A DNA stretch of 64,000 nucleotides. It comes from Bacteroidia bacterium (GTDB lineage Bacteria > Bacteroidota > Bacteroidia > Bacteroidales > UBA932). Below, piece by piece: positions 1 through 64,000 of this stretch. The notes beneath the pieces are model-generated. The model had not been told where the DNA came from. It worked only from the letters and a program-made list of their open reading frames with translations, and did not search any database. The position numbers were made by a program, and so were the translations under genes. Positions within the stretch are counted from its first letter, which is position 1; each line of letters begins with the position of its first letter. The stretch is from positions 17,160 through 81,159 of the forward strand of contig JAUMVX010000002.1 in the NCBI GenBank assembly GCA_030529945.1, read 5' to 3'.

Positions 1-512
1 ACCTTGCACTGCTGTACGCCGAACTTGGCGGCGAGAGCCTCTTGCAGACGAGTGGAATCCAGAGCTGCAAGCGTGGTGACTTTCTCGGGAGCGAGACCCG
101 AGTGGAGGAGAACCACGAGACCTGTGAGGTCAGCAGGGTTGAAAATCACTACAACGTGCTTCACGTCCGGGCAGTATGTCTTGACGTTCTTGCCGAAGTC
201 TTCCGCGATCTGGCAGTTGCCCTTCAGAAGATCCTCGCGGGTCATACCGGCCTTGCGCGGAGCTCCGCCCGAAGAGATGATGTACTTGGCATCCTTGAAA
301 GCCACTGCAGGGTCGGTGGTCCAGGTGATGTTGGCGCCTTCGAAAGCGCAGTGGTTCATTTCTGCCACCACGCCGCGCAGACCAGGCTCGTAAACATCAT
401 AAAGGCAGAGGTTCGGTGTGAGCCCCAGCATCATAGCTGTCTGTGCCATATTGGAACCGATCATTCCGGCAGCTCCCACTATGACAAGCTTTTCGTCAGT
501 CAAAAATTTCAT
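1..512 (-). CDS. mdh: Malate dehydrogenase, Bacteroidales type (3' end runs off the window)
   Basis: Not in ORF track. Hand translation from ATG at 512 gives MKFLTDEKLVIVGAAGMIGSNMAQ...SSGGAPRKAGMTREDLL...IFNPAD...LDSTR, i.e. the Rossmann motif plus MDH signatures. Confidence 0.9.
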   Translation of the reverse strand, partial: MKFLTDEKLVIVGAAGMIGSNMAQTAMMLGLTPNLCLYDVYEPGLRGVVAEMNHCAFEGANITWTTDPAVAFKDAKYIISSGGAPRKAGMTREDLLKGNCQIAEDFGKNVKTYCPDVKHVVVIFNPADLTGLVVLLHSGLAPEKVTTLAALDSTRLQEALAAKFGVQQCK

Positions 513-582
513 ATTATACCTTATTTTAAAGAAATTGAACTTTCCAACCCGCAAAGTTAGTAATTTCCGGAAAATAATGGCC

Positions 583-1230
583 TCAGTCCTGTGCGCTTAT
601 CCAGACGAGCACGTGGCGGTCGAAGGTCATATACTCCAGATGAAGCTCCTCTTCGTATCCGTCCTTGTGTATGAAGGTCGCCTCGAGTTCGCCTTCTCCC
701 CGGGAGCGGAAGCGCTCGACTTCTATCTGCTCGGCGAAGTCCACGTGGTACTGGGACATTTTCTTGTAGATGGCTTCCTTGGCGCACCAGTAGATGGCCA
801 GCTGCTCGTTCTTCTCGTCCCTGTCGTCGTCCAGGTCTTCTATCTCCTCTTCGGAGAGGGCTTTCTTCTCCACGGCGGAGAAGTCGCGGTCCAGAGACTC
901 CACATCGATGCCCACTTCCTCGTTCTCATCGAGTATCACCGCCACATACTTGTCAGTATGGGTGATGCTGATGTTTATGGAATTGTTCTCGATGTAAGGC
1001 TTTCCGTTGTCGTGATGGGCCAGATAGACCTTGTCCTCGAAGAGCACGCCAAGCAGCGCACGGACAGCAAGTCTCTGCTTGCGCAGGGATTCGCTCTTGA
1101 TGTAGGAGATCTCTTCGAGCTCATCGCTCGGGGTGGAACTGAGTTCGCGGAGTTCACTTTCGCTCTCCGTCACCTGCCAGACTGCCAGCCGGGAGTGATC
1201 GCTCAATTCTTTCGTAAAATAAAGTGCCAT
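583..1230 (-). CDS. 4'-phosphopantetheinyl transferase (Sfp/AcpS superfamily)
   Basis: GKPY, SITHT, VGIDVE and WCAKEAIYK motifs. Start moved to MALYF (1230) from ORF-track 1293. Confidence 0.88.
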   Translation of the reverse strand: MALYFTKELSDHSRLAVWQVTESESELRELSSTPSDELEEISYIKSESLRKQRLAVRALLGVLFEDKVYLAHHDNGKPYIENNSINISITHTDKYVAVILDENEEVGIDVESLDRDFSAVEKKALSEEEIEDLDDDRDEKNEQLAIYWCAKEAIYKKMSQYHVDFAEQIEVERFRSRGEGELEATFIHKDGYEEELHLEYMTFDRHVLVWISAQD

Positions 1231-1263
1231 ATATCTGCTTGTGTTCTTTTTCTCTTGTTTCGG

Positions 1264-1428
1264 CTCTGACCTGTACACACGCCAAACCGCCACAGAATCT
1301 TCATTCTGCGGTGTCCTGAGGGTATGTGCGAGTGTTCAACAACGGGTCATCGGAAGGTCTGTCCGATGCTAAGTTATTATCTGTCAGAGTAGAACTGGGA
1401 GGTTCCATATAATAATCCTATACTTCAA
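1264..1428 (-). ncRNA. Candidate structured 5' leader/ncRNA of unknown family, containing a 35-aa uORF (1301-1408)
   Basis: Lies downstream of a TATATTTG promoter. Helices: CTCTGAC/GTCAGAG (1264-70/1383-89), CATCGGA/TCCGATG (1348-54/1362-68), and a 9-bp hairpin 1290-1311 that is complete only on the minus strand (G-U pair). Confidence 0.35.
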
Positions 1429-1433
1429 CGCTG

Positions 1434-1463
1434 CAAATATACGGAAATTTTGAAAAGTACAAA
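1434..1463 (-). promoter_or_regulatory. Bacteroidetes housekeeping promoter (-7 TATATTTG, -33 TTTG)
   Basis: CAAATATA at 1434-1441 and CAAA at 1460-1463 on +. Confidence 0.7.
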
Positions 1464-1537
1464 AATTCAGACTGTTCCGCGTCTATGGAATCGGGACGCA
1501 AAAGAAATGCAGATATTGCATTTCGCGGATAAAGTCC

Positions 1538-1545
1538 TACCTTTG
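1538..1545 (+). promoter_or_regulatory. -7 promoter element for the MATE gene
   Basis: TACCTTTG 30 nt before the ATG at 1576. Confidence 0.65.
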
Positions 1546-1575
1546 CAGCCCTAATTTTATAAAAAACATTGTTTT

Positions 1576-2949
1576 ATGAAGGAGCTCAAAGACAGTATCG
1601 ACTTCGGACGGGACAATGTCCGGGCGCTGTTCAACAGACTTTTCTATCCGACTCTGCTCGGGATGGTGTTTTCTATGGTTCTCAATGTCACCGACGGCAT
1701 CTTCGTGGGCCGCGGCATAGGTTCGCTGGCGCTTGCGGCCGTGAACATCGTCGCACCGCTCTTCACGCTGTCGGGGGGCATTGCTCTTATGCTCGGGATG
1801 GGCGGCTCCGTGGTGGCCTCCATCCATCTCTCTAAAGGCAACGACCGCACCGCGCGTATTGTGGCTTCACAGTCGGTGGCCGCGACCGTCGCCGTGCTGG
1901 TCCTGTTTTCCACCGTGCTGCTGATCTGGCCGGGACCGGTCCTGCGCCTCTTCGGCTGCTCTGACACTATGCTGCCTTACGCAAGTGACTATCTCAGGAC
2001 TTTCGCTCCGTTTATGTTCGCGAACGGCGTGATTCTCACCACGGAGTTCTTCATCCGTCTGGACGGGAGTCCGAAGTACGCGATGACCGGAAGCATAATC
2101 GCCTGCGTTCTGAACATCTTTCTGGATTGGCTGTTCATCTTCCCGTTCGGCTGGGGGCTGCACGGAGCCGCACTCGCGACCGGAATTTCGATGGTCGCGG
2201 CCTCCGTATTCCTCGCCGCATATCTTTTCGACAAGAAACATAACATCCGCTTCAACGCGTTTAAAATCAGTACTCTGCGGGCGTGGATGCACACTCTGCG
2301 CAACTGCGGCTATATGTGCCGTCTCGGCTTTTCTTCGATGTTCGCGCAGTTCGCTGTGGCTCTGATGATCATAATCGGAAACAACATCTTCGTCCGTCTC
2401 GACGGCGACACGGGCGTGGCCGCGTTCAGCGTGGTCTGCTATCTTATGCCGATAGTGTTTATGGTCTATGACGCCGTGGCTATGGCCGCGCAGCCGGTGC
2501 AGAGCTTCAACTACGGCACGGGCGATTTCGGCCGGGTGAAAAAGGCTTTCCGCGTGGCTCTCGCGACCGGGGTAGGTTATGCCGTCTTCGTGGTCCTGCT
2601 CACCACGGTCTTCGCGCCGTCGGTGGTGTACGTTTTCATCGATCCGGCCGACCCGGCCAATCCGCTTGCGGTCGAGGGGCTCAGACTTTTCAGCGCAGGC
2701 TTTGTGCCTATGGCCGTGAACATAGTGGTGATGAGCTACTTCCAGAGCATAGAAAGGGTCATCCCGGCGACGGTCATCTCGCTTTTGCGCGGAATCGTGT
2801 TTATGCTCTTATGCCTGCTTCTTATGTCCCGCCTCTGGGGTAACGAGGGCGCCTGGCTCGCAATCCCGGCTTCCGAGATTCTCACGATGGCCGTCACGCT
2901 CACGATGCTCGCGTGCGTGAAGCCGGAAAGGAAAAACAGCGCCGCATAG
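1576..2949 (+). CDS. MATE family efflux transporter
   Basis: 457 aa, about 12 hydrophobic segments, two-fold repeat (DGIFVGRGIG...LAAV / GVAAFSVV...QSFNYG). Confidence 0.9.
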   Translation: MKELKDSIDFGRDNVRALFNRLFYPTLLGMVFSMVLNVTDGIFVGRGIGSLALAAVNIVAPLFTLSGGIALMLGMGGSVVASIHLSKGNDRTARIVASQSVAATVAVLVLFSTVLLIWPGPVLRLFGCSDTMLPYASDYLRTFAPFMFANGVILTTEFFIRLDGSPKYAMTGSIIACVLNIFLDWLFIFPFGWGLHGAALATGISMVAASVFLAAYLFDKKHNIRFNAFKISTLRAWMHTLRNCGYMCRLGFSSMFAQFAVALMIIIGNNIFVRLDGDTGVAAFSVVCYLMPIVFMVYDAVAMAAQPVQSFNYGTGDFGRVKKAFRVALATGVGYAVFVVLLTTVFAPSVVYVFIDPADPANPLAVEGLRLFSAGFVPMAVNIVVMSYFQSIERVIPATVISLLRGIVFMLLCLLLMSRLWGNEGAWLAIPASEILTMAVTLTMLACVKPERKNSAA

Positions 2950-3018
2950 AGCGTTGTTCTGACCTGTCGGCCCGCTTCGATGGGCTTATTTATCTTGATT
3001 CATAAGCTGTTTTTTCAA

Positions 3019-3056
3019 AAATCCGCCGGCTCTTCTTCAAGAGTTCCGGCGGATTT
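3019..3056. terminator. Strong hairpin between MATE and the LuxR gene (terminator and/or operator)
   Basis: AAATCCGCCGG-CTCTT-cttc-AAGAG-tt-CCGGCGGATTT, flanked by short T/A runs. Confidence 0.55.
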
Positions 3057-3058
3057 CT

Positions 3059-3066
3059 TATATTTG
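3059..3066 (+). promoter_or_regulatory. -7 element immediately before the LuxR-type gene (probable leaderless mRNA)
   Basis: TATATTTG ends 5 nt before the ATG at 3072. Confidence 0.6.
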
Positions 3067-3071
3067 CGCTT

Positions 3072-3968
3072 ATGTACACACCCGGAATGAAGATGGCGGA
3101 TGCCATTGCGGACAGAAACGTGATTATGCTGCTGGACAGCCTGCGTTTCCGTCTGGGCTTCGGCGATGCCTCCATAGACGAGGTATGCTCCTCCAGAGGC
3201 TACCCCACGCACATATTCCTGATGCTCGCGAACGTCTGCACGGATGCATCTTACGTTCCCGACGTCTCCTCCCTTTCCGCTGATGACGCTCCTGCGGTCA
3301 TAGAGTATGTCAAGTTCTCGCACAAATACTTCTCCGAGTCCCTGCTCCCTCATCTCCACGCGCTGATACACAGGGCGCTAAGCGATGAGGCGGCGATGTA
3401 TGCCGATGTCCTGAACAGATATTTCGACCAGCTTCTGCAGAACGTGAACGCCCATTTCGAGGCTGAGGAGCTCTCCTTCGAGAGCGGCGGACACGGACAG
3501 GTTCCCGACGAGGCCGGAGCACATTTCGAGTTTCTCGAAAAGCTCGAAGACCTCCGCAATCTCATCGTCCGCTATCTGCCCGATAACAGTACGGATAACG
3601 CGCGCTACCTGATACTGGGCACATTGCAGGACCTGGAGCAGAGCCTGCGGGGACACATCGTCATCGAAGAGAAGATCCTCTTCCCTCTCGGGGAGATAGT
3701 CGGAAAAGTGAAGAGCACACAGACGGCACAGGCTCCCGGGCGGGATACCGGGGATACTCTCTCCCTAAGGGAGAAGGAGATAGTGGCCGCCGTGGCGCAC
3801 GGGAAGACTAACAAGGAAATCGCCGACGGCCTCTTCATCTCCATAAACACCGTCGTCACGCATCGCAAGAACATAGCCCGCAAGACCGGAATAAACTCCA
3901 TCGCGGGCCTTACGGTCTATGCCATCCTGAACGGCATAGTGGACCTTAACGAGCTGAATACTAATTAA
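3072..3968 (+). CDS. LuxR-type HTH regulator with N-terminal ScdA-like/hemerythrin-like domain
   Basis: N-terminal LGFGDASIDEVC; hemerythrin-like HKYF...HFEAEE...HIVIEEKILFP; C-terminal LSLREKEIV...GKTNKEIADGLFISINTVVTHRKNIARK. Confidence 0.85.
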   Translation: MYTPGMKMADAIADRNVIMLLDSLRFRLGFGDASIDEVCSSRGYPTHIFLMLANVCTDASYVPDVSSLSADDAPAVIEYVKFSHKYFSESLLPHLHALIHRALSDEAAMYADVLNRYFDQLLQNVNAHFEAEELSFESGGHGQVPDEAGAHFEFLEKLEDLRNLIVRYLPDNSTDNARYLILGTLQDLEQSLRGHIVIEEKILFPLGEIVGKVKSTQTAQAPGRDTGDTLSLREKEIVAAVAHGKTNKEIADGLFISINTVVTHRKNIARKTGINSIAGLTVYAILNGIVDLNELNTN

Positions 3969-3989
3969 TAATTCAATAATCAAAACAAA

Positions 3990-4460
3990 ATGGCAAAGTG
4001 TAGATTTATCCAGGAATTCAAGGATTTCGCCGTAAAAGGCAATGTGGTCGATATGGCTGTCGGCGTAGTGATCGGCGGTGCATTCGGAAAAATAGTTTCA
4101 TCGCTCGTGGCGGACATCATAATGCCGCTCGTGGGCTGGCTCTGCGGCGGCATAGACTTCGCGACCTGGAGATGGGTCATCCGTCCCGCCAGAACCATCA
4201 CGAATGAGGCTGGCGAAGTGGTCAAGGAGGTCGCCGAGGCTTCCCTGAATTACGGAAACTTCATCCAGACATTCGTGGACTTCCTCATTATCGCATTCTC
4301 CATCTTCCTCGTAATCAAGCTCATAAACAGAGTGAAGAATAAGATGGCCGCTCCGGCCGAAGAGTCTGTTGCGGCGCAGGAGCCTGAAGCTCCGGCTCCG
4401 AAGCCTGAGGACGTGCAGCTGCTCGAAGAAATCCGCGACCTTCTCAAGAACAGACAGTGA
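3990..4460 (+). CDS. mscL: Large-conductance mechanosensitive channel
   Basis: [38 protein letters not shown]; [10 protein letters not shown]. Confidence 0.97.
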
Positions 4461-5608
4461 TGAGGCGGCGCGATTTTCTGAAGACGACCGCGCTCGCGGC
4501 CGTCGGAACCGGCATAGCAGCCTGCGGAGGCGGCCGCTCCGCGTCCAATGCGCCCGTGCCCTACCGCATAAACACTTCCGGCTCCGCACGGATGAAGATG
4601 TCCTGGGCTCCTTACGAATTGAAACTCGCCCACGTGTTCACCGTGGCCTCCTATTCCCGCAGCACGACACCGGATGTGCAGCTGCAGATAGAGTATGACG
4701 GATTCACCGGCTACGGAGAGGCGTCTATGCCGCCTTATCTGGGCCATACGGTGGAGAGCGTCTGCGCCTTCCTGGAGAAGGTGGACCTTTCGCAATTCGC
4801 GGACCCGTTCTGCATAGAGGACATAATGGCCTATGTGGACAGCCTTTCTCCGGGGGATGCTCCCGCCAAGGCGGCCATAGACATCGCCCTCCACGACCTT
4901 GTGGGCAAGCTCCTCGGTCAGCCGCTGTTCCGCATCTGGGGCTATGACCCGGCAAAGGCCGGCAGCACGACCTTCACCATAGGCATCGACACTCCCGAGG
5001 TCGTCCGCGAGAAGACGCTGGAGTGTGCGGACAGGTTCAATATTCTGAAGGTGAAGGTGGGCCTCGCCAACGACAAGGAAATGATTCAGGCCATCCGCAG
5101 CGTGACCTCCCTGCCTCTGGCGGTGGACGCGAACCAGGGATGGAAGGACAAATACAAGGCTCTGGACGAGATACTCTGGCTGAAGGAGCAGGGCATCGTG
5201 ATGGTGGAGCAGCCTATGCCGAAGGAGCAGCTGGATGACATAGCCTGGGTAACCGAGCGCAGCCCGCTGCCGGTTTTCGCGGACGAGTCCATCCAGAGGC
5301 TGAGCGATATCCCGAAGATAAAGGGAGCCTTCACGGGCATAAACATCAAGCTGATGAAGTGTACCGGCCTTCTGGAGGCCCGCAAGATGCTTACCTACGC
5401 CCGAGCCGAGGGTATGAAGGTGATGGTCGGCTGTATGACCGAGACCTCCTGCGCCACTACCGCGGCGGCCCATTTCGCTCCGGCGGTGGACTTCGCGGAT
5501 CTGGACGGCAATCTGCTGATAGCCAACGACCGTTTCCGCGGTATGGTAGTGGAGGGCGGCAAGATGGTTCTTCCGGATGCTCCGGGCCTCGGTCTGGAAC
5601 TTCTGTGA
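4457..5608 (+). CDS. Dipeptide epimerase (L-Ala-D/L-Glu epimerase family, enolase superfamily) with Tat-type signal
   Basis: RRRDFLK twin-arginine motif; KVKVG, VDANQGW, VEQP, ADES, NIKLMK, DLDG. Confidence 0.88.
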
Positions 5609-5611
5609 GTC

Positions 5612-5784
5612 TCCGGTAAGGATGAAATAGTCACGCCGTGAAGGGTTTTCGTGGCTTAATCCGTTTGTGAAGAAGGAGTGTACCGGGGTACACGACTGAT
5701 GAACAGATGGAGTCAGGCCGGAAAGACGAGCGGCTACAGATAGAACTCCCGGGTCAGAGCGACATACTCGTCAGTCCGGGAGTT
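5612..5784 (+). ncRNA. Candidate SRP-like RNA (Bacteroidales type)
   Basis: AGT-CAGG-CCGGAAAGACG-AGCG-GCT at 5711-5735 resembles SRP helix 8 (GGU-CAGG-UCCGGAAGGA-AGCA-GCC). Upstream helices: GGAT/ATCC, GTCACG/CGTGGC, GTGTAC/GTACAC. Family assignment is from recall and unverified; ends are approximate. Confidence 0.45.
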
Positions 5785-6570
5785 TTTATTATGCGCGCAG
5801 CTGCCCGCGTCCTGAAGGGTGAGATAAGACTCTTCGGCTGCGGAGTTCCTCCGCTCCGCTTCGCGGGCGAACTCTGCGACAAGGCGAGAGGGCTCCTTCG
5901 CGGGAGTCGGGCGTATATGCAGGAGTCGCGACGCGCGCAGCCCGTAAGAGGCTGCTGTCCTGAGCAGCCGGACCTGTTCCTGATGGGGGAGTATGAGGGC
6001 GAGGGTCCCGCCGGCGCGAAGATGCCCGGCGGCGAAAGCGAGCAGCTGCGCATAACTGAAAGCTTCGCCGCCGCAGTGCCGGGCGGTCGAGCGCCGGCTG
6101 TCGGGAGACGGCAGGGACTCATCGTAGTAGGGTGGGTTCGAGACGATGATATCGTATCCCGTTTCCGGCGCGAAGCTCAGAAGGTCCGCGTTCATACACC
6201 TCAAGTGCCCGCTCCAGGGCGAGGCTGCGAAATTCTTCCTCGCCTCCTCCGATGCCGGAGCGTCGATTTCCACCCCCGTGATGCTGTAATCCCGGAAGCA
6301 TGCGGCTTCCAATCTCTGTGCCGCCATCAGGGCTATCACTCCGCTTCCGCATCCCGCGTCCAGCACCCGGATTCCGTCAGTGCGACCGAACGCCTCCGGG
6401 GTGCGGGGAGCCTCGTCGCGGGAGTGCCTGCAAGCTCTTCCTCCGGGTGCCGCAGCCTCAGCTGCGGAGGGCAGCGTGAACGCCGCGCCGAGGATGACCG
6501 CATCGGTGCCGACCTTCATCGCGCATCTGCCGCTGTCCACGGAAAACTGTTTGAACCGGAATACGCTCAT
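5734..6570 (-). CDS. tRNA1(Val) adenine(37)-N6 methyltransferase family (YfiC-like)
   Basis: MSVFRFKQF...MKVGTDAVILGA, VLDAGCGSG, IVSNPPYY, C-terminal YVALTREFYL. Confidence 0.88.
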   Translation of the reverse strand: MSVFRFKQFSVDSGRCAMKVGTDAVILGAAFTLPSAAEAAAPGGRACRHSRDEAPRTPEAFGRTDGIRVLDAGCGSGVIALMAAQRLEAACFRDYSITGVEIDAPASEEARKNFAASPWSGHLRCMNADLLSFAPETGYDIIVSNPPYYDESLPSPDSRRSTARHCGGEAFSYAQLLAFAAGHLRAGGTLALILPHQEQVRLLRTAASYGLRASRLLHIRPTPAKEPSRLVAEFAREAERRNSAAEESYLTLQDAGSCAHNKNSRTDEYVALTREFYL

Positions 6571-6622
6571 CGGCGGAGAGTCTTTCTCGGGAGAAAAGGT
6601 GGGATTGGACGAAGGGACGCGC

Positions 6623-8413
6623 CTAATCGAGCTTGAGAACTGCCATAAACGCGCTCTGCGGGACTTGGACGGAGCCGATCTGGCGCATACGCTTCTTGCC
6701 TTCCTTCTGCTTTTCGAGCAGCTTGCGCTTGCGGGTGATGTCGCCGCCGTAGCACTTCGCGGTCACGTCCTTGCGGACCTGCTTGACCGTCTCGCGGGCG
6801 ATGATTTTCGCGCCGATGGCCGCCTGGATCGGGATGTCGAACTGCTGGCGGGGTATCAGATCCTTCAGCTTCACGCACATCTTGCGCCCGAAGTCGTAAG
6901 CGTTGCTCTCGTGGATGAGGGTCGAGAGAGCGTCGGCAGGCTCGCCGTTCAGCAGTATGTCGAGCTTCACGAGCTTCGCCGGGCGGAATCCGGTGATATG
7001 GTAGTCGAACGACGCGTAGCCCTTCGAGATGGACTTGAGCTTGTCGTAGAAATCGAAGACTATCTCCGACAGCGGCATATCGTAATTCAGCTCCACGCGG
7101 TCTGCGGTGATGAAATGCTGGCTCGTCAGAGTGCCGCGCTTGTCCAGACAGAGTTTCATTATGGGGCCGAAGAAGTCGGATTTAGAGATGATCTGTGCGC
7201 GTATGAACGGCTCCTCGATATGGTCGATGAGGGTCGCTGCCGGCAGACCCGAAGGGTTGTGCACGTCGAGGCACTCGCCCTGGGTGGTGTAAACCTTGTA
7301 CGACACGTTCGGGACGGTCGTTATGACGTCCATATCGAACTCGCGGAACAGCCGCTCCTGGACTATCTCCAGATGCAGAAGTCCGAGGAAGCCGCAGCGG
7401 AAACCGCTGCCGAGAGCGAGCGAGGACTCGGGCTCGTAAACGAACGAGGCGTCGTTCAGCTGGAACTTCTCCAGAACTGCGCGGAGCTCCTCGAACTTCG
7501 AGGCATCCACCGGGTACATACCCGCGAAGACCATAGGCTTCACTTCCTCGAAACCGGCGATGGCTTCCCTGCAGGCCTCGGCCCCGCAGTGGGTTATGGT
7601 GTCGCCGACCTTTACCTCGACCGCGCTCTTGATGCCGGTGATGATGTAGCCCACATCGCCGCAGGATACCTGCTGGGAGGGCTGGAGCTTCATCTTCAGC
7701 ACGCCGACCTCCTCGACATCGTACTCCATACCCGTCGCCACGAACTTGACCTTGTCGCCCTTGCGGATGGAGCCGTTTCGGATCTTGAAGTAGGCGATCA
7801 CTCCTCTGAAGGAATTGAAGACGGAATCGAAGATGAGGGCCTGCAGAGGGGCCTGCGGGTCTCCCGACGGGGCGGGAATCTTCTCTATGATGGCATCCAG
7901 AATCGGAGCCACTCCCTCGCCCGTGCGGGCGGAAATCCTGAAAACGTCCTCCGCATCGCAGCCCAGAAGGTCGCAGATCTGGTCGGTAACCACCTCCGGC
8001 TGTGCGGACTCCATATCTATCTTGTTCAGGACCGGAATGATTTCCAGCCCGTGGTCGATGGCCTGATAGAGGTTCGAGATGGTCTGCGCCTGCACCCCCT
8101 GTGACGCGTCCACCACAAGCAGGGCTCCCTCGCAGGAAGCGATGCTCCGGGAGACCTCGTAGGAGAAGTCCACGTGTCCGGGAGTGTCGATGAGGTTCAG
8201 CCGGTACTGCTCACCTTTATAATTATATGTCATCTGGATGGCGTGGCTCTTTATGGTGATGCCCTTTTCGCGCTCCAGATCCATATCGTCGAGCACCTGG
8301 TTCTCCATCTCGCGCTCCGCGAGAGTGCTCGTGAGTTCCAGAAGGCGGTCGGCAAGCGTGCTCTTGCCGTGATCTATGTGTGCGATGATGCAGAAATTCC
8401 GGATATGTTTCAT
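6623..8413 (-). CDS. lepA: Elongation factor 4
   Basis: [25 protein letters not shown] (start 8413); [11 protein letters not shown]; [30 protein letters not shown]. Confidence 0.98.
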
Positions 8414-8442
8414 ATACTCGAGAGTTAGACCGTTTCGGTATG

Positions 8443-8471
8443 CAAATATACGGCAAAAATCCGTACCTTTG
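8443..8471. promoter_or_regulatory. Back-to-back -7 elements driving lepA (-) and the transketolase genes (+)
   Basis: CAAATATA (8443-50), 13 nt, then TACCTTTG (8464-71). Confidence 0.7.
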
Positions 8472-8503
8472 CTAAATCCGTATAATCGAAACCTCGACAA
8501 GTT

Positions 8504-9358
8504 ATGGCCACGAAAGAAGAACTCATCAGAATCTCTTCACAAGTAAGGCGGGACATCATCAGGATGGTGACCGCTTCGCAGTCCGGTCATCCGGGCGGCT
8601 CGCTGGGCAGCGCCGATGTGCTGACCGCGCTTTATTTCCACGTTATGAAACACGATCCGAAGACCTGGACGCGCAGCTGCAAGGGTCAGGACGCTTTCAT
8701 CCTTTCGGCCGGACACCTCGCGCCGGTACTCTATTCGGTACTCGCAAGGGCAGGCTATTTCCCTGTTTCTGAACTCGGTACGCTTCGTGCCTTCGGCTCA
8801 CGCCTTCAGGGACACCCTTCGGTCGAGAAGGGACTTCCCGGCATAGTGCAGGCCTCCGGCTCTCTGGGTCAGGGACTTTCCTGCGCGGCGGGCATCGCCC
8901 TGGGCAAGCGCCTCGACTCAGAGGATAATTTCGTCTATGTCCACTGCGGCGACGGCGAGAGCGAGGAGGGGCAGATCTGGGAGGCCGCGATGTGGGCGGA
9001 CCACGAGAAGCTCGACAATCTCATCGCCAGCACCGACTGGAACGGCCAGCAGATAGACGGCCCCACCGAACAAGTGGCGGGCATAGAGAATCTCGAGGGG
9101 AAGTGGAAGGCGTTCGGCTGGAACGTGCTCGTTGCGGACGGACACGACTTCGATGCCATATTGGCCGCTTATGCGGCGGCCAAGGCCAATCGCGGCAGCG
9201 GGAAACCTACTATGATTCTGTTCCGCAGCGTTATGGGCCGCGGCGTGGACTTTATGGCGGGCACGCACAAGTGGCACGGGAAAGCTCCGAGCGTGCAGCA
9301 GTGCGAAGAGGCTCTCAGCCAGCTGGAAGAAACATTGGGCGACTATCAGGAGGAATAG
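8504..9358 (+). CDS. Transketolase, N-terminal (TPP-binding) subunit
   Basis: [37 protein letters not shown]. Confidence 0.93.
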
Positions 9359-9360
9359 AT

Positions 9361-10314
9361 ATGAAGAAGTACACATACACAGAGAAAAAAGATACGAGAA
9401 GCGGTTTCGGAGCCGGACTTGCCGAGGCCGGGAGGGCTGATGCGAGAGTCGTGGCGATGACCGCGGACCTCAAGGGTTCCCTGAAGATGGACGAGTTCGC
9501 CGCCGAGTTCCCGGAGAGGTTCATCCAGTGCGGCATAGCCGAGGCCAATATGGTCGGAGCGGCAGCCGGTCTGGCCATCACCGGGAAGATTCCTTTCGTG
9601 GGGTCTTTCGCCGAATTCATCACGGGCCGCGTGTATGACCAGATCCGTCAGGAACTGGGCTACGGGCACACGAATGTCAAGCTGGCGTCTTCGCACGCGG
9701 GTCTTACGCTCGGAGAGGACGGCGCTACGCACCAGACTATGGAGGACGTGGCCCTTATGCGCGCCATCCCGGGGATGGTGGTCCTGAACCCTTGCGACTA
9801 TAATCAGACCAAGGCTGCCACCATCGCGGCCGCCGCGTATGACGGGCCGGTGTATCTGCGTTTCGGCCGTCCGTCCTGGCCGGTGTTCACGGATCCCGAT
9901 GAGAAGTTCGAGATAGGCAAGGCCTATATTATGAACGAAGGAAACGATGTGACACTCATCGCCAGCGGACATATGGTGTGGGAAGCACTTCAGGCGGCAG
10001 AGGTGCTCGAAGCCCGCGGAGTGAGCGTCGAGGTCATCAATCTCGCTACCATAAAGCCTCTCGACGAGGAGACCGTTCTGGGTTCGGTCCGCAAGACCGG
10101 AGCCGTGGTCGTGGCCGAGGAGCATAACAGCGCCGGCGGCATCGGTGAGCTTATAGCGGGGGTTCTTGCACTCAAGTTCCCGACTCCTATGGAGTTCATA
10201 AACGGCGGCGACCGTTTCGGTCAGTCCGGAAAGCCTCTCGAACTTCTGAAGGCCTACGGAATGGATGCGGACCACATCGTGGAGGCCGCCCTCAGAGTCA
10301 TCAGCCGCAAATAA
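9361..10314 (+). CDS. Transketolase, C-terminal subunit
   Basis: Start MKKYTY at 9361; GIAEANM, GEDGATHQ, PVYLRFGR, EEHNSAGGIG. Confidence 0.93.
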   Translation: MKKYTYTEKKDTRSGFGAGLAEAGRADARVVAMTADLKGSLKMDEFAAEFPERFIQCGIAEANMVGAAAGLAITGKIPFVGSFAEFITGRVYDQIRQELGYGHTNVKLASSHAGLTLGEDGATHQTMEDVALMRAIPGMVVLNPCDYNQTKAATIAAAAYDGPVYLRFGRPSWPVFTDPDEKFEIGKAYIMNEGNDVTLIASGHMVWEALQAAEVLEARGVSVEVINLATIKPLDEETVLGSVRKTGAVVVAEEHNSAGGIGELIAGVLALKFPTPMEFINGGDRFGQSGKPLELLKAYGMDADHIVEAALRVISRK

Positions 10315-10332
10315 GGATAAGCACTTCGCCGG

Positions 10333-10875
10333 ATGACGGAAGGGCAGGAAATCGTAGGACTGTGTCGCGACGGACGGAGCCGGGAAGCTTTCGAAAGGAT
10401 CGTCCGCACGTACAGCGAGCGTCTTTATCGCCACGTCCGCAGCTTCGGATGCAGCCACGAGGACAGCGATGACCTCCTGCAGGACATATTCATAAAGGTA
10501 TGGAATGCCCTTCCCTCCTACAGGGGCGAGGCGCAGCTTTTTACCTGGCTGTGGAGAATAGCCACTAACGAGACCCTGAACTTCCTGAAAAGCAGGAGGT
10601 TCAGGTTTTTCCTGTCTTCCAGGACCCTGGATGTCCGGGAAGAAAACCGCGCCGATGACGATCCGTGGTTCGACGGGGATGAGGCCCAGAAGCTTCTGAG
10701 CCTCGCGCTGCGCAAACTCCCTCCGAAACAGAGGGCGGTCTTCAGTATGCGCTATTTCCAGGACTTGAGCTACGCGCAGATTTCCGGAATTATGGGCGTG
10801 AGCGTGGGGGCGCTGAAAGCCTCGTATCATCACGCGTATATGAAGATACGCGCGGAACTGGAGAATAATATGTAG
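10333..10875 (+). CDS. ECF-type RNA polymerase sigma factor
   Basis: Region 2 (DLLQDIFIKVW...FTWLWRIATNE) and region 4 (LPPKQRAVFSMRYFQDLSYAQIS...ALKASYHHA). Confidence 0.93.
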   Translation: MTEGQEIVGLCRDGRSREAFERIVRTYSERLYRHVRSFGCSHEDSDDLLQDIFIKVWNALPSYRGEAQLFTWLWRIATNETLNFLKSRRFRFFLSSRTLDVREENRADDDPWFDGDEAQKLLSLALRKLPPKQRAVFSMRYFQDLSYAQISGIMGVSVGALKASYHHAYMKIRAELENNM

Positions 10876-10884
10876 GGGGAGATT

Positions 10885-10909
10885 AAACCTTCCGGGTCGA
10901 AAAATGTCT
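10885..10909 (+). promoter_or_regulatory. Putative ECF-sigma promoter upstream of the anti-sigma-like gene
   Basis: AAAC (10885-88), N17, GTCT (10906-09): typical ECF -35/-10 layout. Confidence 0.45.
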
Positions 10910-10931
10910 ATCTTATCGTAAGTTTCTCATT

Positions 10932-11363
10932 ATGGTCGATAAAAAAAGAGATGTACTGGAAGAGAGCAAGCTGCGTCGGCTTCCTTACAGTGTGCCTCCG
11001 GGATACTTCGAGGGGCTTGAGGCCAGACTGTCCGAGATTCCTTCCGGGCAGCCGGCGGAAAAGTCTTCAGCTCGGGGTTTCTTCCCGAGGGTGGCTCCAT
11101 ACCTTGCCGCCGCGGCCTGCACAGCGGCTCTTCTCGTGGGCGGAATACATTTCGCAAGCCGCTCCGGCTCTGAAGGCGAGGCGTTTTCCGATGAATATCT
11201 CCGTTATTACGCGGCTGACCTTCTCCCCGTGACGCGAACCTACATAAGTCCCGCTGACGAAGAAGCGATGGCGGAACGGGAGCTTGACGAGGATGACATC
11301 AGGGAGTACCTCATCTCCAGCAGGACTTCCACGTCCCTCATAGCCTACGTTCTGGACGAATAG
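10932..11363 (+). CDS. Putative anti-sigma-like single-pass membrane protein
   Basis: N-terminal 'PYSVPPGYFEGLEARL' motif, one TM segment, directly after the ECF sigma. Confidence 0.6.
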   Translation: MVDKKRDVLEESKLRRLPYSVPPGYFEGLEARLSEIPSGQPAEKSSARGFFPRVAPYLAAAACTAALLVGGIHFASRSGSEGEAFSDEYLRYYAADLLPVTRTYISPADEEAMAERELDEDDIREYLISSRTSTSLIAYVLDE

Positions 11364-11399
11364 GGACATCAGACAATAGGATATTCAAATATTGACAAT

Positions 11400-11981
11400 A
11401 TGAAGAAGACAGTTTTACATATCGTGCTGGCGGTTCTGGCCGCTATGCTGGCAGTCCCGACCGCAGCTTATGCTCAGGAGAGGAAAGAGGGGGGCGATGA
11501 TGCCTGGAGGGAACGCATAGAGAGCAAGAAGATAGCTTTCCTCACTTCGGAGATGGATCTCACTCCGGAGGAGGCGCGGGTTTTCTGGCCTGTGTATAAC
11601 AAGGCCCGGGAGCAGATGCGGGAGGCTATGGACAAGGTGATGAAGACATTCGGAGAGATGGACAGGGCCGTAAAGGAAGGAAAGAGCGAGAAGGAGATAT
11701 CGGCTCTGGTACACGCCTACACCGCCGCGCTTGCCGCCACAAAAGGAATGGAGGAAAAGAATGCCAAGGCTTATGAGCAGGTGATATCGCCGGTGAAAGT
11801 GGCCAAGCTTCTTGTGGGAGAGGAGAAGTTCCGGATGCAGCAGATACGCAAGCTGGGTTCTCCCGACGGAAAAAAAGGCGGCAAGGACGCGAAAGAACCG
11901 AAAGACGCACCGGCCGGCAAGCCTTCCTGTGAAGCCCCCGTGTGCGCAGCACCCTGCCTTTTGGGGCATTACATCTATTGA
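11400..11981 (+). CDS. Secreted alpha-helical protein (Spy/CpxP-like), third gene of the ECF trio
   Basis: Signal peptide; KIAFLTSEMDLTPEEARVFWPVYN motif. Confidence 0.65.
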   Translation: MKKTVLHIVLAVLAAMLAVPTAAYAQERKEGGDDAWRERIESKKIAFLTSEMDLTPEEARVFWPVYNKAREQMREAMDKVMKTFGEMDRAVKEGKSEKEISALVHAYTAALAATKGMEEKNAKAYEQVISPVKVAKLLVGEEKFRMQQIRKLGSPDGKKGGKDAKEPKDAPAGKPSCEAPVCAAPCLLGHYIY

Positions 11982-12002
11982 TCACTTCATAAGCCCGGTT
12001 TT

Positions 12003-12656
12003 ATGATCATCGAGGCTAAAGGCATAAGGAAGTCCTTCGGTACCCTTGAGGTCCTGAAAGGACTTGATTTCGGTGTGGACAAGGGCGAGGTGGTGGCCAT
12101 AATGGGTGCTTCCGGAGCCGGCAAGTCCACGCTTCTGCAGATTCTGGGGACGCTTTCCACACCCGATTCCGGGGAGCTGCGCATCGACGGGACGGATGTC
12201 CTGAAGCTGCAGTCCAGGGAACTGTCCGATTTCAGGAACAGAAAACTCGGCTTCGTATTCCAGTTCCATCATCTGCTGCCGGAATTCACGGCCTTGGAGA
12301 ATGTGATGATTCCCGCGTTCATCGCCGGAAAGGGTGTCAGAGAGGCCCGTGCCGAAGCGGAAGAGCTGCTGGGGTCGATGGGGCTGGCCGGCCGCCTTTC
12401 GCATAAGAGTTCGGAGCTTTCCGGAGGGGAGCAGCAGAGAGTCGCGATAGCCCGCGCGCTCATAAACCGCCCGGCGGTGCTGTTCGCGGATGAGCCGTCC
12501 GGCAATCTGGACAGCCGGACCAAGGAGGAAATCCATTCTCTGTTCTTCAAGCTGCGCGATACCCTGGGGCAGACCATAGTCATCGTGACTCACGACGGCG
12601 GCCTCGCCGACCGCTGCGACCGCTGTCTGAATATGCGCGACGGTCAATTCGTGTAA
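12003..12656 (+). CDS. ABC transporter ATP-binding protein, LolD-like
   Basis: [51 protein letters not shown]. Confidence 0.92.
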
Positions 12657-12740
12657 ATCTGTTATTTTTGTAACGTTTTTTTCGGAAATTTCTTGCGGAA
12701 TGAGATTAAATCATTACATTTATACGTTGTTTTTTCAAGT

Positions 12741-14825
12741 ATGAGAAAAATAATTATCATCGCGCTGCTTTTCTTTCTCGCTGCCGGAACGCTGACAGAC
12801 ACTTACGCCGTGCCTGCCCGTCCGGGGGTCGTTACCTTAAGGCAGAAAGACGGCAGCATCATCAGGGCCCGCATTCACGGCGACGAGTTCTGTAACTATG
12901 TCACTACGGAAGAGGGCTACAATATCGTCGGCGGAGCCGACGGCAACTGGTATTTCGCGGAGCTTGACAAGTCAGGCTCCCTCGTTTCTACGGGCATCAA
13001 GGTCGTTCCCGTCTCACGGCTCGCTTCTGCGGAGCGTTCGCGTCTGAATAAAGACTTGCGCCCGAGTATGACGGCGCGTCAGGCTCAGATGAAAGCTTGG
13101 GCGGCATCCTCGGCTCTTTCCGCTCCCTCCTCCGACGAGCGTCCCCCTTTCCTGAGCGGCAGCACTATGGCATCCGCCGGCAAGCAGAAGTCTCTCGTGA
13201 TTCTGGCAGCCTTCAGTGATCTTCCTTTCCGCGAGAGCAGCACCCTCGAGGCTTTCGACGAGATGATGAACGGCCGCAATTATACCCGGAACGGCGCTAC
13301 AGGTAGCGCTTGGCAGTACTATTATGAGAATTCCAATGGGAAGTTCGACCCGGAATTCACCGTCGTGGGTCCTTACACCCTTTCTCACGAGAGGGCCTAT
13401 TATACAGCGAACGATGATGCGAAGGCACACGAGATGGCCATCGAGGCGGCGAGACTTGCGGATGCGGACGTGGATTTCTCACAGTATGCCACAGACGGAT
13501 ATGCATACGACATCTTCGTTTACTATTCCGGCGGAGAGGAGGCTGACGGTTCAGACCCGGACGGCATCTGGCCTCACCGCTCGCATTTCGACACCATCGA
13601 AATCGACGGCGTGAAGCTTTCCGGCTATGCCTGCAGCAGTGAACTCTGCTTTCAGGCCGACGGTTCGGTGGGTTTCACCAAGATAGGCTCCTTCTGCCAC
13701 GAGTTCGGCCACACTCTGGGCTTTCCGGATTTCTACGACACCGGCTCCAGTTCCGGCACCGACACCCCCGCCAACTTTTCCCTGATGGATGTAGGGTGTT
13801 ATAACAACTACTCCGCTACTCCGCCCGCTATGAACATTCTGGAAAGATGGATGCTCGGCTGGGCTGAACCCGAAGTGCTGGAGGCGGAGGGAGATTATGT
13901 CCTGCAGCCGGTCACGGCAGATGCCGGCTATATGGTCCGCAGCGCGAAAAATGGCGATTATTTCCTTCTCGAATGCCGGGGAGCCGGACGCAATGTCTGG
14001 GATGAGGCGAGGTATCTGGACTATTTCGGTCTGGGCGTTTACCGGGGTATGCTCGTGTATCACGTGGACGTATCGAAAAAGTCTTCCTGGAGGAACAATT
14101 CAGTGAATGTCACACGCGGTGGCGAGTGCTTCCATCTCGTCTATTCCAACCCTTCCTACAAGGGATACTATATGCCGGCCTACATCCCGGGCCACAGTTT
14201 CTTCCCGGGTTCCTCAAAAGTAACTGAAATCAGGTACGGCACTTCCGACGGCTATGAGGCCCGTGACGGAGGCAAGCCCGAAGGGGACATAGGCGGAATC
14301 ACTCTGAACGACGACTATACGGTATCCTTCTCATACGCGACCCGCGCTTCCGTCATAAAAGGCATCAAGGCGGATGCCTATCAGCACGATGCCATAATCA
14401 GCTGGAGCGATGACGACGCCACGTCCTGGATGGTTACTTACGCTCCGGTTTCCGGAGGCGAAGCGCTGTCCGTCACCGTGACGGACCGGTTCGCCCATCT
14501 GCCTGCCCTGAAGGCGGGCATCTCCTACGAAGTATCCGTTGTCAGCGACCGGCAGGGCGCTGCGAGTCTTACGCTGACCACCGCCGCCAAGGGTAGCGGG
14601 AATCCGCGCATCACGCTCTCCGCCGGGACGCTCTCCTCTTCCTCCGCCGTACTCTTCACCCTGAGCGACTGCGGCGACTACAGCGACGTGCAGTGGACTG
14701 TGGACGGCGCGAAGTCCGATAACTACAGGACTCTCACCAAGGGCGAGCGGCGCATCCAGGCGTGTGTCACATTCTCTGACGGAAGCAAAGAATACTATCT
14801 CCGATATGTTAATGTAATACTCTGA
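12741..14825 (+). CDS. Secreted M6-family (immune inhibitor A-like) metalloprotease
   Basis: Signal peptide from 12741; AVPARPG...GDEFC propeptide; HEFGHTLGFPD zinc motif; SLMDVGCYN Met-turn. Confidence 0.88.
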   Translation: MRKIIIIALLFFLAAGTLTDTYAVPARPGVVTLRQKDGSIIRARIHGDEFCNYVTTEEGYNIVGGADGNWYFAELDKSGSLVSTGIKVVPVSRLASAERSRLNKDLRPSMTARQAQMKAWAASSALSAPSSDERPPFLSGSTMASAGKQKSLVILAAFSDLPFRESSTLEAFDEMMNGRNYTRNGATGSAWQYYYENSNGKFDPEFTVVGPYTLSHERAYYTANDDAKAHEMAIEAARLADADVDFSQYATDGYAYDIFVYYSGGEEADGSDPDGIWPHRSHFDTIEIDGVKLSGYACSSELCFQADGSVGFTKIGSFCHEFGHTLGFPDFYDTGSSSGTDTPANFSLMDVGCYNNYSATPPAMNILERWMLGWAEPEVLEAEGDYVLQPVTADAGYMVRSAKNGDYFLLECRGAGRNVWDEARYLDYFGLGVYRGMLVYHVDVSKKSSWRNNSVNVTRGGECFHLVYSNPSYKGYYMPAYIPGHSFFPGSSKVTEIRYGTSDGYEARDGGKPEGDIGGITLNDDYTVSFSYATRASVIKGIKADAYQHDAIISWSDDDATSWMVTYAPVSGGEALSVTVTDRFAHLPALKAGISYEVSVVSDRQGAASLTLTTAAKGSGNPRITLSAGTLSSSSAVLFTLSDCGDYSDVQWTVDGAKSDNYRTLTKGERRIQACVTFSDGSKEYYLRYVNVIL

Positions 14826-14827
14826 AG

Positions 14828-15244
14828 ATGAAACATTTACTTTTTTTGCTGACCTTGCTTCTCCTTTCGGTCTCCTGCGTCCGCGACAACACGAAGGAAC
14901 TCCGCGAGAATTTTCAGACGCTTCAGACCTGCGGCATCTGTGACAAAGACGCTATGGTCCTGAGCATAGATATGTCGGAATATCAGTATATGTGCAGCCC
15001 GTCGAAGGGCATATATCGCTTTACGGACGAGACCGGGACGAAGGACCTTACGCTTACACTGACCGGCGCGGTTCTTTCCGAAGGCGTTTCCGTGCAGGGA
15101 GTCATCTCCGGAACTCTGGGGCAGAGCGGGATGAAGTTCAAAGACCTGTACATACTGAAAAAGAGTTCGTCTCAGGTATGGCTGTGGTCGGATGCCGACA
15201 AGCGCGGTGTCATCCTTCCGGCTTGGGGAACAGTGAACAGATGA
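14828..15244 (+). CDS. Small lipoprotein of unknown function
   Basis: Lipobox LSVSC; starts 2 nt after the protease stop. Confidence 0.75.
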   Translation: MKHLLFLLTLLLLSVSCVRDNTKELRENFQTLQTCGICDKDAMVLSIDMSEYQYMCSPSKGIYRFTDETGTKDLTLTLTGAVLSEGVSVQGVISGTLGQSGMKFKDLYILKKSSSQVWLWSDADKRGVILPAWGTVNR

Positions 15245-15275
15245 TAACACCAAATAATTAATTTCATTAAAACTT

Positions 15276-18200
15276 ATGAGACAAAAACTGTTTTTGATTC
15301 CGTTTCTGATGCTCGCGCTTGTCCTGCAGGCGGGTGCGCAGAACGTGAGTGTGAATGGTACTGTCCTCGATGAGAACAATGATCCCGTCATCGGCGCGGG
15401 TGTGCTCGTGAAAGGCACGTCCGACGTCGGAGTCGTCACCGACATCGACGGACGTTTCTCTCTGAACGGACTGCGCTCCTCCGACATTCTCGTGGTTTCC
15501 TGCGTGGGAATGATAACCCAGGAGGTGGCTGTGAAGCCTGAACTTACCGTCATACTACGAACCGATCAGGAAATGCTCGACGATGTCATCGTGGTGGCTT
15601 TCGGTCAGCAGACCAAGGCGTCATTCACCGGCTCGGCGGCTGTCGTAAAGAAAGAAGAACTTGAGAAGAAACAGCTGACCAACGTGCTCAGCGGCCTCCA
15701 GGGCCAGGTGGCAGGTCTTCAGATGGTGAACAATTCCGGTTCGCCTACCGCCACGCCTTCGATGGCCATCCGCGGATTCAGCTCCATAAACGCCGGCACG
15801 TCGCCGCTCATCATCGTGGACGGCGCGCCTTACGACGGGGGCTGGAACAACCTCAACCCTAACGATGTCGAGAACATCACCGTCCTCAAGGACGCGGCCT
15901 CGAACGCCCTCTACGGCGCGCGCGGCGCGAACGGCGTGATTATGATCACCACGAAGAACGGCAAGAGCGAGAACGCGACCGTCACCTTCGACAGCAAGTG
16001 GAGTATGAACAGCCGCGCGACCATCGACTACGACTACGTGAAAGACCCGGCGCAGTACTACGAGATGCACTACGCGATGCTCTACAACTACTACGTCCGC
16101 GACCGCGGAATGTCCGCCTACGAGGCGCACTCCGCGGCCAATGTCAACCTCGGCGGAGCCACTGCTGACGGCGGTCTGGGCTACATCGCCTATACGGTCC
16201 CGGACGGCGAGTACCTTATCGGAACGAACGGCAAGCTGAATCCTCACGCATCCGTCGGGAACCGCCTCTATTACAAGGGGAAATACTATACCGTTATGCC
16301 TGATAACTGGATAGACGAAGCTTTCAGGCACAGCCTCAGGCAGGAATACAACCTGAGCCTCACCGGCGGCACCGACAAGCTCAGATTCTTCGGATCGCTC
16401 GGCTATCTGAATAACGAAGGTATCGTTTACAACTCGGATTTCGAGCGCAACACCATACGTCTCAAGACCGACTATCAGGCCAAGCCGTGGATGAAGCTCG
16501 GCGCGAATATGAACTACGCCCACAGCATTTCACACGATGTGGGGGACGGTTCGGGAACCTCCATCTTCGGCATCGCCAACACGATGGCCCCTATCTATCC
16601 TGTCTATGTCCGCGACGGGGACGGAAAGATAATGTACGACGAGAACGGCAAGATGTATGACTACGGCTCCGGTGAAATCGCCGGACTGAACCGTCCGGTT
16701 CTCTCGCGCAACAACCCTCTTCAGGAGAACTCCCTGAATACTGACAAGACCATAAACAATTCGATGAGCATCACCGGGTATACCGACATCACTCCTCTCG
16801 AAGGCCTGAAGCTTACGCTGAACGGCACCCTCACCAATGGCGAGTCCCATTACACCGCCACCCAGCAGGGCTTCTACGGCTACGGGGCCACGGCTTATCC
16901 GGACGGCTATGTCTATAAATACAACAGCCACATATATTCGCTCAACTTCCAGCAGATTCTGACCTACACCAGACAGATAGGCCGTCACAACATTTCCGTT
17001 ATGGCGGGTCACGAGAATTATGACTACAAGAGCGAATGGATGAGCGCCGACCGCGAGGGGCTCTTCTCCTATTTCGACGCGCAGGAACTCAGCGCCGCCA
17101 TCAAGATAAAAGAGAATGCCGGCTCTTCCAGCCGCTACAATACCGAAGGGTGGTTCTCCCGCGCGATGTACAATATGGATGAGAAATACTTCCTTTCCGC
17201 CTCCTATCGCCGCGACGCTTCCTCGCGTTTCCACCCCGACCACCGCTGGGGCAACTTCTACTCAGTCGGAGGCGCCTGGATTCTCAGCAAGGAAAGCTGG
17301 TACCGCAGTTCCTGGCTGGATATGCTCAAGCTCAAGATATCCTGGGGCCAGCAGGGCAACGACTCCATCGGAGACTACCGTTATACCGACACCTATTCCA
17401 TCCTCTATTATGACGGGAAGCCTTCACTCTCCCTGAGCAGCATAGGCAACCCGGAGATTACCTGGGAGACTAACAGCAACTTCAACGCGGGAGCCGAGTT
17501 CGAACTGCTGGGCGGTCGCATCACCGGTAGCGCCGAATACTTCAACAGAGTCACCACCGATATGCTCTGCTTCGTATATGTGCCTCTCTCGGGCGGTTAC
17601 GGCGGCTCTTACGACAACGTCGGAAATATGCTGAACCGGGGTCTGGAGCTTGACCTGACATTCTCACTTGTCCGCAGACGCGACTTCAATTGGAATCTCA
17701 GCCTGAACGCCACCAGTTTCAAGAACAGAATCACTATGCTGCACGAGGACAACAAGAGCGCCGAGCTCGACGGTCACTACGGCTACATAAACGGATCTTA
17801 CTTCTACGGCGAGGGACTGCCGCTGCATACCTTCTACATCAAGCGTTACGCCGGCGTGAACGAGCAGGGTCAGTCGCAGTGGTATGTGAAGCAGGACGGC
17901 ACGGACGAGCTTGCCAAGACTTCCGACTACACCAAGGGATCCTACTTCAACTGCGGAGACGCCGATCCGGACATCTACGGCGGCATCGGCACTTCCCTTA
18001 CCTGGAAGGGCTTCGACTTCTCCGTGAACTTCAACTACAGCATCGGCGGCAAGGCCATCGACTACGGCTATGCGTCCCTGATGGCGAATCCTAATGTGCA
18101 GAATACCGGAAGCAGTTTCCATAAGGACCTGCTCAAGGCCTGGTCGGAAACGAACCGCGATTCAGACATCCCGCGTTTCCAGTTCGCCATTCAGCCTGTC

Positions 18201-18470
18201 GACGATTATGCCAGCTCCACTTCGGACCGCTTCCTCACCGATGCCTCCACGCTCACCCTGCAGAATATAAATCTGGGCTACACCCTGCCTTCAGGTCTGA
18301 CCCAGCGCGTCGGACTGAGCAAGGTGCGCGTCTATGCTGCGGGCGAGAATCTCTACTATTGGAGCAAGCGCAAGGGCTTCGACCCTCGCGGAAGCTTCTG
18401 GGGAACCACCACTACCTCCACCTATGCTCCTGTCCGTATGATTACGGGCGGCGTAACTTTAACCTTCTAA
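15276..18470 (+). CDS. SusC/RagA-family TonB-dependent transporter
   Basis: Plug motifs DVIVVAFG and DVENITVLKDAASNALYGARGANGVIMITTK; C-terminal GGVTLTF. Confidence 0.97.
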   Translation: MRQKLFLIPFLMLALVLQAGAQNVSVNGTVLDENNDPVIGAGVLVKGTSDVGVVTDIDGRFSLNGLRSSDILVVSCVGMITQEVAVKPELTVILRTDQEMLDDVIVVAFGQQTKASFTGSAAVVKKEELEKKQLTNVLSGLQGQVAGLQMVNNSGSPTATPSMAIRGFSSINAGTSPLIIVDGAPYDGGWNNLNPNDVENITVLKDAASNALYGARGANGVIMITTKNGKSENATVTFDSKWSMNSRATIDYDYVKDPAQYYEMHYAMLYNYYVRDRGMSAYEAHSAANVNLGGATADGGLGYIAYTVPDGEYLIGTNGKLNPHASVGNRLYYKGKYYTVMPDNWIDEAFRHSLRQEYNLSLTGGTDKLRFFGSLGYLNNEGIVYNSDFERNTIRLKTDYQAKPWMKLGANMNYAHSISHDVGDGSGTSIFGIANTMAPIYPVYVRDGDGKIMYDENGKMYDYGSGEIAGLNRPVLSRNNPLQENSLNTDKTINNSMSITGYTDITPLEGLKLTLNGTLTNGESHYTATQQGFYGYGATAYPDGYVYKYNSHIYSLNFQQILTYTRQIGRHNISVMAGHENYDYKSEWMSADREGLFSYFDAQELSAAIKIKENAGSSSRYNTEGWFSRAMYNMDEKYFLSASYRRDASSRFHPDHRWGNFYSVGGAWILSKESWYRSSWLDMLKLKISWGQQGNDSIGDYRYTDTYSILYYDGKPSLSLSSIGNPEITWETNSNFNAGAEFELLGGRITGSAEYFNRVTTDMLCFVYVPLSGGYGGSYDNVGNMLNRGLELDLTFSLVRRRDFNWNLSLNATSFKNRITMLHEDNKSAELDGHYGYINGSYFYGEGLPLHTFYIKRYAGVNEQGQSQWYVKQDGTDELAKTSDYTKGSYFNCGDADPDIYGGIGTSLTWKGFDFSVNFNYSIGGKAIDYGYASLMANPNVQNTGSSFHKDLLKAWSETNRDSDIPRFQFAIQPVDDYASSTSDRFLTDASTLTLQNINLGYTLPSGLTQRVGLSKVRVYAAGENLYYWSKRKGFDPRGSFWGTTTTSTYAPVRMITGGVTLTF

Positions 18471-18476
18471 GGAGAA

Positions 18477-20201
18477 ATGATTATGAAAAGATTAATAGTT
18501 AATATCGCTGCGGCGGCCCTGCTACTCGGCTGTACCTGCGCCTGCATAGAAGAGACTTTCCCTACCACTGTGGCTACTCCGGAGAAAATCGAGAAATCCT
18601 CTTCCTCGCTGGAGTATATGCTGAACGGGCTTTCGTCTTTCCTTATGGATTACGACACCTGGGGGACCTCCGCGAACTACAACGACTGGGGCTACCCTTG
18701 CCAGATGTATATGCGTGAGGTGATGGGCGAGGACTTCCCGGTGTATGACGCTCTCTACGACTACTGGAGCTACATCGAGTCGGGGAGCAGCCTGCGTTAT
18801 GCCGCCTACTATACCTGGTTCTATTATTACTCTTTCATCAGGAACGCGAACAACGTAATCGCCCTCGTACCGGATCCCGACAGCGTTCCTGAAAAGTCGG
18901 CTCAGAGTCTCGGACAGGCATCCGCTTACCGTGCGCTTATGTATATGGACCTTTCCGCCCTCTATGAGTATCGCACCACGGAGGTGGAAAGCCTCAACTC
19001 CGAGGCGCAGGCCAGCAAGATAATGGGCCTCACGGTTCCTATTGTGGACGAGAACACCAGCAAGGTGGATCTCCAGAACAATCCCCGCGTGCCGTTCTAC
19101 ACGATGTACCGTTTCGTTATGACCGACCTGAACCGTGCGGAGAAGTATCTTCACGGCTATGAGCAGAAGACCACCGCAAATGTGGACCTCGGCGTGGTTT
19201 ACGGTCTGAAGGCACGTCTCTGGCTGGATATGGCGAGCCGTTTCGACAAGGACGCCTCGGCTCTCGCGCTGCAGAGAAGCGCGGAAGGCACGGACGACTA
19301 TGACGACCTGGGAGTCAGCACTGCTATGGAATGTTACGCCAAGGCCGCCGAATATGCTGAAAAGGCCATAGCCTGCGGATACACCCCTCTCACGGAGGAC
19401 CAGTGGATGGACACCAAGACCGGTTTCAACACGGCCCAGCCGTCCTGGATGCTCGGCACCTACGTGACATCGAAGGAAGAGGTGAACACCTCCTACTATT
19501 ACTGCTCGTTCGTGGCCCAGATGACCTCCGAGCCGACCTGGTCTATGGGAAGATACGGCAAGGCTTTCCGCTGCATCGGCAAGTCCCTCTATGACAAGAT
19601 CTCCGATTATGACTGGCGCAAGACCAGCTGGATCGCTCCGGAGGATGCGGGCAAGACTCCGATTCCGTCGAAATACCGCACGGACCTCGACAGCGAGTCC
19701 TGGGCGGAGCTTCCGGCCTACGCGAACCTCAAGTTCCGAGCGGGCAGCGGTTCCCTGAACACCATCGAGACGGGCCTCATCGCCTCGCTTCCTCTTATGA
19801 GAGTGGAGGAGATGTATTTCATCTATTTCGAGGCCATCGCCCACACCCGCAGCGTAGCCGCAGCTGCGGCCGCGATGACGGACTTCATAAACGCCTACCG
19901 CTACAAGGGCGGCACATACAGCTGCACCGCAAGCGATATGAGTTCATTCATCACCGAGCTTATGGTCCAGAGGCGCATAGAGTTCTGGGGAGAGGGCATC
20001 AATTTCTTCGCCTACAAGCGTCTCGCCCTGCCTGTCACAAGGTCTTACACGGACACCAACTGGATTTCCGCCCACAGGCTGAATACCAAGGCCGGCTACG
20101 TCGCTCCTTGGATGAACTATGTTCTGCCGGAGTACGAAAGAGACAATAATCAGGCTGTCATTCTGAATCCGGACCCGTCAGGTGCCATCATTTCACAATA
20201 A
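18477..20201 (+). CDS. SusD/RagB-family lipoprotein (start may be 18483)
   Basis: Signal II with Cys; AYRALMYMDL, MRVEEMYFIYFEA, RRIEFWGEG, NYVLPEYERDNN. Confidence 0.92.
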   Translation: MIMKRLIVNIAAAALLLGCTCACIEETFPTTVATPEKIEKSSSSLEYMLNGLSSFLMDYDTWGTSANYNDWGYPCQMYMREVMGEDFPVYDALYDYWSYIESGSSLRYAAYYTWFYYYSFIRNANNVIALVPDPDSVPEKSAQSLGQASAYRALMYMDLSALYEYRTTEVESLNSEAQASKIMGLTVPIVDENTSKVDLQNNPRVPFYTMYRFVMTDLNRAEKYLHGYEQKTTANVDLGVVYGLKARLWLDMASRFDKDASALALQRSAEGTDDYDDLGVSTAMECYAKAAEYAEKAIACGYTPLTEDQWMDTKTGFNTAQPSWMLGTYVTSKEEVNTSYYYCSFVAQMTSEPTWSMGRYGKAFRCIGKSLYDKISDYDWRKTSWIAPEDAGKTPIPSKYRTDLDSESWAELPAYANLKFRAGSGSLNTIETGLIASLPLMRVEEMYFIYFEAIAHTRSVAAAAAAMTDFINAYRYKGGTYSCTASDMSSFITELMVQRRIEFWGEGINFFAYKRLALPVTRSYTDTNWISAHRLNTKAGYVAPWMNYVLPEYERDNNQAVILNPDPSGAIISQ

Positions 20202-20216
20202 AAAGATTATAAGGCT

Positions 20217-21143
20217 ATGAATCATAATATGAAGACATATCTTTATGCGTCGCTCGCCCTTCTGGGCCTGACTCTCTCCTCCTGTAAAGGGAGCGAGGGC
20301 TATGAGCCGGGCCCGGAGCCGGCCTCTGACAGCATCGAGGCTTATTTCCTTTCCTCGAATCCTGCAGAATACATTCTCGGCACCGATGCCACGAGCATCA
20401 CCCTCGAAGTCGGCAGAATGAAATCTGACTTTGCAGCCAGCGTTCCCGTAACGGTGGAATTCCAGGATGCCTCATTCGAGATTCCCGCCACCGTGGAATT
20501 CGCGGCCGGAGAAGCCACGGCGGAGTTTACGGTAAACTTCCGCGATATGCCTACCAAGGTGGAACAGCAGTTCATCGTCCGCATTGCAGGTGACAACGCG
20601 AATCCTTATGCTATTCACGACGGCTCGGAACTGTACTCCGGGAAGGTTCTCGTCTCCGAGTGGAAGAAAGTGGTCAGCGGCGCTCTTTTCTGGTTCTCTA
20701 CCATACTGCAGGCGCAGGTCACCTCGGACATCTACTGGCTCGACGGCTTCAACCGTTTCCGCATCGAGAACTTCCTCGGCACGGGATTCGACCTCAGCTA
20801 CAGCATAAACAACTCCGAGTTCGATCCGGAGGACATCAGCACCTGGACGGGAGAATTCAGCCCTCTCGACCACTATGCCGAGGAGGCCACGGATGACGAC
20901 TACAAATACTGGAGTCTGCGGGACGCTTCCGGAAACTATTTCGAGTGGACTCCGGACGGTGCACCGGATGCCGTTACAGGTCTCTTCGTGTACCGCACGG
21001 ACTATTATTCCGCCATAACTATGGACGGATCCACGTCCCCGGACGCCTACTTCACGACATATATGAATACCGCCAGCGGCAAATACGACGGCTGGGAGTA
21101 CATCTATGCCTACTGGACAGAAGCGGACGTAATCAAGCCATAA
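20217..21143 (+). CDS. Sus-locus lipoprotein (Ig-like N-terminal domain plus aromatic-rich C-terminal domain)
   Basis: Lipobox LSSC; follows susD. Confidence 0.75.
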   Translation: MNHNMKTYLYASLALLGLTLSSCKGSEGYEPGPEPASDSIEAYFLSSNPAEYILGTDATSITLEVGRMKSDFAASVPVTVEFQDASFEIPATVEFAAGEATAEFTVNFRDMPTKVEQQFIVRIAGDNANPYAIHDGSELYSGKVLVSEWKKVVSGALFWFSTILQAQVTSDIYWLDGFNRFRIENFLGTGFDLSYSINNSEFDPEDISTWTGEFSPLDHYAEEATDDDYKYWSLRDASGNYFEWTPDGAPDAVTGLFVYRTDYYSAITMDGSTSPDAYFTTYMNTASGKYDGWEYIYAYWTEADVIKP

Positions 21144-21157
21144 AAGTCTAACATTAT

Positions 21158-22588
21158 ATGCATAAACAGAATATGAACACAATATTGACCTTTATCCGCA
21201 GGATGGCGGGACTGATTGTCCTCGCTGCGCTGGGAACTGCAGTTCTGTCTTCCTGCAAGGAGGATGATCCGGTCCCTACGCCTCTGGATGCTCCTCAGGC
21301 AAGACTTGTCGCGGCCACGGTCAGTTCACTGACGTTCACGTGGGATAAGGTAACAGATGCTGTCCAGTACGGCTATCAGCTTGTCGGCCCGGACGGTTCG
21401 GATTTGGACGGCGGCACTACAACCGCTACAAGTGCCGTATTCACCGGTCTTAAGGACAATACGACATATATGGTCAGAATTTACGCTTTTGCCGCTGTCG
21501 CGGAGCCTTCTCTCGGGACCTCAGCCGCTTTCGAGGTTCAGGGGAAGACGGAAGCCATAGTACCGCTCGCCACTCCGGTACTCAAGGTTGAGGCCGGAGA
21601 GGGTACGGCCGCCATCAGCTGGGAGGCGGTGGACAATGCCGACTCGTATGCCTACAGTTATGTGGTGGATGGTGGTACGCCTGTTACAGGTTCGACGGAG
21701 GACACTTCATTGACTCTCCTGAAACTTGAGGCCGGCAACTATGTTTTCTATCTCCGGGCGGTAAGCGAAAATGAAGCCTACAGTGATTCTGAAGAGGCGA
21801 TGGCCGAATTCGAGGTCAAGTCGGCCGCGAGAAGGGAAAGCTGGAGAGTGACGGGAAGCGTGGATGATGGCGGCGGAAACACTTGGGCAGCGACGATGGT
21901 AGCCTGGAGCGACGGAACCTACACTCTCAAGGACTGGTACAATGTCGAGGGCTATGACTTGGAGTTCTACCTGAACGCAGACGGTTCCCTCTCCGTCACC
22001 AACTATTACGAGCCTTATTATCCGAACATCTGGGTAATCGCCGGCGATGATATTGACAACGGCTGGGTTCATCTTTATACCGCGACATACGGCTCCAGTT
22101 ATTATTCTTACTTCGACGGCGACAGGACAGAGGGCTATTTCTATTGTTACAGTTACAGGACGGCCGGCTATTATCAGTTCACTTGGGCTTCATCTGGAGA
22201 CTCCGTGACTGTCGATGACATCGTGGGGACTTATTCCCAGAACAATACTTACCAGTTCTGGTATAACAGTGCCTGGAACAATTATTCTTCCACGAACGAT
22301 GTCACCGTCACCAAGGTGGACGATACGACTGTCAGCATCGAAGGCTTTATGTACGCTCTTTCAGACGGAGGCAAGGCAATCAATGCCGTTCTGGATGCCG
22401 GAAGAGGCACTCTCTCCATATCGCCTCAGAATGTGGACGAGTGGTACAAGCTGGCTGGGCAGGAAGCAGAAACCGACTCCGTGACCGTCATCTGGGAAAA
22501 CGGGGTGCTCACTTTCGGCGACTGGTCTCTGTGGTATGACGGTTATCAATATGCCTACAGTACGGAGACCGTGCTGACCAAGAAATAA
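21158..22588 (+). CDS. Surface lipoprotein with two FN3-like repeats and aromatic-rich C-terminal domains (start may be 21173)
   Basis: LSSC-KEDD; LTFTW...Y...FTGLKDNTTY; AAISWEAVDNADSYAY. Confidence 0.78.
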   Translation: MHKQNMNTILTFIRRMAGLIVLAALGTAVLSSCKEDDPVPTPLDAPQARLVAATVSSLTFTWDKVTDAVQYGYQLVGPDGSDLDGGTTTATSAVFTGLKDNTTYMVRIYAFAAVAEPSLGTSAAFEVQGKTEAIVPLATPVLKVEAGEGTAAISWEAVDNADSYAYSYVVDGGTPVTGSTEDTSLTLLKLEAGNYVFYLRAVSENEAYSDSEEAMAEFEVKSAARRESWRVTGSVDDGGGNTWAATMVAWSDGTYTLKDWYNVEGYDLEFYLNADGSLSVTNYYEPYYPNIWVIAGDDIDNGWVHLYTATYGSSYYSYFDGDRTEGYFYCYSYRTAGYYQFTWASSGDSVTVDDIVGTYSQNNTYQFWYNSAWNNYSSTNDVTVTKVDDTTVSIEGFMYALSDGGKAINAVLDAGRGTLSISPQNVDEWYKLAGQEAETDSVTVIWENGVLTFGDWSLWYDGYQYAYSTETVLTKK

Positions 22589-22631
22589 AAATGTCTCGTA
22601 CAGATAATACAACACATTAAAACCTGCAAAT

Positions 22632-24020
22632 ATGAAAAGAATCTTTACAATTGCCCTCAGGGCGGCCACGGTGCTCGCCCTCGCAGTGCTCGGCTCCGCC
22701 GTTCTTTCTTCCTGCAAGCCTGAGAAGAAAGACCCTGTACAGCTGACCGCCCCGCAGCCGAAGCTCTCGGCCGCCACGGTCAACACCCTCTCTTTCACCT
22801 GGACCCAGGTCGCCAATGCGGCGCAGTACACCTATGAACTCCTCTCTCCGGACGGATCCAAGGCCGACGGGGGGACTACTGCCGAAACCAAGGCCGAGTT
22901 CAAGGGTCTGAAAGACAATACCGCCTATACATTCAAGGTAGTGGCTTATCCCGCTTCGGGCAGCGAAGATTATCTGGCTTCGGTTGCGGGACAGTGCATC
23001 GGAACTACTGTCGCGGTGACACCTCTCGCCAAACCGGTCCCCAAGGTGGAGGTCGGTGACGAGTCTGTGACGGTCTCCTGGGATGCAGTGGCGAACGCTG
23101 CCTCTTATGACTACGCTTATGCCGCAGAGGGCGGCTCCGCAGTCACCGGCAATACTGCGGAGACATCCCTTACCCTCAAGCTTGATCCGGGGAAATACAC
23201 TTTCACGCTTCAGGCCATAAGCTCCGATGCCGCCTACAGCGCTTCCGAGAAGGCAAGTGCTGAATTCGAAGTGAAACGTCTGGCGGAATGGAAAGTCCAG
23301 GGGACTTTCGAGGACGGCGGAGGTAAAATCTGGATAGACGAGATGGTCGCCTGGAGTGACGGCAGCTATACCATCAGGAACTGGTACGGAATCGAAGGCT
23401 ACGACTTCGAGTTCGTGCTCAACGAAGACGGAACCATCGGAATCACGAACAGCACCTCCGAAGATCCGGACTATCCGAAGGTCGAGTCGGGAGATGGTTC
23501 AATCTCCTTGTATACCGGCATCTATAATGGTTATCCATACTCCGGTTTCGAAGGAGACAAGGAGGAGGGAATCTTATGGTTCTCAAGCTATACTACAAAC
23601 GGTGACTGCGTGTTCACCTGGCCGGTTCGCACCGTCACTATGGATGAAGTCGTCGGAACGTATGCTCAGGACAATTCATATTATTTCTATGATTATGACT
23701 ATTCGGACTGGATCCTCTACAAGTCTGAGAATGACGTCACCATCACTAAGATCGATGATAAGACTGTAAGCATAGAAGGCTTTATGTATCCGGCGGACTA
23801 TGGCGGAAAGCCGCTCACAGCCACTCTTGATTCAGAAAAGGGTGCCTTGATAATACAGCCTCAGCAATTGACGGAGTGGTACACGCTGGCGGGCGACACC
23901 GATAAATCCGGTGTAATCGCGAAATGGAATGGGGGGACTCTCACATTCTCAAGCTGGTGTCTGTGGTATAATGGTTATTATTATGCGTATGACTATTACA
24001 CCGCCCTCACGAAGAAATAA
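22632..24020 (+). CDS. Surface lipoprotein, tandem paralog of 21158-22588
   Basis: LSSC; FKGLKDNTAY; VSWDAVANAASYDY; AWSDGSYTIRNWYGIEGYDFEF; ends LTKK like its paralog. Confidence 0.78.
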   Translation: MKRIFTIALRAATVLALAVLGSAVLSSCKPEKKDPVQLTAPQPKLSAATVNTLSFTWTQVANAAQYTYELLSPDGSKADGGTTAETKAEFKGLKDNTAYTFKVVAYPASGSEDYLASVAGQCIGTTVAVTPLAKPVPKVEVGDESVTVSWDAVANAASYDYAYAAEGGSAVTGNTAETSLTLKLDPGKYTFTLQAISSDAAYSASEKASAEFEVKRLAEWKVQGTFEDGGGKIWIDEMVAWSDGSYTIRNWYGIEGYDFEFVLNEDGTIGITNSTSEDPDYPKVESGDGSISLYTGIYNGYPYSGFEGDKEEGILWFSSYTTNGDCVFTWPVRTVTMDEVVGTYAQDNSYYFYDYDYSDWILYKSENDVTITKIDDKTVSIEGFMYPADYGGKPLTATLDSEKGALIIQPQQLTEWYTLAGDTDKSGVIAKWNGGTLTFSSWCLWYNGYYYAYDYYTALTKK

Positions 24021-24049
24021 TCTTCTTGCAGTGTAATCCCTCAACAATT

Positions 24050-24084
24050 AAGGATGACTCCGGACTCCGGGGTCATCCTTTTTT
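24050..24084. terminator. Intrinsic terminator between the convergent sus locus and rfbA
   Basis: AAGGATGACTCCGG-act-CCGGGGTCATCCTT followed by TTTT. Confidence 0.8.
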
Positions 24085-24970
24085 AAACGCCACGCTTACC
24101 GTCAGCGAGCTGCAGCAGATACTGGCCGTACTGGTTTTTCTGCATCGGCTGAGCCAGAGAGCGCAGCTTGCCGGAGTCTATCCAGCCCTGGCGGAACGCT
24201 ATGGCTTCGAGACAGGCGACTTTCAGCCCCTGCCGCTTTTCGATGACCTCCACGAAGGTCGAAGCTTCGCTGAGAGAGTCGTGCGTGCCCGTGTCCAGCC
24301 AGGCGAAGCCGCGTCCGAGCAGCTGCATCTTAAGGGAGCCCCGCTCCAGGAAGGCCTGGTTCACGCTCGTGATTTCCAGCTCCCCGCGTGAAGACGGAGT
24401 GATGTGTGCGGCTATGTCGAGCACGTCGTTCGGGTAGAAATACAGGCCGGTGACGGCATAGTTGCTCTTCGGTTCCGAGGGCTTCTCCTCTATGCCGAGC
24501 ACATTTCCGTCCCCGTCGAACTCAGCCACGCCGTAGCGCTGCGGGTCCGCGACCCAATATCCGAAGACCGTCGCCTTGCCGTCCGTCTGCGCTGCGCTGA
24601 CTGCATCCTTCAGCATAGGAGTGAAGTGACTGCCGTAGAAGATGTTGTCCCCCAGAATGAGACAGACGCTGTCATCCCCGACGAAATCCCTTCCGATTAT
24701 GAACGCATGGGCGAGGCCGTCAGGCGAGGGCTGCGGAGCGTAGCTGAACCTCAGTCCGAGGTCGCTTCCGTCTCCCAGAAGCCGCTTGAAGCCCGGCATA
24801 TCCTCGGGAGTGGATATGATGAGGATGTCCCTGATTCCGGCGAGCATAAGCACGGACAGGGGATAATATATCATCGGCTTGTCATAAACCGGGAGAAGCT
24901 GCTTGCTGACTCCCTTGGTCACCGGATAAAGGCGTGTGCCGCTGCCTCCGGCCAGAACTATTCCTTTCAT
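24083..24970 (-). CDS. rfbA: Glucose-1-phosphate thymidylyltransferase
   Basis: [50 protein letters not shown]. Confidence 0.96.
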
Positions 24971-25026
24971 TGTATGTCCGATTGCAGAACTGCCGCAGAA
25001 AGCAGTTCAATTGATTCATAACCCGA

Positions 25027-26319
25027 TCAGTCCCCGGAAGCTTCATCCCCCGCATCGTGGGCCTTCTCCCAGATGTAAATCTTGTCGCCGCGCCTCAGGC
25101 GCTCGAAGCCCGGATTCTTGTCTCCCGGTTTTACGGCCACGGAGCAGCGCACTCCCTTGCCGGCCTCGGCTGCGCTCTTCAGATTCACCCTCATATCGTC
25201 CACGGTGAATTCCACCACCCCAGTAGTCGCCCCGATGGCCATCACCTCGTCTCCAAGGTGCAGCGGAGAGCTTTCCACGGTGATTTCAGCCACTCCGATG
25301 CGGTCGAACCAGTTGGTGACCTTGCCGCAATAGACCTTTTTGCGGGAGGCCTGGCTCCCGTAAACATCGCTCCACTGTCCGAGATAGGCGCCCTGATAAT
25401 AGCCGTCCCAGAAGCCCCTGTTAAACACTTCCCCGAGTTCAGTCTTGAGTGATGCGGCGAGCTGCGGAGTGTAAGCGCCCTCGCAGACGGCGGCGGCCGC
25501 CCTGCTGTAGCAGGACGCGCAGCGCTTCACATATTCCGCGCTGCGGGCCCGTCCCTCTATCTTGAACACTTTCACGCCCGCAGCGGTGATTCTGTCCATA
25601 AACTCTATGGTACACAGGTCTTTAGGCGACATTATGTATTTATTGTCGATGTTCAGCTGCCGCCCCGTCTCCAGATCCGTGACCTCGTAGCCCCGGCGGC
25701 AGACCTGGTAACAGGCACCGCGATTGGCGGAAGCTCCGTAGGTATGGAGCGAGAGGTAGCATTTGCCGGAAATCGCCATACAGAGTGCGCCGTGCGCGAA
25801 CATCTCGATGCGCACGAGCTTGCCGGACGGGCCGCAGATGCCCTCGCGCACTATGCTCTCGTGGATGTCTTTCACCTGGTCGAGACTGAGTTCGCGCGCC
25901 AGCACGATGACATCCGCGAACTGCGCGTAGAAGCGCAGCGACTCGACGTTCGAAATGGACAGCTGAGTGGAAATATGCACCTCCAGACCGATGGAGCGGC
26001 AATACGCGATCGCCGCCATATCGGAGGCGATGATGGCGTCCACTCCGGCCGCGGCAGCCGCGTCCAATGCCGCCCGCATCCCGGGCAGGTCCTCCTGGTA
26101 GAGAACGATGTTCAGGGTCATATAGCTCCTGACGCCGCTCTCCCGGCAGATGCGGACTACCTCGGGGAGATCTTCCGGAGCGAAATTGCTCGCGGAATGC
26201 GAGCGCATATTGAGGTTCCCCACGCCGAAATAGACCGAGTCCGCGCCACCCTGTATAGCTGCGCGCAGGCATTCGAAATTGCCCGCGGGGGCCATTATTT
26301 CCAGTTCTTTCCTGTCCAT
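25027..26319 (-). CDS. Peptidase U32 family protein (probable Fe-S hydroxylation protein)
   Basis: EIMAPAG, GADSVYFG, FAHGALCMAISGKCYLS, RGACYQVCRR, MSPKDLC, FKIEGRAR. Confidence 0.9.
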   Translation of the reverse strand: MDRKELEIMAPAGNFECLRAAIQGGADSVYFGVGNLNMRSHSASNFAPEDLPEVVRICRESGVRSYMTLNIVLYQEDLPGMRAALDAAAAAGVDAIIASDMAAIAYCRSIGLEVHISTQLSISNVESLRFYAQFADVIVLARELSLDQVKDIHESIVREGICGPSGKLVRIEMFAHGALCMAISGKCYLSLHTYGASANRGACYQVCRRGYEVTDLETGRQLNIDNKYIMSPKDLCTIEFMDRITAAGVKVFKIEGRARSAEYVKRCASCYSRAAAAVCEGAYTPQLAASLKTELGEVFNRGFWDGYYQGAYLGQWSDVYGSQASRKKVYCGKVTNWFDRIGVAEITVESSPLHLGDEVMAIGATTGVVEFTVDDMRVNLKSAAEAGKGVRCSVAVKPGDKNPGFERLRRGDKIYIWEKAHDAGDEASGD

Positions 26320-26324
26320 ACCGC

Positions 26325-27305
26325 TTATATGGATCTGCCTACGAGAGACTCGGCGAAGCGGCGGAGCATCTCGATGCGCACGGAGCTGACGCTGACTTTC
26401 AGGGCCGACTCCATAGCGAGAGAGGTCAGACGGGAAATCTCTTCGATCGCGTCCTTGTCCACGCCGAGAGCGTTATATACACTTTTCACCGCACGGACCT
26501 TGGCCTTGCGCTCGGCCTCAGTTCCGACGGGCATCGCCATAGCCTCGTTCAGCTCGCCTCCGTCCTCGTCCTTCTCGCGGGCGCGGGTAAGCAGCCAGCT
26601 TTTCTTGTTGTTCACGATATCACCTCCGATGGGCTTGCCGAAGACGGCCTCGTCGCCGTAGGTGTCCAGGTAGTCGTCTGATACCTGGAAGGCCAGACCG
26701 AGCTGATAGCCGTACTCATACATAAACTCCGCATCCTGCGCGGAGGCACCACCGATGATCGCGCCGATCTTCGCGCAGCAGGCCAGAAGAACCGCCGTCT
26801 TGAGACCGATCATCTTCATATATCCGCCCATACTTACCTGCGGCAGCTTCTCGAATTCGAGATCAAGCTGCTGCCCTTCGCACACCTGTGCGGCCGTAGA
26901 TACGAAAAGCGGCAGTACGGTTCCGAGGTATTTCACGGGAACCGAGGCCATACGGCGGAAACTCTCGATGTTCATCACGTCGCCGGAGAGGATGGCGGTA
27001 TCCTCGTCCCACTTCTTCCACACGGTGGGCTGTCCCCGGCGAAGCTCCGAGCGGTCCATTATGTCATCGTGGATGAGCGTGAAGGAATGGAAGATTTCGA
27101 GCGCGAGAGCGGGTTCCACGATGACATCGTAGAGGTCGTCCCTGAAGATGGAATATGCGAGTATGCAGAGCTTCGGACGTATGCGTTTCCCGCCTATGCT
27201 CAGCATATAGCGGAGCGGGTCATACAGTCCCTCGGGCTGCTCCGCGAATTTCACATCCTCGAAAATCTCCTTTACGACTTGATTTATGTAAGCTTCTGAA
27301 ATCAT
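26325..27305 (-). CDS. Polyprenyl diphosphate synthase
   Basis: GGKRIRP, LIHDDIMD..ELRRG, GQQLD, KTAVL, AFQVSDDYLD. Confidence 0.93.
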   Translation of the reverse strand: MISEAYINQVVKEIFEDVKFAEQPEGLYDPLRYMLSIGGKRIRPKLCILAYSIFRDDLYDVIVEPALALEIFHSFTLIHDDIMDRSELRRGQPTVWKKWDEDTAILSGDVMNIESFRRMASVPVKYLGTVLPLFVSTAAQVCEGQQLDLEFEKLPQVSMGGYMKMIGLKTAVLLACCAKIGAIIGGASAQDAEFMYEYGYQLGLAFQVSDDYLDTYGDEAVFGKPIGGDIVNNKKSWLLTRAREKDEDGGELNEAMAMPVGTEAERKAKVRAVKSVYNALGVDKDAIEEISRLTSLAMESALKVSVSSVRIEMLRRFAESLVGRSI

Positions 27306-27359
27306 AGATATTATGTGGTTTGCATCCCTCCTGGCGGCCGGCCCCGGCGGGACGGCGAT

Positions 27360-27953
27360 TCAATTTCCCTTTCCTCGGAGCCACGCGGCCATAGCCCTCA
27401 GGGCCTTTCCCCTGTGCGAGATGTCATTCTTCGCCTCTTCGGAAATCTCGGCGAGGGTACAGTCCGGAAATTCGTCGGCGATGAAGACCGGATCGTAGCC
27501 GAAGCCGCCGCAGCCGGACTTGCCGAACGCGATCCATCCCTCCAGAACCCCCTCGAAGCGGAGCGTCTGCCCGCCGAAGATGAGCGTCACGACACTGCGG
27601 AAGCGGGCGCGGCGACGCTGCGGCGAGTCGATTCCCTCCATCTCGCGCAGGAGCTTGTCCATACACGCGCCGAAGTCGTGCCCATCCCCGGCGTACCTCG
27701 CGGTGCGGACCCCGGGAGCTCCGCCGAGCGCATCGACTTCCAGACCCGTGTCGTCCGCAAAACAGTCGAGCCGGGTGCGGGAGTGGATGTACTCCGCCTT
27801 CAGCTGCGAATTCTCTTCAAGCGTGCTGCCCGTTTCGGGAATGTCCTCCGTAATGCCGAAGTCGGCCGGAGTGCTCAGGCGGAAGCCTTCGCCCAATATT
27901 TCTTCTGCTTCGCGGAGTTTTCCGCGGTTCGATGTAGCGAAAATGATATTCAT
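27360..27953 (-). CDS. rdgB: Non-canonical purine NTP pyrophosphatase (RdgB/HAM1)
   Basis: Start MNIIFATSNRGK at 27953; FADDTGL, GFGYDPVF, KNDISHRGKA. Confidence 0.93.
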   Translation of the reverse strand: MNIIFATSNRGKLREAEEILGEGFRLSTPADFGITEDIPETGSTLEENSQLKAEYIHSRTRLDCFADDTGLEVDALGGAPGVRTARYAGDGHDFGACMDKLLREMEGIDSPQRRRARFRSVVTLIFGGQTLRFEGVLEGWIAFGKSGCGGFGYDPVFIADEFPDCTLAEISEEAKNDISHRGKALRAMAAWLRGKGN

Positions 27954-27971
27954 TGATGTCCGTGTGGAACA

Positions 27972-27979
27972 CAAATATA
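27972..27979 (-). promoter_or_regulatory. -7 element for the rdgB operon
   Basis: CAAATATA on +, 18 nt before the start. Confidence 0.65.
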
Positions 27980-28083
27980 GTATATTTTCACATAAAACAA
28001 GCCCGAACTTGTACTTAAGTGACAAGTAATTCTTACCTTCGCGGAATGGAATTTGAATAAAATCCGCGCGTTATAATAGCATT

Positions 28084-29709
28084 ATGAAGAAATTAGTATC
28101 AGTCGCCGTGTTCTGCATCATTCTGGGCACGTCCGCTTCGGCCCAGAGCAGAAATTTCAAGCTCGGGCAATGGACGGAAATACAGAACGCCATACTCAAG
28201 GAACTGAACGCGTCATATGTGGATTCCCTTCCGCTGGACCGCATCGAGCGCGCGGGCATCGACGCTATGCTCGAAAGTCTGGACCCGTACACCATATACA
28301 TCCCGGACGAGGAACAGGAAGACCTGGAGATGATGCTGAGCAAGACCTACGGCGGATTCGGCGCGTTAATCTACAAGCCGGACATAGACGGGAACGTCAT
28401 AATATCGGAGCCTTACAGGAACTCTCCGGCGCATCGTCTGGGCTTTGTCTGCGGCGATGAGATCGTCGCCATCGACGGAGCGCCCGTAAAGGGACTCACT
28501 GCCGCCGAATGCACGGAAAAGATGAAGGGCAAGCCGGGAACCACCGTGGTCTTCACGACAAAGCATCTCCGCACGGGGGTCACGGACGATGTCACGGTGA
28601 CTCGCGAGAGGATTCATCTTCCCGATGTGGAGTACTACGGGATGGTGGACGACACCACGGGTTACATCTCCCAGACCGGCTTCACCGCAAACGTCTCCGG
28701 CGAAGTCCGCTCGGCGGTGCTCGACCTGAAGAAGCGGGGAGCGAAGCGGCTTGTGCTCGACCTTCGCGGCAACGGCGGCGGACTGCTTCAGGAAGCAGTC
28801 AATATAGTATCGCTTTTCGTGCCCCGGGGTTCCCTCATCGTCACCCAGAAGGGTAAGGACGGCAGCGGATATTATGAATACAGGACTACCGCGGAGCCTG
28901 TCGACACCTTGATTCCGATAATCGTGCTGACCGATTCGGGGACCGCTTCCTCTTCAGAAATAGTTTCCGGGGCCCTTCAGGATCTGGACAGGGGGACCGT
29001 TATGGGTACACGTACATTCGGCAAGGGTCTGGTGCAGTCCCTCCGCCCTCTCCCCTATAACGGCTCTCTCAAGGTCACCACGGCGAAATACTACACTCCG
29101 AGCGGACGCTGCGTACAGGCCATAGACTACAGCCACAGGAACGAGGACGGGAGCGTCGGACACATAGCGGACTCCCTTACCCACGAATTCCGCACCTCGC
29201 GCGGACGCATCGTCCGCGATGGCGGCGGCATAACTCCCGATGTCATCATCGAAGGCAAGGACTACAGCCGTCTGACCTGGTCGCTCGTGATGAACGGGGT
29301 CGTGGACCACTTCGCATTGGACTTCGTCCGCAGGAACTCCTCCATCGCCCCCATAGACGAGTTCCGCCTCAGCGACGAGGAGTACGAGAATTTCATAAAG
29401 TTCGCCTTGAACGAGAATTTCGATTACCGCTCAAGCGCCCGGACACTCTTCGACCAGATGAAGAAAGAGCTCGGACGCGAGGGGCTTGATACGGCGATGG
29501 AGGCGGAACTCGCAGCTCTCGGCAAGGCTCTCGATATGGACAAGGAGACTTTCCTGCGTCTGAAGAAAAATGAAATCGTGCCTTTCATAGAGGAGGAGAT
29601 AGCTGTGCGCTATTATTTCCAGGAGGCGGGCGTACAAGTGCGCCTGCGCTATGACGAGCAGCTGCACAAGGCTCTCCTCAGTCCGCTTGCGGTCAGCTGC
29701 GGCGAGTAG
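28084..29709 (+). CDS. S41 family C-terminal processing protease
   Basis: LDPYT, PDZ domain, LDLRGNGGG, TASSSEIVSGALQD, TFGKGLVQ, TTAKYYTPSGRCVQ. Confidence 0.93.
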   Translation: MKKLVSVAVFCIILGTSASAQSRNFKLGQWTEIQNAILKELNASYVDSLPLDRIERAGIDAMLESLDPYTIYIPDEEQEDLEMMLSKTYGGFGALIYKPDIDGNVIISEPYRNSPAHRLGFVCGDEIVAIDGAPVKGLTAAECTEKMKGKPGTTVVFTTKHLRTGVTDDVTVTRERIHLPDVEYYGMVDDTTGYISQTGFTANVSGEVRSAVLDLKKRGAKRLVLDLRGNGGGLLQEAVNIVSLFVPRGSLIVTQKGKDGSGYYEYRTTAEPVDTLIPIIVLTDSGTASSSEIVSGALQDLDRGTVMGTRTFGKGLVQSLRPLPYNGSLKVTTAKYYTPSGRCVQAIDYSHRNEDGSVGHIADSLTHEFRTSRGRIVRDGGGITPDVIIEGKDYSRLTWSLVMNGVVDHFALDFVRRNSSIAPIDEFRLSDEEYENFIKFALNENFDYRSSARTLFDQMKKELGREGLDTAMEAELAALGKALDMDKETFLRLKKNEIVPFIEEEIAVRYYFQEAGVQVRLRYDEQLHKALLSPLAVSCGE

Positions 29710-29768
29710 CCCCGTGCGAAAAGACATATAACCACCTGCATAACCATATAATCTGATAACACATCGAT

Positions 29769-30650
29769 ATGTTGCCGATCGTAACAGTAAAAGCCGAACT
29801 TACGGCTGAGGATTGCCTCCGCATCGTGGAGCGCCATAAAAGAACATTCACCTACCCCATCCACCGCCACACGACGGTGGAACTGAACTTCGTGCAGCAC
29901 GGCAAGGGCGTGCGCAGGATAGTGAGGGACAGCAGCGAAGTGATCGGAGAGTACGACCTGTCCCTTATCGGCGAGAACGTGGAGCACGTATGGGAGCAGG
30001 GCGAGTGCAGCTCCTCCGATGTCCGCGAAATCACCATACACTTCTCCGCAAACCTTTTCGACGGGAATTTCATCGGGAAGAAACAGTTCGCCTCCATCAG
30101 GAAGATGCTCGAGAATTCCCGGCACGGACTGGTGTGGGGGATGGACACCATAATGGAGGTTTACAGTCTGCTGAACGCTCTCGCCTCCGAGCAGAACGGA
30201 TTCGAGCAGTTCCTGCTGTTCCAGAAGATGCTTCATATACTGTCGAACTCTCCGTCCCGGCAGCTCACTTCAAGTCCCGAGCCCAAGGCGGTTTCTCCGG
30301 CAACTCAGGAGAATGATCCGATAGCCCTCGTGGCGGAGTATCTCAAGGACCATTACACCAGCGAGGAGGTGAACCTCACATACCTGTCCAGACTTGCGGG
30401 GATGAGTCCGACCGCGCTCAGCCGCGTGTTCAAACAGAAAAAGGGCATCACCCTGTCCGCTTACCTCATAGACTTGAAACTCCAGAACGCCGCGCGCCGC
30501 CTCATAGATACGGACGAGAAGGTCGCGGACATCTGCAAGTCCTGCGGATTCAACAACCTGTCGAATTTCAACCGCACCTTCAAGGCCCGCAAAGGCAAGA
30601 CCCCGAAAGATTACCGCAGTCTCTACAAGAAGAATAAAATCACCGTCTGA
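29769..30650 (+). CDS. AraC-family transcriptional regulator (cupin-type N-terminus)
   Basis: YPIHRH...ELNF; C-terminal double HTH ending GFNNLSNFNRTFKARKGKTPKDYR. Confidence 0.92.
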   Translation: MLPIVTVKAELTAEDCLRIVERHKRTFTYPIHRHTTVELNFVQHGKGVRRIVRDSSEVIGEYDLSLIGENVEHVWEQGECSSSDVREITIHFSANLFDGNFIGKKQFASIRKMLENSRHGLVWGMDTIMEVYSLLNALASEQNGFEQFLLFQKMLHILSNSPSRQLTSSPEPKAVSPATQENDPIALVAEYLKDHYTSEEVNLTYLSRLAGMSPTALSRVFKQKKGITLSAYLIDLKLQNAARRLIDTDEKVADICKSCGFNNLSNFNRTFKARKGKTPKDYRSLYKKNKITV

Positions 30651-32179
30651 TGAAACACACCTTCCCCATTATGGCCGCAGTCCTGGCCTGTGCCGTCTCC
30701 TGTACGGACAGTAAAGTGAATACCCTCGACATAATTCCCTGTCCTCTGGAGATGACTCCCGCATCCGGGGTTTACGACCTGTCCCGGGGAGAGGTGACAT
30801 TCACGATAGACAGCCTGATGGCCCCCGAGGCCTACACCCTCAAGATTACGCCCCGGAAAGCCGTGGTGAAAGCCGGAAGCGAGGCGGGCGTTCTCTATGC
30901 CCGGCAGACTCTGAAACAGATCACAGTCGAGGACGGAGGAGCGCTGCAGTGCTGCGAAATTTCGGATGAGCCGCGCTTCGCCTGGCGCGGACTGCTGCTC
31001 GACTGCGCAAGGCATTTCTACACTGTCGAGCAGGTGAAGAAAGTCCTCGACATAATGGCTTACTATAAGCTGAACCGCTTCCACTGGCATCTGACGGATG
31101 ACCACGGATGGCGGATAGAGATAAAGAAACATCCGCGCCTTGTGGAGGTCGGGGCTTTCGGAGATGTCGGTTCACATTCAGTCCCGGACCCCAATCTTGT
31201 GGGCGAAATCCTCTACGAGGGCTATTACACGCAGGAAGACATCAGAGAGGTCGTCTCCTATGCATCGTCCCTGGGCATAAGCGTGATTCCGGAGATAGAT
31301 ATGCCCGGACATATGACTTCCGCGCTCGCCGCATATCCTCAGCTCGGCTGCACCGGAGGACCCTACAAGGTGGTCAATGTCGTGGGGCCGCGCGGCAAGG
31401 GGCTGGGCAAGGAGAACCTGTGCATCGGGAACGATGAGATCTTCGACTTCATCTCCGACATTCTCGACGAGGTCTTTCCTCTTTTCCCGGGCGAATACTT
31501 CCACATAGGCGGGGACGAGTGCGTGCCGGACAGATGGAACGCCTGTCCGAAATGCCGCAAACGCCTCCGCGACGAGGGTCTGGAGAGCGGGGAGTACTCG
31601 GACGCGCAGCTGCTCCAGAATTATTTCACCCGCAGGGTGCAGAAGATGCTTCAGGAGCGGGGGCGCAAGATAATCGGCTGGGATGAGATTCTGGACGGAG
31701 AGCTGGAGGACGGCGCCACGATTATGTCCTGGAGAGGGACTTCGGGAGGAAAGCGTGCGGCGGAGCGCGGACTGGACGCTATTATGACCCCTATCCGCCA
31801 CTGCTATCTGGATTTTCGCCAGAGCGATGACCTCGAGCACGAGCCTATCGCGCTGAACGGAACAGTTTCCGTGGATTCAGTCTATGATTACGAGCCGCTC
31901 GAGGGGCTCACGGAAGAGGCCGCCCGCCATATCATAGGCGTGCAGGGCAATCTCTGGTGCGACGTGGTTTCCACGCAGGAATACCTGGAATATATGCTTC
32001 TGCCGCGTCTGGCAGCCCTGAGCGAAGTCCAGTGGTGCGCTCCGCAGAACAAGAACCGCGAGAGGTTCCGCTCCGCTATGGACGCTCATCGCCGCTACTA
32101 CGAGGAGCACGGCTACGTCTATGCCAAGCACCTCTGGGGCATCATCGGCCTGCCGGGCCACGAGTACCGCATTCAGTAA
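30650..32179 (+). CDS. GH20 beta-N-acetylhexosaminidase (probable lipoprotein)
   Basis: PRFAWRGLLLDCARHF, FHWHLTDDHGWR, PEIDMPGH, HIGGDEC catalytic DE; TGATG overlap with AraC. Confidence 0.93.
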   Translation: MKHTFPIMAAVLACAVSCTDSKVNTLDIIPCPLEMTPASGVYDLSRGEVTFTIDSLMAPEAYTLKITPRKAVVKAGSEAGVLYARQTLKQITVEDGGALQCCEISDEPRFAWRGLLLDCARHFYTVEQVKKVLDIMAYYKLNRFHWHLTDDHGWRIEIKKHPRLVEVGAFGDVGSHSVPDPNLVGEILYEGYYTQEDIREVVSYASSLGISVIPEIDMPGHMTSALAAYPQLGCTGGPYKVVNVVGPRGKGLGKENLCIGNDEIFDFISDILDEVFPLFPGEYFHIGGDECVPDRWNACPKCRKRLRDEGLESGEYSDAQLLQNYFTRRVQKMLQERGRKIIGWDEILDGELEDGATIMSWRGTSGGKRAAERGLDAIMTPIRHCYLDFRQSDDLEHEPIALNGTVSVDSVYDYEPLEGLTEEAARHIIGVQGNLWCDVVSTQEYLEYMLLPRLAALSEVQWCAPQNKNRERFRSAMDAHRRYYEEHGYVYAKHLWGIIGLPGHEYRIQ

Positions 32180-32221
32180 TGCGGACGGCTCCACGTCGAG
32201 AACAGGATCACCCCTCAGACA

Positions 32222-32259
32222 TAAAAGATTAGGCGACACCCTTCCCCAAAGGTGTCGCC
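32222..32259 (-). terminator. Intrinsic terminator of the candidate sRNA (may also end the GH20 transcript)
   Basis: Minus strand GGCGACACCTTT-gggg-AAGGGTGTCGCC-TAATCTTTT. Confidence 0.7.
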
Positions 32260-32311
32260 CGGTATATAAAACGAACTTAACAAATAGACACGAAATGATG
32301 TTTCAAATGTC
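32222..32311 (-). ncRNA. Candidate trans-acting small RNA (~90 nt)
   Basis: Own promoter (TACATTTG at 32324-32317, TTG 19 nt upstream), AU-rich 5' part with no ATG, and a 12-bp terminator hairpin with U-tract. Confidence 0.55.
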
Positions 32312-32502
32312 CACTGCAAATGTAGGCACTATTTTTTAATATCCAAGCTTTTTCTTTCGAAATTTTAAAACGATTTTCACTTAAAATTTTTAACCCGTTG
32401 AAAGACTTCACTATATATCGAAAAGTTTTTTTCGTTTCAAGCGTTATTTTTCGCCCGACCCTCGGGAGACTCCGGCGGTGGGGTTGAAAAATGTTGTATT
32501 AT

Positions 32503-32534
32503 TTTGCACGATTATGAAAATTGTGCTACATTTG
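32503..32534 (+). promoter_or_regulatory. Canonical Bacteroidetes promoter for the GH9 operon
   Basis: TTTG (32503-06), N20, TACATTTG (32527-34). Confidence 0.78.
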
Positions 32535-32563
32535 CAGAAGGTTACACTAAAATTATCACCAAA

Positions 32564-35080
32564 ATGGGTACGCTCAGGAATCTGCTCGTGACGGCGCTGC
32601 TCGCAGCGTCCGCCGCTTTTTCAGCCGCCGCAGGCGAATGGATACGCATAAACCAGGTCGGTTATCTTCCGAACGCCTCTAAGGTCGCAGTCTATATCAG
32701 CAACTCTCCGCAGCCGCGTGAAGTCACTTCGTTCACGGTAATCGACGCGGCAACCGGCGGGACCGTTTACATTTCCGCCCCCGGTGACATCCGCAATACC
32801 GGAGCCACAGGAGAGCTTACCGCTACATTCAGACTGAATTTTTCTCCCCTGACCGCCGAGGGAACTTATTATCTGGTGGCGGACGGGGTCAGATCCCCGG
32901 AAATCAGAATCGGCACCCGCGTCTATGACGGCTCCGCCGATTTCGTCCTCAACTATATGCGTCAGCAGCGCTGCGGATGGAATCCGTTTATGAAGGACAG
33001 CTGCCACGTCCACGACGGCTACATCCGCTATCATCCGGAAAAGGAAGGGCAGCACATAGACGTGCGCGGCGGCTGGCACGACGCTTCTGACTGTCTTCAG
33101 TACACCACCACCTCCGCGAATGCCATCTACCAGATGATGTTCGCCTATCAGCAGAATCCGGAAGCCTTCGGTGACGAATACCTCTCGGACGGGACTCCGG
33201 GCAGCAACGGCATTCCGGACATCGTGGATGAAATCTATTGGGGACTCGACTGGCTCGACAGGATGAATCCCGAGCCGGGCGAATTCTATAACCAGATAGC
33301 CGATGACCGCGACCACGTGGGTATGCGCTTCCCGGCACGGGACCACGCCGATTACGGCTGGGGTCCGAACAACGGGCGCCCCGTTTACTTCATCACCGGC
33401 GAGCCTCAGCAGAGATACAAGGGACTGAACGCCACTCAGGGCGCGGCCAGCACCGTCGGCAAGTTCGCCTCCGACTTCGCCCTCGGCGCGAAGATCCTCG
33501 CGCCGTTCTATCCGGAATTCGCCGCGAAGATAGGCGCTAAGGCTGCGGACGCCTATCAACTGGGCATAGACAAGCCGGGAGCCTGCCAGACAGCGTCCGT
33601 TGTCTCTCCTTATATATATGAGGAAGACAATTGGGTGGATGATATGGAGCTCGGAGCCGTGGAAATGTACCACAGGACAGCGGACGAGAGATACCTCGCC
33701 CAGGCTATCGAATACGCCCGCCGGGAACCGGTCACGCCGTGGATGGGGGCCGACAGCGCAAGGCACTACCAGTGGTATCCGTTTATGAATATGGGGCATT
33801 ACCATCTCGCGAAGGACGGTAACGCTAAAGTCTCCCGGGAATTCATCCGCAATATCCGCTCGGGCATCTCCCGTACTTTCGAGAAGGCTGACGGAACCCC
33901 GTTCCTCTACGGCATCCCGTCCATCTGGTGCTCGAATAACCTGACCACCGCTATGCTCACCCAGTGCATCCTCTACCGTCAGCTGACCGGCGACGAGACC
34001 TATAAGGAGATGGAAGGCGCACTGCGTGACTGGCTTATGGGCTGCAACCCTTGGGGTGTATGTATGATAGTGGAACTGCCCGGCGCGGCGGTCTATCCGA
34101 CCCAGCCGCATTCGTTCATTCCCAAGTTCGCTCTGGGCAACACCACCGGCGGCCTCGTGGACGGTCCTGTTTACCCGACCATATTCGAGAGCCTGAAGGG
34201 TGTGAATATGGAAGGCGGCATAAACTATATGGAGGTGCAGCCGGGCGTGATGGTCTATCACGACAGCATTCACGACTACTCCACGAATGAGCCGACTATG
34301 GACGGTACGGCATCCCTTACCTTCCCTCTCTCGGCCTACGAAAAGGAAGGCGCACAGCTGCGCGGCATAGTGGAAGATGAAAACGGGGTGGTCACCCGCG
34401 TGAACACCGGCGAGAAGAAAGTGTACCTCGTCTTCACGGCACATTTCAGCACGGGGGACAAGGGGCGTTTCGAGAATTTCGACGGAGTGGTACCTGTACT
34501 GAACACATTGAAGGCCAAGGGAGTGAAGGGCTCCTTCTTCCCTACGGGAGAGTGCTTCCGCCAGAGCAGATACAGAAATGCCATAAAGCGCATCATCCGC
34601 GAGGGCCACTATCTCTCGGCTCACTCCGACAAGCACTTGCAGCTCTGCAGCGGGAAGCGCAGTCTCGTGACCGCCGATTCGCTCATCCGCGACATCCGCA
34701 ATATGGAAGCCGAACTTGGCTCCTTCGGCCTGGAGAAAGCACAGTACAGCTGGATGATTCCTCCGTACGAGAGCTGCGACGCCTTCTCCGCCTATATACT
34801 TAAAGGTCTGGGATACAAGCTTGTGAATCCTACTCCGGGCCTCGTGACAAGCCACGACTGGATGGGACCGGACTCTCCGTCCTATCTGAGCGCCGCGACT
34901 ATGGTGCAGAACATCAAGGACTTCGATGAGAGCTACGGACTGAACGGAGCCGTCATCCTCATACACGCGATGAATTATCCGGACAGGTCCGCGGACGACC
35001 GGGTCTATAGCCATCTGGACGAAATCATCGACTACCTGCGCGGACGCGGATATGATTTCGGTACTTTCAAGGAACTATAG
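32564..35080 (+). CDS. Secreted GH9 glycoside hydrolase fused to a C-terminal CE4/NodB-like polysaccharide deacetylase
   Basis: Signal peptide from 32564; WIRINQVGY, GGWHDASD, TNEPTMD (GH9); HSDKH, PPY, SHDW, ILIH (CE4-like). Confidence 0.85.
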   Translation: MGTLRNLLVTALLAASAAFSAAAGEWIRINQVGYLPNASKVAVYISNSPQPREVTSFTVIDAATGGTVYISAPGDIRNTGATGELTATFRLNFSPLTAEGTYYLVADGVRSPEIRIGTRVYDGSADFVLNYMRQQRCGWNPFMKDSCHVHDGYIRYHPEKEGQHIDVRGGWHDASDCLQYTTTSANAIYQMMFAYQQNPEAFGDEYLSDGTPGSNGIPDIVDEIYWGLDWLDRMNPEPGEFYNQIADDRDHVGMRFPARDHADYGWGPNNGRPVYFITGEPQQRYKGLNATQGAASTVGKFASDFALGAKILAPFYPEFAAKIGAKAADAYQLGIDKPGACQTASVVSPYIYEEDNWVDDMELGAVEMYHRTADERYLAQAIEYARREPVTPWMGADSARHYQWYPFMNMGHYHLAKDGNAKVSREFIRNIRSGISRTFEKADGTPFLYGIPSIWCSNNLTTAMLTQCILYRQLTGDETYKEMEGALRDWLMGCNPWGVCMIVELPGAAVYPTQPHSFIPKFALGNTTGGLVDGPVYPTIFESLKGVNMEGGINYMEVQPGVMVYHDSIHDYSTNEPTMDGTASLTFPLSAYEKEGAQLRGIVEDENGVVTRVNTGEKKVYLVFTAHFSTGDKGRFENFDGVVPVLNTLKAKGVKGSFFPTGECFRQSRYRNAIKRIIREGHYLSAHSDKHLQLCSGKRSLVTADSLIRDIRNMEAELGSFGLEKAQYSWMIPPYESCDAFSAYILKGLGYKLVNPTPGLVTSHDWMGPDSPSYLSAATMVQNIKDFDESYGLNGAVILIHAMNYPDRSADDRVYSHLDEIIDYLRGRGYDFGTFKEL

Positions 35081-35083
35081 GTT

Positions 35084-36037
35084 ATGGCAGTTATTGCGAT
35101 AGATCTGGGCGGAACCAAAGCCCTCGGAGCCGTCTTCGACGGCGAGGGAAATAAGGTCAGGGAGGAAATCCGTTATCTGAACGGAGCCGGGGGAGACGAA
35201 GCTGCGGACTTGACCGCCGAACTGGTCTCCTCACTCAAGGATTCCTATGCCTCTGAGAGCATAGAGGCCGTCGGGGTATGCGTCCCGGGAATCGTGTATT
35301 CGAAAGATGACACGGTCTGGGCTCCGAATATCCCCGGCTGGAGCAGATACCCGCTTAAAAGGCGCATCGCCGAAGCGGCAGGCCCCGGCATAGAGATAGC
35401 CATAGAAAGCGACCGGACCTGCTACATCCTCGGAGAAGTGTGGAAAGGAGCCGCGAGAGGCTGTGAGAACGCCATCTACATCGCCGTGGGCACGGGAATC
35501 GGAATGGGGATTCTCGTCGACGGACGGATATTGCACGGCGCGAACGACATAGTCGGCGCCTGCGGCTGGATGGCTCTCCAGTACCCGTATGTCGAAGATT
35601 ACATCCCGACAGGCTGCTTCGAGCATTACGCCTCGGGAAACGGCATCGCGACGCAGATCCGCAAAGCCCTGCGCTGCGCCCGCAACTACAGCGGAGTGCT
35701 GAGCTGCAAGCCGATAGAGGACGTGGACTCGCACGACGTGTTCTCCGCATACGATCAGGGAGACCATCTCGCGACCAAGGTGCTCGACAAGGCGGTCGAG
35801 ATGTGGGGAATGGCCGCGGCCAATGTCGTAAGTCTCTTCAACCCGGAGAAGGTCATTTTCGGCGGCGGCGTTTTCGGGCCTGCCGGCAGGTTCCTGGGAC
35901 GGATTTACGATGAAGCCTGCAAGTGGGGCCAGCCTATAGCGATGCGGGACGTGCAGTTCTGCGTTTCGCAGGTGCAGGGAGAGGCCGCCCTGTACGGCTC
36001 GGCCTACCTCGCCATAAGAGCTGCAGGCTCCGAGTAG
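35084..36037 (+). CDS. ROK-family sugar kinase
   Basis: IDLGGTK, ESDRTCYILGE, VGTGIGMG, GCFEHYASG; no N-terminal HTH. Confidence 0.88.
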   Translation: MAVIAIDLGGTKALGAVFDGEGNKVREEIRYLNGAGGDEAADLTAELVSSLKDSYASESIEAVGVCVPGIVYSKDDTVWAPNIPGWSRYPLKRRIAEAAGPGIEIAIESDRTCYILGEVWKGAARGCENAIYIAVGTGIGMGILVDGRILHGANDIVGACGWMALQYPYVEDYIPTGCFEHYASGNGIATQIRKALRCARNYSGVLSCKPIEDVDSHDVFSAYDQGDHLATKVLDKAVEMWGMAAANVVSLFNPEKVIFGGGVFGPAGRFLGRIYDEACKWGQPIAMRDVQFCVSQVQGEAALYGSAYLAIRAAGSE

Positions 36038-36060
36038 GACAATGAAAAGAAGTACAATAT

Positions 36061-37215
36061 ATGAATAAAGGATATTCGACCCCCAAGGTATTCATCGCCG
36101 CCTGCGCGGGAATGTCGTTTTTCGGAATGGCGATGCTCTCGATGGCCCCTATTCTCGGAAGACTGAACGAGATGGTCTCGGGGGCCAACGCTCTGCCCTC
36201 CACTATGTCTCTGGGCATCCTTCTGGGGACAGTGGTTTTCGGCCCGGTAGTGGACCGCTTCGGCTACAAGTCGCTGATGGTCGTCGCATCGGTGATGGCT
36301 CTGGCCGGAGTACGGGGGCTTGCGGGCTTTCAGGAGATTCTTCCTCTCCACATCTCCATATTCTGTCTCGGCTTCGGCGGCGGAGTCCTTAACGGAGCGA
36401 CCAATGCTCTGGCCTCGGACATCTACGATGATGACAGAAGGGGAGGGCGGATAGCTCTGGTGGGCTCGTTCTACTGCATCGGGGCGCTCCTCTGGACTTT
36501 TATGAACCTCTTTACGGAGGACTTCACGATTCCGCTGGACATCGTCTCCGCAGTGATGGGCTTTTCCATAGCATATTTTCTCTGCATCAGCTTCCCGGCG
36601 GCCAAGCCTTCCGAGGCAGTATCTTTCAGGAAAAGCGTAGGCCTGCTGAAATATCCCGCCCTGCTGCTGCTTGCGCTCGTGCTCTTCTTCGAAAGCGGTT
36701 TCGAGGGGGCGCAGGGTAACTTCAGCGCATTGTTTATGGAGAGGGGGAAAGGATTGGACGCGACAGCGGCCAAACTGGCTATGACGATTTTCACGGTGGG
36801 GATGCTCGCGGGCAGGCTCCCGCTCGGCAAGGTACTCTCGCGCATAGGAAATCTCGGTGCGCTTTACGTCTATCTGGGTATAGGGCTTGCGGGCGTGCTG
36901 CTGCTGTCTTTCGCGTCTTCGACCCCGCTCTGGGCGTACCTGTCTCTGGGACTCATCGGTTTCGGAATCGCCGCCACCTATCCGGTGATTCTGAATTATG
37001 TCGGCAGTGCGTTCAGAAATCAGTCGGGCACCGCGATGTCCATAGCCCTCTTCGTCGGTCTGCTCGGGCAGTTCACCTGTAATAAGCTTGCGGGCGCGGC
37101 TTTCGATGCGGGGGCTTACGCCTTCCTCCCGATAATGCTGTCCTCCGCCGTGTTATGTATGATGGTCATAGCGCCCCTCGCCGTGAAAGCGGCTTCCAAG
37201 ATAAAGAATCAATAA
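36061..37215 (+). CDS. MFS sugar transporter
   Basis: About 12 TM segments; motif A GPVVDRFGYK. Confidence 0.87.
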   Translation: MNKGYSTPKVFIAACAGMSFFGMAMLSMAPILGRLNEMVSGANALPSTMSLGILLGTVVFGPVVDRFGYKSLMVVASVMALAGVRGLAGFQEILPLHISIFCLGFGGGVLNGATNALASDIYDDDRRGGRIALVGSFYCIGALLWTFMNLFTEDFTIPLDIVSAVMGFSIAYFLCISFPAAKPSEAVSFRKSVGLLKYPALLLLALVLFFESGFEGAQGNFSALFMERGKGLDATAAKLAMTIFTVGMLAGRLPLGKVLSRIGNLGALYVYLGIGLAGVLLLSFASSTPLWAYLSLGLIGFGIAATYPVILNYVGSAFRNQSGTAMSIALFVGLLGQFTCNKLAGAAFDAGAYAFLPIMLSSAVLCMMVIAPLAVKAASKIKNQ

Positions 37216-37236
37216 TCAACAATAAAACAATTCATT

Positions 37237-37998
37237 ATGTTAGCTAAAGAATGGAAAAAGAATGCCATCAGCGTGATGGACGAAATCGAGTCGACTCAGA
37301 TGGAACAGATCAGGAAAGTGGCGGAGGTTATGGCGGACTGCATCCAGTCCGGTCATCTCGTGCACACTTTCGGCTGCGGCCACGCCAATCTCCCCATCGA
37401 GGAAATGTATCCGCGCATCGGCGGTATCGTGGGTTTCCATCCGCTCTGCGAGCTTCCGCTCACCTTCTTCACCCATATCACGGGAGAAATGGGAATTAGC
37501 CAGTTCCTCTGGCTCGAAAGGGCGGAGGGCTACGGCCAGGCCATAATGTCCAGCTGGAATTTCGAGAAGGAAGACCTGCTCTGGATTTTCTCGCACACGG
37601 GAGTGAACGCGGTGAACATCGATGTGGCGAACGAGGCCCACAAGAGAGGGATGAAGGTCATCGTCTGCGGCTCCGCCAGCCGTACCGGCGACAAGAAGCC
37701 TCGTCATTCCGGCGGAAAGAACCTCTTCCAGATTGCTGATTATGTGGTCGATACCTGCTGTCCGCTCGAGGACGCGTCCGTTCCGCTGAAGAATCATTTC
37801 GACAAGATAGGTCCGCTCTCCACTATGGCCTCCGTGACCTGCGTATGGATGATAATCACCACAGTCTGCGAGATTCTCGCCGACAGGGGAGTGAAGCTGC
37901 ACATCAATCCTTCCCACAACGTTCCCGGCGACACCACCGCGAGAGAGCGTCTGGACGCGGCCATCGAAGCCTATAAGGCAAGCGTGAGACGCTGCTAG
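37237..37998 (+). CDS. SIS-domain sugar-phosphate isomerase-like protein (UPF0309-like)
   Basis: VHTFGCGHANLP, IFSHTGVNAVNIDVA, YVVDTCCP, GPLSTM. Confidence 0.8.
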   Translation: MLAKEWKKNAISVMDEIESTQMEQIRKVAEVMADCIQSGHLVHTFGCGHANLPIEEMYPRIGGIVGFHPLCELPLTFFTHITGEMGISQFLWLERAEGYGQAIMSSWNFEKEDLLWIFSHTGVNAVNIDVANEAHKRGMKVIVCGSASRTGDKKPRHSGGKNLFQIADYVVDTCCPLEDASVPLKNHFDKIGPLSTMASVTCVWMIITTVCEILADRGVKLHINPSHNVPGDTTARERLDAAIEAYKASVRRC

Positions 37999-38002
37999 GG
38001 CG

Positions 38003-39160
38003 ATGTCCGGGTTCAAGATAATCCGAGGAGGGAAAGTTTTTTCCGGAGGGGGCTTCGTCCGGGCCGACGTCATCATAGACGGCGGCGCCATAACTGAAGT
38101 CACCTCCGCCCCCGTCGAAGTGGAGGGGAGTGAATGTATCGATGCCTCAGGGATGTATGTAGTCCCGGGAGGCATCGATATCCATATCCACGGAGGCGGC
38201 GGGCACGAGTTCATCGAGGGAACCGAGGAGGCCTGGCGCGCCGCAGTGCGCGCCCACGCCTTCTATGGGACTACTTCCCTTCTTCCCACCCTTCCGGCCT
38301 GTCCCGTGGAGACGATCCGCAAGGGCATAAGCATCTGCGAAAAGCTGGTCTCCGAGCCGGACAGCCCGGTCCTGGGACTGCATCTGGAGGGGCCTTACCT
38401 GAATCCCGCGAAGGTCGGAGCCATCATCCCCGAATACGTCACGCCGCCTGTAAAGGAGGACTATGAGAGCCTGCTTGACTCCACTTCCGTCATCAGGCGC
38501 TGGGATGCCGCGCCGGAACTCCCCGGTATGGAGGAATTCGGCCGCTGCCTCGCACGACACGGCGTTCTGGCTTCCATAGCCCATACCGTGGCGGAGTATC
38601 CTCAAGTGAAGAGGGCCTTCGACGCCGGCTTCACTCACGCCACTCATTTCTACAATGCGATGACTTCCGTGCACAATGTCCGGGAATACAAGCACGAGGG
38701 TACCGTGGAGAGCGTCTATGCGATTCCTGAGATGACCGTGGAGGTCATAGCGGACGGGAAGCACGTGCCGCCGCTCATTCTGAAGCTCATCTGGATGGTG
38801 AAAGGCGCGGACCGTACGGCCCTCGTAACTGATGCGTTGGGCTGCTCCGCAGGTGCTTCCACCTTCATCTTCGACCCGCGTGTCGTCATTCACGACGGAG
38901 TCTGCAAGCTCTCCGACCATTCCGCTCTGGCGGGCAGCATCGCCACGATGGACCGCCTGATAAAGACCGTGACCGAGGCTGGAGTCCCGTTCGCGGACGC
39001 CGTCAGGATGTCTTCAGAGACACCCGCACGCATTCTTCACGTGGAAGGCCGCAAGGGCGGCATCTCCCAGGGCAAGGACGCGGATATAGTACTCTACGAT
39101 GCGGACATCTCGCTGCGTCTGGTGATGCAGGCGGGACGCATTATCCGCAACGAACTCTGA
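38003..39160 (+). CDS. nagA: N-acetylglucosamine-6-phosphate deacetylase
   Basis: PGGIDIHIHG, HLEGPY, AHT, THFYNAM, DGKH, VTDA, GSIATMD. Confidence 0.88.
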   Translation: MSGFKIIRGGKVFSGGGFVRADVIIDGGAITEVTSAPVEVEGSECIDASGMYVVPGGIDIHIHGGGGHEFIEGTEEAWRAAVRAHAFYGTTSLLPTLPACPVETIRKGISICEKLVSEPDSPVLGLHLEGPYLNPAKVGAIIPEYVTPPVKEDYESLLDSTSVIRRWDAAPELPGMEEFGRCLARHGVLASIAHTVAEYPQVKRAFDAGFTHATHFYNAMTSVHNVREYKHEGTVESVYAIPEMTVEVIADGKHVPPLILKLIWMVKGADRTALVTDALGCSAGASTFIFDPRVVIHDGVCKLSDHSALAGSIATMDRLIKTVTEAGVPFADAVRMSSETPARILHVEGRKGGISQGKDADIVLYDADISLRLVMQAGRIIRNEL

Positions 39161-39301
39161 GACCCGCCGCCTCCGCAGCCGGTATAAAAACGTTTTTTGC
39201 CGCAGAAAGTCGCGCTTTTGTGGTGAAATCTCCGCCGCGTTTGGCGAAATCTGACGCTTTGGGTCAAATTCTGGATAGCTTTGCCGGCAAATCCAAATAC
39301 T

Positions 39302-40186
39302 ATGAAGATTACCGGAAAGAATGTGCTGATTACCGGCGGAGCGTCGGGAATCGGAAAGTTGATGGCGGGCATCTGTCTCGAGAAGGCCGCCTCCAACGTC
39401 ATCATCTGGGATGTGAACCAGGCTAATCTCGACCGTGCGGCCATAGAACTCGGAACGGTGAGACCCCGCATCGGTGGAGCCGCGCACGGACAGCTGCACT
39501 GCTATGCGGTCAATGTGTCGGACAGCGATACCATAGCGTCTTCATATCTGAAAGTGAAACATCAGGTCGGGGAGGTGGACATCCTCATAAACTGCGCGGG
39601 CGTAGTGCGCGGAAACAATACCTTCGACGCCCAGACGATCCAGGACATCCGCCTGACTATGGACGTGAATGCTACAGCCCCGATGCTGGTGGCTCTCCGG
39701 ATACTCCCGGATATGCTCCGGCGCGACAGCGGCCATATATGCAATATAGCCTCTGCGGCCGGTATGCTCGGAATGCCCAGACTGTCAGTGTATTGCGCGA
39801 GCAAATGGGCGGTGATAGGATGGACAGAGTCTATGCGCGTGGAGCTGAAACAGGCCCGCAGCAAGGTCAGAGTCACCACCGTCGCCCCGTATTTCATTAA
39901 CACCGGAATGTTCGACGGAGTGCATTCGAAGATATTCCCGATACTCAAGCCCGAAAGGACGGCGAAAAAGATAGTCAAGGCCATCGAAAAGGGCAAATCC
40001 TTCAAGGGCATCCCCTTCTCGTACCACTTCATAAGAAGCTGTCAGGCGCTCCTGCCGAACGTCCTCTTCGATTACATATTCGGAAAGATATTCGGCATAT
40101 ATTCCGTGATGGACCGTTTCACGGGAAGAAAAGAGAGCCCGGCTCCTAAAAATGCGGCGCAGCCGTTCACAAGAAAAGCAGTATAG
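39302..40186 (+). CDS. Short-chain dehydrogenase/reductase (retinol-dehydrogenase-like subgroup)
   Basis: Start MKITG at 39302; ITGGASGIG, NCAG, NIASAAG, YCASK. Confidence 0.9.
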   Translation: MKITGKNVLITGGASGIGKLMAGICLEKAASNVIIWDVNQANLDRAAIELGTVRPRIGGAAHGQLHCYAVNVSDSDTIASSYLKVKHQVGEVDILINCAGVVRGNNTFDAQTIQDIRLTMDVNATAPMLVALRILPDMLRRDSGHICNIASAAGMLGMPRLSVYCASKWAVIGWTESMRVELKQARSKVRVTTVAPYFINTGMFDGVHSKIFPILKPERTAKKIVKAIEKGKSFKGIPFSYHFIRSCQALLPNVLFDYIFGKIFGIYSVMDRFTGRKESPAPKNAAQPFTRKAV

Positions 40187-40188
40187 TT

Positions 40189-41559
40189 ATGGAAAACACC
40201 CCGGAAGAACGCATAAGGGAGATTTACGAAAAGCAGCGTGCATATTTCCGCAGCGGAGCCACCCTCAGCACGCAGTTCAGACGCGACAGCCTGAAGGCAT
40301 TCGAAAAGGCCGTGCGCAAATGGGAGCAGCCGCTGTGCGACGCCCTCTGGAAAGACCTCCACAAATCCTACGAAGAGGCATATCTTACCGAAGTCAGCAT
40401 TCTGCTCGGCGAACTCCGCACTCATATCCGCAAGCTGCGCAGCTGGGCCGCGCCCCGGCGCAAGTCCACGCCCTTGAAGATGTTCCCATCCTCCAGCAGG
40501 ATAGTGGCCGAGCCTCTGGGAAACTCGCTCATCATTTCTCCCTGGAACTATCCGGTCCAGCTGCTTCTCACTCCGCTTGTGGGGGCGATTTCAGCCGGCT
40601 GCACGGCTCTCCTCAAGCCCTCGCCCTATGTCCCGACAGTGTCCGGGGTCATAGAGGAAATGATAGCGGAAACCTTTCCCGAAGAATACATCGCCACAGT
40701 GCAGGGGAACAGGGAGGTGAACACCGCTCTGCTGGACTTGCGCTGGGATATGATCTTCTTTACGGGAAGTCCCTCTCTGGGCCGCGTAGTGATGAGCGCC
40801 GCCGCGAAGAACCTGACTCCCGTGGTGCTCGAACTCGGAGGCAAAAGCCCCTGCATCATAGACCGTGACGCGGACTTGAAGATTGCAGCCCGGCGGGTGG
40901 CCTGGGGGAAGGCCCTGAATGCCGGCCAGACCTGCATCGCCCCGGATTATCTTATGCTCCACGAAAAGATCAAGGACGAGTTCCTTGCATACCTGCGCGA
41001 GGAATTCACCCGTCTTCTCGGCGAGAATCCGCAGAAAACCCGCCATTTCGTGAGGATAGTCAGCGACAAGGCCTTCGACCGCCTGAGCGGCTATCTTTCG
41101 GACGGCAAGGTGCTGTTCGGAGCGCATACGGACAGGCGGGAGCGCTACATCGAGCCTACCGTACTCGACCCTGTCAGCCCCGACAGCCCGATAATGCAGG
41201 AAGAAATCTTCGGCCCCATCTTCCCTGTGCAGACATTCGGAAATCTCGACGAGGTGATAGAGTTCGTGACCTCCCGAGAGAAACCCCTGGCACTCTACTA
41301 CTTCGGCAAAAATGGAGATAAAGTGCTGAAACACACCTCTTCCGGCGGGGCCTGCATAAACGACGTCATTATGCATATCGCAAATGAGAACGTTCCTTTC
41401 GGCGGAGTCGGCAATTCCGGTCTGGGCAGCTACCACGGAAAACTCAGCTTCGACGCGTTCACCCACTACAGGGCCGTGATCACCACTCCCGCCCGTTTCG
41501 ACGTGCCGCTGCGCTATATGCCATATCGGATGTTCGCCCTCGTGAAGAAATTCCTGTAG
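40189..41559 (+). CDS. Aldehyde dehydrogenase (ALDH3-like)
   Basis: SPWNYP, FFTGS, LELGGKSP, NAGQTCIAPDY, EEIFGPIFP, KPLALYYF. Confidence 0.93.
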   Translation: MENTPEERIREIYEKQRAYFRSGATLSTQFRRDSLKAFEKAVRKWEQPLCDALWKDLHKSYEEAYLTEVSILLGELRTHIRKLRSWAAPRRKSTPLKMFPSSSRIVAEPLGNSLIISPWNYPVQLLLTPLVGAISAGCTALLKPSPYVPTVSGVIEEMIAETFPEEYIATVQGNREVNTALLDLRWDMIFFTGSPSLGRVVMSAAAKNLTPVVLELGGKSPCIIDRDADLKIAARRVAWGKALNAGQTCIAPDYLMLHEKIKDEFLAYLREEFTRLLGENPQKTRHFVRIVSDKAFDRLSGYLSDGKVLFGAHTDRRERYIEPTVLDPVSPDSPIMQEEIFGPIFPVQTFGNLDEVIEFVTSREKPLALYYFGKNGDKVLKHTSSGGACINDVIMHIANENVPFGGVGNSGLGSYHGKLSFDAFTHYRAVITTPARFDVPLRYMPYRMFALVKKFL

Positions 41560-41575
41560 AGGAGATCGAAAATAT

Positions 41576-41613
41576 AAGATTGGCCGCTGCGCTCGCAGCG
41601 GCCAATCTTTTTT
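41576..41613 (+). terminator. Intrinsic terminator after ALDH
   Basis: AAGATTGGCCGCTGC-gctc-GCAGCGGCCAATCTT-TTTT, perfect 15-bp stem. Confidence 0.88.
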
Positions 41614-41650
41614 CAAGCTCTACGACGAGGAACGCACCCGCCCCCTCGCG

Positions 41651-42529
41651 CTAAGACCCCAGCACGATGAGCAGCATACCCGCGAGCAGCACCGCGAGGT
41701 CGAAGGCCTTGGCGCGGATGTTCTTCTCCCGCAGCATCAGCGCTCCGAAGACGAAAGGCACGATGACGCTGCCGCGCCGCACGATGGACACTATCGAAAG
41801 CATAGTGTCAGGGCAGCTCAGGGCGTAGAAATAAAGAAAGTCGGCCATAGTGATGAGAACCGCGATCAGCGGCAGAGTCCAGTCCCAGCGGAAAGGCTTG
41901 AACCACTCTGACGCCCCCTCTCCGGCAGTGTCCGCACCGCGCTTTCTCCACAGCTTCATCCCCAGCAGCAGGAGGGCCATAATGGCCGTGATATAGACAT
42001 TCGTCCAGCTCTGCACGAAAAGCGGCTCCAGGGATTTCATTATATGCCTGTCATACAGCGCACTTGCCACTCCGGTAGCCACGCTTATGGCAAGAGCGAG
42101 CATCCCCCGGCTTCTCGTGAAGCTGACGCCTTCACGGCTGCTCGTGCGGCTCAGCATAAAGAGGGCGTAGAAAGAAATGATGCTGCCGGCCCACTGGAAA
42201 GCGTTGAGCCTCTCACCGAAGAGCAGCAGCGAAAAAAGCAGTACGAACACCGGCCGCGAGGCTTTCACCATACTGACCGTCGTCAGCGGCAGCAGCTGCA
42301 TCGCCATCAGCCCCGAAACCCAGGACGAAGTGACTATCAGAGCCTTGATTACCAGCTTCATATGGTCTCCCGCAGAGCCGCAGCTCAGCATAGGAGCGAG
42401 AATCAGCGAGGAGAAAAGCGTCGAGAAGAAAAGCACGTGCAGCACGTCGTTTCTCCTGAGCGAATGCTTCTTGGCCACATCGTAGAAGCCCAGAAAGACA
42501 GCCGACAATACCGATGCCCAGATCCACAT
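41651..42529 (-). CDS. DMT/EamA-family transporter
   Basis: Two EamA repeats (LPLTTVSMVKASRPVFV; SIVSIVRRGSVIV). Confidence 0.85.
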   Translation of the reverse strand: MWIWASVLSAVFLGFYDVAKKHSLRRNDVLHVLFFSTLFSSLILAPMLSCGSAGDHMKLVIKALIVTSSWVSGLMAMQLLPLTTVSMVKASRPVFVLLFSLLLFGERLNAFQWAGSIISFYALFMLSRTSSREGVSFTRSRGMLALAISVATGVASALYDRHIMKSLEPLFVQSWTNVYITAIMALLLLGMKLWRKRGADTAGEGASEWFKPFRWDWTLPLIAVLITMADFLYFYALSCPDTMLSIVSIVRRGSVIVPFVFGALMLREKNIRAKAFDLAVLLAGMLLIVLGS

Positions 42530-42535
42530 ACTCCC

Positions 42536-43527
42536 TTACAATGTCTGTCCTCCAATGAACTCCCTCATAATGGAGGTCGGCGGAATCGCCGCGATTTCCC
42601 GTGGAGTCAGCGTAGTCATATGACTCATATACTCCAGCAGACTCTTGGCCTTGGCATAGGCCGGCGAGGATTCGCTGATGCCGCAGAGCAGCGGCTCGGC
42701 ATAGTAGCGCAGCAGCGGAATGTCGTAGAGCATCGAGGAATTGAACACCACCTCGGCATTCTCCTCGAAAGGGAAGATGTTCAGAGTCTCCCCCCGGCGA
42801 ACGCTCGGCCAGCGGAGGATGTTAGTCTCGGGAGAGATTCCGCGCGTGCGGTTGTCGCGCACGATGCGCCGTATCAGACGTTTGTCGGTGGTCGAACAAT
42901 GCACTTTCTCACCCCCGTTCAGAGCGGACAGGGCCGAGATATAGACTTTCAGAATCCTGTCCCGGTCCACTCCGGGAGTCAGCGCCGGATTCAGGGCGTG
43001 GATTCCTTCCATAAAGAGTATATCGTTCTGTCCCAGCTTCATACGTCTGCTCTCGTCCATAACGCTCTCCCCACGGACGAAGTCGTAGCGCGGGATGATC
43101 ACTTCGCGCCCGGCGAGCAGGTCGTTCAGGTTCGCATTCAGCAGCTCGACATTCATCGCTCCGAGACACTCGTAATCCTTCTCCCCGTTCTCGTCCAGCG
43201 GAGTCTCCTCGCGGCTGCGGAAGTAATTGTCAAGCTCTATCACCTTCGGATTCAGCCCGAGCACCCTCGCCTGCTGCGCGATTCTCAGCGAAGAGGAGGT
43301 CTTTCCGCTCGAAGAAGGCCCCGAGATCATAATGATGCGACACTCCCTCCTGCGCCAATAGACCAGATTCGCGGCCTCGGCGTACTTTCTCTCCTGCCGC
43401 GCCTCGCAGAGATTTATGAGTTCTATTCCGTGGCCTGCGGCCAATGCTGCATTGACTTTGTCGACCGTGTCCACGCCTATCGCGTAGCACCAGTCCTTGT
43501 ATTCCTGCCTTGCGGCTTCAATCTTGT

Positions 43528-43531
<4 letters not shown>
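42536..43531 (-). CDS. Uridine kinase/phosphoribulokinase-like nucleoside kinase (kinase domain only)
   Basis: P-loop GPSSSGKT, LDNYF, MEGIHALNP, RRIVRD, WPSVRRGE. Confidence 0.82.
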
Positions 43532-46302
<2,771 letters not shown>

Positions 46303-46316
46303 TCCGCAGCGGTGTA

Positions 46317-47006
46317 TCAGAAGCTGATGCCGTCCACGCTGCCGTCTTCACCGGCTTCGTTGAACGGCAGCAGGAACGGATTTGTACTGCGTTCGGTGGC
46401 GATGTCGGTACTTTCTCCGTGGCCCGGATAGACCTGGGTATCGCCCTCCAGAGGGATTATCTTCTCCATCAGCGAGCGTATCTCGCAGTCGTAATCGCCC
46501 CCGTAGAGGTCGCTGCGGCCTATCGCCCCGGCGAAAAGGGTATCTCCCGAAAAGAGGATCTTCTCGCCCCCGCAGTACCAGCACACGCTGCCCGGACTGT
46601 GACCCGGAGTGGAGATCACCTTCCATTCGCAGCCCAGAAGATTCAGAGTCTGCCCGTCGCTGATGTCCCGGCTGTCGAAAGAAAGGTCCACAGCCTTGAA
46701 TCCGTAACGGAGCATCGACTCCCTGTGCTTGGCAGCCACTTCCAGATCCTTCGCGCTGAGGTAGGCCGGGACACCGCCGAAATGCGCCTGACAGTCCTTG
46801 AGTCCGTAGATATGGTCTATGTGCCCGTGGGTCAGGAATATGGCCTTCACCTTCAGCCCCGCGTCCTCTATGGCTCCGAAGAGAGTGTTCCTCTCCTCCA
46901 GACAGTAGAAGGCGGGATCCACTATCACCGCATCCCCGTTTCCGGATGAGGCCACCCAGCAGTTCTCTTCGAAGGGATTGAAGATGAATCGTCTTATTGT
47001 GAGCAT
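46317..47006 (-). CDS. MBL-fold metallo-hydrolase (glyoxalase II-like)
   Basis: THGHIDH, TPGHSPG, SGDTLF, YPGHG. Confidence 0.9.
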   Translation of the reverse strand: MLTIRRFIFNPFEENCWVASSGNGDAVIVDPAFYCLEERNTLFGAIEDAGLKVKAIFLTHGHIDHIYGLKDCQAHFGGVPAYLSAKDLEVAAKHRESMLRYGFKAVDLSFDSRDISDGQTLNLLGCEWKVISTPGHSPGSVCWYCGGEKILFSGDTLFAGAIGRSDLYGGDYDCEIRSLMEKIIPLEGDTQVYPGHGESTDIATERSTNPFLLPFNEAGEDGSVDGISF

Positions 47007-47007
47007 A

Positions 47008-48924
47008 TTAGAGCGAAGCGATGTTCTTAGGGTTGCAGAGTGCCTTGCCTTCTGCGGTATATGCGTATTCGATGCGGTCCGCGTAGAATTTCTCCACCTT
47101 GCCGCGGACTATCTTCGAAGTGGTGTTCATCATCCCGTTCTGCTCCGTAAACGGAGTGTCGGCCACGATGATGGCAGCCGGGAGCCATTTCTCGGGGAAG
47201 AGTCCCTCGCGTGCTCCGCCCTTGCGGTAGGAGTCCACCTCGCCCCGGAGGATTTCCAGCTGGGCCGTCTTGCCTTCCTCGGAATCCGGTGTGAGGCCCT
47301 TTTTCTGGACAGCCTCGGCGAGAGCGGTCTTGTTAGGCACTATGACCGCGACCGTGTAAGGATTCTGGTTATTGTGGAGGACGGTGGCGTCGATGTATTT
47401 TGAAGAGTCCGTCAGGCTGTCCTCGAAGCCTTCCGGCGAGTATTTCTCGCCGTCGGAGCTGATGAGCAGGCTCTTGAAGCGCCCCGTGACATAGAGGAAG
47501 TCGGGGTCTTCCCTGCAGATGTAGCCCCGGTCTCCGGTATGGAGCCATCCGTCCACTATAGTGGCGGCCGTAGCCTCGGGATTCTTCCAGTATCCGGCCA
47601 TAACGTTCTCGCCCCGGATGACGATTTCGCCCGTCTCTCCGTCCGGCAGACTCCTGCCTTCCTCATCGCAGATCTTGATGTCCATAGGCTTCACGATGCG
47701 GCCCGAGGACCCGAAACGCGCGTGTCCCGGAGAGTTCGAGCAGATTACAGGCGTGGCTTCCGACAGGCCGTAGCCCTGGAAGATCGGCATTCCTATGGCG
47801 CAGAAGAATCTCTGAAGCTCGATGTCCAGAAGCGCTCCGCCGCCCACGAAGAAACGGAGCCTTCCGCCGAAGTTCTCCCTGACCCCGCTGAATATCATCT
47901 TGTCGAAAAGTGACATCAGAGGCTTTCTCCACCACATTTTCCAGCAAGGCTTGCCGGCATTGTAATATTCTCTGTTATAGACTGTCGAGTTATGAACGGC
48001 GAAGTTGAAGAGCTTCTCCACCTTCGGTCCCTTCTTCTTGATGCCCGCCTCTATGCTTTTTTTGAAATTGCGGGAGATGGCGGGAACGGAGAGCATCACG
48101 TGCGGTCTGGTTTCCCGGATGGCTATAGGGATGTTCTTCAGCATAGTGATGGCATTCTTGCCGCCCGGGACGGTGGCGATGCTTCCGCCGTAGGACATCA
48201 TCACGTAGAATCCCGCCACGTGGGCGAAACAGTGGTCGAGAGGAGTGATGATGAGCATAACCTCGCCCTCGTTCACCCTGATGACCGACTGGCACTGCTC
48301 CACGTTCGCGGTGTAGTTCCTGTGCGTCAGAAGGATACCCTTAGGGTCGGCCGTAGTTCCCGAGGTGTAGGAGATGTTAGCGTAGTCGTCGGGCCCCACG
48401 CTCGCGATGCGTTTCTCGAGCTCGTCGGCGCGCTCGGCCATATATTTCTCTCCCATCTTCCGGACCTGTCCTATGTACATCTCGCCCTCCCGGAGAGGTA
48501 TGTCGTCCAGAACGATGACTTTCTCGATGGCCGGGCACTGGGGAAGAACGCGGCGCACCTTGTCTATCTGGCTCTCGGACGCTATGATGAAGCGGGAATC
48601 CGAGTGGTTTATCCTGAAGCAGAGGTCGTGGTCAGATTCCAGCTTGAAGGAAAGCGGAACATCCACGCCGCCGGCATAGAGTATGCCCAGCTCGGTGAAA
48701 ATCCAGAGATTGCGTCCTTCGGAAATGAGGGAGACTTTCTCGCCTTTCTGCAGCCCGAGGGCCATAAAGCCAGCTGCGTAGATGCGGCCCTCATCGCGGG
48801 TCGCCGCGAAAGAAGTTTCTGTCCATACGCCGTCCACCTTCTCGCGAAGGAAAGTCTTCTGCGCGTATTTGCCGGCATATTTCTCTACGAAGTCGATAAT
48901 TGTGAGTCTTGGTCGTGTTTCCAT
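47008..48924 (-). CDS. Long-chain fatty acyl-CoA synthetase (AMP-binding)
   Basis: YTSGTTADPKG, GYGLSEATP, GENVMAGYWK, GWLHTGDRG. Confidence 0.9.
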   Translation of the reverse strand: METRPRLTIIDFVEKYAGKYAQKTFLREKVDGVWTETSFAATRDEGRIYAAGFMALGLQKGEKVSLISEGRNLWIFTELGILYAGGVDVPLSFKLESDHDLCFRINHSDSRFIIASESQIDKVRRVLPQCPAIEKVIVLDDIPLREGEMYIGQVRKMGEKYMAERADELEKRIASVGPDDYANISYTSGTTADPKGILLTHRNYTANVEQCQSVIRVNEGEVMLIITPLDHCFAHVAGFYVMMSYGGSIATVPGGKNAITMLKNIPIAIRETRPHVMLSVPAISRNFKKSIEAGIKKKGPKVEKLFNFAVHNSTVYNREYYNAGKPCWKMWWRKPLMSLFDKMIFSGVRENFGGRLRFFVGGGALLDIELQRFFCAIGMPIFQGYGLSEATPVICSNSPGHARFGSSGRIVKPMDIKICDEEGRSLPDGETGEIVIRGENVMAGYWKNPEATAATIVDGWLHTGDRGYICREDPDFLYVTGRFKSLLISSDGEKYSPEGFEDSLTDSSKYIDATVLHNNQNPYTVAVIVPNKTALAEAVQKKGLTPDSEEGKTAQLEILRGEVDSYRKGGAREGLFPEKWLPAAIIVADTPFTEQNGMMNTTSKIVRGKVEKFYADRIEYAYTAEGKALCNPKNIASL

Positions 48925-48964
48925 ATATAGTTCTTTTTTATATGTTCAGAGTATGGTTGCTTTT

Positions 48965-49591
48965 TTATATGTTCAGACTTGGGAAGAGGCCGAAGAGCTG
49001 TGCGTCGATCATATTCGTGACCTTGTCGAAGTCCTCCGGACGATTTCCGAATTTTATGGTGTCGGCATCGACGACGAGCAGCTCGGACGTGTAGCCCGAG
49101 ATCCAGTCCTCGTAGCGGCGGTTCAGCCCCGTGAGGTACTCGATGCTTATGCCCTGTTCATAGTCGCGTCCCCTCTTCTGGATCTGGGCCACGAGATTCG
49201 GGATGGTGGAACGCAGGTAGATCAGCAGGTCGGGCGCTTTCACCAGCGACATCATCAGGTCGAAGAGGTCGGAGTAGTTCTCGAAATCGCGGCTGCTCAT
49301 AAGGCCCATATCGTGGAGGTTCGGGGCGAAGATGCGCGCGTCCTCGTATATGGTGCGGTCCTGTATGATGACCTCGTCGCTCTTCTCGATCTCCACCACG
49401 TCCTTGAAGCGCTTGTTCAGGAAATAGACCTGGAGGTTGAACGACCATCTTTCCATATCGTTGTAGAAATCCGCCAGATACGGGTTGAAGTCCACGGATT
49501 CGAATCTTGGCGTCCATCCGTAATGTGCTGCGAGCATCTTGGTCAGCGTGGTCTTGCCGCTGCCGATGTTTCCGGCTATAGCTATATGCAT
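48965..49591 (-). CDS. Deoxynucleoside kinase, copy A
   Basis: IAGNIGSGKTT, NLQVYF, DRTIYED, IQKRGRDYE. Confidence 0.92.
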   Translation of the reverse strand: MHIAIAGNIGSGKTTLTKMLAAHYGWTPRFESVDFNPYLADFYNDMERWSFNLQVYFLNKRFKDVVEIEKSDEVIIQDRTIYEDARIFAPNLHDMGLMSSRDFENYSDLFDLMMSLVKAPDLLIYLRSTIPNLVAQIQKRGRDYEQGISIEYLTGLNRRYEDWISGYTSELLVVDADTIKFGNRPEDFDKVTNMIDAQLFGLFPSLNI

Positions 49592-49612
49592 ATCAAATCA
49601 ATGTTTAACCTG

Positions 49613-49620
49613 CAAATATA
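49613..49620 (-). promoter_or_regulatory. -7 element for kinase copy A
   Basis: CAAATATA on +, 21 nt before the start. Confidence 0.65.
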
Positions 49621-49721
49621 CCTCTAAATATGTGATTCCTAAAATAAGTGATGATAAAAAACACCGGCATCCTCGGCTGTTGTAATCCCGGTTGCGTTCT
49701 CCGGGCGGTTCGCGGCGGCCG

Positions 49722-50339
49722 TCACTGCCGGAAAAGACCGAACAGCTCAGCGTCTATCCTGTCGGTTATGGAGGAGAAATCCTCGGGACGGTTCTGGAAG
49801 TCGAGCCCGTCCGCGTCTATTATGAGCTTGCGTCCTTCATATCCGGAAATCCATTTCTCGTATCGGGTGTTGAGGCCGCTCAGGTACTCGATGCTCATCC
49901 CCTGTTCATAATCGCGTCCCCTTTTCTGGATCTGCGACACCAGATGCGGAATGGAGGAGCGCAGATAGATGAGCAGGTCGGGAGCCTTCACCAGCGATAT
50001 CATCAGACGGAAGAGGTCCATATAGGTCTCGAAATCCCGGTCAGTGAGGTTCCCCAGGTCGTGGTTGTTCGTCACGAAGATGTTCACGCCCTCGAAGATG
50101 GTGCGGTCCTGTATGATGGTTTCGCTGCTGCGCGCTATCTCCAGCACATCCTTGAAGCGGCAGGTCAGGAAATAGACTTCGAGGTTGAACGACCAGCGGG
50201 GGATGTCCTTGTAATAATCCTCCAGATAAGGGTTGTAGCTGACCGCCTCATATCTGGGCGTCCAGCCGTAGTGCTCGGAGAGCATTCTTGTGAGCGTGGT
50301 CTTCCCGCTGCCTATGTTTCCGGCGATTCCGATGTGCAT
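49722..50339 (-). CDS. Deoxynucleoside kinase, copy B
   Basis: Start MHIGIAGNIGSGKTT at 50339; NLEVYF, DRTIFEG. Confidence 0.9.
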   Translation of the reverse strand: MHIGIAGNIGSGKTTLTRMLSEHYGWTPRYEAVSYNPYLEDYYKDIPRWSFNLEVYFLTCRFKDVLEIARSSETIIQDRTIFEGVNIFVTNNHDLGNLTDRDFETYMDLFRLMISLVKAPDLLIYLRSSIPHLVSQIQKRGRDYEQGMSIEYLSGLNTRYEKWISGYEGRKLIIDADGLDFQNRPEDFSSITDRIDAELFGLFRQ

Positions 50340-50386
50340 ATCCGTACCGTTGGGGGCGTAAAGATAGCACATTTTCCGCAATACTC

Positions 50387-51313
50387 CTACGAACTCCGGT
50401 ATTCCGAAGGTGTCAGACCGGTATGGGCCTTGAAGAATTTATAGAATACCGACTGGTTCGGGAAGTTCAGTTTATAGACTATCTCCTTGATGGACAGCTC
50501 GGAATATTTCAGCAGATTCTTCGCCTCCATAATCACGAAGGCGTCGATCCATTCCGGAGCGGAACGGCCGGTCTGGGCCTTCACGAGCTTGGAGAGGTAT
50601 TTGGGGCTCAGGCAGAGCTTGTCGGCGTAGAAGCTCATACTCCTCTCTTCGTTATGATGTTCCACCACCAGTTTTATGAAGGCGTCGGAAGTCATCTTCG
50701 AGCGCACGCTGCCTCTGTCCGCAGTCTTGCGGGCTTCTGAAATCTTTTCCGTCCACAGGTTCCCGAGATAATAGAATACGGACGAAACCAGATAGCGAAG
50801 GGCGTCGCGCGAGCGGGAGGCTCCGCTGTGGATAAGCTGCCCCGCTATCCTCATATACATCCGGCACATATCGAACTCTTCCTGGCTGAGGGTGATGCAC
50901 GGGTTGTCCAGAATGCTGTTGCTCTCACGGTACAGGCTGTTGAAATCCAGACGGATAGTCGTCAGGAATTCGGGAGACATAGCCATTATCACGATGTCCA
51001 CGTCCCGGATCTTATCCTCATCGGCCGGCTTCACGCGGCAGATGTTCCCCGGAGTGTTTATGACCAGAGTCCCCCGGCGGACGGTGAAAGCCTTGAGGTT
51101 CACCTCCAGGTCGATGTCGCTCCCCAGACAGAAATAAGCCATATAGCCGTTGAATCTGAAAGGCTTCTTCAGGAACTGCATCCTGTCATCCGATAGAATC
51201 CCGGAACCTGTCAGATGCGAAATGATGAAGTCGTCTGACAGACTGTCCACCTTGTCAGCCGGGAAGAGGGACTTCAATCCCTTGATGTCCAATGTAAATA
51301 GAGAATCAGCCAT
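50387..51313 (-). CDS. AraC-family transcriptional regulator, divergent from the TolC operon
   Basis: FYADKLCLSPKYLSKLVK...SIKEIVYKLNFPNQSVFYKFFKAHTGLTPSEYR. Confidence 0.92.
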   Translation of the reverse strand: MADSLFTLDIKGLKSLFPADKVDSLSDDFIISHLTGSGILSDDRMQFLKKPFRFNGYMAYFCLGSDIDLEVNLKAFTVRRGTLVINTPGNICRVKPADEDKIRDVDIVIMAMSPEFLTTIRLDFNSLYRESNSILDNPCITLSQEEFDMCRMYMRIAGQLIHSGASRSRDALRYLVSSVFYYLGNLWTEKISEARKTADRGSVRSKMTSDAFIKLVVEHHNEERSMSFYADKLCLSPKYLSKLVKAQTGRSAPEWIDAFVIMEAKNLLKYSELSIKEIVYKLNFPNQSVFYKFFKAHTGLTPSEYRSS

Positions 51314-51371
51314 AATGCGCGGAGTAAAACGTCAGCAAATATGCGAAACTTATTCCATCTTGGACGGCCCG

Positions 51372-51468
51372 ATTGTCAAAAAAATGAATTATTCGACCGT
51401 TTGACAATAAAAGGGGCCAAATTCTCTCAATTATCGGGGAAATTATTGTCGATTTGGAGCCAACTTTG
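51372..51468. promoter_or_regulatory. Putative AraC operator repeats and a non-consensus -7 element (CAACTTTG)
   Basis: ATTGTCAAA (51372-80) / TTTGACAAT (51400-08) inverted repeat; TTATTGTC (51443-50); CAACTTTG (51461-68). Confidence 0.4.
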
Positions 51469-51543
51469 CGGGGAGTGCCCGATGCGAATCCGGAAACGGG
51501 ATTTGGCAGAATGAAAAGGTAAATAAGGAAAGAAAAATAAAAG

Positions 51544-53043
51544 ATGAAAAAGATTAGACTATGCATCGTCGTGTTCGCCACTTTCTGCGGTATGCCTCTC
51601 GCTACCGCGCAGCGGACGCTGACTCTTGAGGAATGCCGCAGTCTGGCCCTCGAAAACAGCCGTGACCTCGAACAGGCCGCCACGAAGGTGGAGATGGCCG
51701 GCTATGACAGGAAAATAGCTCTTGCCAATTATTTCCCGAACATCTCCGCGACCGGCGCATACATCTATAACAATAAGAACATATCGCTCATAAGCGAGGA
51801 GCAGTCCGCCATACTGTCGGGCCTGGGCACTACGGTCCAGGGGCAGGTGTCAGACCTTGCCCAGAGTCTGACCCAGGCCATAATGTCGAATCCTTCCGCA
51901 GCCGTCGAATATATGAACAGCCCGCTGTGGCAGACGGTGCTCGGGACATTGTCGAAGACTGATGTCTCGGAGGCCCTGAATGCTGTCGGCCGTGAAATCG
52001 ACGATGCGTTCCATCTCGACATAGAGAACGTCTTCGCCGGTGCGGTGAGCCTGCAGCAGCCGATATTTATGGGAGGCAAGATAGTGAATGCGAACCGGAT
52101 AGCCGCTCTGGCGAAGGATCTCGCCGATGCGCAGTACGACAGTGAGCGCCGCGAGCTCCTGCAGAGTGTGGACCAGGCTTACTGGCAGGTCGTTTCCGTA
52201 GCCGCGAAACGCGATCTGGCCGAGTCCTACTCGGACCTTCTCCGCTCGATGGAGCGCGATGTCCAGCTGTCCGCGGACGAGGGCGTGGCCACGTCCTCCG
52301 ACCTGCTCGCCGTGAAGGTGAAGGCGAATGAAGCTCAGATGCTCCTTACCAAGTCCACTAACGGGCTGGCTCTGGCCAAGATGCTTCTCTGCAAGCTGAC
52401 GGGACTCGACCTGAACGCTCAGATACAGCTCGCCGATGAGGGGAGTGAAGTCATAGCGCAGCCGATTTTCGACGCCGACAAGGAATTGGACGAAGTCCTC
52501 GCGGACCGTCCCGAGACGCGCAGCCTCAGCCTCGGAGCGGACATCTACGGGCGCAAGATAGCCATCGCGCGTGCCGATATGATGCCTAAGCTGGCCTTGA
52601 CGGCCAATTATATGGTCAGCAACCCGAGCGTTCTGAACGGCTTCAGCAAGGACTGGGGAGGGATGTTCAGCGCGGGCGTGGTGATGAATATTCCTCTGTT
52701 CCACGGCTTCGAGGCTCTGCAGAAGACACGCAAGGCAAAAGCCGAGGCTACGCTCTACCGCAGCAAATACGATGACGCGTGCGAGATGATCGCCCTTCAG
52801 CTCAGTCAGTTGAGGCTGAAAAGGGACGAGGCTTTCAGCAGGCTCCGTATGGCGGAGTCCCATCTGGACAGCGCGGAGGAGAATCTGCGCACCGCGACCA
52901 TCGGCTTCAACGAAGGAGTCATCGACTCGAATACAGCTCTCGCGGCTCAGACAGCCTGGCTGCAGGCCCACTCGGAGTATATAGACTCCGCAGTCGAGCT
53001 GCAGATGACCGCGTCCGGACTCAGAAATGCGGAAGCAAGATAG
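51544..53043 (+). CDS. TolC-family outer-membrane efflux protein
   Basis: Signal peptide; LTLEECRSLALENS, SLQQPIFMGG, MNIPLFHG. Confidence 0.92.
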   Translation: MKKIRLCIVVFATFCGMPLATAQRTLTLEECRSLALENSRDLEQAATKVEMAGYDRKIALANYFPNISATGAYIYNNKNISLISEEQSAILSGLGTTVQGQVSDLAQSLTQAIMSNPSAAVEYMNSPLWQTVLGTLSKTDVSEALNAVGREIDDAFHLDIENVFAGAVSLQQPIFMGGKIVNANRIAALAKDLADAQYDSERRELLQSVDQAYWQVVSVAAKRDLAESYSDLLRSMERDVQLSADEGVATSSDLLAVKVKANEAQMLLTKSTNGLALAKMLLCKLTGLDLNAQIQLADEGSEVIAQPIFDADKELDEVLADRPETRSLSLGADIYGRKIAIARADMMPKLALTANYMVSNPSVLNGFSKDWGGMFSAGVVMNIPLFHGFEALQKTRKAKAEATLYRSKYDDACEMIALQLSQLRLKRDEAFSRLRMAESHLDSAEENLRTATIGFNEGVIDSNTALAAQTAWLQAHSEYIDSAVELQMTASGLRNAEAR

Positions 53044-53082
53044 CATTAATACCATAATCATCAGATAATAAACATTACAGAT

Positions 53083-54072
53083 ATGGAAAAGGTTAAGAAG
53101 AATTACAATCTTGTAATCGGAGTTGTGGCTCTGGTAGTGATAGTGCTGCTGATAGCGCTTGCCGGCTGGCTGGTTTCCAGACCTAAGCCGCTTGTAATCC
53201 AGGGCGAAGCGGAAGCTTCAGAGTATCGCGTATCCGGCAAAGTGCCCGGCAGAATAGAGATCCTTATGGCCAGGGAAGGCCAGCAGGTCCATAAGGGCGA
53301 CACAGTGGCGACCATAGATTCTCCGGAGGTGAAGGCCAAGCTTATGCAGGCCGAAGCCGTGAAGAGGGCCGCCGAGGCACAGCGCAGCAAGGCGGAAAAC
53401 GGTGCGCGCAGCGAGCAGATAGCCGGAGCATACCAGCTCTGGCAGCAGGCGAAGGTACAGGAGGAAGTTATGAAGAAGTCCTTCGACAGAATCCAGCGCT
53501 TGTATGACCAGAACGTGGTTTCCGCCCAGAAATATGATGAGGTGAAAGCGAAATACGACGCTTCCGTAGCCCAGAGTGCGGCGGCTGAAAGCCAGTATCA
53601 GATGGCTCTCAACGGCGCACGCGCCGAGGACAAGGCGACTGCCGCTGCCCTGGTGAACCAGGCCTCCGGCGCCCTCGCAGAGGTGGAGTCCTATCTTTCC
53701 GAACTTTATCTCACCTCCCCGGCTGACGGTGTCATTTCCGCCATCTATCCGAAAACCGGCGAACTCGTGGGTCAGGGTTCCCCTGTGATGAGTGTTCTCG
53801 ACCTGAACGACGCGTGGTTCACCTTCAATATCCGCGAGGACTATCTCCACTCTATGAAGACCGGAGACAAGATCAGCGTGAGAGTTCCGGCTCTGGATGA
53901 TGCGGTCTGCACCGCCACCGTCACTTACATCGCGGTACGCGAGTCATATGCCACTTGGAAGGCGACGAAGGAGACCGGCCAGTATGATGCGAAGACCTTC
54001 GAGGTCCGCGCGGTTCCGGACACTGTCCCTGAAGGTCTGCGTCCGGGTATGACGGTGTTACTTAAAAAATAA
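53083..54072 (+). CDS. HlyD-family periplasmic adaptor
   Basis: N-terminal TM, VSGKVPGRI...GQQVHKGD, LTSPADGVI, GLRPGMTV. Confidence 0.92.
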   Translation: MEKVKKNYNLVIGVVALVVIVLLIALAGWLVSRPKPLVIQGEAEASEYRVSGKVPGRIEILMAREGQQVHKGDTVATIDSPEVKAKLMQAEAVKRAAEAQRSKAENGARSEQIAGAYQLWQQAKVQEEVMKKSFDRIQRLYDQNVVSAQKYDEVKAKYDASVAQSAAAESQYQMALNGARAEDKATAAALVNQASGALAEVESYLSELYLTSPADGVISAIYPKTGELVGQGSPVMSVLDLNDAWFTFNIREDYLHSMKTGDKISVRVPALDDAVCTATVTYIAVRESYATWKATKETGQYDAKTFEVRAVPDTVPEGLRPGMTVLLKK

Positions 54073-54078
54073 TCCGAG

Positions 54079-55248
54079 ATGAGTTCGTGGTCACAGATAA
54101 GGACGGTCATCAGACGCGAGATAGGAATCTGGATCAAGAGGCCCATCTATGTGGTGGGTTCTCTCCTGACCATCGTCTTCTGTACCGTGTTCTTCCTGAC
54201 TTTCCTCAAGGATGGTCTGCCGTCCGACCTGCCCATAGGCGTGGTGGATTTAGACCATTCCACATTCTCGAGAAACTTCACCGCCCAGCTTGACGCCACG
54301 CAGCTCGGGGAGGTCATCCAGTACGATGATTTCGCTTCGGCCAGAAGCGCTATGCAGAAGGGCGAGATCACATCCTTCTGCCTGATTCCCGAGAATATGT
54401 ATGCCGACGTGCAGGCCGGCCGTCAGCCTACGATGACTTTCTATGTGAACGGACTGTACTTCGTGGGAGGCGCTCTGGCCTGGAAGGATCTGCTCACTAT
54501 GACGAACCTCACGGGGGGAGCCATAAAGCGTCAGGTCCTGAGAGCCAAGGGTATGAACGAGACTCAGATGCAGGGGCTCCTCAGGCCGGTGGACATAGAT
54601 ACGCATCAGATAGGAAATATGATGACGGACTACGGGGTGTATCTGACGAACAGCTTGCTCCCCGGCATCCTGGAGATGATAGTCATACTGATAGTGGTGT
54701 ATTCCCTGGGTACGGAGCTAAAATACGGGACTTCGCGCCATCTTCTGGAGAAGTCCGGGATGTCCATCACGCGGGCTCTCGCGGGGAAACTGATCGTCTA
54801 TACGCTGTATTTCTCCGTCATCGGCATCATAATGATGCTGATCCTGTATCACTGGATGCATTTCCCGATGCAGGGTTCCATCTGGAATATGTTCCTTGCC
54901 ATAGTGCTGCTGGTGCTCGCGAGCGAGGGAGTCGCGGTCTTCATCATAGGCCTGCTCCCGGTTCTGCGCTTCGCGGTCAGCGTGTCGGCCATCTACAGCA
55001 TACTCGGATTCTCATTGGCGGGGTTCACCCTGCCGGTGGAGACGATGATGCCGTGGCTGCAGGGATTGGCCGCAGCGTTCCCGCTGCGGCACTACTACCT
55101 CTTCTTCGTGCAGGAGAGTCTGTTCGGCGCGGGCTTCGCGGGCTGGTGGACTCAGGTCATCTGGCTGCTGGCGTTCCTGCTGCCGCCGCTTGCCGTGCTG
55201 CCACGTCTGAAGAATGCCTACATCTATCAGAATTACGCTAAAAATTAG
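54079..55248 (+). CDS. ABC-2 type permease (YhhJ/YbhR-like)
   Basis: LPIGVVDLDHS periplasmic domain; C-terminal TMs with GFSLAGFTLP, FPLRHY. Confidence 0.88.
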   Translation: MSSWSQIRTVIRREIGIWIKRPIYVVGSLLTIVFCTVFFLTFLKDGLPSDLPIGVVDLDHSTFSRNFTAQLDATQLGEVIQYDDFASARSAMQKGEITSFCLIPENMYADVQAGRQPTMTFYVNGLYFVGGALAWKDLLTMTNLTGGAIKRQVLRAKGMNETQMQGLLRPVDIDTHQIGNMMTDYGVYLTNSLLPGILEMIVILIVVYSLGTELKYGTSRHLLEKSGMSITRALAGKLIVYTLYFSVIGIIMMLILYHWMHFPMQGSIWNMFLAIVLLVLASEGVAVFIIGLLPVLRFAVSVSAIYSILGFSLAGFTLPVETMMPWLQGLAAAFPLRHYYLFFVQESLFGAGFAGWWTQVIWLLAFLLPPLAVLPRLKNAYIYQNYAKN

Positions 55249-55254
55249 AAGGTT

Positions 55255-56520
55255 ATGAGTTTCGTAAAGACTTGGTTACATAATTTCCTGGACATTATGC
55301 TCCACGAACTGCGGGGCATATTCAAGGATGTCGGAGTGCTCATCATCTTCTTCGTGGGCGGATTGGGCTATCCGATAGTGTACAGCCTCGTGTACCATAA
55401 CGGCATACTCGAAGACACTCCGATCGCGGTCGTGGATGACAGCGCGGATCCCTACTCCCGCCGCTACATCCGCGAGCTGGACGCGACGCGCGAAGTTTCG
55501 GTCGCCTACAGCTGCGTGAATATGGAAGAGGCCCGAAGCCTTCTGCAGAAGCGGAAAGTGAACGGCATAGTGTATTTCCCGCGAGACTTCGGCGAGAAGG
55601 TCGTACGAGGAGAGACCGCCAAACTCAGCATCTATGCGGATATGAGCAGCTTCCTCTATTACAAGAACCTGCTTATGGGCGCGAACTTCGTGATGCTGGA
55701 CGAGATCAAGAACATTCAGATCGAGCGATTCTCCGCTGCGGGCTATTCGGGACAGACGCTCTCGCAGCTCGTGGAGCCGATGAAGTATGAGGACAATAAT
55801 CCTTATAACCGCGCTTTCTCCTACGGAATCTTCTTCCTGTCAGCCGCGCTTCTGCTTGTGATACAGCAGACTATGTTCTACGGGATGTCTCTGCGGGCCG
55901 GCACTATGCGGGAAGAGAGCCATAGCCCCGCGCTGCTGCCTTCTGTAGTGGAGGGGTCCGGAGTCGGGAGAGTCGTGCTGGGCAGGGGAGCGGCATATTG
56001 GCTGCTGTATATGGGTATAGGAATGTATATCGCCTATATAATACCTGCAGCCTTCGGTCTGCCGCAGAGGGGCGATTTCCGGGATATCTTCATCCTGCTG
56101 CTCTTCTTCATCACCGACTGCGTGCTTTTCTGCTCCACCTGGAGTTCGCTCATAACGCGGCGTGAGACGGTGTTCATACTGTTTCTCTTTATGTCGCCCG
56201 TCGCGCTCTTCCTTACGGGATTCTCCTGGCCGACCAGCGCATTCCCGGCTTTCTGGAAGTATTTCTCCTATATCTTCCCGTCCACTTTCGGCTGTCAGGC
56301 TTTCATAAACCTGAATACCGCGGGCGGAGATCTCTCCACCGTGCGGGATCTGATTGCGGCGCTTGCCGTCCAGACCATAGTTTACTATGTCCTCTCCAGC
56401 GTGGCCATCTATGTGGAGAACTGGATTATCCGCCACAAGGAGCTTCTTCAGCAGAAACGCAATCTCGTGGAGGAGAGAATCGGAAGAGGTCTCGGCGACC
56501 GCGTAAGTATGGACCTGTAA
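55255..56520 (+). CDS. ABC-2 type permease, second subunit
   Basis: PIAVVDDSA; LTGFSWP; IFPSTFG. Confidence 0.88.
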   Translation: MSFVKTWLHNFLDIMLHELRGIFKDVGVLIIFFVGGLGYPIVYSLVYHNGILEDTPIAVVDDSADPYSRRYIRELDATREVSVAYSCVNMEEARSLLQKRKVNGIVYFPRDFGEKVVRGETAKLSIYADMSSFLYYKNLLMGANFVMLDEIKNIQIERFSAAGYSGQTLSQLVEPMKYEDNNPYNRAFSYGIFFLSAALLLVIQQTMFYGMSLRAGTMREESHSPALLPSVVEGSGVGRVVLGRGAAYWLLYMGIGMYIAYIIPAAFGLPQRGDFRDIFILLLFFITDCVLFCSTWSSLITRRETVFILFLFMSPVALFLTGFSWPTSAFPAFWKYFSYIFPSTFGCQAFINLNTAGGDLSTVRDLIAALAVQTIVYYVLSSVAIYVENWIIRHKELLQQKRNLVEERIGRGLGDRVSMDL

Positions 56521-56703
56521 GTCCTTTCGGGAATCGGGTATCTGCGCGGAAAAGCGCAAATATTCAGTTTTTGACACCAAAAGTTCACCAAGTTCGTTTT
56601 TTTGCGTAACTTAGTGGACTTTTTGGTAGTTTGTCGCGGACGGGCCGCCCCGAATGGCCCTCCGGGAGACCGCAGACTCCCGTAACGGTGTATATACTAA
56701 CTA

Positions 56704-57999
56704 ATGATTAAGGATATGACTAAAAAACAGACCAATGTCGTGGCGATCGTGACGATGTGCTTCATCTTCGCTATGATATCCTTCGTTACCAATATGGCCG
56801 CCCCGTTCGGTAACATCTGGAAGGGAAACTACAGCTGGGCGGGAATGATGGGCAATATGATGAACTTCGCCGCCTATCTCTTTATGGGTATCCCCGCAGG
56901 CAAGATGCTGGTGAAGGTCGGATATAAGAAGACCACCCTCATCGCCCTCGCGGTAGGCTTCATAGGAATGACGATCCAGTGGCTCTCCAGCCGCGCCTTC
57001 CTCGGCGGCTCGGCGATATATGTCTATCTGCTCGGCGCATTCATCTGCGGTTTCTGCGTATGTATGCTCAACACCGTCGTGAACCCTATGCTGAACATCC
57101 TCGGCGGCGGCGGCAACAGGGGTAACCAGTACATCCAGATCGGAGGCACTATGAACTCCCTCGCCGGCACCCTCACTCCGCTTCTCGTCGGTCTTCTCAT
57201 CGGCACCGTTTCCGCCGAAACCAGAATGAGCGATGTCGCCCCTCTGCTTTTCATCGCGATGGGCGTATTCGCCGTGGCGTTCATCATCATTTCTTTCGTA
57301 AGCATTCCGGAGCCGGCCGCAGAGCGCAAGAATGTCAAGTACGAGCACAGCGCCTGGAGTTTCCGCCACTGCGTCCTCGGTATCGTGGGCATCTTCTTCT
57401 ATGTGGGCATCGAGGTGGGTATCCCGGCTCAGCTTAACTTCTACCTCTCCGACCCTTCCGAAAGGGGTGCCGGCATCCTTCTGAACGGAGCCGCCATCGG
57501 CGGCGCCATAGCGGCTGTCTACTGGCTGCTTATGATGGTGGGCCGCATCTGCAGTTCGGCCATCTCCGGAAAGGTGAGTACCCGTACCCAGCTCATAGCC
57601 GTATCTTCGCTTGCCATCGCGCTTGTGGTCATCGCCATCTTCCTTCCGAAGACGGTCACCGTCTCTATGCCGGGCTATAGCGCCGGCGAGGGCTTCGCTA
57701 TGTTCCAGGTTCCGGCGAGCGCGCTTCTGCTCGTCCTCTGCGGTCTTTGCACCTCACTGATGTGGGGCGGCATCTTCAATCTTTCCACAGAAGGCCTGGG
57801 CAAATACACCGAGCAGGCTTCAGGCATCTTTATGATGATGGTGGTCGGCGGCGGCATAATGCCTCTCATCCAGGAATTCCTCGCCGGCAAGGTCGGCTAT
57901 ATGGGTTCATACTGGCTTGTGGTGGCGATGCTCGCCTACATCCTCTATTACGCCCTCATCGGCTGCAGAAACGTGAATAAGGACATCCCTACAGAATAG
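56704..57999 (+). CDS. FucP/NagP-like MFS sugar:H+ symporter (start may be 56716)
   Basis: FAMISFVTNM, KVGYKKT, VNPMLNILG, FFYVGIEVG, WGGIFNL, GLGKYTEQASG. Confidence 0.88.
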   Translation: MIKDMTKKQTNVVAIVTMCFIFAMISFVTNMAAPFGNIWKGNYSWAGMMGNMMNFAAYLFMGIPAGKMLVKVGYKKTTLIALAVGFIGMTIQWLSSRAFLGGSAIYVYLLGAFICGFCVCMLNTVVNPMLNILGGGGNRGNQYIQIGGTMNSLAGTLTPLLVGLLIGTVSAETRMSDVAPLLFIAMGVFAVAFIIISFVSIPEPAAERKNVKYEHSAWSFRHCVLGIVGIFFYVGIEVGIPAQLNFYLSDPSERGAGILLNGAAIGGAIAAVYWLLMMVGRICSSAISGKVSTRTQLIAVSSLAIALVVIAIFLPKTVTVSMPGYSAGEGFAMFQVPASALLLVLCGLCTSLMWGGIFNLSTEGLGKYTEQASGIFMMMVVGGGIMPLIQEFLAGKVGYMGSYWLVVAMLAYILYYALIGCRNVNKDIPTE

Positions 58000-58006
58000 C
58001 TATAAT

Positions 58007-58969
58007 ATGGAAAAACAGTACGTAGTCGGTATCGACGTAGGTGGACAGACCACCAAGATAGGAGTTGTGGATGCGCGCGGAGACGTGCTCGCGCAGTCGG
58101 TAATCCGCTCCGACATTTATGGAGAAGACGCTTCGGCTTATGTGGACGCTCTCGCTGCGGCGGTGAAGGCTGTGGTCGCAGACTCCGGAAAGACCGAAGA
58201 GATTCGCGGCATCGGCGTAGGCGCTCCTAACGGGAACTACTATACCGGAACCATCGCTTTCGCACCGAACCTCGTCTGGGCGGCGAAGGGCACCGTGGAT
58301 TTCGCCAAGATGCTTTCCGCGCGTCTGGAAGGTATGCCTGTCTCCCTCACGAACGACGCGAATGCGGCGGCTGTGGGTGAGATGACCTACGGCGTGGCCA
58401 GAGGTATGAAGAATTTCATTATGATCACCCTCGGCACGGGAGTCGGCAGCGGTATCGTGATAAACGGCCAGGTGGTTTACGGCTTCGACGGCTTCGCCGG
58501 CGAGCTGGGACATACGAATGCTGTCCGTTATAACGGGCGTGCCTGCGGCTGCGGCCGGACAGGCTGTCTGGAGGCTTACTGCTCCGCTATGGGCGTGGCC
58601 CGTACGGCCCGCGAGTGGCTTGAGTCCGGCACTGAGCCTTCCCTTCTGAGGGACGTGGAGAATATTACATCGAAGGATGTCTATGATGCCGCGAAGCAGG
58701 GCGATGCTCTCGCCATCAGAGTGTTCCAGTACACGGGACGCATTCTGGGCCGCTCTTTCGCGGATTTCGTGGCGTTCAGCGCTCCGGAGGCCATCGTTCT
58801 CTTCGGAGGACTGGCCAGGGCCAAGGAGTTCCTCTATCAGCCTATGGTGGAGGCTATGGACGAGAACCTTCTTAAAATCTGGAAGGGAAAAATCAAGATA
58901 GTCTTCTCCCAGCTCAAGGAGTCCGACGCCGCCATCCTCGGTGCGTCCGCCCTCGCCTGGGAACTTTAG
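58007..58969 (+). CDS. ROK-family sugar kinase (RokA/glucokinase-like)
   Basis: GIDVGG, NDANAAAVGE, LGTGVGSG, ELGH, CGCGRTGCLEAY. Confidence 0.92.
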   Translation: MEKQYVVGIDVGGQTTKIGVVDARGDVLAQSVIRSDIYGEDASAYVDALAAAVKAVVADSGKTEEIRGIGVGAPNGNYYTGTIAFAPNLVWAAKGTVDFAKMLSARLEGMPVSLTNDANAAAVGEMTYGVARGMKNFIMITLGTGVGSGIVINGQVVYGFDGFAGELGHTNAVRYNGRACGCGRTGCLEAYCSAMGVARTAREWLESGTEPSLLRDVENITSKDVYDAAKQGDALAIRVFQYTGRILGRSFADFVAFSAPEAIVLFGGLARAKEFLYQPMVEAMDENLLKIWKGKIKIVFSQLKESDAAILGASALAWEL

Positions 58970-58996
58970 AAACTTATTAATTTATAGTTATAAACG

Positions 58997-59743
58997 ATGA
59001 AAAAAGTATTTTTTGCAGCCCTTCTGGGCGTTGCAGTTCTCTCCTGCTCACCTAAGAGCGGTGTAGAAGGCGGCACTTCAGCTAAGGATCTCCAGCCTAC
59101 CAAGGCTCAGCTCGATTCCGTCAGCTATCTTATCGGTATCCAGTTCGGTTCTTTCCTCAAGAACTATGATATGAACGACCTCAGCTATGCCACCATCAAG
59201 GAAGGTATGGACGATTTCCTCGCATCCGAGGGCAGCCCGTACGATGAGGATTTCACCAAGCAGTTCAGGGTTAATCCTGACGAGATGAACAGCATCATCA
59301 CCTCATATCTCCAGAAGAAGCAGCAGTACAAGCTTCTCGTGAACAAGGAGGCCGGTGACAAGTTCCTCGAGGCGAACAAGGCCAAGGCCAATGTCCAGAC
59401 CACCGAGTCGGGCCTTCAGTATAAGATCATCACCCCGGGCAACGAAAAGCGGGCCTCTCTTCAGGATACCGTAGTCGTACGCTACAAGGGCACTCTCCTT
59501 GACGGCAAGGTGTTCGATGAGGTGAAGGACGATGCTGAACCTGCAAGGTTCACCCTGAACGGCGTCATCCGCGGATGGCAGGAAGGTATGCGGCTCATAG
59601 GTGAGGGCGGCGAGATCGAACTTTATGTTCCTGCAGACCTCGCTTACGGCGAGAGGGGAAACAGCGGCATCGAGCCTAACTCCACTCTCATCTTCAATGT
59701 CAAGCTCGCGGAGATTCATCCTGTAGCTCCTGCCGCCGAGTAG
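58997..59743 (+). CDS. FKBP-type peptidyl-prolyl isomerase (lipoprotein)
   Basis: Lipobox VLSC; SGLQYK, YKGTLLDGKVFD, VIRGWQEG, PADLAYG. Confidence 0.93.
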   Translation: MKKVFFAALLGVAVLSCSPKSGVEGGTSAKDLQPTKAQLDSVSYLIGIQFGSFLKNYDMNDLSYATIKEGMDDFLASEGSPYDEDFTKQFRVNPDEMNSIITSYLQKKQQYKLLVNKEAGDKFLEANKAKANVQTTESGLQYKIITPGNEKRASLQDTVVVRYKGTLLDGKVFDEVKDDAEPARFTLNGVIRGWQEGMRLIGEGGEIELYVPADLAYGERGNSGIEPNSTLIFNVKLAEIHPVAPAAE

Positions 59744-59770
59744 GGGAGATTCTTTAGAAATCATTTGATT

Positions 59771-59812
59771 GACCGGCCTCCGGAATCCTTTACGGACTTC
59801 CGGAGGCCGGTT
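59771..59812. terminator. Hairpin between convergent FKBP and miaA
   Basis: ACCGGCCTCCGGAA...TTCCGGAGGCCGGT, 14-bp perfect stem. Confidence 0.75.
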
Positions 59813-59839
59813 GTCATTTCAGTTATTTTTTAGAATCAC

Positions 59840-60706
59840 TTATTCTTCCGTCGGGGTGATCCAGCGTATGGAGGGGTCTCGCCGCCACCAGCTCAGCTGC
59901 CGTTTGGCATAGTGGCGGGTGTTCGTCTTGATGTCCTCCGCTGCCTTCTCCTGAGAGAGCTCTCCGTCCAGATAGGAAAATATTTCCCGATATCCCACGG
60001 TCTTGAGAGCGGTCAGGCTCCTGTACCGCTGAAGGGAGCGGACTTCCTCGATCAGGCCCGCCGAAAGCATCGCGTCCACCCTCCGGTCTATCCGCGCATA
60101 AAGCTCCTCGCGGGGGCGGAAGATGCCGATTTTTTCTATTTCGAAATCGCGGGCGGCGCCTGACGGACGGAACGAAGAATAGGGCTTCCCCGTAGTGAGG
60201 CATATCTCGACAGCGCGGAACACCCTCTGAGTGTTCGAGAGATCCATAGTGGCGTAGGCTTCGGGATCGAGCGTACGCAGGGTATCGCGCAGCGGCTCTA
60301 TGCCCTCCGTTTCCAGACGCGTCTGCAGTTCCTTCCTTACGGAGAGGTCCGCAGTGGGCACGTGGCTCAGGCTGTTGCACACCGCGTCGATGTAGAACAT
60401 AGAACCTCCGCACATCACCAGATTCTCGTGGCCTTCCGCGAAAAGTCGCGAGATGAGCGCGAGCGCCTCCGTCTCGTAAGTGCCTGCGGTGTAGTAATCG
60501 GTGACCGAAATGGTCTGTATGAAATAGTGGCGGACTGCCGCGAGCTGCTGCGCGTCCGGTACGGCGGTCCCTATGCTCATCTCCTTATATATCTGGCGGG
60601 AATCGCAGGAAATCACGGGGGAGCCGAGAGACTGTGCAAGACGGATGCTGTAGTCGGTCTTGCCGCTGGCCGTGGGGCCGAGGACTATGATGAGTTTTCT
60701 GCTCAA
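59840..60706 (-). CDS. miaA: tRNA dimethylallyltransferase
   Basis: GPTASGKT, DSRQIYKEMSIGTA, GGSMFY, TRHYAKRQLSW. Confidence 0.96.
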   Translation of the reverse strand: MSRKLIIVLGPTASGKTDYSIRLAQSLGSPVISCDSRQIYKEMSIGTAVPDAQQLAAVRHYFIQTISVTDYYTAGTYETEALALISRLFAEGHENLVMCGGSMFYIDAVCNSLSHVPTADLSVRKELQTRLETEGIEPLRDTLRTLDPEAYATMDLSNTQRVFRAVEICLTTGKPYSSFRPSGAARDFEIEKIGIFRPREELYARIDRRVDAMLSAGLIEEVRSLQRYRSLTALKTVGYREIFSYLDGELSQEKAAEDIKTNTRHYAKRQLSWWRRDPSIRWITPTEE

Positions 60707-60725
60707 GAGTCTGCCCGGGAGGATG

Positions 60726-61367
60726 TCAGATGCTCAGGTCTTCAGTCCCGTCGTAGATTTCTACGCCGTCTTCATCACATTTACCTCTCGGCTCGTCATC
60801 TTCCTCGTCATCCTCCTCCTCATCATCTTCCGCCCCTTCGTCATCGAAGTCCTCATCGCCTTCGTCCTTGGAAAGCGCGTCGAGAAGGCTGCTCAGACCG
60901 CTCTTGCGGTTCCGGTCACTCTCGCTCGGCAGGTGCCTCTGGTCGTCCGGCAGGTCCTCGAACGCCACATAGCCGTTCTCGAACTCTATCGGGTTCGGCC
61001 CCTTGCTGTCCACAAGTACGGGAACGCGGGTCTCATCCGCCCCTTTTCTCTCGCCCTCGAGCGTGACTATGACGCTCTTGCGGTTCGTCACGTCATAGAA
61101 GAATACGAACGAACGGACACCCTTCTTCACGCTTTCCCTGATGCTCGTGCAGTCCACCGTGCCGAATCCCAGGTCCACAAGACCATAGCGTGCGACCACG
61201 CTCCCTACGGCATCCAGACCCTTGAACAGTATCACCTGATCGCGCGGGAAATCCATATCATCTCTCATCTGCTTGTAGAAAGAGTACAGCGAATTGTCGG
61301 CGTTTACATCGTAAACTCTATAGAATCCCTTTATGCCGGGAAGTGTGACGCGATAAGTGTAAACCAT
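60726..61367 (-). CDS. Conserved hypothetical protein (pRiA4b ORF3 / IS1096-passenger TnpR-like) with acidic tail
   Basis: MVYTYRVTL...FFYDVTNRK...KGPNPIEFE; Asp/Glu-rich C-terminus; position upstream of miaA. Confidence 0.6.
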   Translation of the reverse strand: MVYTYRVTLPGIKGFYRVYDVNADNSLYSFYKQMRDDMDFPRDQVILFKGLDAVGSVVARYGLVDLGFGTVDCTSIRESVKKGVRSFVFFYDVTNRKSVIVTLEGERKGADETRVPVLVDSKGPNPIEFENGYVAFEDLPDDQRHLPSESDRNRKSGLSSLLDALSKDEGDEDFDDEGAEDDEEEDDEEDDEPRGKCDEDGVEIYDGTEDLSI

Positions 61368-61398
61368 CAGTTTTGAACAGTTTTTTTATTTGAGCGAG

Positions 61399-61427
61399 CA
61401 AAGGTAAAGAAAAAATCACTAAATTTG
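61399..61427. promoter_or_regulatory. Back-to-back -7 elements
   Basis: CAAAGGTA (61399-406), 13 nt, then TAAATTTG (61420-27). Confidence 0.7.
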
Positions 61428-61440
61428 AACAAGAGTTCAT

Positions 61441-61500
61441 TCACGCCTTGATGGAGTCCTGCGCAAGCGTCCCGACGCCCCCGGGGACCTTTGTGCGTGG
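61441..61500 (+). ncRNA. Acido-Lenti-1-like RNA motif candidate
   Basis: Closing stem TCACGC/GCGTGG around TTGATGGAGTCCTGCGCAAGCG, close to my recollection of the Acido-Lenti-1 core; starts just after a -7 promoter. Unverified. Confidence 0.5.
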
Positions 61501-61530
61501 CGACAGTCCCGCAAGAGGATCGACAGACAG

Positions 61531-62133
61531 ATGACAGACGTTTATTACAGCATAGCTTCACCTTCCCGTGGCCTGTTCAGGGACAACGGCAGCCGTTTCA
61601 TCGCGCTGGCTTATCCCGTGGAGACGGTCGCGGAAGTGAAGGCCATAGTGGAAGGCCTGAAAAAGGAGTATCACGATGCCCGCCATCACTGCTTCGCCTA
61701 CCGCCTCGGGCACACGGGGGAGGTCTTCCGTGCGAGCGACGACGGCGAACCGGCCGGTTCTGCCGGCCGCCAGATACTCGCTCAGATAGATTCTGCGTCT
61801 CTGAGTGATGTCCTCGTGGTGGTCGTAAGGTATTTCGGGGGCATAAAGCTGGGTATCCCGGGACTCATAAGAGCTTACAGGACTTCCGCCTCCGATGCTA
61901 TCGAAAATGCCGGCACGGTGGAGAAAGTCGCCTCAAAGCTCTTTCTGGTGTCTTTCCCTTATCTGTCGATGAATGCCGTGATGAAGACGGTGAAGGATCT
62001 TTCCCTCACTCCGTCCGGACAGGAGTTCGGCAGCGCGTGCAGGATGGAATTGCGCGTCAGACTGTCCTCAGAGGACATTTTCCGTTCGAGACTGTCCGTT
62101 ATAGATGGTGCTCAAATGGAGGAAATTGTTTAA
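61531..62133 (+). CDS. YigZ/IMPACT-family protein
   Basis: SRFIALAYP, DARHHCFAYR, DDGEPAGSAG, VVRYFGGIKLG. Confidence 0.93.
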   Translation: MTDVYYSIASPSRGLFRDNGSRFIALAYPVETVAEVKAIVEGLKKEYHDARHHCFAYRLGHTGEVFRASDDGEPAGSAGRQILAQIDSASLSDVLVVVVRYFGGIKLGIPGLIRAYRTSASDAIENAGTVEKVASKLFLVSFPYLSMNAVMKTVKDLSLTPSGQEFGSACRMELRVRLSSEDIFRSRLSVIDGAQMEEIV

Positions 62134-62218
62134 TTTTTAACGTAGATTTGGCAGATTCGTTATTAATTATTACCTTTAAGGACTTATAACGAATAAACCA
62201 TAATAATTTTAAAAACTA

Positions 62219-63295
62219 ATGTCTAAGGTTCACGTTTTCAATGCAGGTCCCTGCCTTCTGCCGCAGGCTGTTTATGATGCGTCCATTGAAGCCATAAAGG
62301 ACTTCAAGGGGACTGGTGTTTCAGTGCTGTCCATCTCCCACAGGACGAAAGAGTGGGAGGAGACTATGAACGAGTGCCGCGCTCTCTGGAAAGAACTTCT
62401 CCACATCCCGGAAGGATATGAGGTGGTCTTCCTCGGCGGCGGCGCATCTCTGGAATTCCTTTACGTGGCTATGAACTTCCTCGAGAAGAAGGCTGCGTAT
62501 CTGGACACGGGCGTATGGGCCCACAAGGCCCTGAAAGAGGCCCAGGGCATCGGTGAGGCGTATGCCATAGCTTGTTCCAAGGACAGGAACTACAGCTATG
62601 TACCTAAGGATTTCGAGGTTCCCGAGGATCTCGACTATCTGCACATCACCACTAATAACACTATCTACGGCACCGAGATCAGGGAAGATTGGGACTGCAA
62701 GGTTCCGCTCATCGCCGATATGTCCTCAGACATTCTCAGCCGTCCGGTGGACGTAAGCAAGTACACTATGATTTACGGCGGCGCCCAGAAGAACGCGGGT
62801 CCTGCGGGAGTCATCTTCGCCATCATAAAGAAGGATGCTCTCGGCAAGGTCAGCCGCTATATCCCTACTATGCTCGACTACCGCACCCACATCGACAAGG
62901 AGTCTATGTTCAACACTCCTCCCGTCTTCTCCATCTTCGTGATGAACGAGACCCTGAAGTGGGTGAAGAGCATCGGCGGAGTGGAGGCTATGCACGAGAT
63001 TAACCTCCGGAAGGCCAAGACTCTCTACGACGAGATCGACCGCAACTCCCTCTTCACGGGTACGGCCGCCGTCGAGGACCGCTCCATAATGAACATCTGC
63101 TTCGTGATGGCTCCGGGCCGCGAGGCGCTTCAGGACGAGTTTATGGCTTTCGCCAAGCAGCACGGTATGATCGGCATCAAGGGACACCGCTCAGTCGGCG
63201 GTTTCCGTGCTTCCGTTTACAATGCCTGCACCCAGGAGGACGTGGACGCCCTCGTAGCCTGTATGCGGGAATTCGAAAACCTTCATAAACAGTAA
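62219..63295 (+). CDS. serC: Phosphoserine aminotransferase
   Basis: [46 protein letters not shown]. Confidence 0.96.
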
Positions 63296-63300
63296 CAGGT

Positions 63301-64000
63301 ATGAAAGTATTGCTCGCAACCCAGAAACCTTTCGCAGCAGCTGCGGTAGCTGAAATAAGAAAAGTGGTCGAGGATGGTGGACACTCCCTCGTGCTGCTCG
63401 AAAAATATGCCGGACAGTCAGACCTGGTGGCTGCCGTAGCCGACGTGGAGGCTATGATAATCCGCTCCGACAAGGTGACTGCGGAGGTTCTCGACGCCGC
63501 GAAGAATCTCAGAATCGTAGTCCGCGCGGGCGCGGGCTACGACAATGTGGACCTTGCGGCCGCGACGGCTCACGGAGTGGTGGTTATGAACACTCCGGGA
63601 CAGAATTCGAACGCCGTGGCCGAACTCGCCATCGCGCTGATGATCTTTATGGCCAGAAACCAGTTCACTCCGGCCACGGGTACCGAGATTCAGGGCAAGA
63701 CCCTGGGTATCCAGGCTTTCGGAAACGTGGGCCGTCTCGTTGGCAAGAAAGCAGAAGCGCTCGGAATGAAGGTTATGGCCATCGACCCGTTCCTTCCTGA
63801 TGAGAAGATCATCGAGGGCGGAGCAGAGCCTGCCGGGTCGCTTGAGGCCCTCTACTCTTCCTGCGACTATGTTTCAGTACACATCCCGGCGACTCCGGAG
63901 ACCATCGGCTCCATCGGCTACGACCTGATCGCGAAGATGCCGAAGGGCGCGACCCTCGTGAACACCGCCCGCAAGGAAGTCATCGACGAGGCTGGCCTCG
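63301..64000 (+). CDS. serA: D-3-phosphoglycerate dehydrogenase-like 2-hydroxyacid dehydrogenase (runs off the window)
   Basis: Not in ORF track. Hand translation gives MKVLLATQKPF...RAGAGYDNVD...NTPGQNSNAVAEL...GKTLGIQAFGNVG...LVNTARKEVIDE; follows serC. Confidence 0.85.
   Translation, partial: MKVLLATQKPFAAAAVAEIRKVVEDGGHSLVLLEKYAGQSDLVAAVADVEAMIIRSDKVTAEVLDAAKNLRIVVRAGAGYDNVDLAAATAHGVVVMNTPGQNSNAVAELAIALMIFMARNQFTPATGTEIQGKTLGIQAFGNVGRLVGKKAEALGMKVMAIDPFLPDEKIIEGGAEPAGSLEALYSSCDYVSVHIPATPETIGSIGYDLIAKMPKGATLVNTARKEVIDEAGL

What the first reader, a model, noticed from the sequence alone, without database searches (positions are those of the whole stretch)
12741..24020. CAZyme-free SusCD locus headed by a protease: candidate protein/peptide utilisation or adhesion system
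Seen: seven same-strand genes (M6 protease, lipoprotein, SusC, SusD, three lipoproteins) with gaps of 2-43 nt and one terminator at the end. No glycoside hydrolase, sulfatase or sensor-regulator is present. Known: RagAB-type SusCD pairs import peptides. Inference: a surface system that binds a protein substrate, cleaves it and imports peptides.
Basis: partly seen in the sequence, partly recalled or inferred. Interest (0 to 1): 0.62.

Follow-up and report, generated by a model that had tools for sequence, protein, structure and literature searches.

The report
Protease-headed SusCD uptake operon, two modules
An uncultured gut Bacteroidales bacterium carries a real seven-gene outer-membrane uptake operon with no sugar-cutting enzyme, built from a protease plus small partner lipoprotein joined to a transporter with three surface lipoproteins; it most likely harvests protein, an idea already published for similar loci.

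Summary
Window 12741-24020 carries seven same-strand genes with 2-43 nt gaps, closed by one hairpin terminator. They are an M6 metalloprotease, a 138-aa lipoprotein (lp138), SusC, SusD, a 308-aa lipoprotein (lp308) and two paralogous FN3 lipoproteins. No CAZyme or dedicated regulator is present.

For protein or peptide uptake:
- This SusC and its three closest paralogues in the same genome, all next to S8 subtilases, form a 100/99 clade among 18 SusC proteins.
- Relatives in other genera sit next to M6 or C10 peptidases.
- RagA is the best solved match, though only narrowly.

- The protease has a plain signal peptide in every orthologue. It has no lipid anchor and no T9SS tail, so a surface location is unproven.
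- SusD shows no likeness to RagB.
- The locus is two modules. M6+lp138 also occurs alone, and SusCD+lp308+FN3 occurs without a protease in another genus. The two modules have reassorted within this genus.
- In one distant locus, M6+partner pairs sit inside a GH13/GH53 PUL.

A published precedent exists: ButCD of Bacteroides fragilis, a zinc protease followed by SusCD. The newest element is the M6-partner lipoprotein family. It has 738 clusters, no Pfam model and no structural match in the PDB.

The parts
12714..12723 (+). Conserved AT-rich box TTACATTTAT, 18-27 nt upstream of the M6 ATG. Candidate Bacteroidota -7 promoter element (consensus TAnnTTTG; here TAcaTTTA).
   Evidence: Read. The box TTAnATTTAT is kept in orthologues L001-L004 and L011, although L003, L004 and L011 have different upstream sequence. 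This is a motif match only. No transcript data were available.
12741..14825 (+). M6 (immune inhibitor A family) zinc metalloprotease, 694 aa. It has a Sec/SPI signal (cleavage predicted after TYA), an N-terminal conserved domain, a catalytic domain with HEFGHTLGFPD, then an FN3-like domain and a small C-terminal beta domain.
   Evidence: TIGR03296 at 3.6e-45 (155 bits) and PF05547 at 8e-12. The only PDB match is InhA 4yu5. The zinc motif is kept in all orthologues. No lipobox and no Por_Secre_tail were found.
14828..15244 (+). lp138, a small lipoprotein and the conserved partner of Bacteroidales M6 proteases. All-beta fold, motif VWLWSDxDKxGxILP.
   Evidence: Lipobox LSVSC. AF2 gave pLDDT 87 with ten strands and one helix. 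No PDB fold match was found (best E 0.07), and there is no Pfam or NCBIfam hit. Homologues sit directly next to M6 genes in 12 further loci and in a paralogous pair of this genome. The family has 738 representatives. Identity to orthologues tracks M6 with r = 0.98.
15276..18470 (+). SusC/RagA-family TonB-dependent transporter, 1064 aa. It has an N-terminal CarboxypepD_reg-like domain and a plug, and no STN signalling domain.
   Evidence: TIGR04056 at 770 bits, TIGR04057 signature, PF07715. Best PDB matches are RagA 6sli at 372 bits, 8aa4 at 347 and BT1763 at 290. It forms a clade with three S8-linked paralogues, support 100/99.
18477..20201 (+). SusD-like lid lipoprotein, 574 aa. Mature N-terminus CIEETFP.
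   Evidence: PF14322 at 32.9 bits, above the cut-off. PF07980 at 22.3 bits, just below it. The profile search against the PDB found 3snx, 3lew and 3kez (structural-genomics SusD-like proteins), ButD at 52 bits and no RagB.
20217..21143 (+). lp308, the lipoprotein that follows SusD. Its N-terminal ~150-residue domain is shared with the large lipoproteins that follow SusD in the S8-linked loci. Its C-terminal half is rich in aromatic residues and unique to this locus type.
   Evidence: No Pfam or PDB sequence match. hhalign to the 706-aa and 805-aa post-SusD lipoproteins gave 94.6% and 96.7%. BLASTP to the 304-aa one gave 2e-5. It is rare: 3 of 401 genomes of the order.
21158..22588 (+). fn476, a surface-type lipoprotein (CKEDDP) with two FN3 domains and two all-beta, Tyr/Trp-rich C-terminal domains of unknown family.
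   Evidence: PF00041. AF2 gave pLDDT 84. Foldseek hits cover only the FN3 part. No Pfam model covers residues ~225-476 in any of 34 family members. All homologues are named 'hypothetical'.
22632..24020 (+). fn462, a paralogue of fn476 (51% identity).
   Evidence: BLASTP 4e-151. Copy number varies from 1 to 3, and FN3 domain number also varies, among orthologous loci.
24050..24084 (.). Hairpin (AAGGATGAC...CCGG act CCGG...GTCATCCTT) plus T-run between the convergent fn462 and rmlA genes. Likely a bidirectional intrinsic terminator.
   Evidence: Read directly.

Best explanation
The locus is an accessory outer-membrane operon for acquiring protein or peptides, assembled from two modules.

Module 1 is an active M6 zinc endoprotease and its obligate small lipoprotein partner, lp138. 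Module 2 is a SusC barrel with its SusD lid and three further lipoproteins: lp308 and two FN3-stalk proteins with aromatic-rich tips.

Proposed sequence of events:
1. The stalk lipoproteins, lp308 and SusD capture a proteinaceous ligand at the cell surface (inferred).
2. The M6 protease, held at the outer membrane by lp138, cuts it. My preferred role for lp138 is a lipid tether acting in trans (~45%). The alternative is a potempin-like guard or inhibitor (~30%). All of this is inferred.
3. SusCD imports oligopeptides by the TonB-driven pedal-bin mechanism established for RagAB and BT1762/63.
4. Other peptidases of the cell finish the breakdown.

Which side of the outer membrane M6 works on is open. 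If it stays in the periplasm, as Sec-only PUL enzymes do, it cuts polypeptides after import rather than before.

Shown here: the gene content, the conserved order, the intact catalytic motif, the M6-lp138 pairing, the protease-linked SusC clade, and the modularity. Inferred: the substrate class, the location of M6 and the role of each lipoprotein.
For: 1. No CAZyme in the unit or in any of about 13 orthologous loci. The only enzyme is a protease with HExxHxxGxxD intact everywhere.
2. In this genome the three closest SusC paralogues (46, 42.5 and 34% identity) all head loci whose enzymes are S8 subtilases, one of them with an M3 oligopeptidase as well. The four form a 100/99 clade among 18 SusC proteins. 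The next paralogues serve GH10, GH16 and GDPD loci.
3. Homologues of this SusC in other genera (35-42% identity) lie next to M6+partner (L021, L117) or C10 peptidases (L019, L124). No GH was recognised next to any of them.
4. All these loci share a post-SusD lipoprotein with the lp308-type N-terminal domain.
5. RagA is the top solved match for this SusC and for the S8-linked paralogue. A xylan-PUL SusC from the same genome prefers glycan transporters, at 592 against 250 bits.
6. M6 and lp138 evolve as one unit (r = 0.98). They are separated by -16 to +29 nt in 25 loci (-4 to +29 nt in the orthologues, -16 to +13 nt in the distant pairs), with start and stop often overlapping.
7. Partnered M6 proteins never carry a C-terminal sorting or tether domain (0 of 13). 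Partner-less relatives often do (6 of 9: weak T9SS tails or dockerins). Fisher p = 0.001, or 0.055 counting only above-threshold domains.
8. The paralogous M6+partner pair on contig C35 is followed by an aminopeptidase C homologue.
9. Published precedent: the B. fragilis ButCD locus (zinc protease, SusC, SusD; no CAZyme) imports a small protein, and its authors propose protein uptake (PMC11467351).
Against: - No transcript, binding or uptake data exist.
- M6 has only a Sec/SPI signal, so surface proteolysis is unproven. No known route takes such a protein across the Bacteroidota outer membrane.
- The SusD lid does not resemble RagB. RagA leads a glycan SusC by only 25 bits.
- The SusCD-lp308-FN3 core exists without any protease in another genus (L080). 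Several clade members are enzyme-free pairs.
- Module reassortment argues against tight co-adaptation of protease and transporter.
- In L030 and L031, M6+partner pairs sit inside a locus with GH13/CBM26 and GH53, so M6 can accompany glycan systems.
- The Tyr/Trp-rich tips of the lipoproteins would also suit sugar binding.
Unrecognised CAZymes could have been missed.
Confidence: 0.55

Rival explanations
1. Glycoprotein or glycan system. SusCD imports a glycan or glycopeptide, and the aromatic-rich lipoprotein tips are sugar-binding modules. M6 only strips the protein part of a glycoprotein, such as mucin, plant arabinogalactan-protein or extensin. The glycosidases are encoded elsewhere.
For: - Tyr/Trp-rich C-terminal domains in lp308, fn476 and fn462.
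- M6+partner pairs lie inside a GH13/CBM26-GH53 locus in L030 and L031.
- In the human-gut orthologue L069 the operon abuts a divergent GH127/rhamnosidase-like PUL.
- The best SusD matches are deposited as 'carbohydrate binding' proteins, though without ligand data.
Against: - No GH, PL, CE or sulfatase lies in this operon or in any orthologue.
- The SusC clade is tied to S8, C10 and M6 peptidases, while the glycan SusCs of the same genome lie elsewhere in the tree.
- The flanks differ between orthologues, so neighbouring PULs are not conserved partners.
Confidence: 0.2
2. Two unrelated functions share one promoter. M6+lp138 is an InhA-like defence or competition module that cleaves host antimicrobial peptides, immunoglobulins or rival proteins. 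It happened to insert ahead of an enzyme-free SusCD system that imports some non-protein ligand, such as a cofactor, a metal chelate or another small molecule.
For: - M6+partner pairs occur alone next to housekeeping genes (L013, L017, L025, L026, L029, L032 and contig C35).
- The SusCD-lp308-FN3 core occurs without M6 (L080).
- The two modules reassort freely: all four combinations of the two M6 types and two SusCD types exist.
- M6 family members are known to degrade antimicrobial peptides. This was noted for secreted M6 peptidases of gut Muribaculaceae in PMC4936053.
Against: - The fusion is kept in at least 13 species-level loci, with 24-88 nt between lp138 and SusC and across different flanks.
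- M6+partner joined SusCD loci independently in at least two other arrangements (L021/L117 and L030).
- The sister SusC loci carry other proteases in the enzyme position.
Confidence: 0.15
3. Protein-import gate exploited in bacterial antagonism. As with ButCD, the physiologically important cargo may be a small folded protein, such as a bacteriocin-like or signalling protein, rather than bulk dietary protein. The fast-evolving surface lipoproteins would then reflect an arms race.
For: - ButCD imports an 8.6-kDa-class ubiquitin homologue and is headed by a zinc protease (PMC11467351).
- M6 and the FN3 proteins diverge much faster than SusCD between near relatives: 78% and 70% against 96% and 94% in L002.
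- FN3 copy number varies from 1 to 3.
Against: - This SusC is not a ButC orthologue: 191 bits to 8ypu against 372 to RagA.
- No toxin or immunity gene lies nearby.
- Import of toxins through nutrient transporters is normally parasitic on a nutritional function, so this reading does not replace the best explanation.
Confidence: 0.1

Closest known systems
ButCD locus of Bacteroides fragilis and relatives (ZnMc-butC-butD; PDB 8YPT/8YPU; PMC11467351)
   Same: A CAZyme-free SusCD pair with a zinc metalloprotease gene immediately upstream on the same strand. The authors propose native uptake of protein substrates. The same paper counts four of 59 susCD loci in one B. fragilis strain as peptidase-containing.
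   Different: - Not orthologous: ButC scores 191 bits against 372 for RagA, and ButD scores 52 bits against the SusD profile.
- As described, ButCD has no partner lipoprotein between protease and SusC and no trailing lipoproteins.
- The family of the ButCD protease was not compared here.
- ButCD is highly conserved in Bacteroides. This locus is a rare accessory unit.
RagAB oligopeptide importer of Porphyromonas gingivalis (PDB 6SLI and others; bioRxiv 10.1101/755678)
   Same: A SusC/SusD-type pair that imports protease-generated oligopeptides. RagA is the best solved sequence match of this SusC and of its S8-linked paralogue.
   Different: - RagB is not detectably similar to this SusD.
- The margin of RagA over a glycan SusC is small.
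- By general knowledge of that system, the rag locus encodes no protease and no extra lipoproteins, and its peptides come from T9SS-secreted gingipains.
Subtilase-linked, CAZyme-free SusCD loci: three in this genome; reported by earlier notes of this scan as the counterpart of B. thetaiotaomicron BT0206-14
   Same: Sister clade of SusC (100/99 support). Same layout of SusC, SusD and a post-SusD lipoprotein with the shared N-terminal domain, followed by a protease. One also has a small lipoprotein after the protease.
   Different: - The protease there is S8. It is anchored by its own lipobox or carries a T9SS tail, and it lies at the end of the locus. Here it is an unanchored M6 at the head, with a partner lipoprotein.
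- The FN3-tip lipoproteins are specific to this locus type.
- The BT0206-14 equivalence is an unchecked lead that I did not test.
Potempin / KLIKK-peptidase pairs of Tannerella forsythia (PMC9890683)
   Same: A small (98-132 aa) beta-rich outer-membrane lipoprotein encoded right next to, and co-transcribed with, a secreted peptidase in a Bacteroidales bacterium. The two form a 1:1 complex.
   Different: - Potempin genes lie upstream of the peptidase. lp138 lies downstream.
- KLIKK peptidases are not M6.
- The confident lp138 model found no potempin or other inhibitor fold in the PDB (best E 0.07).
- Inhibition is untested. The complementary distribution with cis tether domains favours a tethering role instead.
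Immune inhibitor A (InhA, MEROPS M6) of the Bacillus cereus group (PDB 4YU5)
   Same: Same peptidase family and zinc motif HExxHxxGxxD, with a multidomain secreted architecture.
   Different: Only about 120 residues align, at E 3e-7. The Bacteroidales proteins have their own conserved N-terminal domain (xPxxPG...QPDGS...GDEF), different C-terminal domains and a dedicated lipoprotein partner.

Membership tests
SusC/RagA-family TonB-dependent transporter | Match to TIGR04056 above its cut-off, with plug domain and SusC signature | tested here: met
   TIGR04056 at 770 bits (cut-off 368), TIGR04057 at 60 bits (cut-off 46), PF07715 Plug at 73 bits.
SusD/RagB-family lid lipoprotein | SusD-like domain, lipobox, gene directly after susC | tested here: met
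   PF14322 at 32.9 bits (cut-off 27). PF07980 at 22.3 bits, just under 23.1. The mature N-terminus CIEETFP is conserved, and the gap to SusC is 6 nt. The profile matches SusD-like PDB entries at 1e-34.
Polysaccharide utilisation locus (PUL) in the strict sense | SusCD pair together with at least one carbohydrate-active enzyme | tested here: not met
   No GH, PL, CE or sulfatase domain in any of the seven proteins or in orthologous loci.
Polysaccharide utilisation locus (PUL) in the strict sense | Dedicated sensor-regulator (HTCS, SusR, or ECF/anti-sigma with an STN domain on SusC) | tested here: not met
   None in the unit. SusC has no STN domain. The upstream ECF sigma gene is three genes away and is not kept in orthologues with other flanks.
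RagAB-type peptide importer | Barrel specifically related to RagA rather than to glycan SusCs | tested here: inconclusive
   RagA ranks first, but at 372 against 347 bits for 8aa4. A xylan SusC control gives 250 for RagA against 592 for 8aa4. No tree including RagA could be built.
RagAB-type peptide importer | Lid related to RagB | tested here: not met
   No RagB chain among 26 PDB matches at E <= 10 with a profile of 11 SusD sequences, nor with the single sequence.
RagAB-type peptide importer | Bound or transported oligopeptides | not testable with these tools
   Needs purified complex or uptake assays.
ButCD-type locus | Zinc metalloprotease gene directly upstream of a CAZyme-free susCD pair | tested here: met
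   Gene order here, compared with the description in PMC11467351. This is a likeness of layout only.
ButCD-type locus | Orthology of the barrel and lid to ButC and ButD | tested here: not met
   8ypu/8ypt barrel at 191 bits, ranked 7th-8th. ButD at 52 bits, ranked 6th.
[quoted passage not shown] | M6 catalytic domain with HExxHxxGxxD | tested here: met
   TIGR03296 at 155 bits (cut-off 110.8), PF05547 at 45 bits (cut-off 22). HEFGHTLGFPD at residues 320-330, conserved in all orthologues.
T9SS cargo | C-terminal sorting domain (TIGR04183 / PF18962) | tested here: not met
   No hit in M6 at E <= 0.01. The whole-genome scan finds the domain in an S8 protease on contig C47 but not here.
Potempin-like peptidase inhibitor | Small OM lipoprotein co-transcribed with the peptidase | tested here: met
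   Lipobox present. The gap to M6 is 2 nt here, and the pairing is seen in 25 loci. The order is reversed relative to potempins.
Potempin-like peptidase inhibitor | Potempin fold (OB-fold or eight-stranded barrel) or sequence homology | tested here: not met
   Foldseek of the pLDDT-87 model against the PDB gave best E 0.07 and TM <= 0.32, with no potempin entry. The profile search against PDB sequences found nothing below E 0.4.
Potempin-like peptidase inhibitor | Inhibition of the linked peptidase | not testable with these tools
   Needs enzyme assays.

The most novel reading that the evidence does not exclude
The lp138 family (at least 738 sequence clusters, no Pfam model, no PDB fold match) is a new kind of protease partner in Bacteroidales. 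It would be a small lipoprotein that supplies in trans the membrane tether, and perhaps the route to the cell surface, for Sec-secreted M6 proteases that lack both a lipid anchor and a T9SS tail. M6+lp138 would then be a portable 'plug-in' proteolytic cassette that recombines with different SusCD importers.
Probability: 0.3. Interest if true: 0.7.

Novelty: new variant of a known kind. Interest (0 to 1): 0.5.

Why it matters
Gut and rumen Bacteroidales are studied almost entirely as sugar degraders. How they take up protein nitrogen is poorly understood beyond RagAB of one oral pathogen.

This small (2.3 Mb) genome holds four related SusCD loci whose only enzymes are proteases. That suggests protein harvesting through SusCD machines is a major and diversified trait in this uncultured lineage.

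The locus offers a compact set of testable parts: a protease, its partner, a barrel, a lid and three binders. It also shows that the proteolytic and transport modules are exchanged by recombination.

The M6-partner family is an unannotated, widespread protein family. Defining its role as tether or guard would add a rule for how Bacteroidota place or control secreted proteases.

Tried and rejected
- The sigma-70 consensus scan gave no more sites than shuffles (10 found against 8.1 expected), and it does not model Bacteroidota promoters. It was disregarded.
- A TAnnTTTG match at -78 in the window is not kept even in the 93%-identical orthologue. Rejected as a promoter.
- lp138 as a known inhibitor or lipocalin: profile against PDB sequences and Foldseek were both negative.
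- lp138 related to the 138-aa lipoprotein after the S8 gene on contig C38: hhalign 2.5%, rejected.
- lp308 related to the FN3 proteins: BLASTP and hhalign negative.
- Identifying the C-terminal domains of fn476: Foldseek hits were swamped by the FN3 domains. Pfam on 34 members gave only Ig/FN3-type matches. The model could not be cut for a separate search.
- M6 C-terminal 84 residues as a T9SS tail or a domain repeated in the genome: no family hit, and no other copy by tblastn.
- ECF sigma, two unknown genes and an ABC ATPase upstream as part of the system: they are syntenic only in close relatives. Rejected.
- The apparent GH16 neighbours of a related SusC (L116) match only a BACON-like N-terminal stretch, not the catalytic domain. 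Not counted as CAZymes.
- Literature searches for M6-SusCD or 'peptide utilisation loci' found no description of this locus type.

Full report
**1. Observation**

The seven ORFs exist as described. All lie on the + strand at 12741-24020, with gaps of 2, 31, 6, 15, 14 and 43 nt.

- M6 protease: Pfam and NCBIfam assign it to family M6 (TIGR03296 at 155 bits against a cut-off of 110.8; PF05547). The motif HEFGHTLGFPD is intact.
- SusC: a SusC/RagA transporter (TIGR04056 at 770 bits) with CarboxypepD_reg and Plug domains and no STN domain.
- SusD: a weak but above-threshold SusD-like protein (PF14322).
- fn476 and fn462: two FN3-containing lipoproteins, 51% identical to each other.
- lp138 and lp308: no family hit.

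Lipoboxes can be read in lp138, SusD, lp308, fn476 and fn462. The protease is not a lipoprotein.

A strong hairpin followed by a T-run at 24050-24084 lies between fn462 and the convergent rmlA gene. Flanking genes are housekeeping:
- Upstream: LepA, transketolase, an ECF sigma factor, two unknown genes and an ABC ATPase.
- Downstream: rmlA, a U32 peptidase-family gene and a polyprenyl synthase.

No CAZyme or regulator belongs to the unit.

**2. Conservation and distribution**

A scan of one genome per species found the same order (M6, small lipoprotein, SusC, SusD, lp308-like, one to three FN3 lipoproteins) in 12 loci, with M6 identity from 93% down to 48%. Several of these have unrelated flanks.

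A human-gut (Hadza) metagenome contig carries the unit with one FN3 gene, next to an unrelated divergent PUL.

According to earlier notes of this scan, the organism belongs to the uncultured genus Candidatus Cryptobacteroides (not verified by me). Several record titles of the related contigs carry obviously wrong taxon names.

The unit is accessory:
- Clear lp308 orthologues occur in about 3 of the 24 other same-genus genomes sampled.
- They occur in 3 of 401 genomes across the order, counting this genome.

**3. Two modules**

*(a) M6 plus lp138*

- A profile of lp138 finds a homologous small lipoprotein directly beside the M6 gene in 12 further Bacteroidales loci that have distant M6 proteins (28-40% identity). 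Across the 25 pairs the gap is -16 to +29 nt (-16 to +13 nt in these distant ones). In one locus the partner gene lies upstream.
- The same pairing occurs in a second pair of this genome on contig C35 (hhalign 96%). There the next gene is an aminopeptidase C homologue.
- No such partner is seen beside M6 genes of other phyla.
- The family has 738 representatives at 50% clustering, almost all of 130-148 aa. It has no Pfam or NCBIfam model.
- A confident AlphaFold model (pLDDT 87; ten strands and one helix) has no structural match in the PDB (best E 0.07).
- M6 and lp138 identities to the window track each other across orthologues (r = 0.98).

*(b) SusC, SusD, lp308 and the FN3 lipoprotein*

In another genus (L080) this four-gene core is present at 45%, 42%, 29% and 35% identity, with a housekeeping gene instead of M6 and lp138 upstream.

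*(c) Reassortment*

- The M6 tree splits {L069, L008, L010} from the rest.
- The SusC and SusD trees split {window, L002, L003, L069} from the rest. Each split has 100/100 support.
- All four combinations of the two M6 types and two SusCD types therefore exist.

The modules have been exchanged by recombination while the architecture was kept.

**4. What the transporter clade is linked to**

Within this 2.3-Mb genome, the three SusC proteins most similar to this one all belong to loci with the following layouts:

| Contig | SusC identity | Locus layout |
|---|---|---|
| C15 | 46% | SusC, SusD, large lipoprotein, S8 subtilase lipoprotein, M3 oligopeptidase |
| C38 | 42.5% | SusC, SusD, large lipoprotein, S8 subtilase lipoprotein, small lipoprotein |
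| C47 | 34% | SusC, SusD, lp308-like lipoprotein, S8 subtilase with a T9SS tail |

- The four SusC proteins form a clade with 100/99 support among the genome's 18 SusC-like proteins.
- The next-closest paralogues (27-30%) serve a GH10 xylan locus with an HTCS regulator, a GH16/BACON locus and a phosphodiesterase locus.
- The N-terminal ~150 residues of lp308 are homologous to the N-termini of the lipoproteins that follow SusD in all three S8 loci.

Across 150 genomes of the order, SusC homologues at 35-50% identity were found in 20 genera. I fetched 20 neighbourhoods and screened them with BLAST seeds:
- Two carry M6+partner directly after SusCD and the lipoprotein (L117; also L021 from the first scan).
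- Two carry C10 cysteine peptidases (L124, L019; Pfam).
- Several are enzyme-free pairs.
- None showed a recognisable GH.

There is one real counter-example for the protease. In L030 and L031, two M6+partner pairs lie between a SusCD pair (26% identity, outside the clade) and GH13/CBM26 and GH53 genes.

**5. Comparison with solved transporters**

| Query | RagA (6sli) | 8aa4 | BT1763 | ButC (8ypu) |
|---|---|---|---|---|
| This SusC | 372 bits | 347 | 290 | 191 |
| S8-linked paralogue on C15 | 321 | 313 | 295 | 175 |
| Xylan-PUL SusC, control | 250 | 592 | 398 | 206 |

The clade leans towards RagA, but not decisively.

A profile of 11 SusD sequences finds structural-genomics SusD-like proteins, and ButD at 52 bits. 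It finds no RagB even at E <= 10. I therefore do not file the system as RagAB.

**6. Where is the protease?**

- Every M6 orthologue, and every distant Bacteroidales homologue examined, has a Sec/SPI signal followed by a conserved mature N-terminus (xPxxPG...QPDGS...GDEF) with no cysteine.
- Neither Pfam nor NCBIfam finds a T9SS tail in the window protein or in any of 12 other partnered M6 proteins. The genome does have T9SS cargo.
- Of nine partner-less Bacteroidales M6 proteins, three end in dockerin domains. Three more have sub-threshold T9SS-tail matches at the exact C-terminus.
- The contrast of 0 of 13 against 6 of 9 gives Fisher p = 0.001, or 0.055 if only above-threshold domains count. 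The loci are not phylogenetically independent, so this is suggestive only.

This pattern fits lp138 supplying in trans what a tail or dockerin supplies in cis, namely retention at the cell envelope.

The alternative is a potempin-like guard. It is supported by analogy with small OM lipoproteins co-transcribed with peptidases in Tannerella (PMC9890683) and by the small lipoprotein after one S8 gene here. It has no fold support.

By the usual PUL rule (Sec-only means periplasmic), M6 might act after import rather than before. This cannot be decided in silico.

**7. Literature**

The idea of a CAZyme-free SusCD locus headed by a metalloprotease that imports protein is published for ButCD of Bacteroides (PMC11467351). 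That paper also notes four peptidase-containing susCD loci in one B. fragilis strain.

RagAB is the experimentally established peptide importer (10.1101/755678).

Secreted M6 peptidases were noted in 20 of 30 Muribaculaceae genomes and discussed as immune-related (PMC4936053).

I found no description of the M6-partner lipoprotein pairing or of this locus type.

**8. Verdict**

My best reading, at 0.55, is a protein or peptide acquisition operon made of a portable M6+partner cassette and a SusCD-lipoprotein importer from a protease-associated SusC clade.

What is new here:
- the partner-lipoprotein family;
- the demonstrated modular reassortment;
- the finding that a small genome devotes four related SusCD loci to proteases.

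Novelty class: new variant of a known kind. Interest: 0.5.

Noticed in passing
own genome, contig C35:12867-17003 (locus L072): A second M6 protease (776 aa) is followed, with a 4-nt overlap, by a homologous 135-aa lipoprotein and then by an aminopeptidase C (Peptidase_C1_2) gene that has a signal peptide. No SusCD lies nearby.
   Followed up: partly
own genome, contigs C15:59235-71907, C38:42-9422, C47:42-9025 (loci L073-L075): Three further CAZyme-free SusCD loci whose enzymes are S8 subtilases: two are lipoproteins and one has both a lipobox and a T9SS tail. The C15 locus also has an M3 oligopeptidase. The 706-aa and 805-aa post-SusD lipoproteins have no Pfam domain.
   Followed up: partly
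L030:4137-19507 and L031 (rumen Bacteroidales MAGs): Two tandem M6 genes, each followed by a ~346-aa lipoprotein that contains the lp138-type domain, sit inside a SusCD locus that ends with GH13/CBM26 and GH53 genes. This is a protease cassette inside a glycan PUL.
   Followed up: partly
L015, L019, L021, L117: A conserved block of large M6 (~1030-1070 aa, with Big_2 and CarboxypepD_reg domains), partner lipoprotein and S13 D-Ala-D-Ala carboxypeptidase. In L021 and L117 it lies directly after a SusCD pair plus lipoprotein. In L019 it lies after a SusCD pair, a C10 peptidase and an OmpA-like gene.
   Followed up: partly
window 12700-12740 and orthologues: The sequence just upstream of the M6 start contains an imperfect inverted repeat around the AT box (AACGTTAcATTTATaCGTT in the L001-type loci; AATGTTAATTTGTAACATT in L005). 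It is kept across different flanks and could be an operator as well as a promoter element.
   Followed up: no
L001, L003, L004, L012 record titles: Contigs that clearly belong to Bacteroidales (SusCD operons 70-99% identical to this window) are deposited under names such as Bulleidia, Kurthia senegalensis, Faecalibacillus and Anaerotignum. These are mislabelled MAG bins.
   Followed up: no
window 12741-24020 compared with L002: Evolutionary rates are uneven within the operon between close relatives. SusC, SusD and lp308 are 96%, 94% and 93% identical, while M6 is 78%, lp138 80%, fn476 70% and fn462 55%. Flanking genes are 70-93% identical. The cause could be recombination or diversifying selection on the protease and stalk lipoproteins.
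   Followed up: partly
window 10333-12656: An ECF sigma factor gene is followed by two unannotated ORFs (143 and 193 aa) and a 217-aa ABC ATPase, all co-directional and ending 84 nt before the M6 gene. Their function and any link to one another are unknown.
   Followed up: no
L116 (same family, other genus), 9860-13693: Two ~627-aa proteins after a related SusCD pair and lp308-like gene share only a BACON-like N-terminal stretch with a GH16 protein. Their catalytic nature is unknown.
   Followed up: no

Follow-up and report, generated by a model that had tools for sequence, protein, structure and literature searches.

Which sugars are used by a Bacteroidales operon that joins a GH9-CE4 fusion protein to a sugar kinase, a transporter and two enzymes acting on phosphosugars? 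The operon lies in a window of 64,000 nucleotides (the whole stretch of DNA that was analysed) from the genome of an uncultured gut Bacteroidales bacterium. With a probability of about 0.6, we consider the locus to be an accessory system, mobile by horizontal transfer, that exploits the amino sugars of beta-1,4-linked GlcNAc/GlcN (chitin- or chitosan-type) oligomers by the flow proposed below.

The genes, all on the plus strand, were identified by Pfam and NCBIfam profile matches. The stop codon of an AraC-family regulator gene (29769-30650; 293 aa; Pfam HTH_18 and HTH_AraC) overlaps by 1 nt the start of the gene for a GH20 beta-N-acetylhexosaminidase (30650-32179; Pfam Glyco_hydro_20, E 5.5e-112), and the two are apparently translationally coupled. 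The GH20 protein is a predicted lipoprotein with a lipoprotein-like N-terminus, MKHTFPIMAAVLACAVSC, and among solved structures it is closest to 6Q63 (E 4e-134). The AraC-GH20 pair travels as a unit in the related loci L003 and L011, and in L009, L010 and L099, too, an AraC gene lies beside the operon. The spacer of 384 nt between the GH20 and GH9 genes contains a hairpin with a 13-bp stem (32231-32260), which is terminator-like on the minus strand, its stem being possible on the plus strand too, and a Bacteroidetes-type -7 promoter box, TAcaTTTG (32527-32534, plus strand), an exact match read from the sequence 30 nt upstream of the GH9-CE4 ATG. An exact 12-nt inverted copy of the -7 box region is found at 32314-32325. 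The codon TTG at 32504 was rejected as the start of the fusion gene in favour of ATG 32564.

The operon proper runs from the gene for the bifunctional GH9-CE4 protein (32564-35080; 838 aa) through those for a ROK-family sugar kinase (35084-36037; 317 aa; Pfam ROK, E 2.7e-44), an MFS transporter (36061-37215; 384 aa; Pfam MFS_1), a phosphosugar enzyme of the SIS_2/UPF0309 (PRK02947) family (37237-37998; 253 aa) and the GlcNAc-6-phosphate deacetylase NagA (38003-39160; 385 aa), with intergenic gaps of 3, 23, 21 and 4 nt. The gene positions, gaps and second promoter given in the first-pass annotation were confirmed: all eight genes lie as placed and the -7 box precedes GH9-CE4. Downstream of nagA lie genes for an SDR and a class-3-like aldehyde dehydrogenase (39281-41559, plus strand; Pfam and NCBIfam), which may be co-transcribed with the operon; a search for terminator-like sites gave none between nagA and the SDR gene, and a hairpin terminator with a 15-bp stem (41576-41609) ends the same-strand gene run. 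These two genes are outside the conserved module, and in L012 they directly follow the fusion gene, the ROK-to-NagA genes being missing between them.

As an accessory element, the operon is carried by two of 13 genomes in the genus. Fusion, ROK, MFS and SIS genes follow one another in this order in at least eight related species, more than chance would give, and the ROK-MFS-SIS trio is conserved across Bacteroidota in the fetched ortholog loci and has amino-sugar genes as neighbours. The MFS gene between ROK and SIS was clear in 10 of 12 of these loci (L129 and L139 are incomplete). Among 401 Bacteroidota genomes, SIS orthologs were found in 13 and this GH9 subfamily in 43; since 11 of the 13 trio-bearing genomes also carry the GH9 subfamily, often unlinked, the two travel together. 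GH18 and SusCD genes adjoin the module in L085, L098, L150, L031 and L130; the type of GH18 was checked for L150 and L085, where the top solved matches are chitinases and not ENGases. NagA is linked to the module in L099, L129, L131 and L132. A short (390 aa) NagZ-like GH3 gene and the AraC gene lie near it in L099, and a DUF5009/HGSNAT (NagX-like) protein is encoded directly downstream of GH9 in L129 and L132, where CE4 is missing. The two ROK genes present in each of L132 and L150 would fit two monosaccharide products. One point against the amino-sugar reading is that the fusion gene stands alone amid housekeeping genes in most Bacteroides, e.g. B. clarus.

The fusion protein is predicted to be periplasmic. 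It has a type-I signal peptide without Cys, followed by an Ig-like CelD_N domain (aa 43-131) and the GH9 catalytic domain (aa 145-607; both Pfam, 32690-34384) and by a CE4/NodB-like domain (34469-35077; PF01522, E 5e-10). This architecture occurs in at least 436 species representatives. GH9 and CE4 are neighbouring separate genes in L087, L133 and L136 (at least three lineages, one labelled Cyclobacteriaceae), and because they are adjacent there and fused in Bacteroidales, they probably act together. Alignment A1 shows no variation in the GH9 catalytic residues (D173 and D176 in GGWHDASD, E576 in STNEP) or in the CE4 His-His motif. The CE4 domain retains H687 and H691 (HSDKH), D640, D765 and H801. 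According to the alignments, however, its motif 1 is FTAHFSTGDKGRFENFDG instead of TFDD, i.e. without the canonical Asp-Asp, and its motif 3 is IPPYE instead of RxPY, i.e. without the arginine; judged by these motifs, the amino-sugar explanation is weakened. A kinship of the GH9 domain with the Vibrio/Photobacterium glucosaminidases did not prove to be close. The best solved relative is the endoglucanase 3X17 (E 4.7e-33), 5DGQ being far weaker (E 3.8e-4); identity to VC0615 is 26% over 231 residues (E 5e-8), and the Vibrionaceae enzymes ranked 17th to 23rd in a fold search with a low-confidence model. The domain is closer to endoglucanases than to Vibrio glucosaminidases, which also weighs against the amino-sugar reading. 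To our knowledge, exo-glucosaminidase is the only GH9 activity on amino sugars (CAZy). It is a documented activity within the family (PMC6096475).

The ROK protein scored under the cut-off of every NCBIfam equivalog model. NagA matches TIGR00221 with 251.5 bits (cut-off 225.65), and the operon gene was the single tblastn match, the sole nagA found in the assembly. The SIS protein matches PRK02947 with 217 bits (cut-off 135) and is a distant relative of NagS (E 4.6e-20, about 28-30% identity); it belongs to UPF0309 and not to the GlmD/NagB-II type found in Thermococcus. We know of no UPF0309 member that is a deaminase, which speaks against the deaminase step proposed below. Paralogs of the SIS protein (about 35% identity) are also grouped with ROK, GntR/UTRA, amidohydrolase and GH89 genes. 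The earlier statement that nagB and susCD are lacking holds within 29769-39160, whereas both kinds of genes are present elsewhere in the genome. The proposed genome-wide search for nagB found two NagB-type genes, which confines its absence to the locus. A NagB gene was found in all 13 trio-bearing genomes as well, and the SIS protein is therefore not a forced substitute for NagB, a point against the amino-sugar reading. In its favour is a second PUL of the same genome, which has an MFS gene and a NagB-like gene together with genes for a GH18 and an Ig+GH9 protein. A NagX-like gene lies on contig C40. Since GlmS was looked for in the genome and not found, and nagA is present only here, a further probable role of the operon is to provide GlcN-6P for building the cell wall.

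The analysis establishes what the genes are, their catalytic residues and signal peptides, how the operon is laid out, and how far its genes are conserved and occur together; the substrates and reactions of the GH9, CE4, ROK, MFS and SIS components are all inferred. The GH20 lipoprotein would remove terminal GlcNAc, the periplasmic CE4 domain would take off the N-acetyl group and the GH9 domain would cut the GlcN-containing linkage to give GlcN and GlcNAc. The monosaccharides would be imported by the MFS transporter and converted to their 6-phosphates by the ROK kinase, GlcNAc-6P would be deacetylated to GlcN-6P by NagA, and the UPF0309 SIS enzyme would convert an amino-sugar 6-phosphate, most likely GlcN-6P to fructose-6P and ammonia. 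The AraC protein is the probable regulator. The chitin/chitosan-oligosaccharide route with its deacetylate-then-cleave logic, outlined in the first-pass annotation, is thus retained on the grounds of the co-occurrence (11/13), the GH9/CE4 adjacency and the GH18/SusCD, NagA and NagX-like neighbours, whereas a Vibrio-type GH9 and a GlmD-type SIS enzyme are not supported and the lack of nagB holds for the locus only.

It is unlikely, though conceivable, that the route differs at its end, SIS and NagA acting sequentially on GlcNAc-6P or ManNAc-6P (dehydration or epimerisation, then deacetylation) in a NagS-like or other new reaction instead of simple deamination of GlcN-6P, with the GH9-CE4 steps unchanged. 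The SIS protein keeps the residues equivalent to the five essential to NagS catalysis (H53, R64, E94, D179 and N228), its gene is only 4 nt from nagA here and adjacent to it in the four loci with linked NagA, and the ubiquity of NagB in trio genomes makes a second deaminase not obviously needed. A further point against the main reading is that NagS, the sole characterised relative, binds GlcNAc-6P, not GlcN-6P (PMC12680351). Nevertheless, every Bacteroidota ortholog has Ala and Leu in place of S54 and S91, which contact GlcNAc in NagS (SLSGRN being changed to SHTG(V/I)N), NagS homologues of about 30% identity lack GlcNAc-6P dehydratase activity (PMC12680351), and nagA is not adjacent at many trio loci.

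Salvage of peptidoglycan fragments, in which GH20, GH9 and CE4 would dismantle GlcNAc-MurNAc-type glycans, N-deacetylated ones included, the trio would import and phosphorylate MurNAc or a similar amino sugar with a 3-O substituent and a MurQ-like SIS etherase/lyase would feed NagA, seems quite unlikely. UPF0309 was placed beside MurQ among SIS enzymes (PMC12680351), the CE4 domain has its best NCBIfam matches in PdaA and PdaB, a distant likeness to the Tannerella MurNAc transporter is seen in the DUF5009 proteins encoded next to GH9, and the lack of GlmS would also fit. Canonical MurQ, however, is already encoded twice in the genome, both genes scoring over the family cut-off and one of them adjoining a BadF-type MurK-like kinase gene, and the GH18 neighbours tested are of the chitinase type and accompanied by SusCD. 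Porin and SLT (GH23) genes come after the trio in Bacteroidales bacterium CF, in one tight same-strand run, but chitinases also occur within GH23, and no GH9 enzyme active on peptidoglycan is known to us. Very unlikely is a system for plant or beta-glucan oligosaccharides with an ordinary GH9 endo- or exo-glucanase, an O-acetyl esterase CE4 and a ROK glucokinase, NagA and GH20 being mere neighbours. The closest solved GH9 relatives, BoGH9A among them, are endoglucanases, the best structural match of the CE4 domain is the xylan CE4 7AX7, the nearest solved structures of the ROK protein are glucokinases, and a B. uniformis-like fosmid has GH9 and CE4 genes near a GH9/GH31 PUL (PMC5238381). Against it stand the linkage in several families to NagA, chitinase-type GH18, GH20 or short NagZ-like GH3 and NagX-like genes and the strong GH9/SIS co-occurrence; no GH5, GH31 or xylanase genes were found beside the trio in the loci examined.

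The deacetylate-then-cleave logic of the amino-sugar reading is already known, and the locus would be a variation of it. The chitin pathway of Thermococcus/Pyrococcus (Dac, GlmA, GlcN kinase, GlmD) shares the proposed order of steps: deacetylation of the oligomer, release of GlcN by an exo-glucosaminidase, phosphorylation and conversion of GlcN-6P by a SIS-fold enzyme. Its enzymes belong to CE14, GH35, the ADP-dependent kinases and two-domain GlmD, whereas CE4, GH9, ROK and single-domain UPF0309 are found here; every family differs and the likeness is an analogy, not homology. Moreover, the first two steps are here predicted to be periplasmic and fused in one protein. A CE4-type domain fused to a glycoside hydrolase acting on a partly deacetylated GlcNAc polymer is also known from PgaB and PelA. 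These two use other GH families and act on exopolysaccharide that the cell itself is exporting, in contrast to the fusion protein, whose partners (kinase, transporter, NagA) are catabolic.

The Vibrionaceae GH9 exo-beta-D-glucosaminidases (VC0615, PBPRA0520, VP2484; PDB 6GDT, 5DGQ, 3H7L) share with the GH9 protein the fold, the N-terminal Ig/Fn3-like domain, the catalytic Asp-Asp-Glu set and the amino-sugar-catabolism gene context, but the protein in the window is predicted to be secreted, has a CE4 domain and is nearer to endoglucanases. Similarly, NagS of Streptomyces (SCO4393; PDB 9EOL; PMC12680351) is like the SIS protein in family, link to NagA and the five catalytic residues, and unlike it in the two sugar-contacting serines and in its dmdR1 synteny, which is missing here. 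In five bacteria, genetic evidence shows that NagX is required for using glucosamine (Price et al. 2022, PMC9007349). The NagX-like membrane protein gene that follows GH9 in L129 and L132, with nagA nearby, is consistent with periplasmic release of GlcN; in the window operon, the CE4 domain is present instead of NagX.

The genes between positions 29769 and 39160 were assigned with Pfam and NCBIfam, and the gene content proposed in the first-pass annotation was borne out. All of them lie on the forward strand: an AraC-type regulator gene (29769-30650), a GH20 gene with a lipoprotein-type N-terminus (30650-32179) whose start shares 1 nt with the araC stop codon, a gene encoding an 838-aa fusion protein (Cys-free signal peptide, CelD_N, GH9 and CE4) most likely starting with the ATG at 32564, and the genes for a ROK protein (35084-36037), an MFS transporter (36061-37215), a SIS protein (37237-37998) and NagA (38003-39160; TIGR00221 equivalog, 251.5 bits against a cut-off of 225.65). 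The gaps downstream of the fusion gene are 3, 23, 21 and 4 nt, within the 3-23 nt originally noted. The 384-nt spacer between the GH20 and fusion genes contains a hairpin (32231-32260) and an exact −7 box, TAcaTTTG, 30 nt 5' of the start codon, which supports the second promoter suggested there. An exact 12-nt inverted duplicate, CTGCAAATGTAG / CTACATTTGCAG (32314-32325 and 32526-32537), gives each strand of this spacer the same −7 box. Judged from the sequence, the paired boxes would be divergent promoters, one of them facing the hairpin. Only weak AT-rich repeats emerged when the spacer was screened for operators. An adjacent SusC/SusD pair is absent from 29769-39160, as had been observed, and is joined to the module in relatives (loci L005-L008, L031 and L150).

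The GH9 assignment of the fusion protein is clear (PF00759, 214.6 bits, curated threshold 27.7; CelD_N, 65.8 bits), and the catalytic residues D173 and D176 (GGWHDASD) and E576 (STNEP) are invariant in the protein alignment of the fusion family. A close relationship to the Vibrio/Photobacterium glucosaminidases was not supported: the best solved relative of the domain is the endoglucanase 3X17 (E 4.7e-33) versus E 3.8e-4 for the Photobacterium glucosaminidase 5DGQ, and the identity to VC0615 (sequence taken from PMC6096475) is 26% over 231 aa (E 5e-8). Sequence comparison thus revealed no close kinship to VC0615, PBPRA0520 or VP2484, the exo-beta-D-glucosaminidases of a Vibrionaceae subgroup marked by a preference for (GlcN)2 over (Glc)2, by inactivity on (GlcNAc)2 and by extended alpha1-2 and alpha9-10 loops. 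Since no structural basis is known for the preference of GH9 enzymes for GlcN versus Glc (PMC6096475), sequence alone cannot settle the specificity of the domain. The AlphaFold model of the fusion protein, built from a 14-sequence alignment, reached a pLDDT of 64, and the values for residues 134-184 and 494-580 are lower than 50. Because the model is poor in the GH9 active-site loops, the Foldseek ranking is weak evidence on exo versus endo action; the lengths of the alpha1-2 and alpha9-10 loops taken from alignments are not diagnostic for the closing of subsites beyond −1.

The CE4 domain is likewise recognized by its profile (PF01522, 39.8 bits, threshold 23.1), and its motifs are partly non-canonical. 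The His-His metal motif H(S/T)xxH is present, with H687, S688 and H691 invariant, and D640, D765 and H801 are retained. Motif 1, TFDD, which provides the catalytic-base Asp and a metal-binding Asp, is replaced by FTAHFSTGDKGRFENFDG in the window. Across the family, this motif reads FTAA..DKADG or FTG(D/H)EFADG, with a single acidic residue before the Gly, and it carries a 9-residue insertion in the clade to which the window's protein belongs. Motif 3 is IPPYE versus RxPY, so that the Arg is absent, while Glu736 is invariant. Motif 5, the LxH of the catalytic His, reads LIH, with H801 also invariant.

The SIS protein belongs to the family SIS_2 (PRK02947/UPF0309) and matches no other Pfam or NCBIfam family, falling outside both PF01182 and the two-SIS-domain GlmS-isomerase-like family. 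The likeness to the Thermococcus SIS-type deaminase drawn in the first-pass annotation therefore had to be given up, the protein being of neither the NagB-II, the GlmD nor the AgaS type. Its solved relatives are BH3325 (3CVJ) and NagS (9EOL), the latter about 28-30% identical (E 4.6e-20). NagS is a GlcNAc-6P dehydratase that shows no binding of GlcN-6P and is limited to Streptomycetaceae; homologues with ~30% identity to it were reported to be inactive (PMC12680351). The SIS protein lies below the approximately 59% identity that marks NagS orthologs, its host is a member of Bacteroidales, and the neighbours of its gene differ from the nagS-dmdR1 arrangement. All five essential NagS residues (H53, R64, E94, D179 and N228) are identical in the alignment. 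The sugar-contacting Ser54 and Ser91 are replaced by Ala and Leu, these positions being hydrophobic in all Bacteroidota orthologs, and the SLSGRN loop is altered, a change also kept in all of these orthologs. This combination of kept and changed residues suggests a phosphosugar enzyme that would deprotonate its substrate at C2, the substrate being unlike that of NagS. GlcN-6P deamination is ranked first among the predicted reactions because it would complete the pathway, because the SIS fold has precedent for it and because ROK, MFS and SIS alone would then make up a complete glucosamine route. At 90% identity, the SIS protein falls into a cluster represented by a 382-aa MFS sequence, probably a clustering artefact of read-through MFS-SIS gene calls.

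Orthologs of the SIS protein (61-71% identical, over several classes and families) occur in 13 of the 401 Bacteroidota genomes, and the loci fetched for them carry the ROK-MFS-SIS trio. The GH9 subfamily of the fusion is present in 11 of these 13 genomes versus 43 of 401 overall, often on a different contig from the trio. The neighbours of the trio vary and include GH9 with CE4 as a gene of its own (L087 from Cyclobacteriaceae, L133 and L136), the fusion and GH18 (L130), GH9 and after it a DUF5009/HGSNAT-like membrane protein, nagA also being close (L129 and L132), GH18 and SusCD (L085, L139 and L150), or a porin and an SLT gene (Bacteroidales bacterium CF). The DUF5009/HGSNAT-like (NagX-like) genes, L129:5938-7338 and L132:7214-8419, directly follow a stand-alone GH9 gene in loci without CE4. 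In five bacteria, genetic evidence shows that glucosamine use depends on NagX-type proteins, which also show a distant likeness to a MurNAc transporter (PMC9007349). Two ROK genes accompany the trio in L132 and L150, which would fit separate GlcN and GlcNAc kinases. The GH2 protein beside GH9 in L129, considered as a CsxA-type glucosaminidase, proved to be glucuronidase-like. A relative with a SIS protein 82% identical to that of the window (L089:3744-11555) encodes a 1144-aa GH18-CE4-GT2 (chitin-synthase-like) protein; after its gene come two MFS genes, then those for the SIS protein and a creatininase-family amidohydrolase. A 29%-identical SIS_2 paralog in a genome of the same genus (L147:2123-5378) lies beside a GH89 (NAGLU-like) gene. 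The neighbours of other SIS_2 paralogs are ROK, an amidohydrolase, a regulator of the GntR/UTRA type and a protein with a MetE-like domain.

The fusion itself is far more widespread than the operon. At least 436 species representatives have its architecture, among them Bacteroides clarus, B. heparinolyticus, B. muris and Mediterranea, and the protein clusters that show it number in the thousands; the B. clarus gene is located among housekeeping genes. The form fusion-ROK-MFS-SIS is limited to relatives with a fusion at least 79% identical and occurs in three variants: with NagA and an AraC-GH20 pair nearby (the window, L003 and L011), with NagA, AraC and a short NagZ-like GH3 of 390 aa (L009, L010 and L099), or running directly into SusC-SusD (L005-L008). 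A GH18 gene lies further downstream in L098, a locus of the SusC-SusD variant that extends far enough. The locus L012:516-5359, with an 87%-identical fusion, has SDR and ALDH genes directly after the fusion gene and lacks ROK-MFS-SIS-NagA between them, a clean presence/absence difference of the cassette. The SDR and ALDH genes, which in the window continue on the same strand after nagA until a strong hairpin (41576-41609) ends the gene run, are for this reason unlikely to be members of the pathway. The SIS gene was detected in 2 of the 13 genomes of the genus, and the module is therefore accessory.

The absence of nagB from the operon, also part of the initial description, holds for 29769-39160 but not genome-wide: the assembly (2.28 Mb, 95.7% complete) contains two NagB-like genes, a long one next to a LacI gene and a short one, as well as a 340-aa double-SIS gene. 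NagB is present in all 13 trio-bearing genomes, which argues against the SIS enzyme being a necessary replacement of a missing NagB. An N-glycan role for the loci in which GH18 and SusCD adjoin the trio was rejected, since the two GH18 proteins tested (L150 and L085) are chitinase-type and not ENGase-type. A role of the trio in MurNAc use is weakened by two canonical MurQ genes already in the genome (within 3128-15092 of contig C78 and 29520-31201 of contig C62), one of which follows a BadF-type (MurK-like) kinase gene. The cluster of the other MurQ gene encodes two proteins in which GH20-type motifs were recognized by eye (HWHLTEDQGWR and GGDECP), together with a transglutaminase-like lipoprotein and an MFS protein. 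A second amino-sugar PUL, on contig C88 (6654-21678), comprises SusC, SusD, a 1001-aa pectate-lyase-fold protein, a NagB-like protein (249 aa), MFS, a fusion of GH18 and ThuA (583 aa) and a CelD_N-GH9 protein of 796 aa with the motif GGWHDAGD.

GlmS was found neither in the assembly (95.7% complete) nor in two congeners (96% and 98% complete); four others have it. A link between this loss and the operon was dismissed, as the SIS gene is likewise absent from the congeners that have lost GlmS. The organism may rely on amino-sugar salvage or on the reverse reaction of NagB. Because GlmS is missing and the nagA gene at 38003-39160 is the only one detected in the genome, the locus may also supply amino sugars for the cell wall.

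Taken as a whole, the observation in the first-pass annotation was confirmed. The best-supported reading is that amino-sugar glycans are deacetylated and then cleaved, and its basis is gene context rather than family membership. A broader proposal, to which we assign a probability of roughly 0.35, is that a deacetylative chitin/chitosan route, so far undescribed, extends across the phylum Bacteroidota and involves two new enzyme functions. GlcN-containing beta-1,4 linkages would be cleaved by a GH9 clade that is not related to the Vibrio enzymes, together with a non-canonical, often fused CE4. The UPF0309 SIS protein would be a new kind of enzyme converting amino-sugar 6-phosphates, acting as a third, non-orthologous deaminase of GlcN-6P or else, with NagA, as a lyase or epimerase. 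Our literature search found no study of the fusion, the trio or the Bacteroidota UPF0309 protein. Hundreds of Bacteroidales species of gut and rumen, cultured Bacteroides included, have the fusion, yet it is annotated as a cellulase; should its substrates be chitin- or chitosan-type oligomers, many of the GH9 counts that pass for "fibre-degrading" in gut metagenomes are misread. The proposal, if true, would also provide defined genes for a gut route using dietary, fungal and insect chitin, and the trio would represent the first physiological role of UPF0309 outside Streptomyces. The operon is proposed to work like the Thermococcus route, although the two have no orthologous enzymes in common, and partly like the Vibrio chitobiose system, with which it shares only a distant GH9.

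Follow-up and report, generated by a model that had tools for sequence, protein, structure and literature searches.

An intergenic stretch of an uncultured Bacteroidales genome carries on its minus strand a small RNA (sRNA) gene that probably encodes a free-standing, trans-acting base-pairing regulator, whose seed would pair with the start regions of glnN and of the arginine operon and would most likely block translation initiation there. The gene lies near the middle of the window, by which we mean the whole stretch of 64,000 nucleotides that was analysed. It is a conserved gene, far beyond what chance would produce, and it is restricted to the uncultured Bacteroidales genus Candidatus Cryptobacteroides. 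Across that genus, complementarity between the seed and mRNA start regions tracks the presence of the sRNA for both glnN and the arginine operon, among genomes that also share phylogeny. Transcription of the gene, pairing inside the cell and a repressive effect on the paired mRNAs are what we infer from these observations.

Anatomy and conservation of the sRNA gene

Read along the minus strand, the gene consists of cTTG (32346-32344), a spacer of 19 nt, the box TACATTTG (32324-32317), CAGTG, GGACAUUUGAAACAUCAUUUCGUGUCUAUUUGUUAAGUUCGUUUUAUAUACC, a hairpin of 13 pairs (32260-32231) and AAUCUUUUAU. Its parts, with the evidence on which each was placed, are the following.

32344-32346, minus strand: -33 promoter element cTTG (read from the sequence; TTTG in most relatives)
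32317-32324, minus strand: -7 promoter box TACATTTG, of the Bacteroidota form TAnnTTTG (read from the sequence and from the copies of relatives)
32223-32312, minus strand: predicted sRNA transcript of about 90 nt (covariance model and fold; 5' end placed from the promoter, 3' end from the U-tract)
32286-32312, minus strand: 5' hairpin of 27 nt, GGACAU...loop...GUGUCU (fold and alignment)
about 32262-32289, minus strand: single-stranded AU-rich seed GUCUAUUUGUUAAGUUCGUUUUAUAUAC (fold and alignment)
32264-32283, minus strand: 20 bases inside the seed that are invariant in 67 aligned species, most of them retrieved by this very sequence
32222-32260, minus strand: intrinsic terminator, a 13-bp stem (32260-32231) followed by a U-tract (terminator scan)

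The initial annotation had proposed an unannotated, free-standing small RNA gene at this place, and the sequence bears this out, with a dedicated promoter, a conserved segment left exposed and an intrinsic terminator. The minus-strand promoter that it described, TTG-N19-TACATTTG, is borne out by the reading of the sequence and by conservation in relatives. This promoter is of the sigma-ABfr type, for which the consensus in Bacteroides is TTTG at -33 and TAnnTTTG at -7 (PMC7366714). A scan for sigma-70 promoters returned no match, as expected for Bacteroidota, and is uninformative. The hairpin and U-tract were recovered by the terminator scan, which counts 13 bp in the stem where 12 had been given, 7 of them G-C, with a 4-nt GGGG loop and the tail AATCTTTTAT; on the plus strand no T-run follows the stem, and the terminator is therefore scored for the minus strand alone. 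The approximately 55 unstructured nucleotides that had been placed ahead of this terminator turn out to be of two kinds. The first 27 nt (32312-32286, with GGACA beginning at 32312) fold as a hairpin that is kept in relatives, and the description holds for about 32289-32262, which is single-stranded. Folding all 95 nt of the minus-strand RNA gives -28.9 kcal/mol (z = -3.63), a stability that none of 200 shuffles equalled.

Conservation coincides with the limits of the gene. Of 24 congeneric genomes compared by BLAST, 13 gave matches (71-90% identity), and these run from the -7 box to the terminator only, the flanks remaining unaligned. An exact search for the 20-mer TTGTTAAGTTCGTTTTATAT, with one genome taken per species, located this invariant sequence in at least 120 species; among the matches listed, all come from Bacteroidales MAGs of gut and rumen with one copy per contig, and several bear the names Candidatus Cryptobacteroides or 'Alistipes sp. 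CAG:435/514'. The signals for transcription accompany the core: TAnnTTTG stands 23-38 nt before it in 126 of 134 copies from other species, among 123 distinct copies 86 have TTTG at position -33 with a constant spacing to the -7 box, and at least five U occur within 8 nt after the terminator stem in 105 of 122 copies. In an alignment of 67 species, 20 consecutive bases of the seed are invariant, although this invariance is partly built in, most members having been retrieved by searching that same 20-mer. A lack of conservation of the 5' segment in relatives had been named beforehand as a possible refutation of the sRNA reading; the seed segment was found to be invariant.

The paired regions covary in the same alignment, where 15 of the 18 consensus stem pairs show compensatory double changes. 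All 12 terminator pairs of the consensus fold vary yet stay paired, mostly through changes on both sides, around a loop region, UUGGGGA, that is conserved across species. In the 5' hairpin the base of the stem is conserved while the loop varies in both length and sequence; the outer pair is G-U, A-U or G-C, the inner pairs change on both sides, and the stem is preserved in variants such as GAACA..UGUUC and GGAUU..AUCC.

A frame of four codons, (A/G/U)UG-UCU-AUU-UGU-UAA, recurs in nearly all copies and could point to a small protein-coding gene or to a type I toxin-antitoxin transcript. We judge this extremely improbable, because the NUG is part of the conserved stem, of which the frame is a by-product, and because conservation acts at the nucleotide level, third positions included, with indels and free variation directly after the frame. 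No longer frame is conserved, and the window copy contains no ATG, as had already been noted for it. A dif/Xer site or another DNA element was also considered for the core and was rejected, the core being non-palindromic and embedded in a conserved promoter-terminator unit.

Distribution and genomic neighbourhood

Genome searches were carried out with a covariance model of the sRNA, R1, whose match to the window copy covers 32223-32314 of the minus strand and reaches 93.6 bits (E = 2.7e-17). R1 finds one copy in the genome from which the window derives. Of 196 high-quality Cryptobacteroides genomes, 111 contain the sRNA, nearly all of them only once. In the rest of the family R1 matched none of about 187 genomes, which represent 36 genera, and about 200 other genera of the order gave nothing convincing, only matches of 30-35 bits without the core, which were rejected as AU-rich stretches and terminators. 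Rfam 15, including its Bacteroidales and Bacteroides motifs, returned nothing at gathering score in the whole window and nothing relevant at E up to 10, the best sub-threshold match being a 27-nt frameshift hairpin model that falls on the terminator (E = 0.73). A literature search retrieved no paper on sRNAs of Cryptobacteroides. Judged from sequence comparison, the sRNA represents a new family within a kind already known, the intergenic sRNAs of Bacteroidota, with unusually good comparative support for its predicted targets.

The genes of the window that bear on the neighbourhood of the sRNA are these.

30650-32179, plus strand: GH20 hexosaminidase, converging on the sRNA gene
32564-35080, plus strand: GH9-CE4 fusion, diverging from the sRNA gene and followed by ROK, MFS and SIS genes
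50387-51313, minus strand: best match in this genome (43% identity) to the AraC regulator that adjoins the sRNA elsewhere, 18 kb from the sRNA
56704-57999, plus strand: GluP-type MFS transporter, in an operon with a ROK kinase
58007-58969, plus strand: ROK kinase, in an operon with the GluP-type transporter

These coordinates agree with the arrangement first described, in which the sRNA converges on GH20 and diverges from the GH9 operon. The neighbours of the sRNA differ among species, however, and the GH9 gene is shared with the two closest relatives only (L120 and L135), GH20 not being downstream even there. The commonest order, observed in about 50 of 133 loci, places an AraC regulator, the sRNA, a GluP-type MFS transporter and a ROK kinase on one strand. 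The AraC regulator immediately precedes the sRNA in about 50 other species and is displaced and inverted in the window, and the transporter/ROK operon, directly downstream in about 45 other species, lies 24 kb away in the window; both displaced positions are consistent with an inversion. In genomes that lack the sRNA, the transporter comes directly after an AMP-ligase gene with no AraC gene between them. Because the neighbours vary, and because in 53 of 118 sRNA loci, the window included, the gene downstream converges on the sRNA, the latter is intergenic and independent of its flanking genes.

The same survey bears on the possibility that the RNA is a cis-acting 5' leader or attenuator, controlling the GluP-type transporter/ROK operon through read-through of the terminator. 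In about 45 of 118 loci the transporter is indeed on the same strand, 70-280 nt past the terminator. Nearly half of the copies nevertheless face a convergent gene, which argues that the sRNA is not a leader, and in most of the loci that have the transporter downstream a separate promoter-like box, TAnCTT[AG]G, follows a T-run between the terminator and the transporter. In the window, the RNA gene is still intact at its distance from the operon. A conserved antiterminator pairing is furthermore not possible, because the terminator stem varies freely while the seed is invariant. We therefore regard a leader function as quite unlikely and favour a free-standing sRNA.

Some features of the surrounding DNA were recorded in their own right. 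A palindrome, ATTGCGAAATTTTGCAAT, stands just before the AraC promoter in relatives (for example L004, L009, L013 and L066) and is probably an operator for AraC autoregulation. The promoter box of the GluP-type transporter is non-consensus, in the form TAACTTAG or TAACTTGG after a T-run (56590-56620 in the window, and relatives), which suggests dependence on an activator; the transporter box of the window reads AAGTTCGTTTTTTTGCGTAACTTAG and has 11 same-sense bases in common with the sRNA core. The genome also contains a repeated element, about 165 bp long, that is bounded by imperfect inverted repeats of some 25 nt (AGTGATGATGAAAAAATAAGTTGGT ... ACCAAGTTATTTTTTAGGAATCACT) and encloses a GTACCGGGGTAC hairpin. 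It is present in about 20 copies at 96-100% identity together with fragments (for example contig 37:5270-5445 and contig 4:6330-6500 of G000), with a diverged partial copy at 5652-5731 of the window, and it looks like a recently active MITE.

Complementarity of the seed to mRNA start regions

The start regions of glnN, which encodes a type III glutamine synthetase (Pfam GSIII_N), were taken from 94 genomes of the genus, 51 with the sRNA and 43 without it. A perfect complement of the seed of at least 9 nt within -60..+24 of glnN is found in 25 of the 51 sRNA-bearing genomes versus 3 of the 43 sRNA-free ones (Fisher p = 5e-6), and the 18 strongest glnN duplexes all belong to sRNA-bearing genomes (Mann-Whitney p = 1e-4), both tests overstating independence and both p-values being optimistic because the presence of the sRNA and that of the site share phylogeny. 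Shuffled seeds give a mean of 1.1 matches in 51 genomes, and none of 500 reaches 25. The complementarity is specific to the strand: counted by orientation, the seed yields 25 reverse-complement matches, no direct match, four reverse matches and one complement match. The 25 matches are spread over ten unrelated sequence contexts and use seed nucleotides 1-13, 4-15, 10-20, 12-21, 14-25 or 17-25, all at -24..+1 from the AUG. In the genome of the window, where glnN starts at 93546 on the minus strand of contig 86, AACGAACUUA ends on the A of the glnN AUG, and AUAGAC occurs six bases on. About half of the sRNA-bearing genomes have no clear glnN site. That the whole seed of about 24 nt is frozen may be explained by this use, because different lineages would pair through different parts of it.

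A stretch of at least 20 invariant bases is long for a seed, and the conservation of the UUGGGGA terminator loop is unusual. Both features could fit a protein-binding RNA or an operator at the DNA level, with a protein bound to the core and to the GGGGA loop, the glnN motifs being sites of the same factor. In G283 and G391, two genomes that were scored as sRNA-free, the glnN leader includes 11 nt of the complement, UUAACAAAUAG, an observation that is on the side of such a factor and suggests that part of the motif may predate the sRNA or serve another purpose. On the other side, the glnN matches are strictly antisense (25 against none in the direct sense) and substitutions compatible with G-U pairing occur; RNA pairing is also favoured over a fixed protein motif because the lineages use different, partly non-overlapping parts of the core. 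Protein binding thus appears very unlikely as the function of the core, and base pairing of the sRNA remains the reading that we prefer.

The arginine operon is a second candidate target. Averaged over 20 sRNA-bearing genomes, the duplex at the start region of its first gene has an energy of -14.7 kcal/mol, compared to -11.0 +/- 1.0 for shuffles, none of 300 of which reaches the observed value; in eight sRNA-free genomes it is -10.0, versus -10.8 +/- 1.2 when shuffled. The sites at the first gene occur in at least three unrelated contexts or architectures, with one G-U-compensated variant. In the genome of the window, the first gene, whose start lies at 1670 of contig 22, has AAAACGAAC at -26 together with AAUGGAC over the AUG, argG has AACGAACUU at -12, and argH has AUAAAACGAACUUA, a perfect match of 14 nt at -15..-2 that ranks 2 of 1694 start regions, with the qualification that AACGAAC could arise by chance in the arginine leader of this clade, which is a GAAC-rich repeat. 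The start regions of argH, glnN and the first arginine-operon gene are all among the top 25 of the 1694. As a general target, argH was rejected, its 14-nt site being retained in the two closest relatives only; the argG and argH sites are limited to the clade of this genome, plus one further species for argG.

Two observations concern the arginine genes themselves. At the argE/argH junction of this genome (contig 22:8860-8920), argE is extended at its 3' end by about 30 bases that the closest sRNA-free orthologues lack; these bases lengthen ArgE by about 10 codons and hold the 14-nt seed complement ahead of argH. Separately, a conserved leader, TGCAATTGACAATCTnGGTTTGTCTTGCCGTTAGGG, is found upstream of the arginine operon in five of eight sRNA-free genomes versus 3 of 20 sRNA-bearing ones (loci L240-L242, L245, L248, L249, L262 and L263), and it may be an operator or leader that sRNA-based control replaced.

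The initial annotation had put forward a trans-acting regulator linked to GlcNAc metabolism, and of its two parts, base pairing in trans is the one that stands as most likely; the link to GlcNAc is unsupported, as synteny and pairing ranks both agree poorly with it. Under that proposal, a GlcNAc-induced or otherwise carbon-responsive sRNA would pair with the adjacent GH20, GH9-CE4, ROK, MFS, SIS and NagA mRNAs. Its place between GH20 and the GH9-CE4 operon in the window is in keeping with such a function, as is the fact that in many species the sRNA adjoins a sugar transporter/kinase operon, the transporter being weakly similar to GluP and NagP. GibS, a sugar-induced sRNA of Bacteroides, provides a precedent (PMC7366714). 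The GH9 synteny is nonetheless confined to close relatives and the GH20 gene is not kept, as described above, and the amino-sugar start regions of this genome pair poorly with the seed, at ranks 419-1660 of 1694 (GH9 1660, GH20 1640, SIS 1111, MFS 889 and ROK 457). For the MFS and ROK genes that adjoin the sRNA, start regions from 45 and 28 species show no excess of pairing over shuffled seeds (10/100 and 42/100 reach the observed value, respectively), and those of the neighbouring AraC genes are borderline (2/100 shuffles reach it) with no consistent site. Regulation of the adjacent amino-sugar genes is for these reasons unlikely.

Other candidates emerged from the genome of the window by itself. 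An acyltransferase gene (C48:42723) with 18 of 20 bases complementary over its AUG was rejected, since the site is absent in 29 orthologues, one of them 91% identical; this unconserved match illustrates how predictions from a single genome mislead. A k-mer-seeded, genome-wide duplex scan was set aside as well, being dominated by GC-rich coding matches with CGAACTT that we judged to be noise. On contig 49 (about 32760-32790), a bipartite complement of the seed, AUAUAAAAAUGGAAUUUAACAAAAUGAC, lies within a long alpha-glucan-phosphorylase-like ORF, at a position that could be a domain junction or an internal start of that ORF.

Proposed mechanism and comparison with known systems

In the mechanism that we propose, the sigma-ABfr promoter would drive synthesis of an sRNA of about 90 nt, whose transcript would end at the intrinsic terminator. 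The invariant, single-stranded 24-28 nt or so between the 5' hairpin and the terminator would act as the seed, and different parts of it would base-pair around the start codon and in the 5' leader of glnN, and likewise with the arginine operon, at the first gene in many species and also at argG and argH in the clade of the window. Repression is the direction suggested by the positions of the sites: with both the AUG and the A-rich region of ribosome loading covered by the sRNA, initiation of translation would most likely be hindered. The predicted outcome is less glutamine synthetase, less arginine synthesis and less nitrogen assimilation.

Since the sRNA so often adjoins an AraC regulator and an operon for a sugar transporter and kinase, carbon may be its input, and the sRNA would then serve to balance carbon and nitrogen. 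Tentatively, we can imagine a genus-specific link from carbon to nitrogen in which the gene arrived together with the AraC gene in front of the transporter/kinase operon, and in which the seed then recruited the glnN and arginine mRNAs lineage by lineage, in most sRNA-bearing lineages in place of the older TGCAATTGACAATCTnGGTTTGTCTTGCCGTTAGGG leader that sRNA-free genomes retain. This scenario is less likely than not; if it is true, nitrogen assimilation in Bacteroidota would for the first time have a described riboregulator, whose target sites would plainly have arisen again and again against a seed that stayed frozen.

The host is an abundant, uncultured genus of gut and rumen, the sRNA belongs to no Rfam family, and its candidate targets, type III glutamine synthetase and arginine synthesis, are central to the nitrogen economy of the gut. 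The many independent versions of the target sites facing an invariant seed amount to a natural experiment on the growth of an sRNA regulon, and they offer ready-made compensatory pairs for reporter tests. To our knowledge, targets have been established for only a small number of Bacteroidota regulatory RNAs, each of them from cultured Bacteroides.

High-confidence intergenic sRNAs of Bacteroidota have been defined by their own start site or promoter, an intrinsic terminator, an intergenic position and a detected transcript (PMC7366714, Ryan et al. 2020). The sRNA described here fits this class on its promoter, Rho-independent terminator and intergenic position, as known from sequence alone. 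The closest likeness is with GibS (BTnc035) of Bacteroides thetaiotaomicron, which is also intergenic, with a sigma-ABfr promoter (TAnnTTTG) and a Rho-independent terminator, which has an AU-rich, conserved single-stranded seed longer than typical Hfq-type seeds and predicted pairing across the start codons of metabolic mRNAs, and whose host, like that of our sRNA, lacks Hfq and ProQ (PMC7366714). The two differ in length (about 90 nt versus 145 nt for GibS), in the seed, which is internal between the 5' hairpin and the terminator here and at the unstructured 5' end in GibS, and in their targets, predicted to be glnN and arginine synthesis here and BT_0771 and BT_3893 for GibS. Because it is absent outside a genus of another family, and given its internal seed and its length, we do not consider our sRNA a relative of GibS, a separation that is drawn from the lack of convincing covariance-model matches outside the genus and from described features.

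A literature search retrieved no Bacteroides sRNA acting on glutamine synthetase and no riboregulator of nitrogen assimilation in Bacteroidota. In other phyla, NsiR4 of cyanobacteria acts on glutamine synthetase through gifA, sRNA154 of Methanosarcina is connected with glnA1 and GlnZ is known from enterobacteria, while SR1 of Bacillus affects arginine catabolism via ahrC. NsiR4 has been reviewed (PMC6316151). Our sRNA would resemble NsiR4, sRNA154, GlnZ and SR1 in the predicted post-transcriptional control of glutamine synthetase and/or arginine metabolism by an RNA; these are analogues without homology, as no Rfam family matches the sRNA. Unlike the nitrogen sRNAs of other phyla, it would have the mRNA of the type III glutamine synthetase itself as its predicted direct target.
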